Positions 1 through 63,332 are shown, numbered from the whole stretch's first letter. The stretch: DNA of 63,332 nucleotides, filler included, from Octopus bimaculoides (GCF_001194135.2; 6 parts of 5 records of this genome joined end to end with filler, not necessarily neighbours in it); one strand, 5' to 3'. Numbers and translations are program-made. Notes: generated from the sequence alone by a model not told the origin.

Positions 1-1
1 T

Positions 2-523
2 ACCGTCATTTTACCGTTTTGTATGAGAGAATTAGATTTTCTACAGATGTTCCCTTTCCCAGCGAAAGGCTCTGACTTCCTTTTCCTACCAATTCTAATA
101 ACAACTTATATGCTGACCGTATCACTTATTTTAATGCGTTATAACGATAATATAGTCCCTGTTTTCCTTATGGAGATCGTGAAAAGAGAGTTCGATGAAC
201 TTAATGAAAGCTTTCCGAAATATATGTTCGATATAAAACATGGAAAATCTATAAATAAATGCAAAGCTAAAAGTCGTTTGATAGCCGAGATATCACAAAA
301 ACATCGAATACTTTGTAAACTGCTCGAACTGTGCAGTGATAAATTTCAACTCCAGTTAGCAACAATCATATTCTATGTCCCATGCGGTATTTTTTGTACG
401 CTATATGGAACACTGAATAAACTACTAAAGTATGATGAGATAAGTTTTATGTTATCTTTCTTGCTTGGAAGCACATGTGCAATGCTCAAGTATTTTCATG
501 AAGGCATATTACTGTATAACAAG
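2..523 (+). CDS. Gustatory receptor-like (GRL/7TMIC) gene, large exon, 5'-truncated by window edge (about TM4-TM6)
   Basis: Frame is open from base 2 (TVILPFC precedes the track's M at 23). It has three hydrophobic segments (FLFLPILITTYMLTVSLIL; FQLQLATIIFYVPCGIFCTLYGTL; ISFMLSFLLGSTCAMLKYF) and a GR-like stretch KHRILCKLLELCSDKFQLQL. It ends at a consensus donor AAG|GTAAGT (523/524), phase 0. Confidence 0.8.
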
Positions 524-840
524 GTAAGTAAACTCTTGCATATTTATCATTGTCAGCAATTCAACTTAAACCAAGATGGAGAAACGCATTCATTTCTTCG
601 TTATTGGTCCTATTAACTTCTTTTGTAGTCGGCGACGATGGTGCGTCGTACAAATTGCTTAGCTGCATTTCTTCTTCAGTTGTACATCCTAATTTGCAAT
701 CACAATCACGTCGACTTTACCTTATTCCGCTTCTTCTCTCCCTCAAAATTGCAAGTATGGGATTCAGCAACCGACAAACATCCCCTTCGCACAAATGCTG
801 TGATCCCAGTTACTCAAAGCCCATGGAACACACACACATA

Positions 841-857
841 CAAACTCTCTCTCTATC

Positions 858-893
<36 letters not shown>

Positions 894-894
894 C

Positions 895-931
<37 letters not shown>

Positions 932-932
932 C
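841..932. repeat. Compound (CT)n/(AT)n microsatellite
   Basis: Directly visible; produces the SLSLSL/IYIY ORFs. Confidence 0.95.
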
Positions 933-1239
933 AGACATAGGGTAAAATTTATAATTAATTAATAATTAATAATTTTACCAAGTAATTCGGTATGTTAAAA
1001 AACCCCCATTATCTGTAAACTTATACATTAGTTTTATAATTATAAACACATAATTATAATTAGGGTACAGCCGAAATTACTTCACCGCATACCGAAATTT
1101 AAAAATAGCAGTTAAATTCTATTCCACTACCATAATATATCTCCCAGACTACAACAAAGACGGGTGGATTCGTTATTTTTTCTCTTTGCCTATGTGAATT
1201 GCGAATGCTGTCTTAGTTTATTTATTTATTTATTTATTT

Positions 1240-2290
1240 ATTTTCTTTGTACAGACTGTCGCAGTTGCCCAGTCTGAATGGTTGTCTATTTAAATTATAG
1301 CTAGACTTTCTAGTCTCTCATGCGCTTTATTGATTTAGTTCATCGCCGCAAATAGCACACTATGTTTGAGCCTAAAAACAGGGGTTAGCTTTTCTTTTAC
1401 TCCGATCCTCGCTTTCGTTTTAGTGCAACAGCCTAATCCTTGCTAAAAAGACATTTGGAAACAATCTTTCATTTTTTGTCTCAGTTGTTTGACTTCATCC
1501 GAAATTTTAACCGTACCAACAATATTTTCACAGGGGAACACTAATGGGGGTATCCCATATCTTAAATAGGTTTAGTGATGTTTTTCAACACATACAGGAT
1601 TGTCATTTTCGTTTCACCTCGAAACATTACGTTGAAAATACATTCACTGATGAAATATAATTTCTTTCCTGTAAAAACCATACGCTACTTTATTTGATTT
1701 CAATAAATTCGTCTTACTAAATTGTCGCCTGTTTCTTCAATTATGATAGTGATGTTACTACCCGTGTCTAATTGCATTTTGATACTAATGATTTCGATTC
1801 TCACCTTGATGAATTTTCTGTTAGTTCTTAAAATTTTTTCTCAGATGACAAACTATTTATTAATTTTTTTTTTTTCGTTAGGTCCATTTTTTGTCAACTT
1901 AGTTCTTCATTGCGATTTAATGTCTCCTGTGTTCCCGCAACGAAAACATTTCGCTGTTTTGAACGGACACTCTTTTCTCAGGTGCCTACCACCACATGCC
2001 ATACATGTTTCTATCTTTTGATATATATCGTATTTTCCGTGAATCACCTTAGTATCTGCTCAGCCATCCAATTTAGTTTCGAATTTCCTACAGTTTTGTT
2101 ACAAGTTAACCTCTACTCGTTTGCAGCTTTTCTTTTAATGTTTCTGGAGCAATCTTTATCCCTTTCAGGTTAGTTTTCAGCTTATACTTGTAACGAAGCC
2201 ATGGTCTTCCTATGCTTATCCGTTCATCATGGAACTAGCTATGCATAAGAACGTTTGCAATCCTGTTGTCCATCATTTACTGCCAAGGCT
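1240..2290 (-). mobile_element. Decayed Ty3/Gypsy LTR retrotransposon gag-protease fragment in GRL intron
   Basis: Minus strand gives zinc knuckles CMACGGRHLRKECPFKTAKCFRCGNTG (~1920-2010) and retropepsin KMQLDTGSNITII (DTG at 1760-1768), followed by FRGETKMTILYVLKN and a degenerate pre-RT region with stops. Confidence 0.8.
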
Positions 2291-2338
2291 TATTAACCCA
2301 AATATAAAAAAATAGCATTATCTTATTCTTGATTTTAG

Positions 2339-2407
2339 AGCCATGGGATTCTGCAGGAAATTTACAAATCAAACATTGGTGATATTACCCCAGAGGCTAA
2401 AATGGAG
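2339..2407 (+). CDS. GRL exon 2 of 4 in window, SHGILQEIYKSNIGDITPEAKME
   Basis: Acceptor tcttattcttgattttAG|, 69 nt stop-free, donor GAG|GTAAGT; phase 0 to phase 0. Confidence 0.8.
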
Positions 2408-2444
2408 GTAAGTAACTACTACGGTATTAGCATGAAGGAAAAGC

Positions 2445-2620
2445 GGTGAGCTGTCAGAGTGGTTAGCACGCCAGGCGAAATGCTTAGCGGTATTTCGTCT
2501 GCTGTTACGTTCTAAGTTCAAATTCCACCGAGGTCGACTTTGCCTTTCATCCTTTCGGAGTCGATAAATTAAGTACCAGTTACGTACTGGGTCGATCCAA
2601 TCGACTGGTCCCCCCCCCCT
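2445..2620 (+). mobile_element. tRNA-derived SINE, family A
   Basis: gagctg(g/t)cagagtggttagcacgcc...aaattcc(a/g)ccgaggtcgactttgcctttcatcctttcgg...gataaattaagtaccagt. Recurs at ~3195, 15260, 19300-19812, 25725, 47820, 49690, 49940, 51200. Confidence 0.85.
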
Positions 2621-2706
2621 AGGTTATGCGAAGTAATACTACGAAAAGTTAGAAATAATACATTTCTAAATCTCTCAGAGAAATTTAAGTAGTAGTGATA
2701 CGATGA

Positions 2707-2929
2707 AGTAGTTGTATGCTGTCAACTTAATGTGACAGTCCCCTGAAGGGAATAATACAACTTTTGGTTACACCTAGGAAGCTGTACCGCTTCCTGTCGG
2801 CTATGATACTTAAGGACACAGGAAATGTGTCAAGGCCGACAGAAAGCGGTACAGCTTCCTAGGTCTAACCAACAGTAGTATTATTCCCTTCAGGGGACTG
2901 TCACATTAATTTGACAGCATACAACTACT
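2707..2929. mobile_element. Foldback/MITE-like element with ~95 bp inverted arms
   Basis: Arm 2707-2801 is the near-exact reverse complement of 2835-2929; 33 nt spacer. Confidence 0.85.
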
Positions 2930-3194
2930 ACTACGAAAATGTTCTACGAATTAAATATGATATAAATACATAGTCATCGTAAAGAAACGGCTCTTTTGTT
3001 ACGAAGCACATCAGCAATTATTATATCCCCATTTTAGTCTGCGGAAAAATAATAAGTATCAGTATGCAGATCATTGCCTTGATTTTCGACGGTGACTGTG
3101 CATATCCTGGTTTATTATTGATCGGTACATATCTGCAAGGATCAGCGAACTGCAATGTACATACATTTCTTTGATATTATTTCCGATAGCAGAA

Positions 3195-3410
3195 GGCGGC
3201 GAGCTGGCAGAGTGGTTAGCACGCCGAGCGAAATGCTTAGCGCTATTACACCTGCATTGACGTTCTGAGCTTAAATTCCGCCGAGGTCAACTTTGCCTTT
3301 CATCTTTTCGGGATCGATAAATTAAGTACCAGTTGCGTACTGGGATCGATCTAATCGACTGGCTCCACTCCCCCAAAATTTCGGGCCTTGTGCCTAGAGT
3401 AGAAAAGATT
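3195..3410 (+). mobile_element. tRNA-derived SINE family A, near full length
   Basis: Head, core and tail similar to the other copies. Confidence 0.85.
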
Positions 3411-3448
3411 ATTTCCGATAACAGATATTCTAACGATTGTCTTCTTTA

Positions 3449-3496
3449 ATGTCATATAAGATGCAAGAAACGATGTCATATAAGATGCAAGAAACG
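3449..3496. repeat. 24 bp perfect tandem duplication
   Basis: atgtcatataagatgcaagaaacg x2. Confidence 0.95.
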
Positions 3497-3658
3497 ATAT
3501 CGAACCAATATCGTAACATTTTATGCACTAAAACCGTTTTACTCCTATATATGCGCTACAAAAATTGGGTTGCGTCTGATATGCGCGGGTGTGTGCCATC
3601 AAACACGGTAATCTTATATTCTCTATAGACTTAATTTTTATTTATCGTTTTCTTCCAG

Positions 3659-3748
3659 TTGACATTTTTCATTAATCGCCTTTCTAACGCTCGAATCGGA
3701 TTATGCATTGGAAAATTTTTCCTCGTAAACCATTCATCTGTTCTCGGC
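3659..3748 (+). CDS. GRL exon 3, LTFFINRLSNARIGLCIGKFFLVNHSSVLG (IL3/TM7a)
   Basis: Acceptor tttatcgttttcttccAG|, 90 nt stop-free, donor GGC|GTATGT; phase 0-0. Matches the GR pattern l..f..rl......t..G.F.i....l. Confidence 0.85.
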
Positions 3749-3865
3749 GTATGTATACGAGTTATTTCTGATTTTTCCTAACTTTAAACGTTATATATTC
3801 ATTGATAATTTTTGTGATATTTATCTCTTTGCAACACAGTAATGCTAGAGATTACAAGTTCTTTA

Positions 3866-3905
3866 ATTATGAAATAAACTCCTGATCAGGAGTTTATTTC
3901 ATAAT
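3866..3905. repeat. Perfect 40 bp palindrome, no spacer
   Basis: attatgaaataaactcctga|tcaggagtttatttcataat. Confidence 0.95.
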
Positions 3906-4720
3906 CTATTTGACACTGTTGCCGAAACGCTGAGTTACGCGGACCTAAACAAAGCAACACCGGTTATCAAGCACTGGGNNNNNNNNNNNNNNNNNNNNNN
4001 NNNNNNNNNNNNNNNNNNNNNNNNNNNNNNNNNNNNNNNNNNNNNNNNNNNNNNNNNNNNNNNNNNNNNNNNNNNNNNNNNNNNNNNNNNNNNNNNNNNN
4101 NNNNNNNNNNNNNNNNNNNNNNNNNNNNNNNNNNNNNNNNNNNNNNNNNNNNNNNNNNNNNNNNNNNNNNNNNNNNNNNNNNNNNNNNNNNNNNNNNNNN
4201 NNNNNNNNNNNNNNNNNNNNNNNNNNNNNNNNNNNNNNNNNNNNNNNNNNNNNNNNNNNNNNNNNNNNNNNNNNNNNNNNNNNNNNNNNNNNNNNNNNNN
4301 NNNNNNNNNNNNNNNNNNNNNNNNNNNNNNNNNNNNNNNNNNNNNNNNNNNNNNNNNNNNNNNNNNNNNNNNNNNNNNNNNNNNNNNNNNNNNNNNNNNN
4401 NNNNNNNNNNNNNNNNNNNNNNNNNNNNNNNNNNNNNNNNNNNNNNNNNNNNNNNNNNNNNNNNNNNNNNNNNNNNNNNNNNNNNNNNNNNNNNNTGTCT
4501 TACATCTTTATGGGGTCAATAAATTAAATACCAGTCATGTACTGCGGTTGAGGTAATCAATAGCTCCAGCCCCACCCCCACCCCCACCGAAATTGCTGGT
4601 CTTGTGACAAGATTGGAAGCCGTCATTATTATTTTTTTTTTCATCACAAATTAACGTTTTTGTTTTTCTTGCTCTATCTTTATTCAGCAGCTGAATATAT
4701 TTTCCTAAATTTTATTTCAG

Positions 4721-4867
4721 ATCTTTGGCACTGTGGTGTCATATGCGATTTTGGCCTACCAAACGTCGAGCACCTATTCTTCTACTATTCAGCGTAAACA
4801 CGCAGCCTCGGCGCTAAATTTCACAATGAAGTTTCTAAATAGAACACTACACAAACGATTCTTCTAA
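4721..4867 (+). CDS. GRL terminal exon, IFGTVVSYAILAYQTSSTYSSTIQRKHAASALNFTMKFLNRTLHKRFF*
   Basis: Acceptor aattttatttcAG|, phase 0. TM7 motif I.G.v.(S/T)Y-x5-Q. Stop TAA at 4865-4867. Confidence 0.85.
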   Translation: MFGTVVSYAILAYQTSSTYSSTIQRKHAASALNFTMKFLNRTLHKRFF

Positions 4868-5234
4868 ACGCCTTACTGAATCTTGAAAGACAATGGAGTC
4901 GTATTTGACTTTTAGAATACGTTTGTTTTTTAAAATATTTCTTTGAATTGGGTTTTGTAATTACACCAGTCAATGAATTTATGTTGTCGTATCCTATATA
5001 AACTATGGTAACTCCGTAAATTGACAAAACGACGAATAACCTTAATCGATTTTTGCTTAGATTCTGATCAAAGGTTTCTACTTCAATTTCACCAATTCCA
5101 ATGAAGCAGACAACCAATTTATTTAGAATGCTGAACATTTACAATAGTTACAGTAAACGGGAGTTGCTAATTTGCATACCGTACGCGATAACATTTTATT
5201 TTTTTAATTTCAGGGGTCCTTCAACGGAGATCTC

Positions 5235-5590
5235 AGTACGCATCAAGTTATGATATGCTGTGAGCATCATCTATATGATGTGGAAAATATTCCATCAACA
5301 ATGCCCAAATGATATAGGTATCATCTTTAAAATTCATTTGAGGCTTGGCCCTCGTGCCATCCGCCCACTACAGAAATCACGTTCGTGTTGCATCACAACA
5401 CTACGACAGAACTATTTCACCTCAACTGGCCCTGCTCTCTTCAATATCGTGCCAGCCCATATAAAGGAGGAAAGTGATTTCACGGCATTCAAATGGTCTC
5501 TATATGTTCACCTCCAACAAATACTAGACAAACTAACCACACCCGGATATGTCTCTGAAAACAATAACTCACTGTGCCCAATAAACCTTT
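5235..5590 (+). mobile_element. CR1/L2-group LINE ORF2 3' remnant
   Basis: IIYMMWKIFHQQCPNDIGI...RLGPR...NYFTSTGPALFNIVP...FKWSL...TPGYVSENNNSL resembles the C-terminus of CR1-group RT proteins. Confidence 0.75.
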
Positions 5591-5990
5591 TGTTTAATGT
5601 GCACAGATCCGACGTCAGGCACAAGAACAGTTGTTCGACAGAACTTGCTGAACATTTCGTTTCAAGCGGTTGCAATTTTGAAGAAGACTTGAAAGTGCAT
5701 ATTCTCAGAAAATATTCTGAATCTGCTTCACTTTCTCTTCTCAGAATGTATGAGGAGAAATATGTTTGTGGGTTATTAACATCACGCCCTGGAGGAATGA
5801 ATAAAATGACAGGAGAATATCATCAAATTTATACAAAACTGTTTGATTAAGTATTCTTCTTTCTCTCTTTTTCATTCCTTTTTTTTCTGTCGTCTTTTTT
5901 TTCTGTCTTTTTCTTTTCGCCTGTTATGAAATTGTAACTTAAAAACTGATGATGTCATTCTATCAACGTGTGGACGCTGGTTGCTCTCCT
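5590..5990 (+). mobile_element. Penelope-like element, C-terminal GIY-YIG endonuclease remnant and tail
   Basis: FNVHRSDVRHKNSCSTELAEHF...DLKVHIL...EEKYVCGLLTSRPGGMN; downstream ctgatga motif at ~5946. Confidence 0.75.
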
Positions 5991-6169
5991 TCATAATTTA
6001 CGTTTAAATTTCTGTAATTTTAAATTTTCATCACTTCTTATTTTGAACTTGACAAAGACAGGCGTATTGTTGAAATAGCGTTCAACGAATAAAATATCTT
6101 ACAACCGAATCGTGCTCTTCGACTTGACTGTCTACCTTTGTGAAGAGTTACGTCAATCCTTTTAAAAAA

Positions 6170-6239
<70 letters not shown>

Positions 6240-6276
6240 ATTATTATTATCATTATTATTATTATTATTATTATTG
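6170..6276. repeat. (ATT)n microsatellite
   Basis: Directly visible; produces the poly-I ORF. Confidence 0.95.
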
Positions 6277-7131
6277 CCTTTGCACAGCTTCTAACGCTGG
6301 AGAATTAATCTTAAAAGTGGATAAGCCAAAAATATCCAAAGAACCAGCATTTTGAAACGAGTCTTACAAATCNNNNNNNNNNNNNNNNNNNNNNNNNNNN
6401 NNNNNNNNNNNNNNNNNNNNNNNNNNNNNNNNNNNNNNNNNNNNNNNNNNNNNNNNNNNNNNNNNNNNNNNNNNNNNNNNNNNNNNNNNNNNNNNNNNNN
6501 NNNNNNNNNNNNNNNNNNNNNNNNNNNNNNNNNNNNNNNNNNNNNNNNNNNNNNNNNNNNNNNNNNNNNNNNNNNNNNNNNNNNNNNNNNNNNNNNNNNN
6601 NNNNNNNNNNNNNNNNNNNNNNNNNNNNNNNNNNNNNNNNCCGTAACTTAGCGATTCGCCAAAAGAGACTGATAGAATAAGTACTAGGCTTACAAAAAAT
6701 AAGTCCTGGGGTCGATTTGCTCGACTAAAGGCCGCAGTCAAATGACTGAAACAACTAAAAAAAATAAATAATAAAGAATTAATTCAGATAAACTTATTCA
6801 GAATTACGTCCCTTACATCGTAGTTCACGTTATTGATGGTTTCTTTTTTTCAAATGCAGTCTATTTCGGAGTTTTCTCCCTTAGACTTCTTACTACTTTT
6901 AAACGAAAAGGATTTTGGACGCGTTCAGAAAGTATCGGAGAATACATCTATGTTGATATTAAGAGTTATTTATACAAACAGGCATGCATAGAGACATGCA
7001 TGGATACACAGACTGATAGATAAACAAACAGATCGATCGATTGACAGACAGACAGACGGACGGACTGACGGATGGATGGATGGATAAATAGACGGATGGA
7101 TGGATGGATGTGTGGATGGATAGAAAGTAGG

Positions 7132-7173
<42 letters not shown>

Positions 7174-7838
7174 GAGAGAGTGAGAGAGATGTATAGATAG
7201 ATGGAGAGTGAGCGATGTAGAAAATCATACATACATAGATCGTTAGCAAGGAGGGACACACATATAAGAAAAAAGAAAGCAAAGGACCACTGATGAGGTC
7301 ACAGAAGTGTGACGAAAGAACTCTGGCCAAAATACAGTTAATGTAATATAAAGCTGAAGCAATTTAACACCAAATATATAGTGCGTGTGTTTTTATTGGC
7401 TAAACTGGCAACATGACCATCCCCAAATACAACAATATATATATATATATNNNNNNNNNNNNNNNNNNNNNNNNNNNNNNNNNNNNNNNNNNNNNNNNNN
7501 NNNNNNNNNNNNNNNNNNNNNNNNNNNNNNNNNNNNNNNNNNNNNNNNNNNNNNNNNNNNNNNNNNNNNNNNNNNNNNNNNNNNNNNNNNNNNNNNNNNN
7601 NNNNNNNNNNNNNNNNNNNNNNNNNNNNNNNNNNNNNNNNNNNNNNNNNNNNNNNNNNNNNNNNNNNNNNNNNNNNNNNNNNNNNNNNNNNNNNNNNNNN
7701 NNNNNNNNNNNNNNNNNNNNNNNNNNNNNNNNNNNNNNNNNNNNNNNNNNNNNNNNNNNNNNNNNNNNNNNNNNNNNNNNNNNNNNNNNNNNNNNNNNNN
7801 NNNNNNNNNNNNNNNNNNNNNNNNNNNNNNNNNNNNNN

Positions 7839-7884
<46 letters not shown>

Positions 7885-8489
7885 TGGGAGAGGAAGAGAG
7901 AGAGAGAGAGAGAGAGATAGATAGAGAGAGAGATTAATAATCGCATTCAATAGAATGTAGGCACGTTAGTACGTAGGACGCCAGAAATGGCTAGTTTAAA
8001 TAACATACGGTTCACAGTGAGGTAAAACATCTATGAGGGTATTATGTGATACTATACACATAAGCACCAGCTCTAATCTAAACTGTACATCCGGTATCTC
8101 TTACTGTTCAGTCATTGCTGGGGTCAGCAGAGATAAATGTCATTTTATATACACAGGACTTAAATGTGAGATAGTGTTATTGTGAAAATAAGCATAAATG
8201 AAATCCCTTGTTTTCATAAGCAAACTTTCAGACTCAAATATACAGGATCGCAAGTCTTTGAAAAGAAAAAGAAAAAGAAAGAAAAGAAAAAAGAAAAAAG
8301 AATGTGAGAACAAGCAGGTCTTTAAAAAAGAGAGGAAGATAAATAAAGATTGGAGATGAGAAAAGAAATTTTTTAAAATTAAGAGTTGCCTCCCTTTGAC
8401 CGGTTCGTATTAGAATGCGGTTGCTTTAAATTAATTTAACGGGGAGAAGATCAAAGTTTGTGGTGAGACTGCATGCTTAATTCCGAGAG

Positions 8490-9660
8490 AGTGATGTTTT
8501 CCAGTTCGGCAAAAGAAACTCGTCCAGATACTTACATTTCATAAAAATGTAAGATTTTTGTCTTAGATCTAAACAGTAATGCGTAATCTTTCAGCTTCTC
8601 TGAACGATTAATGCATTGCTGATCGATTAAAGTGTAGTGTGGGTCCTTTCCTCGGTGCATTACTTGAAGTTGTGTGGTGTGTAATTGACCTTGAGGTCCG
8701 AGGTATGGCTAGCAAACTTTGTTACTTTCTTTTTATTCATGTGTCAGGAAGAAGACTTCTGGTTCGCACATCTTTTTTAACATCAATTTCGCATACACCA
8801 ATGTGCATTTTCTTTCGAGTTGAATTATTTTCGAGCACTGAGATGACTTTAGCTTCACAGACAACCGAACTAATTATGCATGCCTGGTCGAGTGGACACG
8901 CTTCTGGATCTCGACAGTTGCAGCTTAGAGTGAGCTCCTAGTGTGACTTGCAGGTAGGGGTGATAATATTTTTCAAGTTGGAATAGAAGGTGTGTGAAAC
9001 TTACACTGAACATCTGTTAAAAATGTTCTTGTATCTATGCTTATCTTAGAAATGTTTATTATATTAAAGCTAGGAATTTTCTCCCTACGTTAATCTTAAT
9101 GTTCAGGAAAAGTGGGAAGGACTATGTAATCTTACAGGGTCCATTTTTAGGTTTTGTATTTTTAATTACAGGATTGCAAGTTTTCTTTTCTTCTTTGAAG
9201 CCGCTGTTAGCCAGAGCAATATTATAGTAGAGATTCCTTAACGAGAGATTACACATCCTATTTCTGATATTAGTTTCAAGATTTTTTTAACGCTATAGTT
9301 GGGGGTGACAAGACTGATTACGTGCATACGTAAAGTTTTCATTAGGTTTACGATAGGGCTTCAAAGAGCATAATCTTAGGTATAGAGAAGCATCTAAGAA
9401 ATTGACTGTAGGGACGATGGTGGTTACAATGATTTTGAGGCTTAACTGACTAAAAGTATACATGAGATTTTTCCCTGAATTCATTCAGAACGTGCATCAC
9501 AAACGTGAGATACGGCGAACCCATCGTCACGGTAAACGAATTTCATGGGACGAAACTTGAATCTCAATGTGTCTAATATACTGGGAACGTGTCTGCTTGT
9601 TTCATGCTCTTGCTTGATGATACTGCGGTTCTATTATGTCGCAAGTATTTTCACTGTAAT
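8490..9660 (-). mobile_element. Decayed Penelope-like retroelement (RT + GIY-YIG)
   Basis: Minus strand: RT motif FVYRDDG (~9520-9540); VNFLDASL...KPYRKPN...SCHP (9293-9430); CNCRDPEACPLDQACIISSVVCEAKV...HIGVCE (8780-8935); terminal MKCKYLDEFLLPNWK. Multiple stops and frameshifts. Confidence 0.85.
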
Positions 9661-10079
9661 TTGATACCATCTTTACATTACACAATTCATCGTTTCAGAT
9701 TTCAGATTTCGGCGGAATTTAAACCCAGAACGTAAAAGAGATGGAAGGAATGCTGCTAAGCAACATTTTGTCCGACGCCCAAAAGATTCTTCTGACCCGT
9801 CTCCCTACGACATCTTTATAATAATTCTTTTTACTATAAGCACAATGCCTGAAATTTCCGATGTGGGTGTTTATTTACATTACAGTATTCAACTGACACT
9901 TTATTTTCTCAATCCCGAAACGATCAAAGGTAAAGTTAACCTCAGCGGAATTTAAACTGGTCAAAATGCCGCTAAACATTTTGTCCAGCACATTAATGGT
10001 CTTACCGCCTTGCCACTATAATAATAACGATTTGTAGCATGAACACAATACCTCAAATTTAGGTGAGGGATCTACTGAA

Positions 10080-10250
10080 CTATATCGAGCCTATGAGATA
10101 GTGAGTTCGATCCCTGGACGGGGCTGTGTTGTGTTCTTGAACAAGACACTTTAATTCCTGTTGCTCCACATCACACAGCTGTAGAAATGAGTTGCGACGT
10201 CACAGGTACCAAGCTGTATCGACCCCTTTACCTTTCCCTTGGATAACATC
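10080..10250 (+). mobile_element. tRNA-derived SINE, family C
   Basis: B-box gagttcgatccc, then gtgttcttgaacaagacactt...gagttgcgacgtcacagg...cccttggataacatc. An opposite-strand copy lies at 38370-38620. Confidence 0.7.
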
Positions 10251-10492
10251 AGTGTGTTTTGCTCAAGAACACGGCGCACCGCCAGTTCTAGGAATCGAAC
10301 CACGATCTCACAGTCATAAGGGCAAGCATTAGGCCATGTGCCTTCACATGTTTTCGTAGAGCGTAGAGGATTTGGGAGTAGAAAAGTAATTCTTGTAAAC
10401 AGAACGAAAACGTGACTAAACATGCATTAATAAAGAAACCTTCTTCATTTATAATAACATCTATGCCTCTTTTAAAGTATATATGAGATGTG

Positions 10493-10603
10493 TTATGTAA
10501 TCGAAAACACCGATCTCTTGTCTATATCATAAGTGCTTTGTTGTTTATCATCTGGATATAACGTTAAACCATCATCATTCACAGTTTTCATTGTCAGTTT
10601 AGG
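10493..10603 (-). CDS. Candidate terminal exon of unknown gene, PKLTMKTVNDDGLTLYPDDKQQSTYDIDKRSVFSIT*
   Basis: Acceptor gtacttttgttttttAG|, 36 stop-free codons, non-repetitive; no homology recognised. Confidence 0.25.
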   Translation of the reverse strand, partial: PKLTMKTVNDDGLTLYPDDKQQSTYDIDKRSVFSIT

Positions 10604-11308
10604 CTAAAAAACAAAAGTACAGAAACAGAATAAAGGAATAAAACTGTTGCATTAATATTTCATTCTGTCATTTGGTGGTTACTGCTTTAATAAAAAAGAA
10701 ATAATAATAGTAATAATAAGTAGTCTTATGGTTAACAACATAGTTCAAGATACACGTTTAACAACGGAAGGCAATATAGGCGAAATATACAATCTAGGCT
10801 ATTTGTTACGATAAGACAATGATCTAAAGAAGAAAAGAAAAGCTTGTTTATCTCTGAAAGAAATTACTTGATAGCTTTTGTGCTTCTGGTTTGAAGGTTG
10901 TTTTTGTTGTTGCCGTTTACGTTTTGTTTTGTTTTTTGCTTTATCTTTTTTATTTTGCGTTTTTTTTTGCTTTTTTTTGCTTTTTTGTTTCCTTCTTGTT
11001 CATATCTGATGTTTGGACCGGTGGTTTATAATATATGACAGAAAAATATAAAAATATGAAGAACCGCACACAACCACTCCCTCACACACATGCACAAGTC
11101 CAAACTTATATGCAAACACACACAAAACACACACACAGACACACACACACACACACATATATAAGAATACAAGTACATCCTTTAGTATAATAGCAAAACG
11201 ACGAATGGATATATACGTGTATGTATGTATGTATGTATGTACGTATTTATGTATGTATGTATGTATTTATGTATGTATTTATGCATGTATGTATGTGTGT
11301 ATTTATGC

Positions 11309-11345
<37 letters not shown>

Positions 11346-12459
11346 CGCATGCGTATGCATGCTTATATGTATATACGTTAGTCTGTGTGTGTGTGTTTGT
11401 GTATACGTATGACGTTTATGTTTGTGTGTGTGTTTGTGTGTGTGTGTAAGTGTTAGTAATGTTGATGTTATCTTGAAGGTCGTACTTGTATTCTTACAAA
11501 ACAATATCAAAGAGAAAAAAGGACTTTACAAGTAGGCAACGCTTTATAAACAGAACATGCAGCAGAACCTGTCTATGTGATCTGGAGAGAACTTACCTTT
11601 GAGCATTTACATTTTAAACATTTCAGAAAAAAAAAAAAGCTATTATCTTACTTTCTTTGACAACAACATTGCGAACCGATCGAAAGTTGTTTAGAAATTC
11701 TAAGGGGACCGTTTACCAGAAATAACATAAAAAAGGTCAAGTCGAATGTGTAAAGTACCTTTTCATTTAATTGCTGTGTGGTAGATTTACTTATTTTCGC
11801 TTCGTAGTTGTGCAGTGATGAATCTCGCTTGCGACTATGAGGTTTTGAGTTCTGGTTCACGGCACGGCAATTTGGACAATTGTATTGTAGTGTAGTCTAG
11901 GACCGACCAATGCCTTGTAAATGAATTTCATTGATGGAAAATGAAGAAGCCCTTCGTATATGTATGTATCTGTGTGTGTATGTATATGTGTGTATGTGCG
12001 TGTGTGTGGGTGGGTGGTTGTGAAGGAGCAAAAACTCCCGAAATAGGGCATATACGCTCATTGCCCAGTTTTATATATACGCAGGAATGTTATATGGTAA
12101 GAATCTTGCTTTCCAATCACATAGTTCAGGGGTCAGGGTTTTTGGCATTCCGAGCTCTAGGAAGAACATATTAAATAAACACTGTTCTACTTTCCCCCCT
12201 CTTAAACATGAACAGCACTGAACTAGACTTCTCGTTATCACTTCAAAAACTTGGTGAAAATTTCACCGAGGTGTTCTTTTAGTGAGTGTACATCTTCGTA
12301 GGAAAATCTGTGACTTGAAGCATATCCTTCCTCTACGAGCACAGGAAATATTTAGTCTTCCAAAAACTAATACCATTCTAGAAAACTAAAAGGAAATTTA
12401 AAGTCGAATGCTGCACTCACAACCGGGACTGCAAAGCTGCGATACATAAAAACGTTGAG

Positions 12460-12800
12460 CTGTCTTAAGGTATGGGCAAACTAAGCACTTGCCAGGGGCC
12501 TCACGTGTCTAAGGGCTCAGTTCTGATCTATGTATACTATGGATTACTATCGTTAGACATATCATAGGGTGCAGTGTTCTAATTTGTTTAGGGGCCTCAC
12601 TAATTTAAGGGCTCGATTCTGCTCTCTATATAGTTGGCTTGATATCATTAAAATATAGCGCAGGGTCCAATGTACTGAATTGCTCAGAAGCCTGACGCGT
12701 CTACGGGCTCGGTTCTGATCTAATGTATAGTGTGGCTTACTATCGTGTAAAATATTAAGGGGCCCAGTGCACTGATTAGCCTAAGGGCTTATATTAGTTC
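12460..12800. repeat. Degenerate 96 bp tandem repeat (~3.3 units), possibly within a hAT-type MITE
   Basis: aggggcctcac at 12494 and 12590, agaagcctgac at 12686, aagggctt at 12783; shared aagggctc...ttctgatct...tatcg blocks. Confidence 0.65.
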
Positions 12801-13140
12801 GTCCGTCGCTATTGACGATGACCCAGGACATCACATGGCAGACGCAAACGAGGCACGCTGTGGCCAATGTGTGCCCGGAAGGCTCTGCCGCAGGTCGGGC
12901 ACTGGTAGTCTGTTAGGACTGATGGTAAATAGTTGGCTCTGGACTTGTGCAGTTCACGTTTTTTTTTGTGCCCCTTCAATTTTGTTCTGTTCGCACGAAG
13001 TGATATTTCTGACGGTGCAGCTTCGCCAGGTAGGTTGGTATTGTACTTCTGATTCCCATGTATCGGCGTTGATCGCAAAGCTGTTCAAAGCTCTATACTG
13101 CTGCTAAGACAGCCCTGCATAGCCATGCTACAGAGACACC
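12800..13140 (-). mobile_element. RTE-clade LINE 3' remnant
   Basis: KLKGHKKKRELHKSRA...YQCPTCGRAFRAHIGH: C-terminal C2H2-like motif typical of RTE ORF ends. Confidence 0.75.
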
Positions 13141-13700
13141 ATTCAAAACTATTTCTGTCTCCATTTGATCATTCTGGATAAAATTTGATTCGCTAATGAG
13201 GACTAATAACACTGAAGTATGCCTGTTACTTTCCCTAGTTGGCTAAACACTAGACTAATGTTGTCTATATTTAATTAGACTTTTATCGTTTCTTTTTTCC
13301 TTGCTTGTTCCTTCTAGAATTTTTAATACGTATAGCGAAAAATTTTATTTATTCATTGTATGTGTAATTTCAGTTATTCGAAAATAGTATTTTTAATCAC
13401 GATGTTACATAAATGAGAACTTATATAAGAAGTATTATGAAAGCTATCCAGGGATATTTCCAATCCGTCATATTACGCGTGACTGAGACATATAGATTTC
13501 AAGTGTAGTATTGAATATTGGCACGAACAAAATAATAAATTATAAAAAAAAAAAGAACGGTTAGAAAATACATAAGGGAAATAAGTCATACAATTCGTAA
13601 GGAATCGCAGATAATAGGGAAAGCAAAAGAGGAGCTAAGTTTCAGAAAGAGAATGACGAAGTTTTCTTTGAAGAAGGATACAAGGTCTCTGGTGACATGG

Positions 13701-13753
<53 letters not shown>

Positions 13754-15974
13754 NNNNNNNNNNNNNNNNNNNNNNNNNNNNNNNNNNNNNNNNNNNNNNN
13801 NNNNNNNNNNNNNNNNNNNNNNNNNNNNNNNNNNNNNNNNNNNNNNNNNNNNNNNNNNNNNNNNNNNNNNNNNNNNNNNNNNNNNNNNNNNNNNNNNNNN
13901 NNNNNNNNNNNNNNNNNNNNNNNNNNNNNNNNNNNNNNNNNNNNNNNNNNNNNNNNNNNNNNNNNNNNNNNNNNNNNNNNNNNNNNNNNNNNNNNNNNNN
14001 NNNNNNNNNNNNNNNNNNNNNNNNNNNNNNNNNNNNNNNNNNNNNNNNNNNNNNNNNNNNNNNNNNNNNNNNNNNNNNNNNNNNNNNNNNNNNNNNNNNN
14101 NNNNNNNNNNNNNNNNNNNNNNNNNNNNNNNNNNNNNNNNNNNNNNNNNNNNNNNNNNNNNNNNNNNNNNNNNNNNNNNNNNNNNNNNNNNNNNNNNNNN
14201 NNNNNNNNNNNNNNNNNNNNNNNNNNNNNNNNNNNNNNNNNNNNNNNNNNNNNNNNNNNNNNNNNNNNNNNNNNNNNNNNNNNNNNNNNNNNNNNNNNNN
14301 NNNNNNNNNNNNNNNNNNNNNNNNNNNNNNNNNNNNNNNNNNNNNNNNNNNNNNNNNNNNNNNNNNNNNNNNNNNNNNNNNNNNNNNNNNNNATATATAT
14401 ATATATATATATATATAGATATATATATGCATATATATATATATATATTGTACACATACATACATACACACACACACACGCGCGCACACACACACATATA
14501 TATGTATATATATTCGTACGCGCGCTAGTGTCTGTGACATTGACTGTGGTTCGCACACGTACTAACGCTATATCTGGACGTATCGTTTCTCTGTATTTCC
14601 TTCATTTATCGATAAAGTATTTTCTTTATAAAGAAATTAGATATAAAGATGGTGTTAAAAGGCCTTTTATATAGCAATTGACTTAAAGAGCTATGGGAAT
14701 AAAGTATCACTTTGAAAACAAGCCACTAGAAATCTATAAATATTCTCAGTTGATTGGAGATATCCGTCTCACTACATTATATTTTTGAAACCCTAGTTTA
14801 TTTACGTTTACAGTGTAAAAACGCTTCCCTGGGCTGCTTTTAATATCTATTGTAAAAGATTTAAAATGTAAACTCCAGCATGGTCTGAGCTCAATGACTG
14901 AATTGAGTTAAAGAATATAATAAAGTGCGGATGAGTCTGTGCGATAGATAGATAGATAGATAGATAGATAGAGAGATAGATAGATATATAAATAGATAGA
15001 TAGATAGATAGATAGATTGACTAATCGAGAGAGGGAGAGAGAAAAAGAGAGTGAAGGAGAGAAAGAGATAGAGAAATAGAGAGAGCAAAGGAGAGAGAGT
15101 GAGAGATAAAGAGAAAGAGAGAGAAACTGTGTGACAATACTCTCTCTCTCACAACTTCTCTCTCATTCTCTCTGTCTCTCTATATATTTTTGATATTATA
15201 TTATATTATATTATATTATATTATATATATATATATATATATATATNNNNNNNNNNCATTATTTTCTCCCGCCTTATTCTACCGAGGTCGACTTTACCTT
15301 TCATCCTTCCGGGGTCGATAAATTAAGTACCAGTGAAATACTGAGGGTCGATGTGAATGACTAGTCCCCTCTCCCCCGCAAAAAAAACATTTCAGGCCTT
15401 GTGCCTTTAGTAGAGAGGACTATTTTCTTCCGCATTTTCAGTTCTCTGACAACTTGTATTTTCTCTCTTTCTGGATCTACCGGTCTGTCTTTACCTTTAT
15501 TCTTTCTTCCTTCCTTCCTTTCTTTCTTCCTTCCTTTCTTTTCTTTCACTCTTCTACTCCTTACATTTTTCATTTGCCAGTGAAATAAATAAACATAATT
15601 AAAAACGTAAACTTTCCAATGGTGTACTAAATTTGTCGTACTAAACATCAACTGCTCTTACATTCAACTATTTCATTTCTGTAGTTTTCATTTTGTTTTC
15701 ATTTTTCTCTTTATATATATCCACATATTTCGAACATGCTAGATAATGAGGATCAGCCCATTAAATATTATACATCACGTTTTAGACATCAAATTAAATA
15801 TCACTTTTGCGGTTATTAAGTACATGCATGTGTGGCTATATTGCGTCAATGAAAGGTTAACTTCCTAGAAATACGTAACTGTCAACGAAATACACTGATG
15901 GTTTTATTAAGTCGTTCAGATTTCTTGGCATTGATATAATTTGTAAAAGCAAGATTTATTTATCTACGCGTAGG

Positions 15975-17155
15975 CTCAAGCTCGGCTGTGTGATTAAGGA
16001 ACACTGTTTGTGATCTCGTGGATCCAAGTTCAATTCCGCGTCGCTTTACGTAAGTGTGTATTTTTTTCGTTTTTTTTTTTTTACGCTATAGCCCCGGGTC
16101 GACCAATGCCGCGTGATTGAATTTGGTTGACGGAAACCGGCGTGGCTGTGTGGTAAGAAGCTTACTTCCCAATCATGTAGTTTCGGGTTCAGTCTCACTG
16201 CGTGGCACCTTGAGCATGTGTCTTCTACTATAGCCTCGGGCTGACCAAAGCATTGTGAGTGGATTTGGTTGACGGAAACTGAAAGAAGCCTATCGTATGT
16301 GTGTGTGTGCGTGTGTGTGTTTGTGTGTTTGTGTGTGTGTGTGTGTGCGTGTGTGATTGTGTGTGTGATTCCTCCCACCACTGCTTGAGAATCGGCGTTG
16401 GCGTGTTTACTTCTCCGTAACTTAACGGTTCACCAACAGAGACCGATAGAATATGTAGGTGTTGATTCATTCAACTAAACAGCCTTCAACGGTGAAGCCC
16501 CAGCATGGCCACGGTCAGATGACTGAAACAAGCAAAAGATAAATGCAACTAGGCGTGACTGTGCGGTAAGAAACTTGCTTCCCGATCACATGGTTTCAGG
16601 TTCAGTCCCACTGCATGACAACTTTGGACAAGTATCTTCTGCCATACCACCAATGCCTTGTGAGTGGATTTGGTAGACAGAAACTGAAAAAAGCCTGTGG
16701 TATATATATTATATAATATAATAAATGCGAAAAATAAATTGTGTGTGTCAGTGTATCACACTTTGACCCACCTACTCTCTCACTATTCAATGACACTTCC
16801 TCGTGCTGGGGTGAGAGTAATAGTAGGCATAAAGATGGTGAGAGCAGTGTCTTCCATTATAGCCTCGGGCCGACCAAAGCCTTGTGAGTGGATCTGGTAG
16901 ACGGAAACTGAAAGAAGCCCGTCGTATATATATGTATATATATATATGTATGTGTGTGTATATGTTTGTGTGTCTGTGTGTGTCCCCCCCCCAACATTGC
17001 TTGACAACCGATGTTGGTGTGTTTACGTCCCCGTAACCTAGCCGATAGAATAAGTTCTAGGCTTGCAAAGAATAAGTCCTGGGGTCGATTTGCTCGACTA
17101 AAGGCGGTGCTGCAGCATGACCGCAGTCAAATGACTGAAACAAGTAAAAATAAAT
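15975..17155 (+). mobile_element. Pile of 3-4 same-orientation family-B SINE copies/fragments
   Basis: Repeated ggctgtgtggtaagaagctt...ggcaccttg(g/a)gcaagtgtcttctactatagcctcggg...gacggaaactgaaagaagcc + microsatellite + tail ggcggtgct...cagtcaaatgactgaaac at ~16140, 16550, 16835. Confidence 0.85.
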
Positions 17156-17831
17156 GTAACTATTTGTTGTTTAATCTCATCCATTTCTGTTCAAATCGAA
17201 CTATAATAAGGTAAAGATAATCCCTCATCGTTGGAGTTCAAATACAACCGAAGTCAACTTTATCTTTCATCCCTCCAGGGACCGGTGACGATAAAATAAA
17301 ATACCTGTCAGTTATTGTGTACAGTCTCAACTGACGACAAAAGATATATGGTTTTCGATTTTGTGTTCAGGTTCGATCTTCTGTCACATGTCCTCCGATA
17401 AGACCCAATGAAAGTCTACATCAAACATCAACCAATTGGACAAGTATGTGAATATCCGTACTGATATTATTAAATTGCCTGTCGTCTGGTAATATCTTTA
17501 TGATTTTATATCAATCATATGCCGTGTCAGATGGCTTTTTTAAAACCAGACAAAAAGAGATATGTCATTTTGGCGTCACACAAATATAGTCTGCAACACA
17601 GCTAAAAAAACTCCCCACAAACTCGCACTCACGCACGCATATATGTATATATAATACTAATAGCTCTGGTACATAAATACTAAATACGGATGAGTAATTA
17701 TAGCAAAAATAACACATTAAGAGGCTAGATTAATCATATAATTAGTCGAAGTTAGTTAGGTTGTAATCGAACATTTCCACTCGGTTGTCTTTTTATTTTT
17801 CCGGATGCCGGAAAAAGCATGTGGCTTTTAG

Positions 17832-17909
17832 TTTAATAAACGATAAGATTTATGGCAGTTATTTTCTATTCACGAAAGTAATGCAACTGAGTAAATTCGG
17901 CGATGATAC
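17832..17909 (+). CDS. Candidate internal exon (LINDKIYGSYFLFTKVMQLSKFGDD), acceptor uncertain
   Basis: Frame open 17767-17909; donor AC|GTATGT is phase 2, matching the 18973 exon. Confidence 0.25.
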
Positions 17910-18109
17910 GTATGTTTTAATCCGGAATGGTTATTAGCTCGAATAAAATAATTTGGTTTATGTTCTCCCAACTGGAATTTTCGTTTTCTTTTTAATTTGC
18001 TTCCGTTTATTTTGGTCTTCAACTTTTTTCATCTTATATGTTAGAAAATTTCTAACAACAAAATGCATAGCGGCATACTTGAGATGCCGACTTAGTGACT
18101 TATTCAAAT

Positions 18110-18590
18110 TGTTAAGTCGACAGGTGTCTCCATCTTAAGGCGAATTTTCGCATCTTCAGCCAAGGCATCCGTATCTCACCTTTCAGTGGTTTCTGGCAGC
18201 AGACAGAACGCTTTACAAGTGGTTTCCTTCCCTTCCACAAAAAGCGGAAAAAGATTCTCTCCAACTTGTTCAGCCACAAATCGGGGCATGGCACCACGGT
18301 CAGACGGTAGGTGATTACTGATGCTATAAACATCTGCATCTTCTCCGCCCTCCCTAGCAAGGATAACGCCCGCCAAAACCAGGCCTGGGTTAGAGCAGTC
18401 ACCTTGCTGGCTACTTCACTCCAATTTTTCTCTATCTGGAGGTCTTGACCAATCCAGACTCCGTGCAACTTAACAGGACCTTCCGTCCAACGCCCCACGA
18501 CGTTATTGGACGCCATCGGCTTGCCCCTCCAGGTGCCGAGTTGCAAACCGACCGAATTGTCCTTGTTAACCTTTGCTCTTGCCACCTGAT
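18110..18590 (-). mobile_element. Tx1/L1-clade LINE ORF2 fragment
   Basis: GVWIGQDLQIEKNWSEVASKV...W..RALSLLGRA...FIASVITYRLTVVPCP...LERIFFRFLWKGRKPLVKRS. Confidence 0.85.
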
Positions 18591-18972
18591 AGATGGATAG
18601 ATAGATAGAGTGATAGATAGATAAATAGATAGATAGATAGATGGATAGATACCTTTGGCAAATATTTTCTGTTGGTTCGAATTTGTCTCTATCATTTGGT
18701 GAAATTGCATAGATGGAAACTGTACAGAATCCCGCCTACTAGATTGTACCTGGAATTCAAACGCTAAACTCTGTTATGCTAATTCTGCCATACATCAAAG
18801 AAAAACCTGTCTGTGGAATATTCGGCCAGTTACACGTAAATTAAGCAGCAGGTTATTCGCCTGATAAAAGAACTGCATCTTCGTTGCCGATCTACGCAGA
18901 TCCCCCACTAACTCCATCTCAGACAACAGTGTTTCGTTATTTTATTCCATTTTAAATTTGCTTTTCTCTCAG

Positions 18973-19276
18973 AAATCCCGAATCAACAAAAGAAAAAAGG
19001 ATCAATATTAAGGGATCACAGCCATCGATTATATCAAAAGAAAAGAATTTCATTCATCGATTATTCGAAGAATATTTGGCTTTGTGTAAAGAAGTCAGCA
19101 GAGAATATTATTTAACGAATAATTATGCTTTTCCAATTATGTATAGCAATATAATTCCAAATAATTTTAAAGGAAACAGATTGAAATTGTCAATGATATT
19201 TAAGCGCTATAAACCAGATTTCGCACCTGTACTCACACGGAAATATGCCACGCTTTTTGACTTAGGTTTCTGCTAA
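18973..19276 (+). CDS. Candidate terminal exon of unknown gene (100 codons ending ...YATLFDLGFC*)
   Basis: Acceptor tttaaatttgcttttctctcAG| followed by 100 stop-free, non-repetitive codons in AT-rich DNA; no recognised domain. Confidence 0.35.
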
Positions 19277-19299
19277 TACTTTTAGCTCCCTTTTTTTTC

Positions 19300-19812
19300 A
19301 GTTCAAAATTCCACCGGGTTCAACATTACCTTTCATCCCTCCGTGGTCAATAAAATAAAGTACCTGTTAAGAACTAGGGTCGATGTTATTGATTAACCAC
19401 CTTTTCCCTTCACGGTTGCTGGCCTTACGACAAAACAGAAACTAATATTTCTTGATCTTCTAATGCAGTGAACTGGCAGAGTCGTTAGCACGCCGGGCAA
19501 AATGTTTAACAGTGTTTCGATCGTCTTTACGTTCTGAGTTCAAATTGTACCAAAGTCGATTTTGCCTTTCATTCTTTTGGGACCGTTAAAATCAGAACCA
19601 GTTGAGCGCTGGGGTCAATGCGTTCAACTAGACCCCTCCTCTGAAATTGCTGGCCTTGTGCCAAAACTTTTAAACCAATTGAAGGCAGATTCGCTACCGC
19701 AACGGGAAAAATACTTTTCGGCATTTCGTCCTTATTTGTTCAGAGTTCAAATTCCACAGAGGTCGATTTTGCCTTTCATCTTTTCGGGGTCGATAAAATA
19801 AAGTACCAGTTA
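19300..19812 (+). mobile_element. Three tandem family-A SINE copies/fragments
   Basis: aaattcc...gcctttcat...aaataa(a)gtacc repeated at ~19310, 19545, 19750. Confidence 0.8.
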
Positions 19813-20438
19813 AGATATCGTTAAACTAAAAATAGAGCTTTCAATGCAATGTGTGTCCAGTTGGAACAATGTGTCATCCGGGGGCCAAAAGAATGTCGTT
19901 GCTTCGAAATCCAGTACTTTTAGGAGCAGCACTACTACTCCAAGGAATGGCGCCGATGGACGGAGAGGATCGCTAGGCAATGATCCAGGATAGGGACGAG
20001 TAAACACTTATTAATACTCACACACAACGCGATTATTTACTTAGATGTCCAATTCAAATCCGAGTAATGACGGAATTACCAATTAAAAAAACTTAGAGGC
20101 TTTTTTTAAACCTTTATATAACTTGGTTCAGTTATTCTCGTCTTACTTCAAAACAAGTTTTTAGAAATTTTCAACAAAGTTGCCAAAAACAGACAGAAAT
20201 AAATATATTCTGTAAAGAAAGGAAAGCGATAGTATTTGTCGCAAGAGACTAAATATAATTTATAATTTGCATTTTTCTTTTGTAGGACATCTTTTTCTTC
20301 TAATTCCAAGAAATAATGTAGGCATGCAAATGTACGACAAATAGATTGCCAAAATGTATTGTACATAAATGTATGTATACTATATTCATATACACACATA
20401 TACTTATATATATATATACACATATATATGTATATGTA

Positions 20439-20483
<45 letters not shown>

Positions 20484-20527
20484 NNNNNNNNNNNNNNNNN
20501 NNNNNNNNNNNNNNNNNNNNNNNNNNN

Positions 20528-20539
20528 TTAATTAATTAA
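20528..20539. other. Artificial scaffold linker TTAATTAATTAA inside N-runs (also 41498, 49161, 55585, 60974)
   Basis: Identical 12-mer flanked by N-runs five times; it places stops in all six frames. Confidence 0.9.
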
Positions 20540-20695
20540 NNNNNNNNNNNNNNNNNNNNNNNNNNNNNNNNNNNNNNNNNNNNTTGAATATTACTTAAAA
20601 AGTGTTCTAACTTTGTTTCAACTATATATGTATATAGGTACGCATGTATGGGTACAGGACGCCAGAAAACCTAAACATCATGAAATACGAAAATG

Positions 20696-21411
20696 AAGTT
20701 GGGTACGCAAAGAACGAGAGAAAAATATGGAAAACAAGACAAGTAACATAAAAAACGACACTTCATCAGTTGTCGGCTGTCCTTCTACTCCTTATTTCGA
20801 GCAATGAACGACAATATGAGGCTTTGAAGGCAGTTGCTCCCTCGAACCAAAATAAAATTTGGAATTTGCGGAGGGTCAAAGTTGGTAACAAAAATAGGAC
20901 ATGCAACAAACCAACCGAAACGAACACAAACAGGGAGGGCCGTTAGGCGAAGACGAAGTAAGGTAGCAAACGCTGGAAGATTTTTTGATAAGAGAAAAGA
21001 TAGAAGAGGAGACAGATAAGAATGCGTCTGGACTGCGTGACAGATTGAAGTAAAAGAAAGATGATCACGTGAAGAAGGGAAAGATGGACATTCTTATCTG
21101 TCTCCTCTCTTGTCTCTTCTCTTATCAAAGAATCTTCTTCCAGCGTTCGCTACCTTACCTCGTCTTGGCCTAACTGTTTGTCTTCGTTTCGGTTGGTTTG
21201 TTGTATGTCCTCTTTTTGTCATCAACTTTCACCCTTCGCAAATTCCAAATTTTATTTTGGTTCGTGGGAGCAACTGCCTTCAAAGCCTCATATTGTCGTC
21301 CATTGCTCGAAATAAGGAGTAGAAGGACAGCCGACAACTGATGAAGGGTCGTTTTTTATGTTACTTGTCTTGTTTTCCGTTTGTTTCTCTCGTCCTTTGC
21401 GTACCCAACTT
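20696..21411. repeat. Large imperfect inverted repeat (~325 bp arms, ~64 bp spacer)
   Basis: 20696-21024 is the diverged reverse complement of 21089-21411. Confidence 0.9.
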
Positions 21412-21830
21412 TATTTATTTATTTATTTTTTTATTTATGTGTTTCAGCCAAGTGGCTGCGGTCATGCTGGTGCACCACCGTGATTTTCACGTTCCTTGCA
21501 TGGCTCTTCTCCCCCACCTGACATGGTCCAATCAAGAGTTTTGATGGCACATCTGGTGTATAAGAGAATTTGACATAGCTGCCCTAAACTGCGTCTCATT
21601 ACGAGCCATTGGTTCGTCTGGTATCGTGGAGAGGAAAGCGTCAAGTTTTGTCTTGAAGACCTCGCATCCATGTCTTGCATGTCTCTCAAATGTTTTGGCA
21701 GGGCATTGAAGAGCTGAGAGTCCATAAGTGAGTTGCGATATTTCATTCCATAACGGCTACGTCTGAAGAATGCAGGGTTACTTGATTGGAGTGATACCTA
21801 ACACTCTGTTGAACTCCTAGTGCGAATCCA
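21411..21830 (-). mobile_element. CR1/L2-group LINE 3' end with 3'UTR and (TAAA)n tail
   Basis: KYRNSL...QLFNALPKHLRD...RAAMSNSLIHQ..*, a short UTR, then ggtggtgcaccagcatgaccgcagccacttggctgaaac. Confidence 0.8.
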
Positions 21831-21946
21831 ATGGCTAAGATCGGCCGTAATGGATATATATAGCACTGTACACTTCGATTATTATACATAAACATACATA
21901 CATATACATATTATCTCTCTCTCTCTCTCTTTCTCTCTTTCTCTCT

Positions 21947-21992
<46 letters not shown>

Positions 21993-22656
21993 ATATATAC
22001 ATACATATATATATCATATACATGTGCGGGTGTGTATGTGTGTAAGTGTTATTGATGCACTAAACAGCGTGTTTTGGTAACTGGGATTGCACTAATTAGT
22101 ATACTTCGTCAAATACTAAAGCATAAAGCTATCACTGGGGTTTAAGACATATGAAAGCAAATGTAATTTTTTAGATTTCTTCGTAGAGGGTAAAAAAAAT
22201 GGTTCTTTGCTGGTCAACCCCAAACTACCGTATAAGTTCTTTTTTATGTGACGCTTTTCCTAGGAATTATTCAGGTTCCAGAATTTTTGAAAAGGAATAT
22301 GGATTTATCTGGCTCAGAAATCTGAGGAGCGCTTTGATTTCTTTTGTACCAACGCTAACCGTTTGCATCTCACCGAAGGCAATAGTTTGTGTAAGTCAGC
22401 TAGAAAATCTTTGTGATTATAGGTGAGCTGTTTGATGGGATACAAAACTATAAGTGACTACATTCGAAAAAGAAATTCTCATTCAGTGAGAAAGTTTCTG
22501 AATAGTTGTAGCATGGCAATTTAGCTGGCATGAAAATTTGCTTGAATCTATCTATCTATCTATCTACACACACACATGTATATATATGTAGGTATGAATA
22601 TATATATGCATGTATACATATATCTATATGTATGAATATGTATATATATATTTGTA

Positions 22657-22696
<40 letters not shown>

Positions 22697-23679
22697 NNNN
22701 NNNNNNNNNNNNNNNNNNNNNNNNNNNNNNNNNNNNNNNNNNNNNNNNNNNNNNNNNNNNNNNNNNNNNNNNNNNNNNNNNNNNNNNNNNNNNNNNNNNN
22801 NNNNNNNNNNNNNNNNNNNNNNNNNNNNNNNNNNNNNNNNNNNNNNNNNNNNNNNNNNNNNNNNNNNNNNNNNNNNNNNNNNNNNNNNNNNNNNNNNNNN
22901 NNNNNNNNNNNNNNNNNNNNNNNNNNNNNNNNNNNNNNNNNNNNNNNNNNNNTATATATATAATCTTATGAAACAAAAACTACAAAATATATTGCAAAGT
23001 AATGTATTGCCATGTAAAAAAAATTATCAATCTAAAAGAAATCCTTTATTTCTCTGAGGCGTATCAAAACGAGTAAAAGTAATTTATGGGGCGTAAAAAT
23101 CCGCAGTCACTCATGTCTTTTATAATTCAGGAAAATTGTATTTTATGTCATTTTTGCCGTTTTTTGTTCGCAGAAAATCAACAGAAAGTCTAAAGTGCAA
23201 GCATTTCACAGACACAGAACGGTTCGTGTGTTCTCAAGATTATTATCTGTCCGCCTCACAATTTATATTACAAAATCATATCCATTACGTTATATAGATA
23301 GACACGTCTACGGAAGCTTTATTCTTTCTGTCCCTCCTTCTCTTGATGTTTTCTCTCTCCCTCCTCTCTTTCTGTGTCTCTTGTTCACTCTATCTCTCTT
23401 TTTGTCTCTGTTTCTGTCATATACACATATACATATATAATACAGTTCTTTTTTCTCATTATGGTTTTTCACATATACTATCTGCATATGCTTGTGTGCA
23501 TGGGTGCGGGTGTGCGCATGTGTGTGAGTCGATGCACGTATCTGTGAGTTTGTGTGTGCATATATACCTATATATCCACATGCGTACATAGTTATATGCT
23601 ACTATATATACTCATATGTTTGTATATATTCTATATTTGTAGGTATATAATAACATACATACAAGCATATGTATGAGAC

Positions 23680-23870
23680 CGCTAATTCCGACACATTTGT
23701 GTTCTCTCTACGTTTCTTTTCTCTCTCTCTTTCCATTTTACCTTCTAATCCATTTCTGTCGTAGAACGTAGGGTCGAAAGGTCAAAGGCTTTCCCATTCT
23801 TTCTGGGGGTCAAAATAATACACCTGCTTCTTGTTGCCCTGCCTGTCTTTATCTTTTGCTTTCTGACACA
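23680..23870 (+). repeat. Decayed copy of hammerhead-bearing repeat family
   Basis: tttCTGTCGT A GAAC gtag GGTC GAAA gg TC aaag; flanks resemble copies at 60590-60730 and 61470-61630. Confidence 0.55.
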
Positions 23871-25544
23871 TTTGTGTGTGTGTGTGTGCGTGCACATTTG
23901 ACTTCACAAACAAATGGAGAAATGTGACGAATTAAAAAGTAGGTTGAAAATATTAATTTTAGTGCATAGATTATTAAAAATATCATGCGGGTTATTAGGT
24001 GTTTCATGTTTTGATTTCTCATTTGCATATTGTAACGTTGGAAGTATTATAAAAATTATTAGTCGACGAAATTATATAAACACTTCTGACTGCGCTAAAT
24101 AGTAGATATAGGCTATCCTTCCTCTATTGGCTGAATTGTTTCAACTCCCAGGTATATTTGACAGGGTGGTACCGTTCCTGCTGTTTATAATTCATAACAT
24201 ATACGTGTGATGTATGTATCTGTCTTTGAACATTCCGTGGAGACTCTTCGTCCTGTCTTTCTCGTAACAGTGAAGTTCAGAAGAATGTTAAATTCAGTAG
24301 TTTCCGTGAAACTGGTATGAACTTTTTATGGTATAGGTACATGAGTTTACGTTTGCGTGTGTCATCTCCCTTTCCATGCTGGTATTTAATGATTTTATGG
24401 TGTATTTACTTTTGTGCGCGACGTAAGATATACAGTTTATCATTTTTAGTGAAAATATATTTTGCTTTGTTCCTCTTCGAGGAAACGCAAAGGCGAAACT
24501 TGCAGTCCCACTGAACGCTGAGACGAGTTGATAAATTTCACTCTCCTAATAGTATAAAGACACACCATCAGTAAATACTTGTCTCCCACAATTTTTATTG
24601 AATTACAGCACACGCACGAACGCAGTGTATAATATATATATATATATATATATATANNNNNNNNNNNNNNNNNNNNNNNNNNNNNNNNNNNNNNNNNNNN
24701 NNNNNNNNNNNNNNNNNNNNNNNNNNNNNNNNNNNNNNNNNNNNNNNNNNNNNNNNNNNNNNNNNNNNNNNNNNNNNNNNNNNNNNNNNNNNNNNNNNNN
24801 NNNNNNNNNNNNNNNNNNNNNNNNNNNNNNNNNNNNNNNNNNNNNNNNNNNNNNNNNNNNNNNNNNNNNNNNNNNNNNNNNNNATATATATAATATATTA
24901 ATATTTATATTTATATTACATGCACTCAATATATATACGTACATACATATACACATACGAACATATATAATTGGATATAGAAAGACAGATAGATAGATAG
25001 ATAGATATATTTGCATGGGGAATTATGCATAACACTAGAAATTCTGTTTTGCTTAAATTGCAACGATAATCTCCCATGTGCTATCAGTAGTCTTGCTATA
25101 ATCGTATTTATTAGTTCAAATCTACCGAAGAAATTCGCTGTCTGTAAAACCGCTGCCTGCAGAACTCCAGTAGTCTATATAAGAAGCAATGTAATTAGAT
25201 ATCAAGTTTCTTGCAATTTCGTAATGGAAGAATTTCATTTGGAAATTCTGTATAAAAACAAATGTTTTTCTTATTTTATTGTATGCAGTTTCTTATGTAT
25301 TTGTGTTAACTCTATTCATTCACTGTCCAGAGAAAGGAATGACATAAGCTGTTGAACATCGGACAAAATACGTTATTGTGTTTACTTATGGCTTTTTCTC
25401 GTTCTAAGTGGAAATCCTATCAAAGTCGATTGTACATTTCATCCCCTTGGGTTCAATAAAATAAGTGGCAGTCAAGCTCCCGGTTCCATTTAATCATTTG
25501 TACCTTTACGCACAAAATGTGTACTACTGTGCTCATGTTAGAAA

Positions 25545-25711
25545 TGTCGTCGTCGTCATGGTCGTCCTCCTCGTCGTCGTCGTCGTCGTCGTCGTCGTCC
25601 TCCTCCTCCTCCTCCTCCTCTTCTTCTTCTTCTTCTTCTTCTTCTTCTTCTTCTTCTTCTTCTTCTTCTTCTTCTTCTTCTTCTTCTTCTTCTTCTTCTT
25701 CTTCTTCTTCT
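25545..25711. repeat. Compound (GTC)n(CTC)n(TTC)n trinucleotide microsatellite
   Basis: Directly visible; produces the poly-E/S/K/F ORFs. Confidence 0.95.
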
Positions 25712-25904
25712 TGTCTGTGTAGTGGATTAGTAACATCGCTAGCGCGTCGTACAATATGATAAGCAGCATTTCTTACCGCCTTACCTTTAGATTTCAAATA
25801 CCACTGATGTCGACTTTGTCTTTCATCCTTTCGAGATCGATACAGTAAATACCAGTTGAACATTGATGTACTCGATTTTACCCCTTCTTTTAAAATTGCT
25901 GGTC

Positions 25905-26560
25905 TTGATTTTTTTCATGGTGATCTCTGACAACAATATACGGCCTATTGGCCTTAATTTCTCTATCTATGTGTATTGGCATATCCCAGAGTATGGTTGC
26001 TTTCTTATTTTCTGTGACCTTTTCTGGCGTATGCCTATGCCATCTTTTTTCTCTTGTTATTCCATAGTGTTGGCATAGTTTCCGGTGTATGTAGATCCCA
26101 TCTCTGTCGTGTCTGTAAATATGTTCCTTCTTAGCCAGGACTGGGCAACTAGAGAAAATATGATTTATTTTTTCTTCTCCATCTCCATATATTCTGCAAC
26201 TGTATTTCTTTTCATTACGTGTTTTTAGTAATTTCTGGTGGGAAGGCTTTGATCTTGTACTGCAATTAAAATCCTCCAGTCTCTCTTTTGAGTCCTGAGC
26301 TTCTCAGACATTGTTGGGATTTTGCTTTGTCTATTTCTTTTCTGTTTAGTTTAACCCAGTATTTACCATGGAGGGGTTTTTCTTGCAATCGTTTTATCAT
26401 GATCCGTTGCTGTTTTCAGTTTTAGTCTGGATTTCAGTTGTTTTACAGCTTATGCTGTTTCTTCTTTTACATCATAGTTGCTAGGTACTACGAATTCTTT
26501 TTTTGTATTTGTCAGTTTCCTTAAAGACTGAAAACAGTCTTTTGTTTTGTTCGTGTTTTT
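25905..26560 (-). mobile_element. R4/Dong-type (RLE) non-LTR retrotransposon fragment
   Basis: PLHGKYWVKLNRKEIDKAKSQQCLRSSGLKRETGGFLIAVQDQSLPTRNY..., degenerate CCHC region and YIHW motif. Confidence 0.8.
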
Positions 26561-26597
26561 TGGCAATTTGTATTATTATTAATAATTATAATTATTA

Positions 26598-26959
26598 TTA
26601 TTTCCTCCGCCTTTGCAGAGGTATTATTTTCAAGCGTATTTGTTTGTCCGTGGAAAAAATACCACAAGAACCGCTGGATGGATTCGGATGAAACTTTCAG
26701 AGATGTTTAGCCTCATTGTTGGGACGAACTAATTAAATTTTGGGATCTATCCAGTATCGGACAAGGATTCTGGATTATTTTTCCTGTTTTTGTTCACTTA
26801 ATTGTTGAGAGCGGTCGGGTTTATTTTTAGTATTCTCGTTTGTGAGAGCATTCGAGTTTATTTCAGATATTCTCATTTTAAAAATCATGTCTGGCTAATC
26901 GTTGAGAGGATGTTGGTGTAGCATAAGTGGAGGTTTGCCCTTTCTGAGTGCTCTTGTTA
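26598..26959 (+). mobile_element. Helentron-associated non-autonomous element (HINE/DINE-1-like)
   Basis: 5' cctccgcc and 3' gtggaggt sub-terminal inverted repeat; tttgtttgtcc and gatggattcggatgaaactt blocks; 3' ttctgagtgctcttgtt end. Confidence 0.65.
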
Positions 26960-26984
26960 CTACTATTATTATTATTATTGTTGT

Positions 26985-27320
26985 TGTTGTTGTTGACAAG
27001 GAATGCGATAAGGAGGAAAGAAAATTCAATAGATATGACAGGTTAGATTGGGAGGTTAAGCAGTTGTGGTCGCTGAAAAAGGCGGTAGTAGTACCACTAA
27101 TTGTCGGAGCCCTGGAAACAGTGAGTAAAAATCTTGAGGAGTACATGGAACAAATAGGGGCTGCAATAAGGGTGGAGCACTGGCAGAAAACAACACTGCT
27201 TGGAACCGCTCAAATACTCCGGATGGCGCTCGAAAAATAAGGGGCGTTACCTTGGTTCACTGGTAGTGAACAGCTGACACCATAGTACATCTCTAGCGTT
27301 AGAAGCGGTGCAAAGACAAT
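26985..27320 (+). mobile_element. R4/Dong-type RLE endonuclease 3' end
   Basis: KEERKFNRYDRLDWEVKQLWSLKKAVVVPLIVGALETVSKNL...QKTTLLGTAQILRMAL*, then an (AAT)n tail. Confidence 0.85.
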
Positions 27321-27321
27321 A

Positions 27322-27386
<65 letters not shown>

Positions 27387-28165
27387 GGCGACGATCTCGC
27401 AGAACATACCAGGCAAAATGCTTTGCGGCGTTTCGTTCGNNNNNNNNNNCTTCTTCTTCTTCTTCTTCTTCTTCTTCTTCTTCTTCTTCTTCTTCTTCTT
27501 CTTCTTCTTCTTCTTCTTCTTCTTCTTCTAAAAGTGCAGAGGGCCCGTAAAGATTAAAATGTATAAAAATTTGCTGTAAGTAACTCGATATATCGAGGTT
27601 CTGAATGGATACTGCACAACGTCCTCTTTATTTCATAATGCTTGATACCTGCCAATAACAGAAATACCAGTATTTAAAAACAGGCATTTTAACTTTTTGT
27701 CTGCCCTGCGTGTAACCTGTGATACACAAGACATATTTCGTAGGCGTCCGAGCTTGATAGAAGATAAACGTTTCCAATATTTTCCAACAAAACAGAGTAA
27801 GATGGAACAAATGAAAGAGAAGCTTTATACTCAACGTATGAAACAAGGGCTAAACTAATTAAATGAGAATCAAGAATGCATGTTTAGGACAAATTTATGT
27901 AAATGCTTCGGATAGGGAAAAGGTTAATCGAGCGCATCCTAACTGTGAGGAGGATTAGAATTTAGTTGATTATAATAGTTTATCAAAAATAAAATAAAGA
28001 AATGAAAAGGAGAAAGAGAATAAATAAATAGATGAAAAAGAAGAGAAATCAATTTATATTACACTCAGCGATTGAAATGGTGAACCTGGTTCTCTTATTG
28101 ATATTTCTTCCTTTCTATATTGGCATTTAGTAGATATATGCAGACACACATAAACACACACACAT

Positions 28166-28233
<68 letters not shown>

Positions 28234-28870
28234 NNNNNNNNNNNNNNNNNNNNNNNNNNNNNNNNNNNNNNNNNNNNNNNNNNNNNNNNNNNNNNNNNNN
28301 NNNNNNNNNNNNNNNNNNNNNNNNNNNNNNNNNNNNNNNNNNNNNNNNNNNNNNNNNNNNNNNNNNNNNNNNNNNNNNNNNNNNNNNNNNNNNNNNNNNN
28401 NNNNNNNNNNNNNNNNNNNNNNNNNNNNNNNNNNNNNNNNNNNNNNNNNNNNNNNNNNNNNNNNNNNNNNNNNNNNNNNNNNNNNNNNNNNNNNNNNNNN
28501 NNNNNNNNNNNNNNNNNNNNNNNNNNNNNNNNNNNNNNNNNNNNNNNNNNNNNNNNNNNNNNNNNNNNNNNNNNNNNNNNNNNNNNNNNNNNNNNNNNNN
28601 NNNNNNNNNNNNNNNNNNNNNNNNNNNNNNNNNNNNNNNNNNNNNNNNNNNNNNNNNNNNNNNNNNNNNNNNNNNNNNNNNNNNNNNNNNNNNNNNNNNN
28701 NNNNNNNNNNNNNNNNNNNNNNNNNNNNNNNNNNNNNNNNNNNNNNNNNNNNNNNNNNNNNNNNNNNNNNNNNNNNNNNNNNNNNNNNNNNNNNNNNNNN
28801 NNNNNNNNNNNNNNNNNNNNNNNNNNNNNNNNNNNNNNNNNNNNNNNNNNNNNNNNNNNNNNNNNNNNNN

Positions 28871-28907
<37 letters not shown>

Positions 28908-29462
28908 AATCATAATTTAATATCTCGACATATTTGCCTGACATATCAATATATTATACGTTTAAATAATCCACCTCATATGTATTCTCCAGCCAATGAA
29001 AGTAAAAAAAAAGGTAGAAAAATAATAAATTTCTTTAAAAAAATATAACAGACAGATATTCCTTGAATAGTTTTTAATGTTCCATTCTATTGGCGACAAG
29101 CGTCTTTATTATTCTAAAGGTGCATGTTGTTTCTGACAATTAGTCAAATATATTGCGGCATCAATATTCTAGCTTTTGTTCTATATCTCATAAACTGGCA
29201 GCATTTTTCACCGTTGACAGACACAGTGACCGCAACACCTTGAACTGGCGTATTACCAAAATATTTTCTATATATAACCATCGAGTTTCTCACATAATTA
29301 TTCCATGGAGGATAAAAGTTTTTCAGCTTGCACACGTATAAGCACACAGGCAGACAACATACAGGCACATAGGAAAGCATACACATCGTGTATGTATGTA
29401 TATAGGTATACATAACTGTATATGTGTGTGTGTGTTTAAATATATATGCATATATATATATG

Positions 29463-29507
<45 letters not shown>

Positions 29508-29565
29508 GTGTATATCTATATATATCTATATGTATGTATTATATATATATCTGTGCGTGCGTGCG

Positions 29566-29597
<32 letters not shown>

Positions 29598-29607
29598 NNN
29601 NNNNNNN

Positions 29608-29817
29608 AAATTATCAAGAAGAAGGAGAATGAAAATGTTTTTTTACAAAGAAGTACAAAATGAAGAAAATAATATATAAAACAATAATATATAAAAAAAG
29701 ACAATATAATGCATGGGTATATTTATTTTTTTATATATTGTTGTTTTATATATTATTTTCTTCATTTTGTACTTCTTTGTAAAAAAACATTTTCATTCTC
29801 CTTCTTCTTGATAATTT
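29608..29817. repeat. Near-perfect ~92 bp inverted repeat beginning at a gap edge
   Basis: 29608-29699 versus 29726-29817; one mismatch seen. Confidence 0.9.
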
Positions 29818-30019
29818 GCTTTTTCGCAATGAAAACCGGTTAGAAAAAATCTTTATTAAAATATGCTTCCAGTTCAGCATTCTGGCTTTTTCTCATTTTC
29901 CTATATATATATATATATATACATTTATGGCGTGCGATGAGTAAATTTTCACCATTTTATATTTTTATTTCGCACAAGTGCTTCGTTGTTATTTTTTATT
30001 TTATCGACTACAAAGTATA

Positions 30020-30720
30020 GTAGGGTCAGTTGGGCACCGTTAGTGAGAAAACAGCACCATGATGCAATTACCTCTGCCAGAAATTTTGAAACGACATGTT
30101 GTACTGCTTGCCATCGCGCCTAACCTCTAACAAGAAAATTTCAGAGAGTTTGGGTGTCATTCTGAAGACAGTGTATGTGCGGAGAGTGAGAGAGATCAAA
30201 CATCCAGTCAAAATCATGGTGTTTGGAGTGATCATTAGTGATGGTGACGTAATACCTCCATTTATCTTCCCACACGGCCTCACACTTAACAAGGAGGCCT
30301 ACATCATGTGCCTGGAAGAGGTATTGCTGCCCTGGGTCAAGAGAGTGGCAACAGGACTCTACACCGTGTCACACAATCAAGAGAGCCCAGTCATGGCTAT
30401 CAGACAATTTCTGCGACCACTTGTCCCTTAACATCTGGCCACCTAACTGCAATCCCTTGAATTCTATGTGTGGAGTGTAGTTGAGCGAGAGACCAGCAAA
30501 TCTCCTTGTACACCAAAGATGAACTGAAGGCAAGGATTATGACAACATTCACCAACTTAAAAAAGGAGACCGTCCAGAGGAGTTGCAGGAGAGTCCGAAG
30601 TCGTCTGAAGGCCGTGGTTGAAGTCAATGGCGATTTTATAGAATAAATTTACTCTTTACTAATGCAAGGTGTTTTTTGTGATTTTGGTAAATATATCTTT
30701 TAAAATATGATGTCAGGGTT
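30020..30720 (+). mobile_element. Internally deleted Tc1/mariner (maT/DD37D-like) transposase remnant
   Basis: N-terminus joined directly to KHPVKIMVFGVIISDGDVIPPFIFPHGL..., then after a frameshift WQQDSTPCH...WPPN..P, and KDELKARI...RLKAVVEVNGDFIE*. Confidence 0.9.
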
Positions 30721-30734
30721 ATTTTCATTTTTGC

Positions 30735-30776
<42 letters not shown>

Positions 30777-30924
30777 NNNNNNNNNNNNNNNNNNNNNNNN
30801 NNNNNNNNNNNNNNNNNNNNNNNNNNNNNNNNNNNNNNNNNNNNNNNNNNNNNNNNNNNNNNNNNNNNNNNNNNNNNNNNNNNNNNNNNNNNNNNNNNNN
30901 NNNNNNNNNNNNNNNNNNNNNNNN

Positions 30925-30976
<52 letters not shown>

Positions 30977-33900
30977 TTATGACAAATTCTTTGCTAAGAA
31001 GTGTTCAAAGATCACAGTAAGTCCGTAGCTGCCAATTAGCTTTCTAACAAATATCAGATTTTCCCACCTTTGAATGAAAATTCAATTTTCTATGAAATGA
31101 ATTCCTGAGTTTTCGAAATTATCTTCTCTTTTCTTAGGAAGTTTATAATAATTGATCCTAATTCCTGGTTTTAATACTAAAAGTAAATTTAATTTCAATT
31201 TGTATTTTTCAGCACACAATTCAGAGCACCCACTTTCTGTTGGAATTATAGAAATTCGTGTTGTAGGTACAGTTGAGTTGTTTCCCTTGCCTCACGCTAT
31301 GTAATTACCTAAGTTATACGGGCCAAAAGCCTGCCAACTGATCAAAACTGTCTTGGATAAACAATAATGTTTTTCTATAATTAACTACCCTGTATTAGGA
31401 AAATTCCTTGTCGGTGGTTTCGAACCTCAGAGAGGATATCTGAAGCCATAGTTTTAGAGATGCCACTTTATAGAGACGCTTACAATGGATTGTGATGTTC
31501 AGGTATCTAATAATTTTGAATGGTTCCAAAAGTAATTGCTATTAGTTTCAAAAGTTGCCCAATATTTCTGATTCCACTTTAAGAGATATCGCTGTGACGC
31601 AGGATCTGAAATCTTTTATTATTCCATGCCGCATTAAATTATAGCTTGGCTCTATTACTAGTGTTCCACCTTTTTAAATGCAAGCCATTTCCAGGTTTCT
31701 GAATTTCCAGGTTTCTGAATTTCCAGAGGAAATGTTTTATATTTATGCATTGAATTTAAAAACACACACACACACACACACACATACACACACACACACA
31801 TACACACACACACACTGTCCGCTGTATAATTCCTTTCAATATTGTCTACATATGCTATGGTTGCTTGGTGTACGACATTTTTAGAGACAGGGATTTATGT
31901 GCAGCTATATGACGGGATTCGACAAGGTTAGCTGATGGACGGCCATAATCTGCCCTCTTTCATTCAATAATACCAAAGCTACTATCCATATCAAGGAAAT
32001 ACACAATATAATAATACCCTCTCTTGAATTCAAAACTTAACTTTTTCTAAGGCTTTGAAGCTTGGTATGGATCTATCACTCCAAAATTTCGATCATTAAT
32101 ACCACTTATTTGCTTAGGTTAATTCTCACTCAGTTTATCTCATACTTTTGATCTTTTGGGTGTCTCCGTAATAGTAATATCGTTTGCACACGGAAACATT
32201 GACTCTCCTTATTTCAATCAACCAAGATGTCGTCCACATACAGTAACAATACTAACGGTTCGCGAGTAAAAAAAAAAAACAAAAACAAAACAAAACAATA
32301 ATTTGATTGTTTAGCTTAAATAGTTAATTTCGCTTAGTAAACTTGTGTTCTAATGTTTATTGATACACGTGTAAATTTTTGTTTTTCAGTTTTCTGCAAT
32401 CGATTCCATATGCACACTTTAATTGAAGACACAAGGAATATTACTTTTTTAATATCCGGAAAAATATCCCGTAATTTTCGGAGTGAGTAAATTGGATTTG
32501 ACATTCATTTACTTCCACAAGTCTTTAGGGAAATGATTGAAGAAAACCTGAAGTATTACTGAAAACTCATTACACAACCATCGGAGAAGAGAGATAATAA
32601 AATTTTGTTAAGGTTTATTATTCAGAGTAGCAAGATGCTCGATGTGACGAGGCAGCTCCGCATGTCTTATTATTGGTTCGAGCAATTTTATGCAATTTAT
32701 CTTCGCCAATAAAGCCCTGGATGAAAACATTACAGCTTAGTCATCTATTTCGACTATATAGTGAAGGGTCATTGAGCATTCGTAAAATAGAAAGCGAAAC
32801 AAATCCGTTGGTTCTTTATTGCTTACTGTTTCATTTTTGTGTTACACGCAGTCATTAGTCTGCGATTATTCTGGGACACCACCATATGAGTGTTTTAGTC
32901 GATCATGGCTATTTCACTACTTATTTCAACATAGTATTTCTCGAATGACTAAGTTAAGTTTTTGACGTATAGGAATGCACTTATGGACAGCATTTTACAG
33001 CGATTTACACACATAAACACACACCCGTACACACACACACACACGCACACACACGCACACACACACATATATACATACATATATACATACACGTGCATAT
33101 ATACATACACGTACATATATATATATACATATATATTTATACATCTATACATATTTGTGTATGGATATATGCATTTATGTATGCATGTAAGTATACATGG
33201 TCGGGCCGTTGATGACGAAACCGGTAATAGTTCCAAGCCTGCTTGGTAAAGAAGGTGGTCTTAGCAGTACACCGTACAGGACGAAAAAGAAAATCTCTCA
33301 AGAGGCAGATCATCTCAATAGAGTCAACGGCCATTCAACATTTTGGAGTGATTGAGCCCTAGTCTTTGATTAGACATCTTACTAAGCGCTTACAAAGCTC
33401 ACTTATATAAATTTTCGCTAATGAAGAGGAGCTCCTAAGTCATCACTTAATCTGAATACGGTTTTAACGGTGATCACATGACTGGGGAGATAGTAAAAGG
33501 ATATCTTAAGCTGAAGACCTGCTTCAAATACTTGCATTGAAGTGCACTCCGCTAAAGATACTCAATGGTTCCGTTGTAATTTTATAATGGGCGGACGGGA
33601 GATTTTATTACATAAATACAGGCCAATTTTCAGATACCTCCTTCGACATACACGTCCAATTTTCAGGTACATATTTTAACATACACGGCTTGAGTTAACG
33701 AGAACAATAGTAGAAGATACTCGCTCAAGATGTCGTAGAATAGGATAGAACCCGAACCTCAGTGTATCATCTGGTATTTCGTATGCTACAGAAAGAACGA
33801 AGTTCAATTGACTTTATCACTTATGCTTAATTATTGAATGTTTCATTTTTGCTTCTGAAGTTTTAAATTTTTCTCAAGGTCATTCTATTCACAATGGCAT

Positions 33901-34372
33901 GTGCTAATTGAGCATGGAAATACAAAGCAAGTTGTATGGAATGTAAAATATAATGTGTTTACATACATATATATAGAATGCAACAGAATTCCTTTTAGAT
34001 ATTGTGGACATTAACAGTATAAAAATATATACTTAAATATTGACTACAAATGCACAGAAAGAATTCATTTGCTATATTTACTTACCTTTTTTTTTATATT
34101 AACGTCGACTTAATATATTTTTAGTTTAGGTAACAGAATGGAAAGTTTTTAGCTGGTATTTCATTCGTCAATCACAGAACGATGAAAGGCATTCACTTTA
34201 GAGGCATTTACATTTTGACTTTAAAATGTTATGAAATGAAATCCTGGTGTAGGCAATTTTACATTATGTAACATCAATATTAGATATACACACCCGCGCA
34301 CGCACACACACAAACATAACACAGAGAGACACCGATACAGACACAGACACACAGAGACACACAGAGACACAG

Positions 34373-34458
<86 letters not shown>

Positions 34459-35049
34459 AAATGTCGACATTGCCACAAACATAATTCAACTGAACTGTAC
34501 AATCAATAAGCTGCGTTTCGATAAAATTCTTATCTCAAACGCATCAATGTAACAAACACAAACCATCTGAACAACACCAAATATATAAGAATAATGTTTG
34601 TAATGTCAGTTCGGTGCCCAGTTTGGAAACTAATATTTTGTCCGTAGGAGAAAGGAAAAGTAAATATCATATAATGGAAGTAAACATAAAATAGAATAAA
34701 AGTAAAGCAATTATCTTGATCAGTGCAAGAAATGTTAAAATATACTATCAAAGTCAGGGGTCTTTTTTGTGTTTTACTTTAAACGAGTAAGACTGCGTTG
34801 CTTAAGATATCAGGAACAAGATTTACGAAGAAGATAGTCGTCCGCTTCTAGAAAAGCAGTAATTGTTTTCAGATGAAATATTGGTTAAGTTTAAAACAAA
34901 TAAAACAGTTTTTATATGACATAGTAGTTGTCTCTTAAATTCTGCATTATTTGACATATTCGCTATGCTATACTGAGAAACATATCTTTTTTTCTCTTGT
35001 ATATATGACTGTACAAAACATACTCATATATCTATATATGTATGAATTT

Positions 35050-37170
35050 CAACTTAGATTAACTTAGATATGTTCAGGCCAAAATTGGACCAAGCCATGT
35101 ATTACTTAATAGTACTACCTGATCGAACTGGTAAGCCATTAAGTCGTGTTCTCTGGCATCATACCAATTCAAGTAGATATTTGTTGTTGACTGAAATGCA
35201 GCCAAGTATTAATGGCTTGTTTTGTATCCCTTGAAGAAATTTGTCCAGAAATCGTTTGGACATAACAGAATGTTTTTCTTCTTTGATTTGTTATGGGTTA
35301 AAAGTAGACTGAGCAGGGCTTGTAGAGTAAAAGTAACTGTATTGCAGTATATTTATGTGTTGTGCGCCTGATTTGTGTAGCGGACGAATGGTAAAGTTTT
35401 TAGACGTGGATGAATTTTAAACTTGATGTTAAGGTAGTTTAAGCACTGCTTGTGTCATATTCTCCATATTGTGAAAATGTTATAGCAGTCACGGCGACAT
35501 TGGAGATGAGAGTGTTTCAATTTTGAATGTGGTCTCAATAGTCAAGATCAGTCATGCCATATAATTTTCTTTTTTATAATTGCTCTCTAGTGTGCCTCAG
35601 TTCTCATAATGTTTTGTTTTAGTATGAGGAGCGCACAAGTGACAGTAATATTATTAGTGTGACCGTACAAAGGAGGGGAACACAAGCATGACACTGATGT
35701 CTGGCTCTCTGAAACGGAAAGTTCTGAGGATCTATGAGCGGATCGTGAGAGCTATGTTAACATTATTGATAATGTGAGCACCCCAGATGAGGCTGTTTTT
35801 AACAATTACTCCAAAGTCTCCAATATTATTTGATGCCATGAGTGTTTCCAAATTAAATAAGTCTAAATTTTCCCTCATTTAATGACATGCTGTTTTTACC
35901 AGCCCGTTGACATAAGCATGTAGATCAGACTGGAATTTTGTTCGGTCTTTTCCACTGGTAAGCTTTTGAAAATTGGTGTCATCTGCGAATATATTTATTT
36001 TCCTGTGCATGATAACATTTGAAATGTTATTTATATTGATTATAAAGGGAAGTGAGACACATAATCCCTCGAGGAACATCATTGGTGACTTTTGCTGAGC
36101 TTAGGTGGATTCCATTGATCATACCATGTTGGGTTCTGTTAGCCAGGAAATACTTGATCCCGTGCTGTAATTTTCCATGAATTCCGATGTCGGATAATAT
36201 TACGGGATATTGTGGGTGACATTGCTGAAGGATTTGTTGAAGTCAAGATATACAACATCAGAGTTTGAGTCCCTCCCAAAACTTAAGGATGTCATTAAAG
36301 TTGTGTAGAAGATATGTTAGGTTGTTTTTGATGCAACGAAAGCTATGTTGGTTGGAAGTTCAGAGATTATTGCATTCCAGCGATCAGTTATTCTTCATCT
36401 CATCATCATTTCAAATATGTTGGAGAGTGAGATTGGGTGATAGTTAATACTGTGTAACGTGTTTTCGTTTTCGAAAACTGTGATGACAAAATGGGATAAA
36501 GATATTTGGCTATGCAACCTGAGTCTAAAAACTTTTTACAAAGTCATCAGGACACTAGCACTGAATCAATCGAGGTCTGTTGCAGAATAATGATTGGTTT
36601 TGTTTAATGCTACAATGATGTCTGACGAGGTGAAAGTTATGTCGGAGATGATATTTTGGGGGATAATTTCATTATTAACCTCGGTGGGAAGACAGAGCGA
36701 TATTGTTTCAGTATGATCTCAGTCATTTCTTCAGCATCCTGTGAGAGAATGTTATCTATCAGCGTTCCTATGTTTGTTGACAAATGAGCAAAACAATTTC
36801 AGTTATGTTTGATTATTCAATAACAAATATTCTTTAGAAGCCCGTTGCTTGTTGATTTATGCTTTCATGCCGTTCTGCAAATGTTATTGTTTCAACTCAA
36901 GTGTTCTTATTTTGTTTGATTGCGGATGATTTAGGTTGTAGTATTTTAACTGATTAATTTTTTTATGGAGTCTTTTGATATTCTGATAAGTGTTTTGTTG
37001 TCTCTTGGGAGCCTACTTGTGTTTGTGTTTATGAGTGTTGTTGGAGTAGTGTTATGAAGATGTATTAGTGACAGTGTACTCAAATCACTGCCAAGTTGCT
37101 CAAATATCAGAAAAAGTGTGAATGAACGATCAGTCATCAAGCAACAGATCATAACTAATTACTCACCATT
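35050..37170 (-). mobile_element. Heavily decayed CR1/L2-group LINE RT region
   Basis: Minus strand KINIFADDT (~35975-36000), with upstream degenerate VYLDF and GVPQGS-like blocks; many stops. Confidence 0.8.
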
Positions 37171-37884
37171 CTGCTTCGTAAAGATCGAGGTGCACTGCCG
37201 TGACACATACGTATTAGATGCACTGCCGTGACATATACATACATACATACATACATACATACATACGTACATACATACATACATATATGTATATATTTAT
37301 GTATGAGGAAAATAAGACAAGGTAGAAAATGCTAAAATAATTTTATCATGAACAATATTTTAGTACCGGTTTCAGTCATTGCGACTTTTTCAACTTAGAG
37401 TAAAGTATGAAAAGCAATTAAATTGTGGAAAAATTTTCCATAGTTTTCAAATGCAAGGGACATTTTCCTTTTATCTGCTTACCTCTGTCTCACTTTTTTT
37501 GCTCTTGTGGGTTCTAGGTAGTTAGCAGCAGNNNNNNNNNNNNNNNNNNNNNNNNNNNNNNNNNNNNNNNNNNNNNNNNNNNNNNNNNNNNNNNNNNNNN
37601 NNNNNNNNNNNNNNNNNNNNNNNNNNNNNNNNNNNNNNNNNNNNNNNNNNNNNNNNNNNNNNNNNNNNNNNNNNNNNNNNNNNNNNNNNNNNNNNNNNNN
37701 NNNNNNNNNNNNNNNNNNNNNNNNNNNNNNNNNNNNNNNNNNNNNNNNNNNNNNNNNNNNNNNNNNNNNNNNNNNNNNNNNNNNNNNNNNNNNNNNNNNN
37801 NNNNNNNNNNNNNNNNNNNNNNNNNNNNNNNNNNNNNNNNNNNNNNNNNNNNNNNNNNNNNNNNNNNNNNNNNNNNNNNNNNNN

Positions 37885-37927
<43 letters not shown>

Positions 37928-38369
37928 TAGATATATATACATATACACAAATATATACAGACATGTATGTATGTATATCTATCTATCTATATATATATAT
38001 ATAAATACGCATATACATATGTATGTATACTTGAATCTACAAACTTGGAGAAACAAATTAGAGCCATAATTTAGACGATTATAGTATATAGGACACGAAA
38101 AATTTGTAAGAATTTCAGTAACTACAAGTGAATACATGACCCTTTTATCTACAACTTTACCATTGAGTAGATGGGCGGTCAGATAGCAATTTAAATCTCC
38201 AAGCAAGAATAAAGAGAGAAATGGGTGCGTATGTCATGTATACATATATGTAGATGCAGATACTTGTTATATATACACACACACGCACGTAAGCACACAC
38301 ACANNNNNNNNNNCCCTATATCTCTCTCACACACACATACACGCGCGCGCAACACACACATATAAAAGG

Positions 38370-38620
38370 GTAAAGATCCCATCAGTCATGAATGACCATG
38401 AGATTGCACCTAAAAAGTTCCCCTCCTAGGCACTAGTGCGGGCAAGATTATCTATGAATGACCAGAAGTCACCTATCTATACCAGTGTCCTTCTCTATGC
38501 CAACGATGTTATCCAAGGAAAAGGCGAAGGCAGATACAGCTTCGCACCTGTGATGTCGCAACTCGTTTCTACAGCCCAGTGAACTGGAGCAATATGAAAT
38601 AAAATATCTTGCTTAATATA
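38370..38620 (-). mobile_element. tRNA-derived SINE family C
   Basis: Similar to the 10080-10250 copy; tail ggtcattcatgactgatgggatctttaccc. Confidence 0.7.
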
Positions 38621-38729
38621 TGTATATAGTCAATCCAAACAAGAACAAACAAGAACAAAACAGCAACGCGAGGACGTGGTACAACTACTATGTTATTGGA
38701 TGCTCATGAAAGGAAAGAAAAGAAAGAGG

Positions 38730-38764
38730 ATTTCACGTTTCGAGCGGAGCTCTTCATCAGAAAT
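38730..38764 (-). ncRNA. Minimal hammerhead ribozyme motif, probably inactive (G at cleavage position)
   Basis: ATTT CTGATGA A GAGC tcc GCTC GAAA CG T G AAAT. Confidence 0.55.
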
Positions 38765-38827
38765 ATAGAAAAAGTCCAAAGCAGGGAAGACATAGAAAGA
38801 AAAATCGCCAACGATACTCACGCGGTC

Positions 38828-38993
38828 ACATAGCGCGGCTGTGTGGTAAGAAGCTTGCTTCCCAACAACATGGTTCCGGTTTCAGTCCCACTCTGTAGCA
38901 TTTTGAGGGAGAGTCTTCTACTATAGCCTCAGACCAACTATAGCCTTGTGAATCGATTTGGTAGACGGAGACGGAAAGAAACCCGTCGTATAT
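38828..38993 (+). mobile_element. Family-B SINE 5' half
   Basis: ggctgtgtggtaagaagcttgcttcccaac...acccgtcgtatat, then a gap. Confidence 0.85.
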
Positions 38994-39765
38994 NNNNNNN
39001 NNNNNNNNNNNNNNNNNNNNNNNNNNNNNNNNNNNNNNNNNNNNNNNNNNNNNNNNNNNNNNNNNNNNNNNNNNNNNNNNNNNNNNNNNNNNNNNNNNNN
39101 NNNNNNNNNNNNNNNNNNNNNNNNNNNNNNNNNNNNNNNNNNNNNNNNNNNNNNNNNNNNNNNNNNNNNNNNNNNNNNNNNNNNNNNNNNNNNNNNNNNN
39201 NNNNNNNNNNNNNNNNNNNNNNNNNNNNNNNNNNNNNNNNNNNNNNNNNNNNNNNNNNNNNNNNNNNNNNNNNNNNNNNNNNNNNNNNNNNNNNNNNNNN
39301 NNNNNNNNNNNNNNNNNNNNNNNNNNNNNNNNNNNNNNNNNNNNNNNNNNNNNNNNNNNNNNNNNNNNNNNNNNNNNNNNNNNNNNNNNNNNNNNNNNNN
39401 NNNNNNNNNNNNNNNNNNNNNNNNNNNNNNNNNNNNNNNNNNNNNNNNNNNNNNNNNNNNNNNNNNNNNNNNNNNNNNNNNNNNNNNNNNNNNNNNNNNN
39501 NNNNNNNNNNNNNNNNNNNNNNNNNNNNNNNNNNNNNNNNNNNNNNNNNNNNNNNNNNNNNNNNNNNNNNNNNNNNNNNNNNNNNNNNNNNNNNNNNNNN
39601 NNNNNNNNNNNNNNNNNNNNNNNNTATATATATATATATATGAGAGAGAGAGGCAGGACAAAATATTTCATTTTGCAATATACTACCACGTATATTATAG
39701 GTTTACAAGTCAATATTGCGTCTTACCATGTGCTAGTAGTGCGATATGTTCTCCTTTAAGTCTAA

Positions 39766-40237
39766 CTCTATAGAATCTCTATAGAATTCAGAGGTACCAT
39801 GGGAAATTACTACATTTTGTAAAGAAATACGTCCACGTAAACGATTGATCGAAGATAGAAAAATAGGTAATGGCTGTATATGCATATTTCAAGGGTTATT
39901 GTCCTTTCATCTTCTAAACTTGTAATATATTTGGTAGAATATTAGGGTTGCAAAAGAACGGTCGTGTTCTTGCCGGCAATTGATATGTGCATACCAGTTG
40001 CCAGGAGTGTTTCTAATACGCAAATTGGTCGAACCAATTGTGTTAGACCGCTAAACTTACAGGGCATTTATGCAATATGTCCGTGGATAGTTGACGGGTT
40101 GGATGTAGTGCTGATGAAAGGACAATAACACTTGAAGTATGTATATAGGCCCATTACGTTGTTTAAATATATGTATCTGTTTACGAAACGTCGTAATTTC
40201 TTGTGCTAGCTCTAAATTCTATAGAAAATCTATAGAG
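39766..40237. repeat. Imperfect inverted repeat (arms 39766-39911 / 40113-40237) with decayed hammerhead-like core
   Basis: ctctatagaa...gaaattac...ttcaagggttattgtcctttcatc is mirrored by gatgaaaggacaataacacttgaag...gtaatttc...ctatagag. Confidence 0.7.
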
Positions 40238-40390
40238 ATAAGCTTAAAAGTGAACACACACACACACGCACTGCGACATACATTACAATAAAGTTGTATG
40301 CGTAGGATTTCACTTGGGGTGTATTTTTAAACAGAAGTTGAACGTAAGTTTATTATACATGCATACACATTGTCATATATATATATAAAC

Positions 40391-40827
40391 TGAAGTGGCT
40401 ACAGCTATAGGCGTACTTCTCATCGAACACAAGGTCATAGTCTACTTGAGTGCTTCTATAGTGTTTTTTTTCTTTTAGTACCAGATAGAATAACTAAGAA
40501 TATATATAAAGACTTACAGAATAGTTTGGGGAATAATGTAGCTACTTCAGCAATGTTCTGGTTGGCTGACAGTTGATTTGGGCAAGATAATATACTAGTT
40601 ATTTGGAAGATGGAAAATGAATATGAAATGCTTCATTAGAGATACGTAAGGAAATCATCAAGCTGAGAGCAAAGAACTTATTCCAGTAAGTATTGAGCAA
40701 AATAGTTGCAGCCTAAATTGAAGTGGCTACAGCTATAGGCGTACTTCTCAGCGAGTACAAGGTCATAGTCTATCTGAGTGCTTCTATAGTTTTTGTCTTT
40801 TAGCACCAGATAAAATAACTAAGAATA
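40391..40827. repeat. ~110 bp direct duplication (40391-40503 and 40719-40827)
   Basis: tgaagtggctacagctataggcgtacttctc...aactaagaatat occurs twice with few differences. Confidence 0.9.
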
Positions 40828-41594
40828 TTGCATTCCCCGAAGAACTGCTTTAGACATTGGCAAAAAGTTACTCGCTTTAAACATTCTTTTAAGCGTAAGT
40901 TATGTGAATTAGAAGAATATTGTTTTCAAAGAATAATGCTTTTCTGGAAAATATATTTTAAAAATGGAAGAGAAATTTTATAATATTTTCCTTATAAACT
41001 TGTTCGTCTATTTTGTGTATTTTTATGAAGCTCAACTTCATAAAAGAACTACATTAGGGAACGCCTTTATTTAACAATTCTGAGTGAATCAACATAACTG
41101 GATCAACCGAATATTTCGAAAATCTTTTTAAGACAAGTTATTCAAAATATAGTGAATTTGTATGGTTGTATTTATTTTAGTTCTGAAAAAACTCGGAAAA
41201 TGCTGGGTACTACTACTACTACTACTACATATTAATATAGATGTGTGTGCGTGTCTGCAGAACTGAATTTGTTTGTCAATGCTTGCAACACTGCAGTGAA
41301 CTCAACTTGATTAATGGCGGTATAGATTATTATTTAGACCTGGAAACCTTGGGTAGCTGCATTTACAAGATTTATGTTTTTTTATTAAAAGATTATCTTT
41401 ACTCTCCTAGCAGCTCGAATGCTTTGCTACTTATTGAAGCATTATCATATAATNNNNNNNNNNNNNNNNNNNNNNNNNNNNNNNNNNNNNNNNNNNNTTA
41501 ATTAATTAANNNNNNNNNNNNNNNNNNNNNNNNNNNNNNNNNNNNNNNNNNNNATCATTTACCCTTTCTCTGTCCCCACCATTTCCCTTGAAAT

Positions 41595-41903
41595 TAGTGG
41601 TTCTCAACCGGGCTCCACATGACCCTTGGAGGTCCACATGACCTTTAGGAGTCTCTGTAAGATTTAGTCGTTAATATTCATATACAATAAATTGGTTATA
41701 CTTCTACGAGATATTTTAACAATTTTTTAATAAAATTCCTAACGATATTTAATTATAAAAATATAATGGATTGTTTTAACACCAAATGTATATAGGGGTA
41801 ACACCAAATGTGTATAGGGGTAACACCAAATATGTATAGGGGTACAGTAGGATAAAACAAGAATCAAAGGAGTCCAGAAGCAAAAAGCGGTTGAAAACCA
41901 CAG
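41595..41903. mobile_element. hAT-type MITE with internal 22 bp x3 tandem repeat
   Basis: TIRs tagtggttctcaaccg / cggttgaaaaccacag; aacaccaaat..gtataggggt x3 at 41778-41843. Confidence 0.75.
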
Positions 41904-42619
41904 CACTAAATTAACCAAATGACCAAGTAGTGAGACTAAACGGGTGACAGATTAATTCTAACATTCAGGAACATGAATTGTCTCTTCCATCAGCTTCCTA
42001 CACAAATTCCTTTTTCCATATTTCAGTCTCAGTGGTTTGGTCAGACACCTGCACAAGTTACCACGCAGTGGAACCGAACTCAAAACAATACTGTTGCAAA
42101 GCAAATCCGTTAATATAAGAGCCATGCCTGTACTGCAGTTTAACCTGCTATATAGTGCCATTCGTTTAGAGCGGAGGACAAAATTCTTTGCCATATATTA
42201 TATTCATTTAATTTCTGTTTCCCCCCACCCTTTCTTTTCACTCTGAGTTATGGCGTATGGCTTAGTGGTTAAGGTGTTGCACACACGATTGTCAGATCGT
42301 AGTTTCGATACCTGGAATGGACGATCCGATATGTCTCGTCCCTTCAGTGGTAAAATTAGTTGCGGTAATAGTTGGGCAGTTAACCCCGCGACAGACCGTT
42401 CAAGTGGAGAGGGAGCGGTGTAACCTCAATCGCGGAAACCGGATTAAGCTCCGGCTTTATGACTCCTAGAGCCCGCGACAGACTTAAACCTTAATCCCAA
42501 AGTTTAAATCTCATTGGCGTCACCTTGGTCCTTATTTTTTTTTTCTTTTCAGAGATGATAAAGATTACGTTCTGGTCGACGTTGTTACATCGTCAGGCAC
42601 CGATCGCTTTATTCCAGCC

Positions 42620-42662
<43 letters not shown>

Positions 42663-43589
42663 AGTTATTTAACCCGTTATCCAGTTATCTTGCCTGACTT
42701 CAGTAAAATTCACTCTGTCATAAGGATTCGGCCTCGGATTTTGATTAAAGCCGCGGGTCCCTGTATGATTCTGTTGTTAAAAATGTATCTGCAATAAATT
42801 GGTTATACTGCTACAATGCACAAAATATTATAGCAATTTTTTTTTTTTTCATACAATTCCCAGTAACATTTAATTCGGATTTTTATAACATNNNNNNNNN
42901 NNNNNNNNNNNNNNNNNNNNNNNNNNNNNNNNNNNNNNNNNNNNNNNNNNNNNNNNNNNNNNNNNNNNNNNNNNNNNNNNNNNNNNNNNNNNNNNNNNNN
43001 NNNNNNNNNNNNNNNNNNNNNNNNNNNNNNNNNNNNNNNNNNNNNNNNNNNNNNNNNNNNNNNNNNNNNNNNNNNNNNNNNNNNNNNNNNNNNNNNNNNN
43101 NNNNNNNNNNNNNNNNNNNNNNNNNNNNNNNNNNNNNNNNNNNNNNNNNNNNNNNNNNNNNNNNNNNNNNNNNNNNNNNNNNNNNNNNNNNNNNNNNNNN
43201 NNNNNNNNNNNNNNNNNNNNNNNNNNNNNNNNNNNNNNNNNNNNNNNNNNNNNNNNNNNNNNNNNNNNNNNNNNNNNNNNNNNNNNNNNNNNNNNNNNNN
43301 NNNNNNNNNNNNNNNNNNNNNNNNNNNNNNNNNNNNNNNNNNNNNNNNNNNNNNNNNNNNNNNNNNNNNNNNNNNNNNNNNNNNNNNNNNNNNNNNNNNN
43401 NNNNNNNNNNNNNNNNNNNNNNNNNNNNNNNNNNNNNNNNNNNNNNNNNNNNNNNNNNNNNNNNNNNNNNNNNNNNNNNNNNNTATACACACATATCCAT
43501 ACACACACACAAAATGTATCTGCACACGTGCATATATACATACATATATATATATATATATATACATATATACATATATATTCATATAT

Positions 43590-43695
<106 letters not shown>

Positions 43696-43856
43696 TCTTT
43701 TACTTGGAGCACCGCCTTAAAGGATTTTTGGTCGAAGAAATCGACCCCAGGACTTATTCTTTGCAAGCCTAGTTCTTATTCTATCGTTGTCTTTTGCCGA
43801 ACTGCTAAGCTACAGGGATGTAAACACACAGTATCGGTTATCAAGCGATTGTAGGG

Positions 43857-43896
<40 letters not shown>

Positions 43897-45641
43897 ACTT
43901 TACTTCACACATCAGAACATTTGAATAACTTAAAGCATTTAGCTGAAATAAAGGGCCGAAATCTAAGAAGATAATACGAACGAGATGCTCCCTATTACCT
44001 TTTTTTGTCATATTTTGTATATTTTTTTTATTATTTTCGTTATTATTTTGCCTTGGTTTTGTAAAAGAATTCCATGTTTTGTTATTTTGTAATAAGAATC
44101 CGAGACTACTTCCAGCAATGACCACCCCTACCAACTAAAGTTGCTCCACCACCGCTCCGTTCTCACCTATCAGACCATGTCTCCTGCCCATCTCCTCTTC
44201 CATTCTCCATTCGATCAGAGTAAATATCGATCGATTAGGCGAAATAATGCACGAGAGTCTCCACACACGAAAGACATTAAAGCAGTCACTTGACATGCTA
44301 GAAATAACAGCCAACACTTCTTTAAACTCACAACCCTTGCATTAGTAAGGAAAATCGGAAGAACACATTCGATACACTTGTCCTAAATACTCCCAAAACG
44401 ACATGATGGCCAACACTGGAATGTCTCCGATCATAAGACTGTTTCATAACAGCCGGCCTAGGGTTAAAAAGAACAACACAGCAAAATACTTCAGTACCGT
44501 GATCATTCGGGGTCCCCAGTGAGTTGTTGATTGCGTGGACTATGTGGGGTATATATGATAATGTACTCCTTGGTATTCTTATAAAGGGAGCTAGCCACGG
44601 ATGGAACGCCTATGCTGATCACATCGTCCGACCAAAGCAGACCTCAGGTTAACCCACTCCAAGCAGTGAGAACGACTTGTTTTCGTTTTTATTTTGTCAT
44701 TCTTAGGAATGCGGCCATGCTGGAGTGCAGCCTTCAAGTGCTTTCACCGATCGTATTGAATATCGAAACCAGTATTGATTTTGCTATTGGTTTTATTTAT
44801 CTCAATCGAAGGATTAATTTACTTTTTCACTTGATGATACACAACTCGAGTGATACAGACACACGCGCACACATACACACGCACACACACACACACACAC
44901 ACACATACACACACACTTACATACACGAACATATATATATATATATACGCATACATAAGCATACATACGCACATACATACAAACATATATACATACATGC
45001 ATACATGCATACAAACATACGCACATACATGCATACAAAACATGCATATGTGCCTACATACATACATACATGCATACATACATACATACATGCATGCATA
45101 CATACATACATACATACATACATACGCATATATATATATNNNNNNNNNNNNNNNNNNNNNNNNNNNNNNNNNNNNNNNNNNNNNNNNNNNNNNNNNNNNN
45201 NNNNNNNNNNNNNNNNNNNNNNNNNNNNNNNNNNNNNNNNNNNNNNNNNNNNNNNNNNNNNNNNNNNNNNNNNNNNNNNNNNNNNNNNNNNNNNNNNNNN
45301 NNNNNNNNNNNNNNNNNNNNNNNNNNNNNNNNNNNNNNNNNNNNNNNNNNNNNNNNNNNNNNNNNNNNNNNNNNNNNNNNNNNNNNNNNNNNNNNNNNNN
45401 NNNNNNNNNNNNNNNNNNNNNNNNNNNNNNNNNNNNNNNNNNNNNNNNNNNNNNNNNNNNNNNNNNNNNNNNNNNNNNNNNNNNNNNNNNNNNNNNNNNN
45501 NNNNNNNNNNNNNNNNNNNNNNNNNNNNNNNNNNNNNNNNNNNNNNNNNNNNNNNNNNNNNNNNNNNNNNNNNNNNNNNNNNNNNNNNNNNNNNNNNNNN
45601 NNNNNNNNNNNNNNNNNNNNNNNNNNNNNNNNNNNNNNNNN

Positions 45642-45729
<88 letters not shown>

Positions 45730-45739
45730 ATCTATCCTT

Positions 45740-46120
45740 AACTTGTTTCAGCCACTGCATTGCGGTCATGCTGGGGCACCGCCTTGAAGCGGATTCAGTC
45801 GAACAAATCGACCCAATTACTGACATTTTATTTTCCTAAGTTTGGTATTTAGTCTATCTGTCTCTATGCCTGACCGCTAAGTTACGAGAATGTAAACAAA
45901 CCAATACCGGTTGTCAAGCGGCAGACGGAGGGTTAAGACACGAACGAACATACATCACATACACACACACGCGACGTCTTCTTTCAGTTTCTGTCTACTG
46001 AATCCATTCACAAGGTTCGGCCCGGAGTTACAATAGAAAAAAATCCGTCCAATGTGCCACGCAGTGAAACTGAATCCAAGACTACATGAGTGGGAAGCAA
46101 ACTTCTTAACCTCGCATTCA
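45740..46120 (-). mobile_element. Family-B SINE, near full length
   Basis: Tail, body and head all present in reverse orientation. Further tails at ~6641, 43700, 50820, 54590, 60750, 62420, 62995. Confidence 0.8.
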
Positions 46121-47243
46121 CGCCTTCATACATACATACATACATACATACAGACAGACAGACAGACAGACAGACAGATAGATAGATAGATAGATAGATT
46201 TGGTGCGTACTACAAGCTAGAAAAAACAGAACTAAAATTTGGAGTATATATTATTAAGCACCAATGCACGAAACTCTCGACCTTGTATTATTCTGTAACT
46301 TTTGCCGATTCTAAATAATAATAATGATAATAATAATAATAATAATAATATATACACAAACACACTAACGTGTGCAGAAAGGGCTTCTGTAAGTATCCGG
46401 CGATCGCTTTACGCTCATAAAGCAGTTACCCACACTGAAGACTAGAAATGTAGAAAGCAAAGGAATCGAACATGTGCTGATGAAAATGAACTTTTTAACC
46501 ACTCGACTGTGGTTGGACGTATAAACGACAAAGCGCAAATATATATGTTTTAAAAGTCAATATCAAACGATGTACCCTTTATTTTTGAGATTTAAAAGTG
46601 AATATACGACAGTGTGTTGGTGGTTACTGAGTTTTAAAAGTGAGTATTAAACGATTTACTCCTTGTTACAGGGTTTGAAAGGTGGGGAGTAACGCCGTTT
46701 TTGTTACGGCAGTTTTATATTTGGTACATTGCGTTATTTTTAAAGTTATTTCATTTTATTTTATTGTATATTTTTCATCAGCCTGTTTCTTGAAGAAACG
46801 ACGGTGGACAAGAATGAATGACCGTTTCATACGGCAGGAAACGAAATTTAAATGGTTAAAAAAATTTAGGTGCAGAATCAAAAGCTTTCTGATTTTAAAA
46901 TATGTTTCTTTGTCAAGAGATTTAACACGCACCTGTTTTCTTTTTGGGGAGAAATAAAAAGGATACTGTTGTTGTTGTAGTTATTGTCATGTTTATATAA
47001 ATATTTGTACATGTGCAGAGGTAAGTGTAATTTGTTTTCTATGTATGTCTGTGCATATGTATGTGTGTATATATTGTATGTACGTATGCATCTGTGTTTG
47101 TAAATGCATGCCTGTGTATAGTTATGCACGTGCTTGTAAGCGTGTGTGTATGTATATACATACATGTATGCATGCGAGTGGGTATGCACACACACCAGCA
47201 TACATATATATGTGCATACACACACACACGTGTGTGTACGTGT

Positions 47244-47291
<48 letters not shown>

Positions 47292-47383
47292 TAGGGCTTG
47301 TATCTATGTACTTTGTGTATGATGTATATGTATCTTTGTGCATGTAAGCATTATATATATGTGTGTGTGTGTGCATATAAGCG

Positions 47384-47416
<33 letters not shown>

Positions 47417-47746
47417 AGATATATATATAAGTGTATATGTGTGTGTATGCATGTGTGTATACAAACACACTCATACATGCATCATGTATATCAGTATGTA
47501 TATTCTCTTTTTATTTCCTTTTTACAAGTGTTTCTCAGCAAACAACTGTAAAAAATGTATTTAAGAAAGTCACCTGAACAACTTATTGAAACATTGTTTT
47601 CGAAAATGTTTGTGTTTGACTTTTTCTCTTTCTACCCACTCACTCATTCATTCATTTATCTATCCATGTCAGATAAAGCTCATAGCATGAAAGAACAAAT
47701 TAAGAAGAGAGCAAAGAAGAAGATAGAGAAGAAGAATAAAAAAAGA

Positions 47747-47784
<38 letters not shown>

Positions 47785-48502
47785 TGATGATGATAGTAGT
47801 AATAATAATTTCTTCTATAGACACAAAGCCTGAAGTTTTGGAGAAGGAGTGATGCTACAAGAATACAATGATGCCAGTTTTCAACTAGTAATCATTTCAT
47901 CAACCCCAAAAGAAATGAAAGACAAAGTTCACCTCAGCGGAATTTGAACTCAGAATGTAAAGTTGGGTAAAATGCCGCTAAGCATTTTGTCCAGCATGCC
48001 AAAGATTCTGACAACTCAGTCTTTATAAATAATAATGATGATGATGAATGAAGACAACATAGAAGATGAAGAAGAAGAAGAAGAACAAGAAGAGGGCACA
48101 TGTAAAAATGAGAAAGAAAGAAGATTGAAAGAAAAATACGAAGGAGAACATGAACGACAGAATAATGAGAAAGACAGAACAGAAAAAACCTTAAAATTCC
48201 TTCTTACTGTTCTTAGTAAAATCCTGTCCAATGTTGTGTTGTTGAACCGAGAAGTGTATCCTGCTATAGAATTGTACAGTCAATGCTGGCTGCTGTTGTG
48301 TGCTGCTAGTATTATATATTGTATGTCGGCTTGCTCGATGTGTTGTTCTTGTGTGTGGGAGAGAGAGACTGAGATGAGATAGAGAGGGAGGGAGTTAGCA
48401 TCAGATGGAAAAAGACCGAAAGAGCGAAGGATGGCGAGACAGAAAGAGAGAGAGAAGCATGGTGGTGGTGGTGGTGGTTGTGGTGGAGATCAGATATGTG
48501 TG

Positions 48503-48534
<32 letters not shown>

Positions 48535-48799
48535 GTTGAATGAGAAAGAAAAGGAGACGACAGTCTGCAGTCATAGTTAGTACAGTGTGTGTGTGCTTGT
48601 GACTGCATATGAGTATATATGCATGCATGCATGTGTGTGTGTGAGTGTGTGCATGTGTGTGGTTCTCTCTATGTATGATATATTTGCTACATTCAGTGAC
48701 AGACTATTCACGGTTCCCATGGAAGGAAGAAAACATACATACACGTGCTCTTTCTTCCTATCCTCTCTCTCTTTCTCTATCTTCTCTCACACACATGTA

Positions 48800-48832
<33 letters not shown>

Positions 48833-49013
48833 ACACATGCATACATGTTCATGGAAGCCCAGAGCTTTTTAACACCGATTGATGACATAAGCAGAATCAA
48901 ACCTTACAACACATTGATTGATTTAATAAATCTCATGCACACAAACATACCTGTATATGCACATCTATTAATATATATATATATTTAGGTATATATATAT
49001 ATGTGTATATATA

Positions 49014-49116
49014 CAGGGTGTCCACAAAGTCTGGGTACATGGGGATTAACACATACTTTAAGAAATTATTATTTCTCACATTTAATTGTTTATGTTATGA
49101 TTTTATTTACTCCATG
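49014..49116. mobile_element. Tc1/mariner MITE truncated by gap
   Basis: TA + cagggtgtccacaaagtctgggtacatgg; the start of the matching right TIR (ccatg) abuts the gap. Confidence 0.65.
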
Positions 49117-50351
49117 NNNNNNNNNNNNNNNNNNNNNNNNNNNNNNNNNNNNNNNNNNNNTTAATTAATTAANNNNNNNNNNNNNNNNNNNNNNNNNNNN
49201 NNNNNNNNNNNNNNNNATACATATACGTAGTTTATAGAGTAGATGTTTCAGTCAGGAGGAAGGAGCAATGTCCGTGACCTTCACAAATTCTCCGAGACTT
49301 ATGACATCGATAAAGTCGATTTCCGAAAAAAAAAGAGGTCGGGAAGGAAATACAATAACGCTAACGTGTGAGGGAGGATGGCTTGGATGAAGTGTTTACT
49401 GCAAGTTCATGGGAGGGGACACAAATATGGTTGACGAAAGGAGAGACGGATGTGTCATGTAAGATTATATGCAGATCGTAAATAACTATATAGGACCAAA
49501 CTTCGTTTTTTGTATTTTTCATGTTAAAATGTATTGTTTGGTTCGTAAATTCGAGCATTGCACTTTGGCAAGAATATTTGTTAATCAGTATTATATTTGG
49601 ATTATATGCTTACTGTTTGATGGACTTACGGGCTCGTATAACCATAGAAAATTAACGTATATTAAGAATGAAGACATCTTCGAATTTACAACAGTTTAAA
49701 TATTGGTTTCAAATTTTGGCACAAGGTCAGCAAATTCGGGGGACGGAATATGTCGATTACAGCGACCTCAATGCTCATCTGGTACTGATTTTATCGATAT
49801 CAAATGTTAAAAGGCAAAGTCGACCTATTTTAGCGGCATTTGGAACTCAGAACGTGAAGACGGGCGAAATGCCGTTCAGCATTTGTACGGCGTGCTAACG
49901 ATTCTACCGGATTACCGCCTTAGACATTTTAAATATTGGCTTCAAATTTTGATACAAAACCAGTAATCGTGGGGGAGGCTGAAAGTTGCTCACATTGACC
50001 CCAGTGCTCAACTGGTATTTATTTTATCGAACACGAAGAATGGAGAGCTAAGTCGACATCGGCAACATTTAAACTCAGAACGTAAAGACGGACGAAATAA
50101 TGCTAAGCACTTTGCTCCGCGTGCTAACGATCCTGCCAGCGCGCCGCCTTAATATTAAGTTGTCGATATAGAAGCAGGCGTGGTTGTATGGTATGAAGCT
50201 TGCTTCCCAGCTATGTGGTCTTGGACTCAGTTCTACTGGGTGGCACTTTGAGTACATGTCTTCGACTATAGCTCCTAATCGACAAAGAATTTCTGAGTGA
50301 ATTTGCATGTATGTATGTATGGATAGATGGATGGATGGATGTATGTACGTA

Positions 50352-50788
50352 CAATGGGCGCTCAAAAAGTATCGGTCTATTTTTTCCCGCCAAAACTAAT
50401 GCCAGGTGGACAAAATACTTTCAGTGGGAAGTGACTCCACCCTTCCTGCACAGCAGAAGCAAGTTCGCATAGATATCGCTCAGGACATGCTTGACTGTGC
50501 AAGCCACGATCCATACTTCATGTAAACCATCATTATTGCGATGAGACATGGTTTTATCGACTCTGCTCGATGCGTTCGATCATCTTCCTGTAAACGAAAC
50601 TCCAACGAGCTCGCACCACATGTCTGTACTCTAGGCGAAACAACCGAGAACTGGTGTGGCCTACCGGCGCTAAGATGTTCACTAATGCGTAGAATGGATG
50701 GCATCACTTCTCACTCAAAGGATTTTCCCCACGTGGCATTAGCTTTGGCGAGAAAAAATGAAGTTCGATACTTTTTGAACGCACCGTG
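50352..50788. mobile_element. Mariner-derived MITE with long imperfect TIRs and TA target duplication
   Basis: TA|caatgggcgctcaaaaagtatcg ... cgatactttttgaacgcaccgtg|TA; inverted similarity extends ~90 bp inward. Confidence 0.85.
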
Positions 50789-51125
50789 TATATATATGTG
50801 TGTCTATGTGTTGTGTTTGGCCCCAACACTATTTCACAACAGCAGTTGGTTTGTTTAAGTTTCCGTAACTTAGCTTTTCTGCGGTAAAAAAAAAACATAG
50901 AATAAGCGCCAGGCTTTAAAATATTTAAGTACTGAGGTCGATTTTCTTTACTAAGTCCTCCAAGGCGGTGCTGCAGTATGGCAGCAGGTCCAATGACTGA
51001 AACAAATAAAAATTAAACGATTGGCTAATTTCATTGATATGATTATGCATTTTGATAATTCTAATACGCACCTAACTTGTTTGAGCTTGTTATACTAATG
51101 CCATTTACGTCAATTTTCTTTCTAG

Positions 51126-51150
51126 TGTACTGTATCCACAGAGCCGTGAG
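51126..51150 (+). other. Candidate 25 nt micro-exon
   Basis: ctaac/actaat branch-like motifs, caattttctttctAG|tgtactgtatccacagagccgtgag|GTAAGA. Confidence 0.3.
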
Positions 51151-51451
51151 GTAAGAATTAGCGGGCCACAATACAAACGCTCTGTTCTAGACCCTTTCAT
51201 CAAGCCGATCCCTAGAGAAATGAGGAAGTATTGGGCATGATACATGAAAGGTGATTTATTTGACTCCAAAGGGAAGAAAGAAAAAGTTGGTATCAGCGGA
51301 TTTGGAACTCATAATGCAGAGAGTCGGAATAAATGTCGCAAGGCATTCTATCGGACGCTCTATCGATTCTGATATTTTGCCGCCTGAGTCTTTAGTCAAT
51401 TATTTCTTAGGGTGTATATGAGTCTGTGTGTGTGTGTGCGCGCGCGCATGC

Positions 51452-51483
<32 letters not shown>

Positions 51484-53284
51484 GTATGAGATATAGCAAC
51501 TCACTCATGCTGAATCGTAGTTTAGCTTTTTCATTAAGTACCATTACGCAAATGAAAGTTGTAGCTCCCTTTGGATAAGATACCAATCCGTTAAACATGT
51601 TATCAAAAGACCTATTGTCTTTATTCCCCATAGATAGGCTAACTGGAGAAAGAACAAGGGAAGATTCGTGTCTCTTAACCACAGAAACAAGGAAACTACT
51701 GTTGTTGAGCTTAGAGACTTGCTACTGATAGCTCGATACCTTAACAAAATAGGTACACACATATGTATGTTTATGAATACGTGTGTATGAATATGGACAC
51801 ATGTATATGTTAACGTAAGTAATTGTGTGTATGCATTTATGTATTATGTCTCTCTGCATATATATATNNNNNNNNNNNNNNNNNNNNNNNNNNNNNNNNN
51901 NNNNNNNNNNNNNNNNNNNNNNNNNNNNNNNNNNNNNNNNNNNNNNNNNNNNNNNNNNNNNNNNNNNNNNNNNNNNNNNNNNNNNNNNNNNNNNNNNNNN
52001 NNNNNNNNNNNNNNNNNNNNNNNNNNNNNNNNNNNNNNNNNNNNNNNNNNNNNNNNNNNNNNNNNNNNNNNNNNNNNNNNNNNNNNNNNNNNNNNNNNNN
52101 NNNNNNNNNNNNNNNNNNNNNNNNNNNNNNNNNNNNNNNNNNNNNNNNNNNNNNNNNNNNNNNNNNNNNNNNNNNNNNNNNNNNNNNNNNNNNNNNNNNN
52201 NNNNNNNNNNNNNNNNNNNNNNNNNNNNNNNNNNNNNNNNNNNNNNNNNNNNNNNNNNCTCAGATCCTGAAAAGCCTGATAATTCAGATCCTAATGACGG
52301 ACGAAATGTTGCTAAGTTGGGACAATCGTTAGCACTGCCTTAATATCTGCTCAGAGTATTTTATTACCGTTAACTGCGGGATTCGATTGTACCTGATGGC
52401 TTTGAAAAAGGAAAAAACCCTTTCCTTATGCTGCAAGGAACAGAGATATCTACAATGACACTTTTTATCAAAAGATAATTTTCTCAGATTTTCTGAATTC
52501 TTTTTTTTATGTATATTTCATCAAATATCTCTTTACGAGAAAACAAGAATTAAAGATTTTCGGTGGTTGATATGAAAACTGCACCCATAGGAGTTACTAC
52601 TGAAAATGCATTGCAGAAGCAGAAGATGTCAATATTTTGTTTCTTTTAATTTTTTGGTAGGTAGATAATTAACATTACAGTAATGAACATGAAATTTAAT
52701 TACGTTGTCAAAAAGTTAATGGTAATAGATTATGTTTTCAGGAAGATTCCAAGCTGAACAAGCAGGAAGAGGAGTTTCTCTAGTAGGCTCATAAGGGCTG
52801 GTAGACATAGTAGGAGATAATGAAATAAAGTGTGACATTGTCAGAGATGGGGGGAAAATATCTAAAACAGGAAGAAACGCATGGGTTAGGGGCGGGGATA
52901 GAGAGGGGAAAAAATGGATGCAAGAACATAGATACACATGTACAAGCATTCATACATATATCATACATTGCGTGTTGAGATAGAGTGAGAGGTGGGGGAG
53001 GGTGATAGAAGTTGGGTACAAAGTCTATAATCAAAACATAAGGCGACTGAATAAAGGGTCCATTGTATTCTTCGTTTGAATTACACCACACACACACACA
53101 CATGCACACATACACAGATACGTACGTACATACATATATACATACATATATGCATGCGTACATACACATACATACATATATACAAGTACAAAATATTCAT
53201 ACACATATACATAAAAGCATATACACAAACACAAACACATACATACGCACACTCCATACATGTACATATATACGTATATATATA

Positions 53285-53346
<62 letters not shown>

Positions 53347-54711
53347 CACACATATATAAATGTATACATATTTACATGCATACATTTAAGCATACATATG
53401 CACATATACATAAATATATACGTACATACTCAAGCAGAAATGCATGCATACATACATACATACACACATACGTACACCCCAAGGTAGTGAAAACGGGAGT
53501 AGGAGACTATATGTGTAAAAGAAATACGACATTCACACTATTCATCTGGTTTAGTTATCTGATATATCAATCTAAAATGCAGTACTTGGTCTAGAGCGAG
53601 ATGAATGATACTTATAAGAACATCATATCTGATCGCCTGTCTTAGAATGACAAAACAATTCTAGTATCAAACCACTGCTTAATAAATAAGCGAAAACTAA
53701 TTTCGTTTATTCTGATTTCTTTATTGTCCACAGGAGGCTAAACGTAGAGGGGACAGTACAAGGACAGACAAATACAACAGTGGGGACAAAAAAAAAACGA
53801 ATGGAAAAAGGATGGATTAAATAGTGAAAATGAAAATGGAATGAAGCCACTCGACCCCACATTCGAAATTTCGTTTATTCTGAGTCAAAAATTGGTATGA
53901 CCATGTGTTCAGGAAGTCAGGCCTCTTCCATTTCGATTCTACTGCACAGCTCATTGAGGTAATGTTTTCAAGAACGCTAATGATCCTCTTATCCAGCTTC
54001 AAGAAATCCGGGAATATTGTGCAGTACCGTTGAGTACTGGGGTCGATGTAATTGACTTACCCCCCGCCACACACACACACACACACACAAAATTACTGCC
54101 CTTGGACCAAAATTTTATACCAATATACTAGAGTCTGCATTGAGTAAATACACCCTGTTTTTGAAGTTGGTTAATTTGCATACGTTCTTCGTGTATTTTA
54201 TGCAGATTGACTAACGGTTACTTTAGAACTAATTACTTTAGAATTAATTGTGTTAATTTGCACTATTATCTATTAAATAGAATCATGATCTTTACTTTTC
54301 TCCCCCCCCCCCCACCTCTATGTTGGCCTGCATGGGTAATAAAAAAACAGATCTTTACTTTTCTTTGTTTAATTTCCATCCTATAAACATTGCACTGTAT
54401 ACATTGTACGTTAGGATATATTTTAAGAATTGTAAGTGGGTTAATTGATATCAAACAGGTCTTACTTTAGAAGTGTATTAATTTGAATCTTTTAAATACA
54501 ATTTAATTATTTACTTTTCATATTTTGTTTTATATTTTAAGTATATAGTAGGCTGTCTCCAGAAACCCGGAATATCTAAATTTCCAATAGAATAACTACT
54601 AGGCTTACAAAGAATAAGCCCTGAAGTCGATTTCTTCGACTAAAAACCCCTTTGATGCGGTGCTCCAGCATCGCCGCTGTTAAATGACTGATGAAACAAA
54701 TAAAAGAAATA

Positions 54712-54915
54712 ATGTTGTTGGCCCTCCGTCGCTTACGACGACGAGGGTTCTAGTTGATCCGATCAACGGAACAGCCTGCTCGTGAAATTAACGTGCAAGT
54801 GGCTGAGCACTCCACAGACACGTGGAGTCTAGGAATCGAAACTGGTCTAGGAATCGAAACTGCGATCCTACGACCGCGAGTCCGCTGCCCTAACCACTGG
54901 GCCATTGCGCCTCCA
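54712..54915 (-). mobile_element. Internally deleted tRNA-derived SINE (family D): head fused to tail with 18 bp duplication
   Basis: Head ggaggcgcaatggcccagtggttagggcagcggactcgcgg; gtctaggaatcgaaactg x2 (54827-54862); tail matches 57715-57830. Confidence 0.8.
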
Positions 54916-55207
54916 CAAAAAAAGGAAATAATAAAAGAGAGAAAATATTAACAAATAAAGATATAAAATAATGGTTTAATGGCTAATACATGCAATTTAT
55001 GTAAGGATTCCCTGGCACATGAAATGAATTTAAAGGTTTCCCTAAAATGGCAGGAAATGCTGTTCAAGGGTTTATGCTTCGACGTATGAAAGACTGTATT
55101 GTTAAATTTACACACTAGACAGTGTTATTCAAAATGTGTTGCACGTGATATTTAACATGTTTGTGAAGATTATTTAAAAAGTTTCTTATCAACTGCTCAA
55201 ATTAGTA

Positions 55208-55510
55208 TCTATCTATATATATAAAAATGAGAATGTGTGTCTGTCTGTCTGTCTGTCTGTGTGAATCCCTAAAACTCGAGAACTACGCAACCAATTTCAT
55301 TCAAATTTTACAGATGCCTTACTTAGGGTTCCAGTTGTGTTTTAGTCAAAAAAAAATTTAACTTCTTGCAGAGTTCGAGCCCACAGCAACATAATATCTC
55401 CTCCACTATTTAAGTATTACGTGTCAAAAGTGAAACAAAAACACTCATGTCAAATACTTTCACTTTAAAAATGAAACTATTCTACTAACTGAAACAATCA
55501 CATTTCGATA
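55208..55510 (+). mobile_element. Non-autonomous Helitron/DINE-like element 5' part
   Basis: tctatatatataaaaatgagaatgtgtgtctgtctgtctg...aaaactcgagaactacgcaaccaatttcattcaaattt. Confidence 0.65.
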
Positions 55511-55726
55511 CTGTAATGACAGATACTTTCAGAGAGAGAGNNNNNNNNNNNNNNNNNNNNNNNNNNNNNNNNNNNNNNNNNNNNTTAATTAATTAANNNN
55601 NNNNNNNNNNNNNNNNNNNNNNNNNNNNNNNNNNNNNNNNCTTTCAGTTTCCGTCTACCAAATCTGCTGACAAGGCTTTGGTCGCCCGAGGCTATAGTAG
55701 AAGACACTTGCCCAAGGTGCCACGAA

Positions 55727-55781
<55 letters not shown>

Positions 55782-56763
55782 ACACACACACAGTGCGATG
55801 GGCTTCTTTCAGTTTCCATGTACCACATCCAGTCACAAGGTTTTGTTCTGCCCGAGGCTATAATAGAAGACAGTTGCTCAATCTGACACACAATGGGACT
55901 GAACCTTGGAATCATGAGGTTGGGAAGTGAAAACGTTGCCATACAATCCATCTATCTGTCTATCAGACTATCTAATAGCTACCAAGTTATCTCTCTGTTA
56001 ATAAATTGGCGATCTTTTATCCTTTTTCCATGTCTTCTTAATTCTACGAGATGACACCTTTCTCTGTTCCTATCTTCTCATTCATTATATTTTCACCTTG
56101 CCATTCCCATCTATTCCATATCATCACCCTTCTTCTCTTCCTCTCTCTCTCTCTTCCTCTCTCTCTCTCTTCCTCTCTCTCTCTCTTCCTCTCTCTCTCT
56201 CTTCCTCTTTCTTTGTTTCTGTCTCTTTATTATTTACTTTTTATTTCTCTCTGTCTATCAGCCTTCTGGCGTTTTTCTTGTTTCACTTATTTATTTATTT
56301 ATTTATTTATTTTGTGTTGGGGGTGCCACTTGTTGACATTGTGTCGCCTTGTAATCTTTCTATCAACAACTTGTCTCTATAAGTGACGCCAGTTAACTTA
56401 TGACGTTGCGTTTAGTTCTTTTTTTTTTCTCTTCTTTTGGCTGTGAACTTTGATAGACGTTTTTATTTTTCTTTCCATGTAAACCAACCGAATCAAGAAT
56501 TCAAACCTGTTGAGTTGTAAATTTTGCCTGTAATTTCTCCTGTAGGCTCGATATGCGTAGATAGGTAGATCGGTACATATATACATACATACATACATAC
56601 ATACATACATACATGCATGTATACATACATACATACATACATGCATACACAGAATGGTCGGTAGGTAGGAAGGCTGGTAAATAATCAGATAGGAAGGCAG
56701 GTAGGCAAAAGCATACATAAATAGACATATAGATAGATTAGATAGATAGATAGATAGATAGAT

Positions 56764-56794
<31 letters not shown>

Positions 56795-56803
56795 CTAGCT
56801 AGC

Positions 56804-56849
<46 letters not shown>

Positions 56850-57131
56850 CACAAATACATACATACATACATACATACATGCATACACGGAATAGTCGGT
56901 ACGTTGGGTAGTTAATAAAGAGATAGTCAGACAGAGGACGGCATGTAAGTCAAAACAGGCAAATAGATAAATAGATAGATTGAGGAATGAACGACAGAAA
57001 GAAAAAAGGAAGTAAAACATTTACTTGGTTATATACGAGGTTTTGTGGTTGCTCCTGATTCCACTGAATGACTGACTTTATTATGTTTGTAAATTTAGTT
57101 TGATCATTTTTAAATGTTAGTCTTTATATAT

Positions 57132-57134
57132 ACA

Positions 57135-57174
<40 letters not shown>

Positions 57175-57201
57175 TTGTCTCTGTCTCTGTCTCTCTCTAT
57201 T

Positions 57202-57238
<37 letters not shown>

Positions 57239-57267
57239 TTCTCACTCTCTCTCTTTCTCTCTCTCTT

Positions 57268-57301
<34 letters not shown>

Positions 57302-57319
57302 ACTTTCTCTCTCTCACTT

Positions 57320-57362
<43 letters not shown>

Positions 57363-57479
57363 TTTTCTCTCTCTCTCTTTCTTTCTCTCTCTCGTTCTCT
57401 CTCTCTCTCTTTCTCACTCTCTCGCTTTCTCTCTCTCTTTTTCTCTCTCTTTCTCTCTCTCTCTTTCTCTCTCTCACTT

Positions 57480-57510
<31 letters not shown>

Positions 57511-57539
57511 TTTTCTCTCTCTCTTTCTCTCTCTCTCTT

Positions 57540-57576
<37 letters not shown>

Positions 57577-57577
57577 G
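57132..57577. repeat. Long interrupted (CT)n microsatellite
   Basis: Directly visible; source of the SLSL/RERE ORFs. Confidence 0.95.
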
Positions 57578-57710
57578 CGACTCACTCACACACACTCATA
57601 CACACACTCGCACACACGAATATACACACATATTCACATAGTATCTTCAGTGTAACAGTTCTACTTAACATTCATGGGGGTGGGGGTGGGAATTACAATA
57701 ATAATAATAA

Positions 57711-58010
57711 TAATTTGTTGGCACTCCGTCGCTTACGACGTCGAGGGTTCCAGTTGATCCAATCTACGGGACAGCCTGCTCGTGAAATTAACGTGCAAGT
57801 GGCTGAGCACTCCACAGACACGTGTACCCTTAACGTAGTTCTCGGGGCAGCGTGATACAGTGTGACAAGGCTGACCCTTTGAAATACAGGCAAAACAGAA
57901 ACAGGAAGCTAGAGTGAGAGAAAGTTGTGGTGAAAGAATACAGCAGGGTTCGCCACCATCCCCTGCCGGAGCCTCGTGGAGCTTTAGGTGTTTTCGCTCA
58001 GTAAACACTC
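57711..58010 (-). mobile_element. Family-D SINE (3' part; 5' end in gap)
   Basis: Tail ttgttggcactccgtcgcttacgacg...gtggctgagcactccacagacacgtg shared with the 54712 copy. Confidence 0.8.
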
Positions 58011-58430
58011 NNNNNNNNNNNNNNNNNNNNNNNNNNNNNNNNNNNNNNNNNNNNNNNNNNNNNNNNNNNNNNNNNNNNNNNNNNNNNNNNNNNNNNNNNN
58101 NNNNNNNNNNNNNNNNNNNNNNNNNNNNNNNNNNNNNNNNNCGCACACACGAATATACACACATATTCACATAGTATCTTCAGTGTAACAGTTCTACTTA
58201 ACATTCATGGGGGTGGGGGTGGGAATTACAATAATAATAATAACCCCGCCAAAAAAATTCGTAGTTGTAATATGCACGTTGCAATTCGTAATATGAACAC
58301 AAGAGCAACGGATACATTATTATAATCTAACATCCACAAATAGGGTCTATAAAAGATGATTTAGTAGTCTTGTGTACCTCACAGTATAGAAGCATTTCTC
58401 ATGGCACCAGCAGACAAATGGAAAAAGCAT

Positions 58431-58999
58431 TGCTCCGGGGGCGAAATTTTTTCCCACGAGAGTTCCGGATCCCAGTAATGTACTCATTTGCATATAGCCA
58501 ATCAGAGCTCACCTTGACCTTGTTGTCAAGTTAAAAAACACACTCTACCAAGTAAACTCAAGACGAAGAACGGTGTTGTAAGTCGACCGATCGCCAAGTT
58601 ATGCTTTGATTTTAGGAGAGAACTAATTAGATAGATTTGCTTCTATACCTATTATCAGATTTTGTTAGGGCCCCATATGGTAAAGATGTGAATGGGGAAA
58701 ATGTGGGTAGAGGGTGATGTGCTAGCAGCCCTCTCCCCTTACGATTTTACAAAGTAAACAACAACACAAATAGCTACGCAGAGGCAGCTTTGGTTGAAAC
58801 AAGAACAAGAACAACAAGCATTCTTACAAGAGAAAGAAAGCATGGTCATTCCTTACCCAAGTGACCTTATCTTATCGCCCATCACTTATGCGCTCATAAA
58901 TTAGTTTGATAGTTAGAGCTCTGATTGGCTGTATGCAAATGAGTTCATAACTGGGGTCCGGAACTCTCGTGGGAAAAAGAAATTTCGTGCACCGGAGCA
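58431..58999. mobile_element. MITE-like element with ~80 bp TIRs containing octamer and CCAAT motifs
   Basis: 58431-58510 is the reverse complement of 58916-58999; ATTTGCAT 58486-58493 / ATGCAAAT 58933-58940; CCAAT 58498-58502 / ATTGG 58924-58928. Confidence 0.8.
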
Positions 59000-59259
59000 G
59001 GAGCCGGGGAACTTTATTAACCAATTACTCCAAAATATACGCCAACGTTACCTCCTTGATTTCAAAGGAAGAAAATCAAAGATTCTTTGAATTCAAAAGG
59101 TTTATTGAATTTATTTACACGTCCATTACATTTGAAATATGCAGTGTTGCCAGAAGAAAAATTTCTGTCGTAACAAGGAACAAGTTTTCTATACCATTTT
59201 ACTTATGTCTAATGAGTCCTAATTACCCGCAAGTATTTCATTTTTACCCTACTTGGGGT

Positions 59260-59555
59260 AATTTACCCCGGTTCGTCGATGTAGCGGAAGATAGCCAAAG
59301 TGATCCGCTGGAAAGCCACTCTGACTCGAGGGGCTCACGGTTGCAGACAACAATCCCCGCCTCGATAGCGATGAACAGGTATATGGTCGGTGGGGGCCAA
59401 GGACGTCAGAGGTTTCAACTGTTACAGGCATCACCATAAACCTGTTAGAGAGCGACCAATACCTTGACAGTTTGTTTTTCTCAGTGTGACGAGCAGCGGA
59501 GCCTGAGCTGGCGGCTGATTACACCAAGTTGCCGCCGGAGAAGACTGAGTAATGT
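59260..59555 (-). mobile_element. CRE/Utopia-type RLE non-LTR retrotransposon 3' end
   Basis: SAASSGSAARHTEKNKLSRYWSLSNRFMVMPVTVETSDVLGP...REPLESEWL(fs)QRITLAIFR. Confidence 0.8.
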
Positions 59556-59908
59556 TAATAATTACGCTTCCATAAACTTAAATGATTCTTATATACATCA
59601 TGGTGTTCCATGTTATTTTCCTGGAGCACTGATTGCGTAAATTATCAGAAATTCCAATTCTGGACCATCACAGGATTGATTTAATTGTGACAAAGCCTTA
59701 ATATCGATTTCTGACGTAGGCGCCGACATGGCTTACAGATTCAAAGGCTCGCTTTGTAAGCATTTAGTTACAGATTCTGTCCTACTACGCAGCAACTTGG
59801 GCGAGTGTCTCCTACGATGACCCCAGGCAGATCAAAAAAGCTATGAGCGAATTTGTTCGATGAAAACTATATTGAAGCCCGTCGTATATATATATACATA
59901 TATATATA

Positions 59909-60215
59909 CTAGGAGGTACCCAAAAGTAACCGGTAAAGTTCTCTGTGGGACAAGCCCATTGTGATTCAGGCGTCCGCCGCTAGGAGCCACTTGATGTGAC
60001 CATTAGGCATCAGTCTGCCGACTAGCGGTGTCAAGGTCATTCATACTGCCACGTAGTGCGTCTTTGTTTTGCTCTGCTTCTCCCCCGTTCGTTGATTTTT
60101 TTGCGATGGCTGAAATGAAGGAACAGCGTGCTTCCATGAAATTCTGTCTTCTGCTGGGGTCAACTGCGGCCGGAACAGCTAACGTACTTCAAACAGCTTA
60201 CAAGGACGCTGCCGT
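59909..60215 (+). mobile_element. Mariner 5' end with transposase N-terminus
   Basis: MAEMKEQRASMKFCLLLGSTAAGTANVLQTAYKDAAV resembles mariner EQR..IKFC..LGK...ET..ML..AY. Confidence 0.8.
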
Positions 60216-61029
60216 TTGCCACACTTGCTCGATCAGATTTTGTTGGGGTACCTCAACCGAATGACGTAAATTCCTGAAGATGTTACACTCAAAATCTTAA
60301 AAAAATACAAAATCATTTTATTATATATATTTATAATTTGTATTGAGTGACATTTGAAACAATTGTAGGCAGATTTAATTAATTCAAAATTAATTTATAT
60401 CGATTATATCTCCCCATGTTCTTGCTTAATAATATTTGATATTTGCATTATATATTTATTGAAGAATTATATCTTTAAAATATAATATATTAAACCAGTG
60501 TATCTTAAATAAAACAATCCTTATAAGAGGTTTATATATATCATTATGACTATATATATATATACATATAGTTCAAATGTACAAAAAACAAAAGACAAAG
60601 TGAGGTGATGGAACGACAAGGAGGTGTATTAGTGTGATGCTCGAGAAGAATGGAAGGTATATGACGTTTCGAGCCTACCTCTTCGATACAAAGGGATGAG
60701 CGGAATACAATGGAAAGAGAGAAAAAAATGTGTTGAGATTAATAGTTATTTGACTGCGACCATGCTGGAGCACCACTTTTAGTCGAACAAATCGATAAGT
60801 CTAGCACTTATTCTATCGGGTTCTTTTGCCGAACCGCTAAAGTACGGGGACGTAAACACGCCAACATCGGTTGTCAAGCGATGGTGGGGGGACAAACAGG
60901 CACGCAAACATATATACGCACAATTACATNNNNNNNNNNNNNNNNNNNNNNNNNNNNNNNNNNNNNNNNNNNNTTAATTAATTAANNNNNNNNNNNNNNN
61001 NNNNNNNNNNNNNNNNNNNNNNNNNNNNN

Positions 61030-61075
<46 letters not shown>

Positions 61076-61668
61076 CCAACGAATGATGTGGATTTCAATG
61101 GTCTTGCATAAAAAAAGATGTATCAAAACACGAAACGTTCAGACCACTTGAAACTCATCCAAATCATTAGAATGTGTCATCTAACAGATTTGGGTGGACA
61201 TAAGTGGAGATGGCAAAGTGCTGGGAACAATGTTATACTTCTTGGAGAAGTGCTTTAGTGTTTCAAATGAAAAGCACAACGATCGTTATTTTTATATTAT
61301 TTTTACATTATTCTTATATATATTCCATCTCTGTCTCCCTCTTCCACTCTCTCTGTCAATCTATACACACACACACACATATATATATATATACAAAGCA
61401 TACGTACATATGTGTATACATGTGTATATGTATGTATGTATGTATGTATGTTTGTATGTTTGTATCTGTAGTTGAAATTTACAGAAAAACAAAAGACGAA
61501 GGCAGGTGTATTAGTCTGACGCTCGGGAAGGTGATAGAGACTTTTACATTTTGAGCCAACGCTCTTCAGCAGGAATGAACACGAGGAAATAAAGAGAGAA
61601 TAAAAAGAGAAAATACAAAAAAAACCCTGTGGATTTAGCGGTCCATGTAATACGCATAGACACGCACG

Positions 61669-61735
<67 letters not shown>

Positions 61736-62167
61736 TTGATGGTCATTGACTACTCATGAGTTTTTCGGCCCTTTGACGGGTTTTATCTTTCTTGCCACAG
61801 GGTGTCCAACAATCACCCTCCTCACCAAGCAAGCTCGGCTGGAGATTGCCAGTTTAGTTGACGACGATCGAACCCAGGCTACACATTGTTACCTGTGGCA
61901 CTCGAGAGCGACGTCTTCTTGGCCAATTCCCAACAGGAAGCTGTTTTGGAAGGCCACTCTTGTGCTTCAAAGAAAAACTAAAAGAACAGTCTGAAGCGAT
62001 GCAACAGTCCCTTTTATTCTTGGGAAAACAAAGCATCAGAACGCAAGCCTAACACTAATCCTTAGCTCCAGCCTCAGCTATGAACTTGGAACTTAACGGA
62101 TGACCAATTATAGCACTTACTCAACGTACCTATTCGTTTAGATCACCAGTGAACTAAACCCCTCATA

Positions 62168-62199
<32 letters not shown>

Positions 62200-63187
62200 N
62201 NNNNNNNNNNNNNNNNNNNNNNNNNNNNNNNNNNNNNNNNNNNNNNNNNNNNNNNNNNNNNNNNNNNNNNNNNNNNNNNNNNNNNNNNNNNNNNNNNNNN
62301 NNNNNNNNNNNNNNNNNNNNNNNNNNNNNNNNNNATATATATATGTATATACATGTGTGTGTGTGTATGTGTGTATGTGTGTATGTGTGTATGTGTGTGT
62401 GTGTGTGTGTGTTTGTATGTTTGTTTGTTTGTTTTTCTCTCCCCACAACTTGGTAAGTGGTGTTAGCAATTTGTTTACGTCCCCAAAACGTTACGGTTCG
62501 ACCAGAGAGACCATAGAATGAATTCCAGACCTTCAAAAAAAAAAAAACCTAACAACAACAAAAACAACGAAAAAAACACAAAGGTCCTGCGGTCGTTTCG
62601 TTTGTCCTAAACCTTTCTAGGTGCTGCCCCAGCATGACCGCACCTTTGTAACTAAAACTGAGTGGAAGATAAAGAATAAGTTTTCCAGACAGGCAGACAG
62701 ACAACCATAGAGTCAGAGAGAGAAACAGATAAAGAGACAGACAGACAGACAGACAGGCAGACAGACAGGACAGACAGACAGACAGATTCATCAGCTCGTA
62801 TGCGTAAACATTTTAGTTATTGTATCTCTATATGCGTGGGTTTTCTTGTCATCCCGATATGTTAAATGTTTTATGGGAGATAACTCCGAAAATATTTTAT
62901 GTTATTATTTCCCTTGAATTTGGTGTTCGATTGACTCTGGTCAAACAGATTGAATTTTTATCTTTTCTAAAATAATTACTCTTTTATTCTTTTACTTGTT
63001 TCAGTCATTTGACTGCGGCCATGCTGGAGCACCACCTTTAGTCGAGCAAATCGACCCCAGGACTTATTCTTTTGTAAGCCTAGTACTTATTCTATCAGTT
63101 TCTTTTTGCCGAACCGCTAGGTTACGGGGACGTAAACACACCAGCATCTTTTCTTCCTCCGTCTTCCTTTCTATTGGACTTTCCTCT

Positions 63188-63223
63188 GTTTCTGAAGAAG
63201 AGCGTCTGCTCGAAACGTCAAAC
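63188..63223 (+). ncRNA. Minimal type I hammerhead ribozyme (Penelope-type), apparently intact
   Basis: GTTT CTGAAGA A GAGC gtct GCTC GAAA CG TC AAAC: full core, 4 bp stems I and II, palindromic ACGT stem III, GUC site (C63219). Confidence 0.65.
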
Positions 63224-63332
63224 CACTTTTGTTTCCTTCCCTGAGCGTCTGCTAATACTTTACATGTACCACGTGCTCACGTTGTTGTTTTTTTGTGTCT
63301 GTTCTTCCTTTTTTGGGGATTTACTATATATA

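What the first reader, a model, noticed from the sequence alone, without database searches (positions are those of the whole stretch)
2..4867. Spliced gustatory-receptor-like (GRL/7TM ion channel) gene in probable octopus DNA
Seen: four exons with canonical GT-AG sites splice in frame, all at phase 0, into ...FHEGILLYNK|SHGILQEIYKSNIGDITPEAKME|LTFFINRLSNARIGLCIGKFFLVNHSSVLG|IFGTVVSYAILAYQT...*. The ORF track shows only a read-through of the first exon. Established: insect GRs/ORs and non-insect GRLs share three phase-0 introns near the C-terminus (after TM6, in IL3, inside TM7) and a TM7 TYhhhhhQF motif; they are tetrameric ligand-gated channels with inverted topology. Inference: this is a cephalopod GRL. 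Octopus chemosensation is mostly discussed in terms of nAChR-derived chemotactile receptors, ionotropic receptors and GPCRs, so an intact GRL would point to another, little-studied chemosensory channel class. The N-terminal part (about TM1-3) lies upstream of the window.
Basis: partly seen in the sequence, partly recalled or inferred. Interest (0 to 1): 0.88.

Follow-up and report, generated by a model that had tools for sequence, protein, structure and literature searches.

The report
Octopus gustatory-receptor-like channel gene, 3' part

Summary
Confirmed. Exons 2-523, 2339-2407, 3659-3748 and 4721-4867 have GT-AG borders, are all phase 0 and give 275 aa plus a stop. RNA contigs from several public runs show all three junctions, so the N gap at 3979-4495 is purely intronic.

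The peptide meets Pfam 7tm_7. Of 47 aligned sequences (the peptide and 46 relatives), 45 match 7tm_7. An AlphaFold model (pLDDT 85) matches only insect GR/OR/Orco structures. Introns 1 and 3 sit at the same column and phase as introns of a tardigrade GR.

It is O. bimaculoides LOC128248504. RefSeq already uses the same junctions, and UniRef names the O. vulgaris orthologue "Gustatory receptor".

- The window starts directly after a 2,935-N gap that hides about 125 N-terminal codons.
- The large exon is one copy of a tandem array: at least 2 copies in O. bimaculoides, 2 in O. sinensis and 4 intact in O. vulgaris. The array sits upstream of a single set of the three small exons, as at Drosophila Gr39a.
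- Only the window's copy was seen spliced in RNA.
- The shared exons are strongly constrained (dN/dS 0.04). The large exon is nearly unconstrained (0.55-0.78).

Intactness and chemosensory function remain unproven. Interest is moderate to low.

The parts
1..523 (+). 3' 522 nt of the large 5' exon (frame from base 2). It encodes the end of TM3, TM4, TM5 and TM6 (aa 1-174 of the 275-aa peptide). It is cut at its 5' end by a 2,935-N assembly gap. It is the most proximal copy of a tandemly duplicated exon.
   Evidence: The frame is open to the window edge and the donor is AAG|gtaagt. GRL profile E = 1.4e-33. RNA contigs match exactly across 1-523: X35 1-304, X15 31-361, X14 92-523. The upstream gap is shown. 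A duplicate 5.75 kb upstream is 96.2% identical.
524..2338 (+). Intron 1 (phase 0). Its first ~90 nt are as conserved between octopus species as the exon. It contains (CT)n/(AT)n microsatellites.
   Evidence: GT..AG borders. Junction 523/2339 is seen in RNA contigs of X14, X17, X26, X35 and X45. Conservation profile.
2339..2407 (+). Exon 2, 69 nt: SHGILQEIYKSNIGDITPEAKME (end of the TM6 cytoplasmic extension and start of helix S7a).
   Evidence: It is 100% identical at protein level in O. sinensis and O. vulgaris.
2408..3658 (+). Intron 2 (phase 0). It carries two SINE-like repeats (2440-2591, 3193-3344) and a 103-nt-arm inverted repeat (2707-2929).
   Evidence: Junction 2407/3659 in RNA contigs. 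Repeats.
3659..3748 (+). Exon 3, 90 nt: LTFFINRLSNARIGLCIGKFFLVNHSSVLG (helix S7a and the hairpin before the pore helix).
   Evidence: One amino-acid difference from O. sinensis.
3749..4720 (+). Intron 3 (phase 0), including the assembly gap 3979-4495.
   Evidence: RNA contigs join 3748 to 4721 with GT..AG ends in X43, X27 and X14.
4721..4867 (+). Coding part of exon 4. It encodes pore helix TM7b with the motif SYAILAYQT, then a 27-aa tail with two N-glycosylation sequons (NFT, NRT) and the stop TAA at 4865-4867.
   Evidence: E = 1.8e-11. Sequons.
4868..5337 (+). 3' untranslated region, at least to 5337.
   Evidence: The 779-nt X14 contig runs e2-e3-4721..5337 without a break. X43 contigs cover 4721-5212.
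5214..5312 (+). Alternative terminal coding segment. It is entered from exon 3 (3748->5214, AG at 5212-5213) or from exon 2, and it replaces TM7 by GSFNGDLSTHQVMICCEHHLYDVENIPSTMPK*.
   Evidence: Joint 3748->5214 with GT..AG ends in X43 and X27. An exon-2 end lies directly before 5212/5214 in X27.

Best explanation
Window 1-5337 is the 3' two-thirds of Octopus bimaculoides gene LOC128248504 (chromosome CM046608.1). It is a member of the gustatory-receptor-like (GRL, Pfam 7tm_7, '7TM ion channel') family.

Shown:
- The product has the GR/OR fold: TM4 to TM6 with long cytoplasmic extensions, helix S7a, a hairpin, and pore helix S7b.
- It carries a variant of the family's TM7 motif.
- The exons that encode S7a to S7b are under strong purifying selection.

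Shown in sister species:
- The full protein is about 399 aa.
- The locus is a complex one. Several near-identical large 5' exons, each starting with its own ATG and encoding TM1-6, stand in tandem upstream of one shared set of the three small exons. This is the layout of Drosophila Gr39a.

Inferred:
- The protein assembles, as solved insect GRs and ORs do, into a tetrameric ligand-gated cation channel. The N terminus would be inside and the glycosylated C terminus outside.
- TM1-6 would form the ligand pocket and the shared TM7b would line the pore.
- The fast-evolving, duplicating large exon would be the ligand-tuning part and the shared small exons the constant channel part.
- A chemosensory role is the most likely one. 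It is not shown: the tissue of expression is unknown here.
For: Structure of the gene:
- Exon anatomy and frame.
- Identical RefSeq model P0001.
- All three junctions are present in RNA contigs of independent runs.

Family:
- Pfam 7tm_7, E = 4.3e-6, 26.7 bits against a cut-off of 26.6, on profile positions 202-361 of 370. The clan-mates 7tm_6 and Trehalose_recp also hit.
- An exhaustive HMMER search gave 46 relatives at E <= 0.001. Those looked up include the O. sinensis/O. vulgaris orthologues, octopus paralogues, and GRLs of Lottia, Haliotis, oysters, scallop, Capitella and tardigrades.
- Of 47 aligned sequences (the peptide and 46 relatives), 45 hit 7tm_7.
- The AlphaFold2 model built with that alignment has pLDDT 84.9 and pTM 0.76.
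- The top 14 Foldseek PDB hits are all Gr64a, Gr43a, BmGr9, Orco, AgamOR28, MhOR5 or ApOR5, with probability 1.0 and TMq 0.43-0.63. The next hits have E > 0.2.
- Y235 and Q241 of the TM7 motif are invariant or nearly invariant in the alignment.
- Octopus introns 1 and 3 fall in the same alignment column and phase as two introns of the Hypsibius GR gene P0027. The family is characterised by three phase-0 3' introns and the motif TYhhhhhQF (PMC9998090; PMC7746228).

Selection:
- dN/dS for e2+e3+TM7 between O. bimaculoides and O. sinensis is 0.04, from 7 synonymous and 1 non-synonymous change.

Locus layout:
- O. vulgaris has 4 intact 298-codon exons plus one set of e2-e4.
- O. bimaculoides has a second copy 5.75 kb upstream at 96.2% nt identity.

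Topology:
- Two conserved N-glycosylation sequons lie in the C-terminal tail.
Against: - The N-terminal ~125 codons of the window's exon are unread (2,935-N gap), so an intact ORF is not shown for this copy.
- The O. sinensis proximal copy has lost the start codon and 83 codons.
- The large exon's dN/dS between species is 0.55-0.78, which is not distinguishable from neutrality on 163 codons.
- Contig depths are low (2-10). There are aberrant-looking isoforms: exon-3 skipping and TM7-less forms.
- The pore-motif phenylalanine is replaced by threonine.
- No distal-copy transcript was found, so alternative use of the large exons is not shown.
- The Pfam score is only just at threshold. This is expected for a fragment.
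Confidence: 0.85

Rival explanations
1. This is a transcribed but decaying copy. The window's large exon would be a partial or relaxed tandem duplicate that still carries a good donor site, so it is spliced onto the shared exons without making a working receptor. Any function of the locus would come from another large exon upstream.
For: - The O. sinensis proximal copy lacks 614 bp, including the ATG and codons 1-83.
- dN/dS of the large exon is 0.55-0.78 between species. Between the two O. bimaculoides copies there are 12 non-synonymous and 4 synonymous differences.
- Among the O. vulgaris copies dN/dS is about 0.5-2.
- Depth is low and splicing is noisy.
Against: - In O. vulgaris the proximal copy is an intact 298-codon ORF with an ATG.
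- In O. bimaculoides the window's copy is the only one found in RNA. It matches exactly, and a transcript contig reaches 80 nt upstream of the window.
- There is no stop or frameshift in the 174 codons that can be read.
- The O. sinensis assembly also shows homopolymer indels in its distal copy. These may be assembly errors, since O. vulgaris reads through them, so its 5' deletion might be one too.
Confidence: 0.15
2. This is a genuine GRL channel subunit with a job other than external chemoreception. Possible roles are developmental signalling, internal nutrient sensing, or light or temperature sensing, as reported for some family members.
For: - Non-insect GRLs have no demonstrated chemosensory role. 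PMC5850775 cites Saina et al. 2015 for a role of a cnidarian GRL in body patterning rather than external chemosensation.
- GR28b(D) is thermosensory (PMC11526382).
- The three deep 2026 RNA runs sampled show almost no reads on the exons, so expression is restricted.
- Octopus chemotactile sensing is already explained by the CR family.
Against: Nothing here speaks against it. The fast-evolving, duplicating ligand-side exon is the pattern typical of environmental chemoreceptors.
Confidence: 0.3
3. This is a chance alignment of open frames and splice-like dinucleotides, or a gene-prediction artefact across an assembly gap.
For: The gap at 3979-4495 lies inside the model. The ORF list alone shows only the first exon.
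Against: - Spliced RNA contigs exist for all junctions in several runs.
- Each exon hits the family profile in the right order.
- The same exons, with the same borders, are present in two other species.
Confidence: 0.01

Closest known systems
Lophotrochozoan gustatory-receptor-like (GRL) genes. PMC7746228 cites Robertson 2015 and Saina 2015 for the family in Mollusca and Annelida. The relatives found here are from Lottia, Crassostrea and Capitella, and UniRef names some of them 'Gustatory receptor'.
   Same: These are the nearest sequence relatives outside octopus (20-27% identity, E down to 1e-10). They share the Pfam family, a length of about 400 aa, the TM7 Y...Q motif, and a C-terminal tail with NxS/T sequons.
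   Different: The octopus proteins form their own clade. The ending of their TM7 motif is QT instead of QF. None of these proteins has a known ligand or function.
Drosophila Gr39a (also Gr28b, Gr23a) complex loci
   Same: Several large 5' exons encoding most of the receptor stand upstream of three small conserved 3' exons that encode the C-terminal part with TM7 (PMC2204066). The octopus locus has the same layout: 4 large exons in O. vulgaris and at least 2 in O. bimaculoides, followed by exons of 69, 90 and 147 nt. In both, the duplicated large exons are less constrained than the shared ones.
   Different: The octopus large exons are very young or homogenised (93-98% aa identity, dS 0.01-0.04), so the isoforms would be nearly identical. 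Alternative use is shown by RNA only for one exon. The arrangement almost certainly arose independently.
Solved insect GR/OR channels: BmGr9, Drosophila Gr43a and Gr64a, Orco, MhOR5, AgamOR28
   Same: The predicted fold of TM4-TM7 matches, including the S7a helix, the hairpin and the S7b pore helix. Family-level homology is supported by Pfam.
   Different: Sequence identity is only 13-20%. The gate-motif phenylalanine is replaced by threonine. Tetramer formation, ligand and ion selectivity are untested. TM1-3 of this copy are unread.
Octopus chemotactile receptors (CRs, nAChR-derived)
   Same: They come from the same animal and are also candidate contact chemoreceptors encoded by expanded, fast-evolving genes (PMC11526382).
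   Different: The fold is unrelated: pentameric Cys-loop against a tetrameric 7TM channel. CRs have shown ligands, structures and sucker expression. The GRL has none of these.

Membership tests
Gustatory receptor / GRL family (Pfam 7tm_7, PF08395; 7TMIC superfamily) | Significant match to the family profile | tested here: met
   7tm_7 gives E = 4.3e-6 and 26.7 bits against a gathering score of 26.6, on profile positions 202-361 of 370. This is from a fragment lacking TM1-3. Of 47 aligned sequences, 45 match 7tm_7, the best at 4.4e-32.
Gustatory receptor / GRL family (Pfam 7tm_7, PF08395; 7TMIC superfamily) | TM7 motif TYhhhhhQF (PMC9998090) | tested here: met
   The sequence is S234-Y235-AILAY-Q241-T242. 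Y is invariant and Q nearly invariant across the aligned GRLs. T to S is conservative. F to T is a departure shared by all octopus GRLs and by an Argopecten GRL. Accepted family members also carry variant motifs.
Gustatory receptor / GRL family (Pfam 7tm_7, PF08395; 7TMIC superfamily) | [quoted passage not shown] | tested here: met
   Three phase-0 introns lie after aa 174, 197 and 227. Introns 1 and 3 fall in the same alignment columns (476, 531) and phase as introns of the tardigrade GR P0027. The middle one is absent there.
Gustatory receptor / GRL family (Pfam 7tm_7, PF08395; 7TMIC superfamily) | GR/OR fold (long TM4-6 extensions, split TM7) | tested here: met
   The model has pLDDT 84.9. 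The top 14 Foldseek PDB hits are exclusively insect GR, OR and Orco chains with probability 1.0.
Gustatory receptor / GRL family (Pfam 7tm_7, PF08395; 7TMIC superfamily) | Seven TM helices with the N terminus inside and the C terminus outside | tested here: inconclusive
   Only TM4-7 are in the window. TM1-3 lie in the 2,935-N gap. The O. vulgaris orthologue has the extra ~125 aa, in which I read three hydrophobic stretches by eye. Two conserved NxT sequons in the C tail fit an extracellular C terminus.
Gustatory receptor / GRL family (Pfam 7tm_7, PF08395; 7TMIC superfamily) | Forms a tetrameric ligand-gated cation channel | not testable with these tools
   This needs expression, electrophysiology or a solved structure.
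Alternatively spliced GR complex locus (Gr39a / Gr28b type) | Several large 5' exons in tandem upstream of one set of small shared 3' exons | tested here: met
   O. vulgaris L003 has four intact 298-codon exons at 4881, 10001, 16097 and 23095, then e2, e3 and e4 once. O. bimaculoides L001 has copies at 4146-4636 and at window 1-523. O. sinensis has two copies.
Alternatively spliced GR complex locus (Gr39a / Gr28b type) | Each large exon is spliced in turn to the shared exons (RNA evidence) | tested here: inconclusive
   Only the window's proximal exon was found joined to exon 2. No distal-type contig appeared at 92% likeness in four RNA runs.

The most novel reading that the evidence does not exclude
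The octopus locus would be a working cephalopod counterpart of Drosophila Gr39a/Gr28b. It would be an array of alternative, promoter-bearing large exons that evolve and duplicate quickly, giving a set of ligand-tuning halves. Each would be spliced to one strongly conserved pore module whose gate is polar (QT instead of QF). The products would be expressed in sucker, lip or olfactory sensory cells as a second ionotropic chemoreceptor class beside the CRs.
Probability: 0.25. Interest if true: 0.6.

Novelty: new member of a known kind. Interest (0 to 1): 0.38.

Why it matters
No lophotrochozoan GRL has a known ligand, cell type or function. In the library I could search, I found no paper that treats cephalopod GRLs. 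Octopus chemosensation is discussed in terms of CRs, IRs and GPCRs.

This locus gives a concrete, RNA-supported gene to test. It also shows an arrangement so far described for insect GR loci: tandem large exons sharing three small exons, with a conserved pore half and a fast-evolving ligand half.

The existence of the gene is not itself news. It is in RefSeq, and the family was expected in molluscs.

Tried and rejected
- Single-sequence AlphaFold gave pLDDT 44.7 and was unusable.
- A sequence search of PDB chains found nothing relevant.
- The word-indexed homologue search found only the gene itself and, with a profile, six proteins. The exhaustive HMMER search was needed.
- One read-laying run was lost because 5900-6300 holds a simple repeat that resembles human DNA.
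- The sequence in the gap could not be recovered. Contigs that run over the window's start are counted, but their letters are not shown.
- A first dN/dS run for exon 4 used a wrong O. sinensis segment. It was corrected.
- I checked for a tandem paralogue downstream in the window. The profile scan found none in 5000-20483.
- I asked whether the first 90 nt of intron 1 are unusually conserved. They are about as conserved as the exon, so this is not a strong anomaly.
- Other ORFs of 60 aa or more in the window have no Pfam hit. There are no tRNA or Rfam hits.
- Robertson 2003, Saina 2015 and van Giesen 2020 are not held in the library.
- The tissue of the RNA runs cannot be read because run names are coded.

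Full report
**What is in the sequence**

Exon 1 runs from the window's first bases to 523 (frame from base 2) and ends AAG|gtaagt. Exons 2 (2339-2407), 3 (3659-3748) and 4 (4721-4867) each follow a pyrimidine-rich tract and AG. The first two are followed by gtaagt and gtatgt. All four lengths are multiples of three, so all three introns are phase 0. The joined frame gives 275 residues and a TAA stop at 4865-4867. A profile HMM built from relatives hits each of the four exons separately and in order. The profile positions are 197-371, 353-377, 374-407 and 404-452, with E = 1.4e-33, 2.4e-4, 3.6e-10 and 1.8e-11. It hits nothing else in the 20.5-kb piece.

**The assembly gap and RNA evidence**

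The N run at 3979-4495 lies inside intron 3. Contigs from RNA runs join 3748 directly to 4721 with GT..AG ends in X43, X27 and X14. The X14 contig is 779 nt and runs exon 2, exon 3, exon 4 and the 3' UTR to 5337. X44 shows the last 14 nt of exon 3 immediately before 4721.

Junction 523/2339 appears in contigs of X14, X17, X26, X35 and X45. Each matches exon 1 without a mismatch. Junction 2407/3659 appears in X26, X14, X43 and X27. The frame is therefore continuous across the gap in mature mRNA, and no coding exon is hidden in it for the main transcript.

**Which gene and organism**

The peptide is 100% identical to the 231-aa RefSeq protein 'uncharacterized protein LOC128248504 [Octopus bimaculoides]'. 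That protein starts at the Met at window 134 and uses the same three junctions. The gene lies on CM046608.1 of assembly GCA_001194135.2.

**Family**

- Pfam 7tm_7 matches at E = 4.3e-6, with 26.7 bits against a gathering score of 26.6. The match is on profile positions 202-361 of 370. The clan-mates 7tm_6 and Trehalose_recp come next.
- An exhaustive HMMER scan of 1.84 billion representatives gave 46 hits at E <= 0.001.
- Look-ups of 20 of them show several groups:
  - the O. sinensis orthologue LOC118764609 (86% identity) and, in its cluster, a 399-aa O. vulgaris protein that UniRef names 'Gustatory receptor';
  - octopus paralogues at about 25% identity (O. sinensis LOC118764606 and LOC118764607, O. 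bimaculoides A0A0L8FL56) and O. bimaculoides LOC106880487;
  - GRLs of Lottia, Haliotis, Littorina, oysters, scallop, Solemya, Capitella and tardigrades.
- Of the 47 aligned sequences, 45 match 7tm_7.
- With this alignment AlphaFold2 gives pLDDT 84.9 and pTM 0.76. The model has long helices at 28-80, 86-138 and 144-184, a short helix at 192-207, a small hairpin, and a last helix at 222-255.
- Foldseek against the PDB returns, as its top 14 hits, only Gr64a, Gr43a, BmGr9, Orco, AgamOR28, MhOR5 and the ApOR5-Orco complex. These have probability 1.0 and TM-score 0.43-0.63 on the query. All further hits have E > 0.2.
- The TM7 motif reads SYAILAYQT. The Y is invariant and the Q nearly invariant in the alignment. 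All octopus GRLs end the motif in QT rather than the canonical QF.
- I tested intron homology directly by reconstructing the exon structure of a tardigrade GR gene (P0027, locus L004). Two of its phase-0 introns fall in exactly the same alignment columns as octopus introns 1 and 3. The middle octopus intron has no counterpart there.

- About 5.75 kb upstream of the window's exon 1, O. bimaculoides has a second copy of the same exon. It is 96.2% identical over 580 nt, and the similarity continues into the intron. Its start (MKMTRNIWISLGI...) is visible before another N gap.
- O. sinensis has the same pair. Its proximal copy lacks 614 bp, including the start codon and codons 1-83. Its distal copy carries homopolymer indels in that assembly.
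- The gapless O. vulgaris assembly shows the full picture. Four tandem copies of a 298-codon exon each begin with ATG, have no stops and end in AAG|GTAAGT. They start at L003 4881, 10001, 16097 and 23095. A single set of the 69-, 90- and 147-nt exons follows at 29129, 30753 and 32184.
- The window's exon 1 is the most proximal member of this array. The window peptide aligns to residues 126-396 of the ~399-aa O. vulgaris products at 81-83% identity. About 125 residues, which I read as TM1-3, are therefore missing.

**Is the window's copy used?**

- In the RNA runs examined, the contigs over exon 1 match the window copy exactly.
- Lowering the threshold to 92% brought in no contig with the distal copy's 16 diagnostic differences.
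- One RNA contig (X35, 384 nt) covers window 1-304 and runs 80 nt further upstream into the gap.

The proximal exon is thus the expressed one in these samples. Alternative use of the other large exon(s) is not shown. I could not lay reads on the upstream locus.

**Selection**

- Between O. bimaculoides and O. sinensis, exons 2 and 3 plus the TM7 part of exon 4 (74 codons) differ by 7 synonymous and 1 non-synonymous change. This gives dN/dS of 0.04.
- The 27-codon tail after TM7 is very variable (dN/dS about 2.5 on few sites). It keeps two N-glycosylation sequons, which fits an extracellular C terminus.
- The large exon has dN/dS of 0.55-0.78 between species.
- The two O. bimaculoides copies differ by 12 non-synonymous and 4 synonymous changes.
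- The O. vulgaris copies show values of about 0.5-2 at dS of 0.01-0.04, apart from the nearly identical pair A-B (0.13).

The channel-forming C-terminal module is clearly functional. The ligand-side exon is either under relaxed constraint or diversifying, and these data cannot separate the two.

**Mechanism**

Shown: a transcribed, correctly spliced GRL gene with a GR/OR-type fold and a conserved TM7 module.

Inferred from the solved insect channels: four subunits form a cation channel, TM7b lines the pore, and TM1-6 form the ligand pocket. The Q and the following residue of the motif lie in that helix. The F to T change in all octopus GRLs may alter gating. This point rests on my own knowledge of the BmGr9 and Gr43a structures and was not tested here.

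The chemosensory role is the likeliest reading but is not shown. Run names are coded, so the tissue is unknown. The deep 2026 RNA runs sampled have almost no reads on the exons.

**Rivals**

- The window's exon may be a decaying partial duplicate that is still spliced. I give this about 0.15.
- The protein may have a non-chemosensory role.
- A chance or artefact explanation is excluded by the RNA junctions and by conservation in three species.

**Novelty**

GRLs in molluscs are established (PMC7746228, citing Robertson 2015 and Saina 2015). This gene is in RefSeq with the same structure, and its orthologue is auto-named 'Gustatory receptor'. In the held library I found no paper that analyses cephalopod GRLs. 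The Gr39a-like exon array in octopus appears not to have been remarked on. I rate this a new member of a known kind, with moderate to low interest.

Noticed in passing
window 3748->5214, 2407->4721, 2407->5214: Minor splice forms appear at low depth. Exon 3 joins an acceptor at 5214 (GT..AG) in X43 and X27, which replaces the TM7 exon by a 32-aa tail and a stop. Exon 3 is skipped in frame (minus 30 aa) in a 294-nt X35 contig. Exon 2 joins 5214 directly in X27. These may be noise from a weakly expressed gene or regulated TM7-less forms.
   Followed up: partly
window 2440-2591 and 3193-3344: Two copies (86% alike) of a short interspersed repeat lie in intron 2. Their start looks tRNA-like by eye. 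RNA-run word depth on them reaches about 2e5, so the element is abundant in transcripts genome-wide. ARAGORN and Rfam call nothing there.
   Followed up: partly
window 2707-2809 / 2827-2929: A near-perfect inverted repeat (103-nt arms, 92% complementary, 17-nt loop) lies in intron 2 and looks like a MITE. Reads of two RNA runs begin or end at 2687, just beside it.
   Followed up: no
window 524-612: The first ~90 nt of intron 1 are as conserved between O. bimaculoides, O. sinensis and O. vulgaris (0.88-0.98) as the exon before them. Identity then falls to 0.4-0.7. The stretch follows every copy of the large exon and may be a splicing control element.
   Followed up: partly
window 4784-4864 (C-terminal tail): The 27 codons after TM7 differ greatly between species, with about 18 non-synonymous against 2.5 synonymous changes. 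They keep two N-x-T sequons (N260, N267). Similar sequons end most lophotrochozoan GRLs in the alignment.
   Followed up: partly
L002 2778-3670 and 9407-9433 (O. sinensis): The distal large exon has one-base homopolymer indels that break its frame. The proximal one has a 614-bp deletion bordered by a short direct repeat (ATTACCAATTACCAGCTG). O. vulgaris has neither defect, so some of these may be assembly errors.
   Followed up: partly
window 5260-5850 (+), 18112-18585 (-): These are the longest other ORFs (196 and 157 aa). Neither has a Pfam match. The first lies in the 3' UTR or downstream region and has high RNA depth, as repeats do. Both are probably remnants of mobile elements.
   Followed up: partly
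window 3979-4495, 6373-6640, 7451-7838, 13754-14392, 15247-15256: There are five N gaps in 20 kb. Those at 7451-7838 and 13754-14392 are bordered by microsatellites in the ORF translations. The assembly breaks at simple repeats, so local gene models here are fragile.
   Followed up: no
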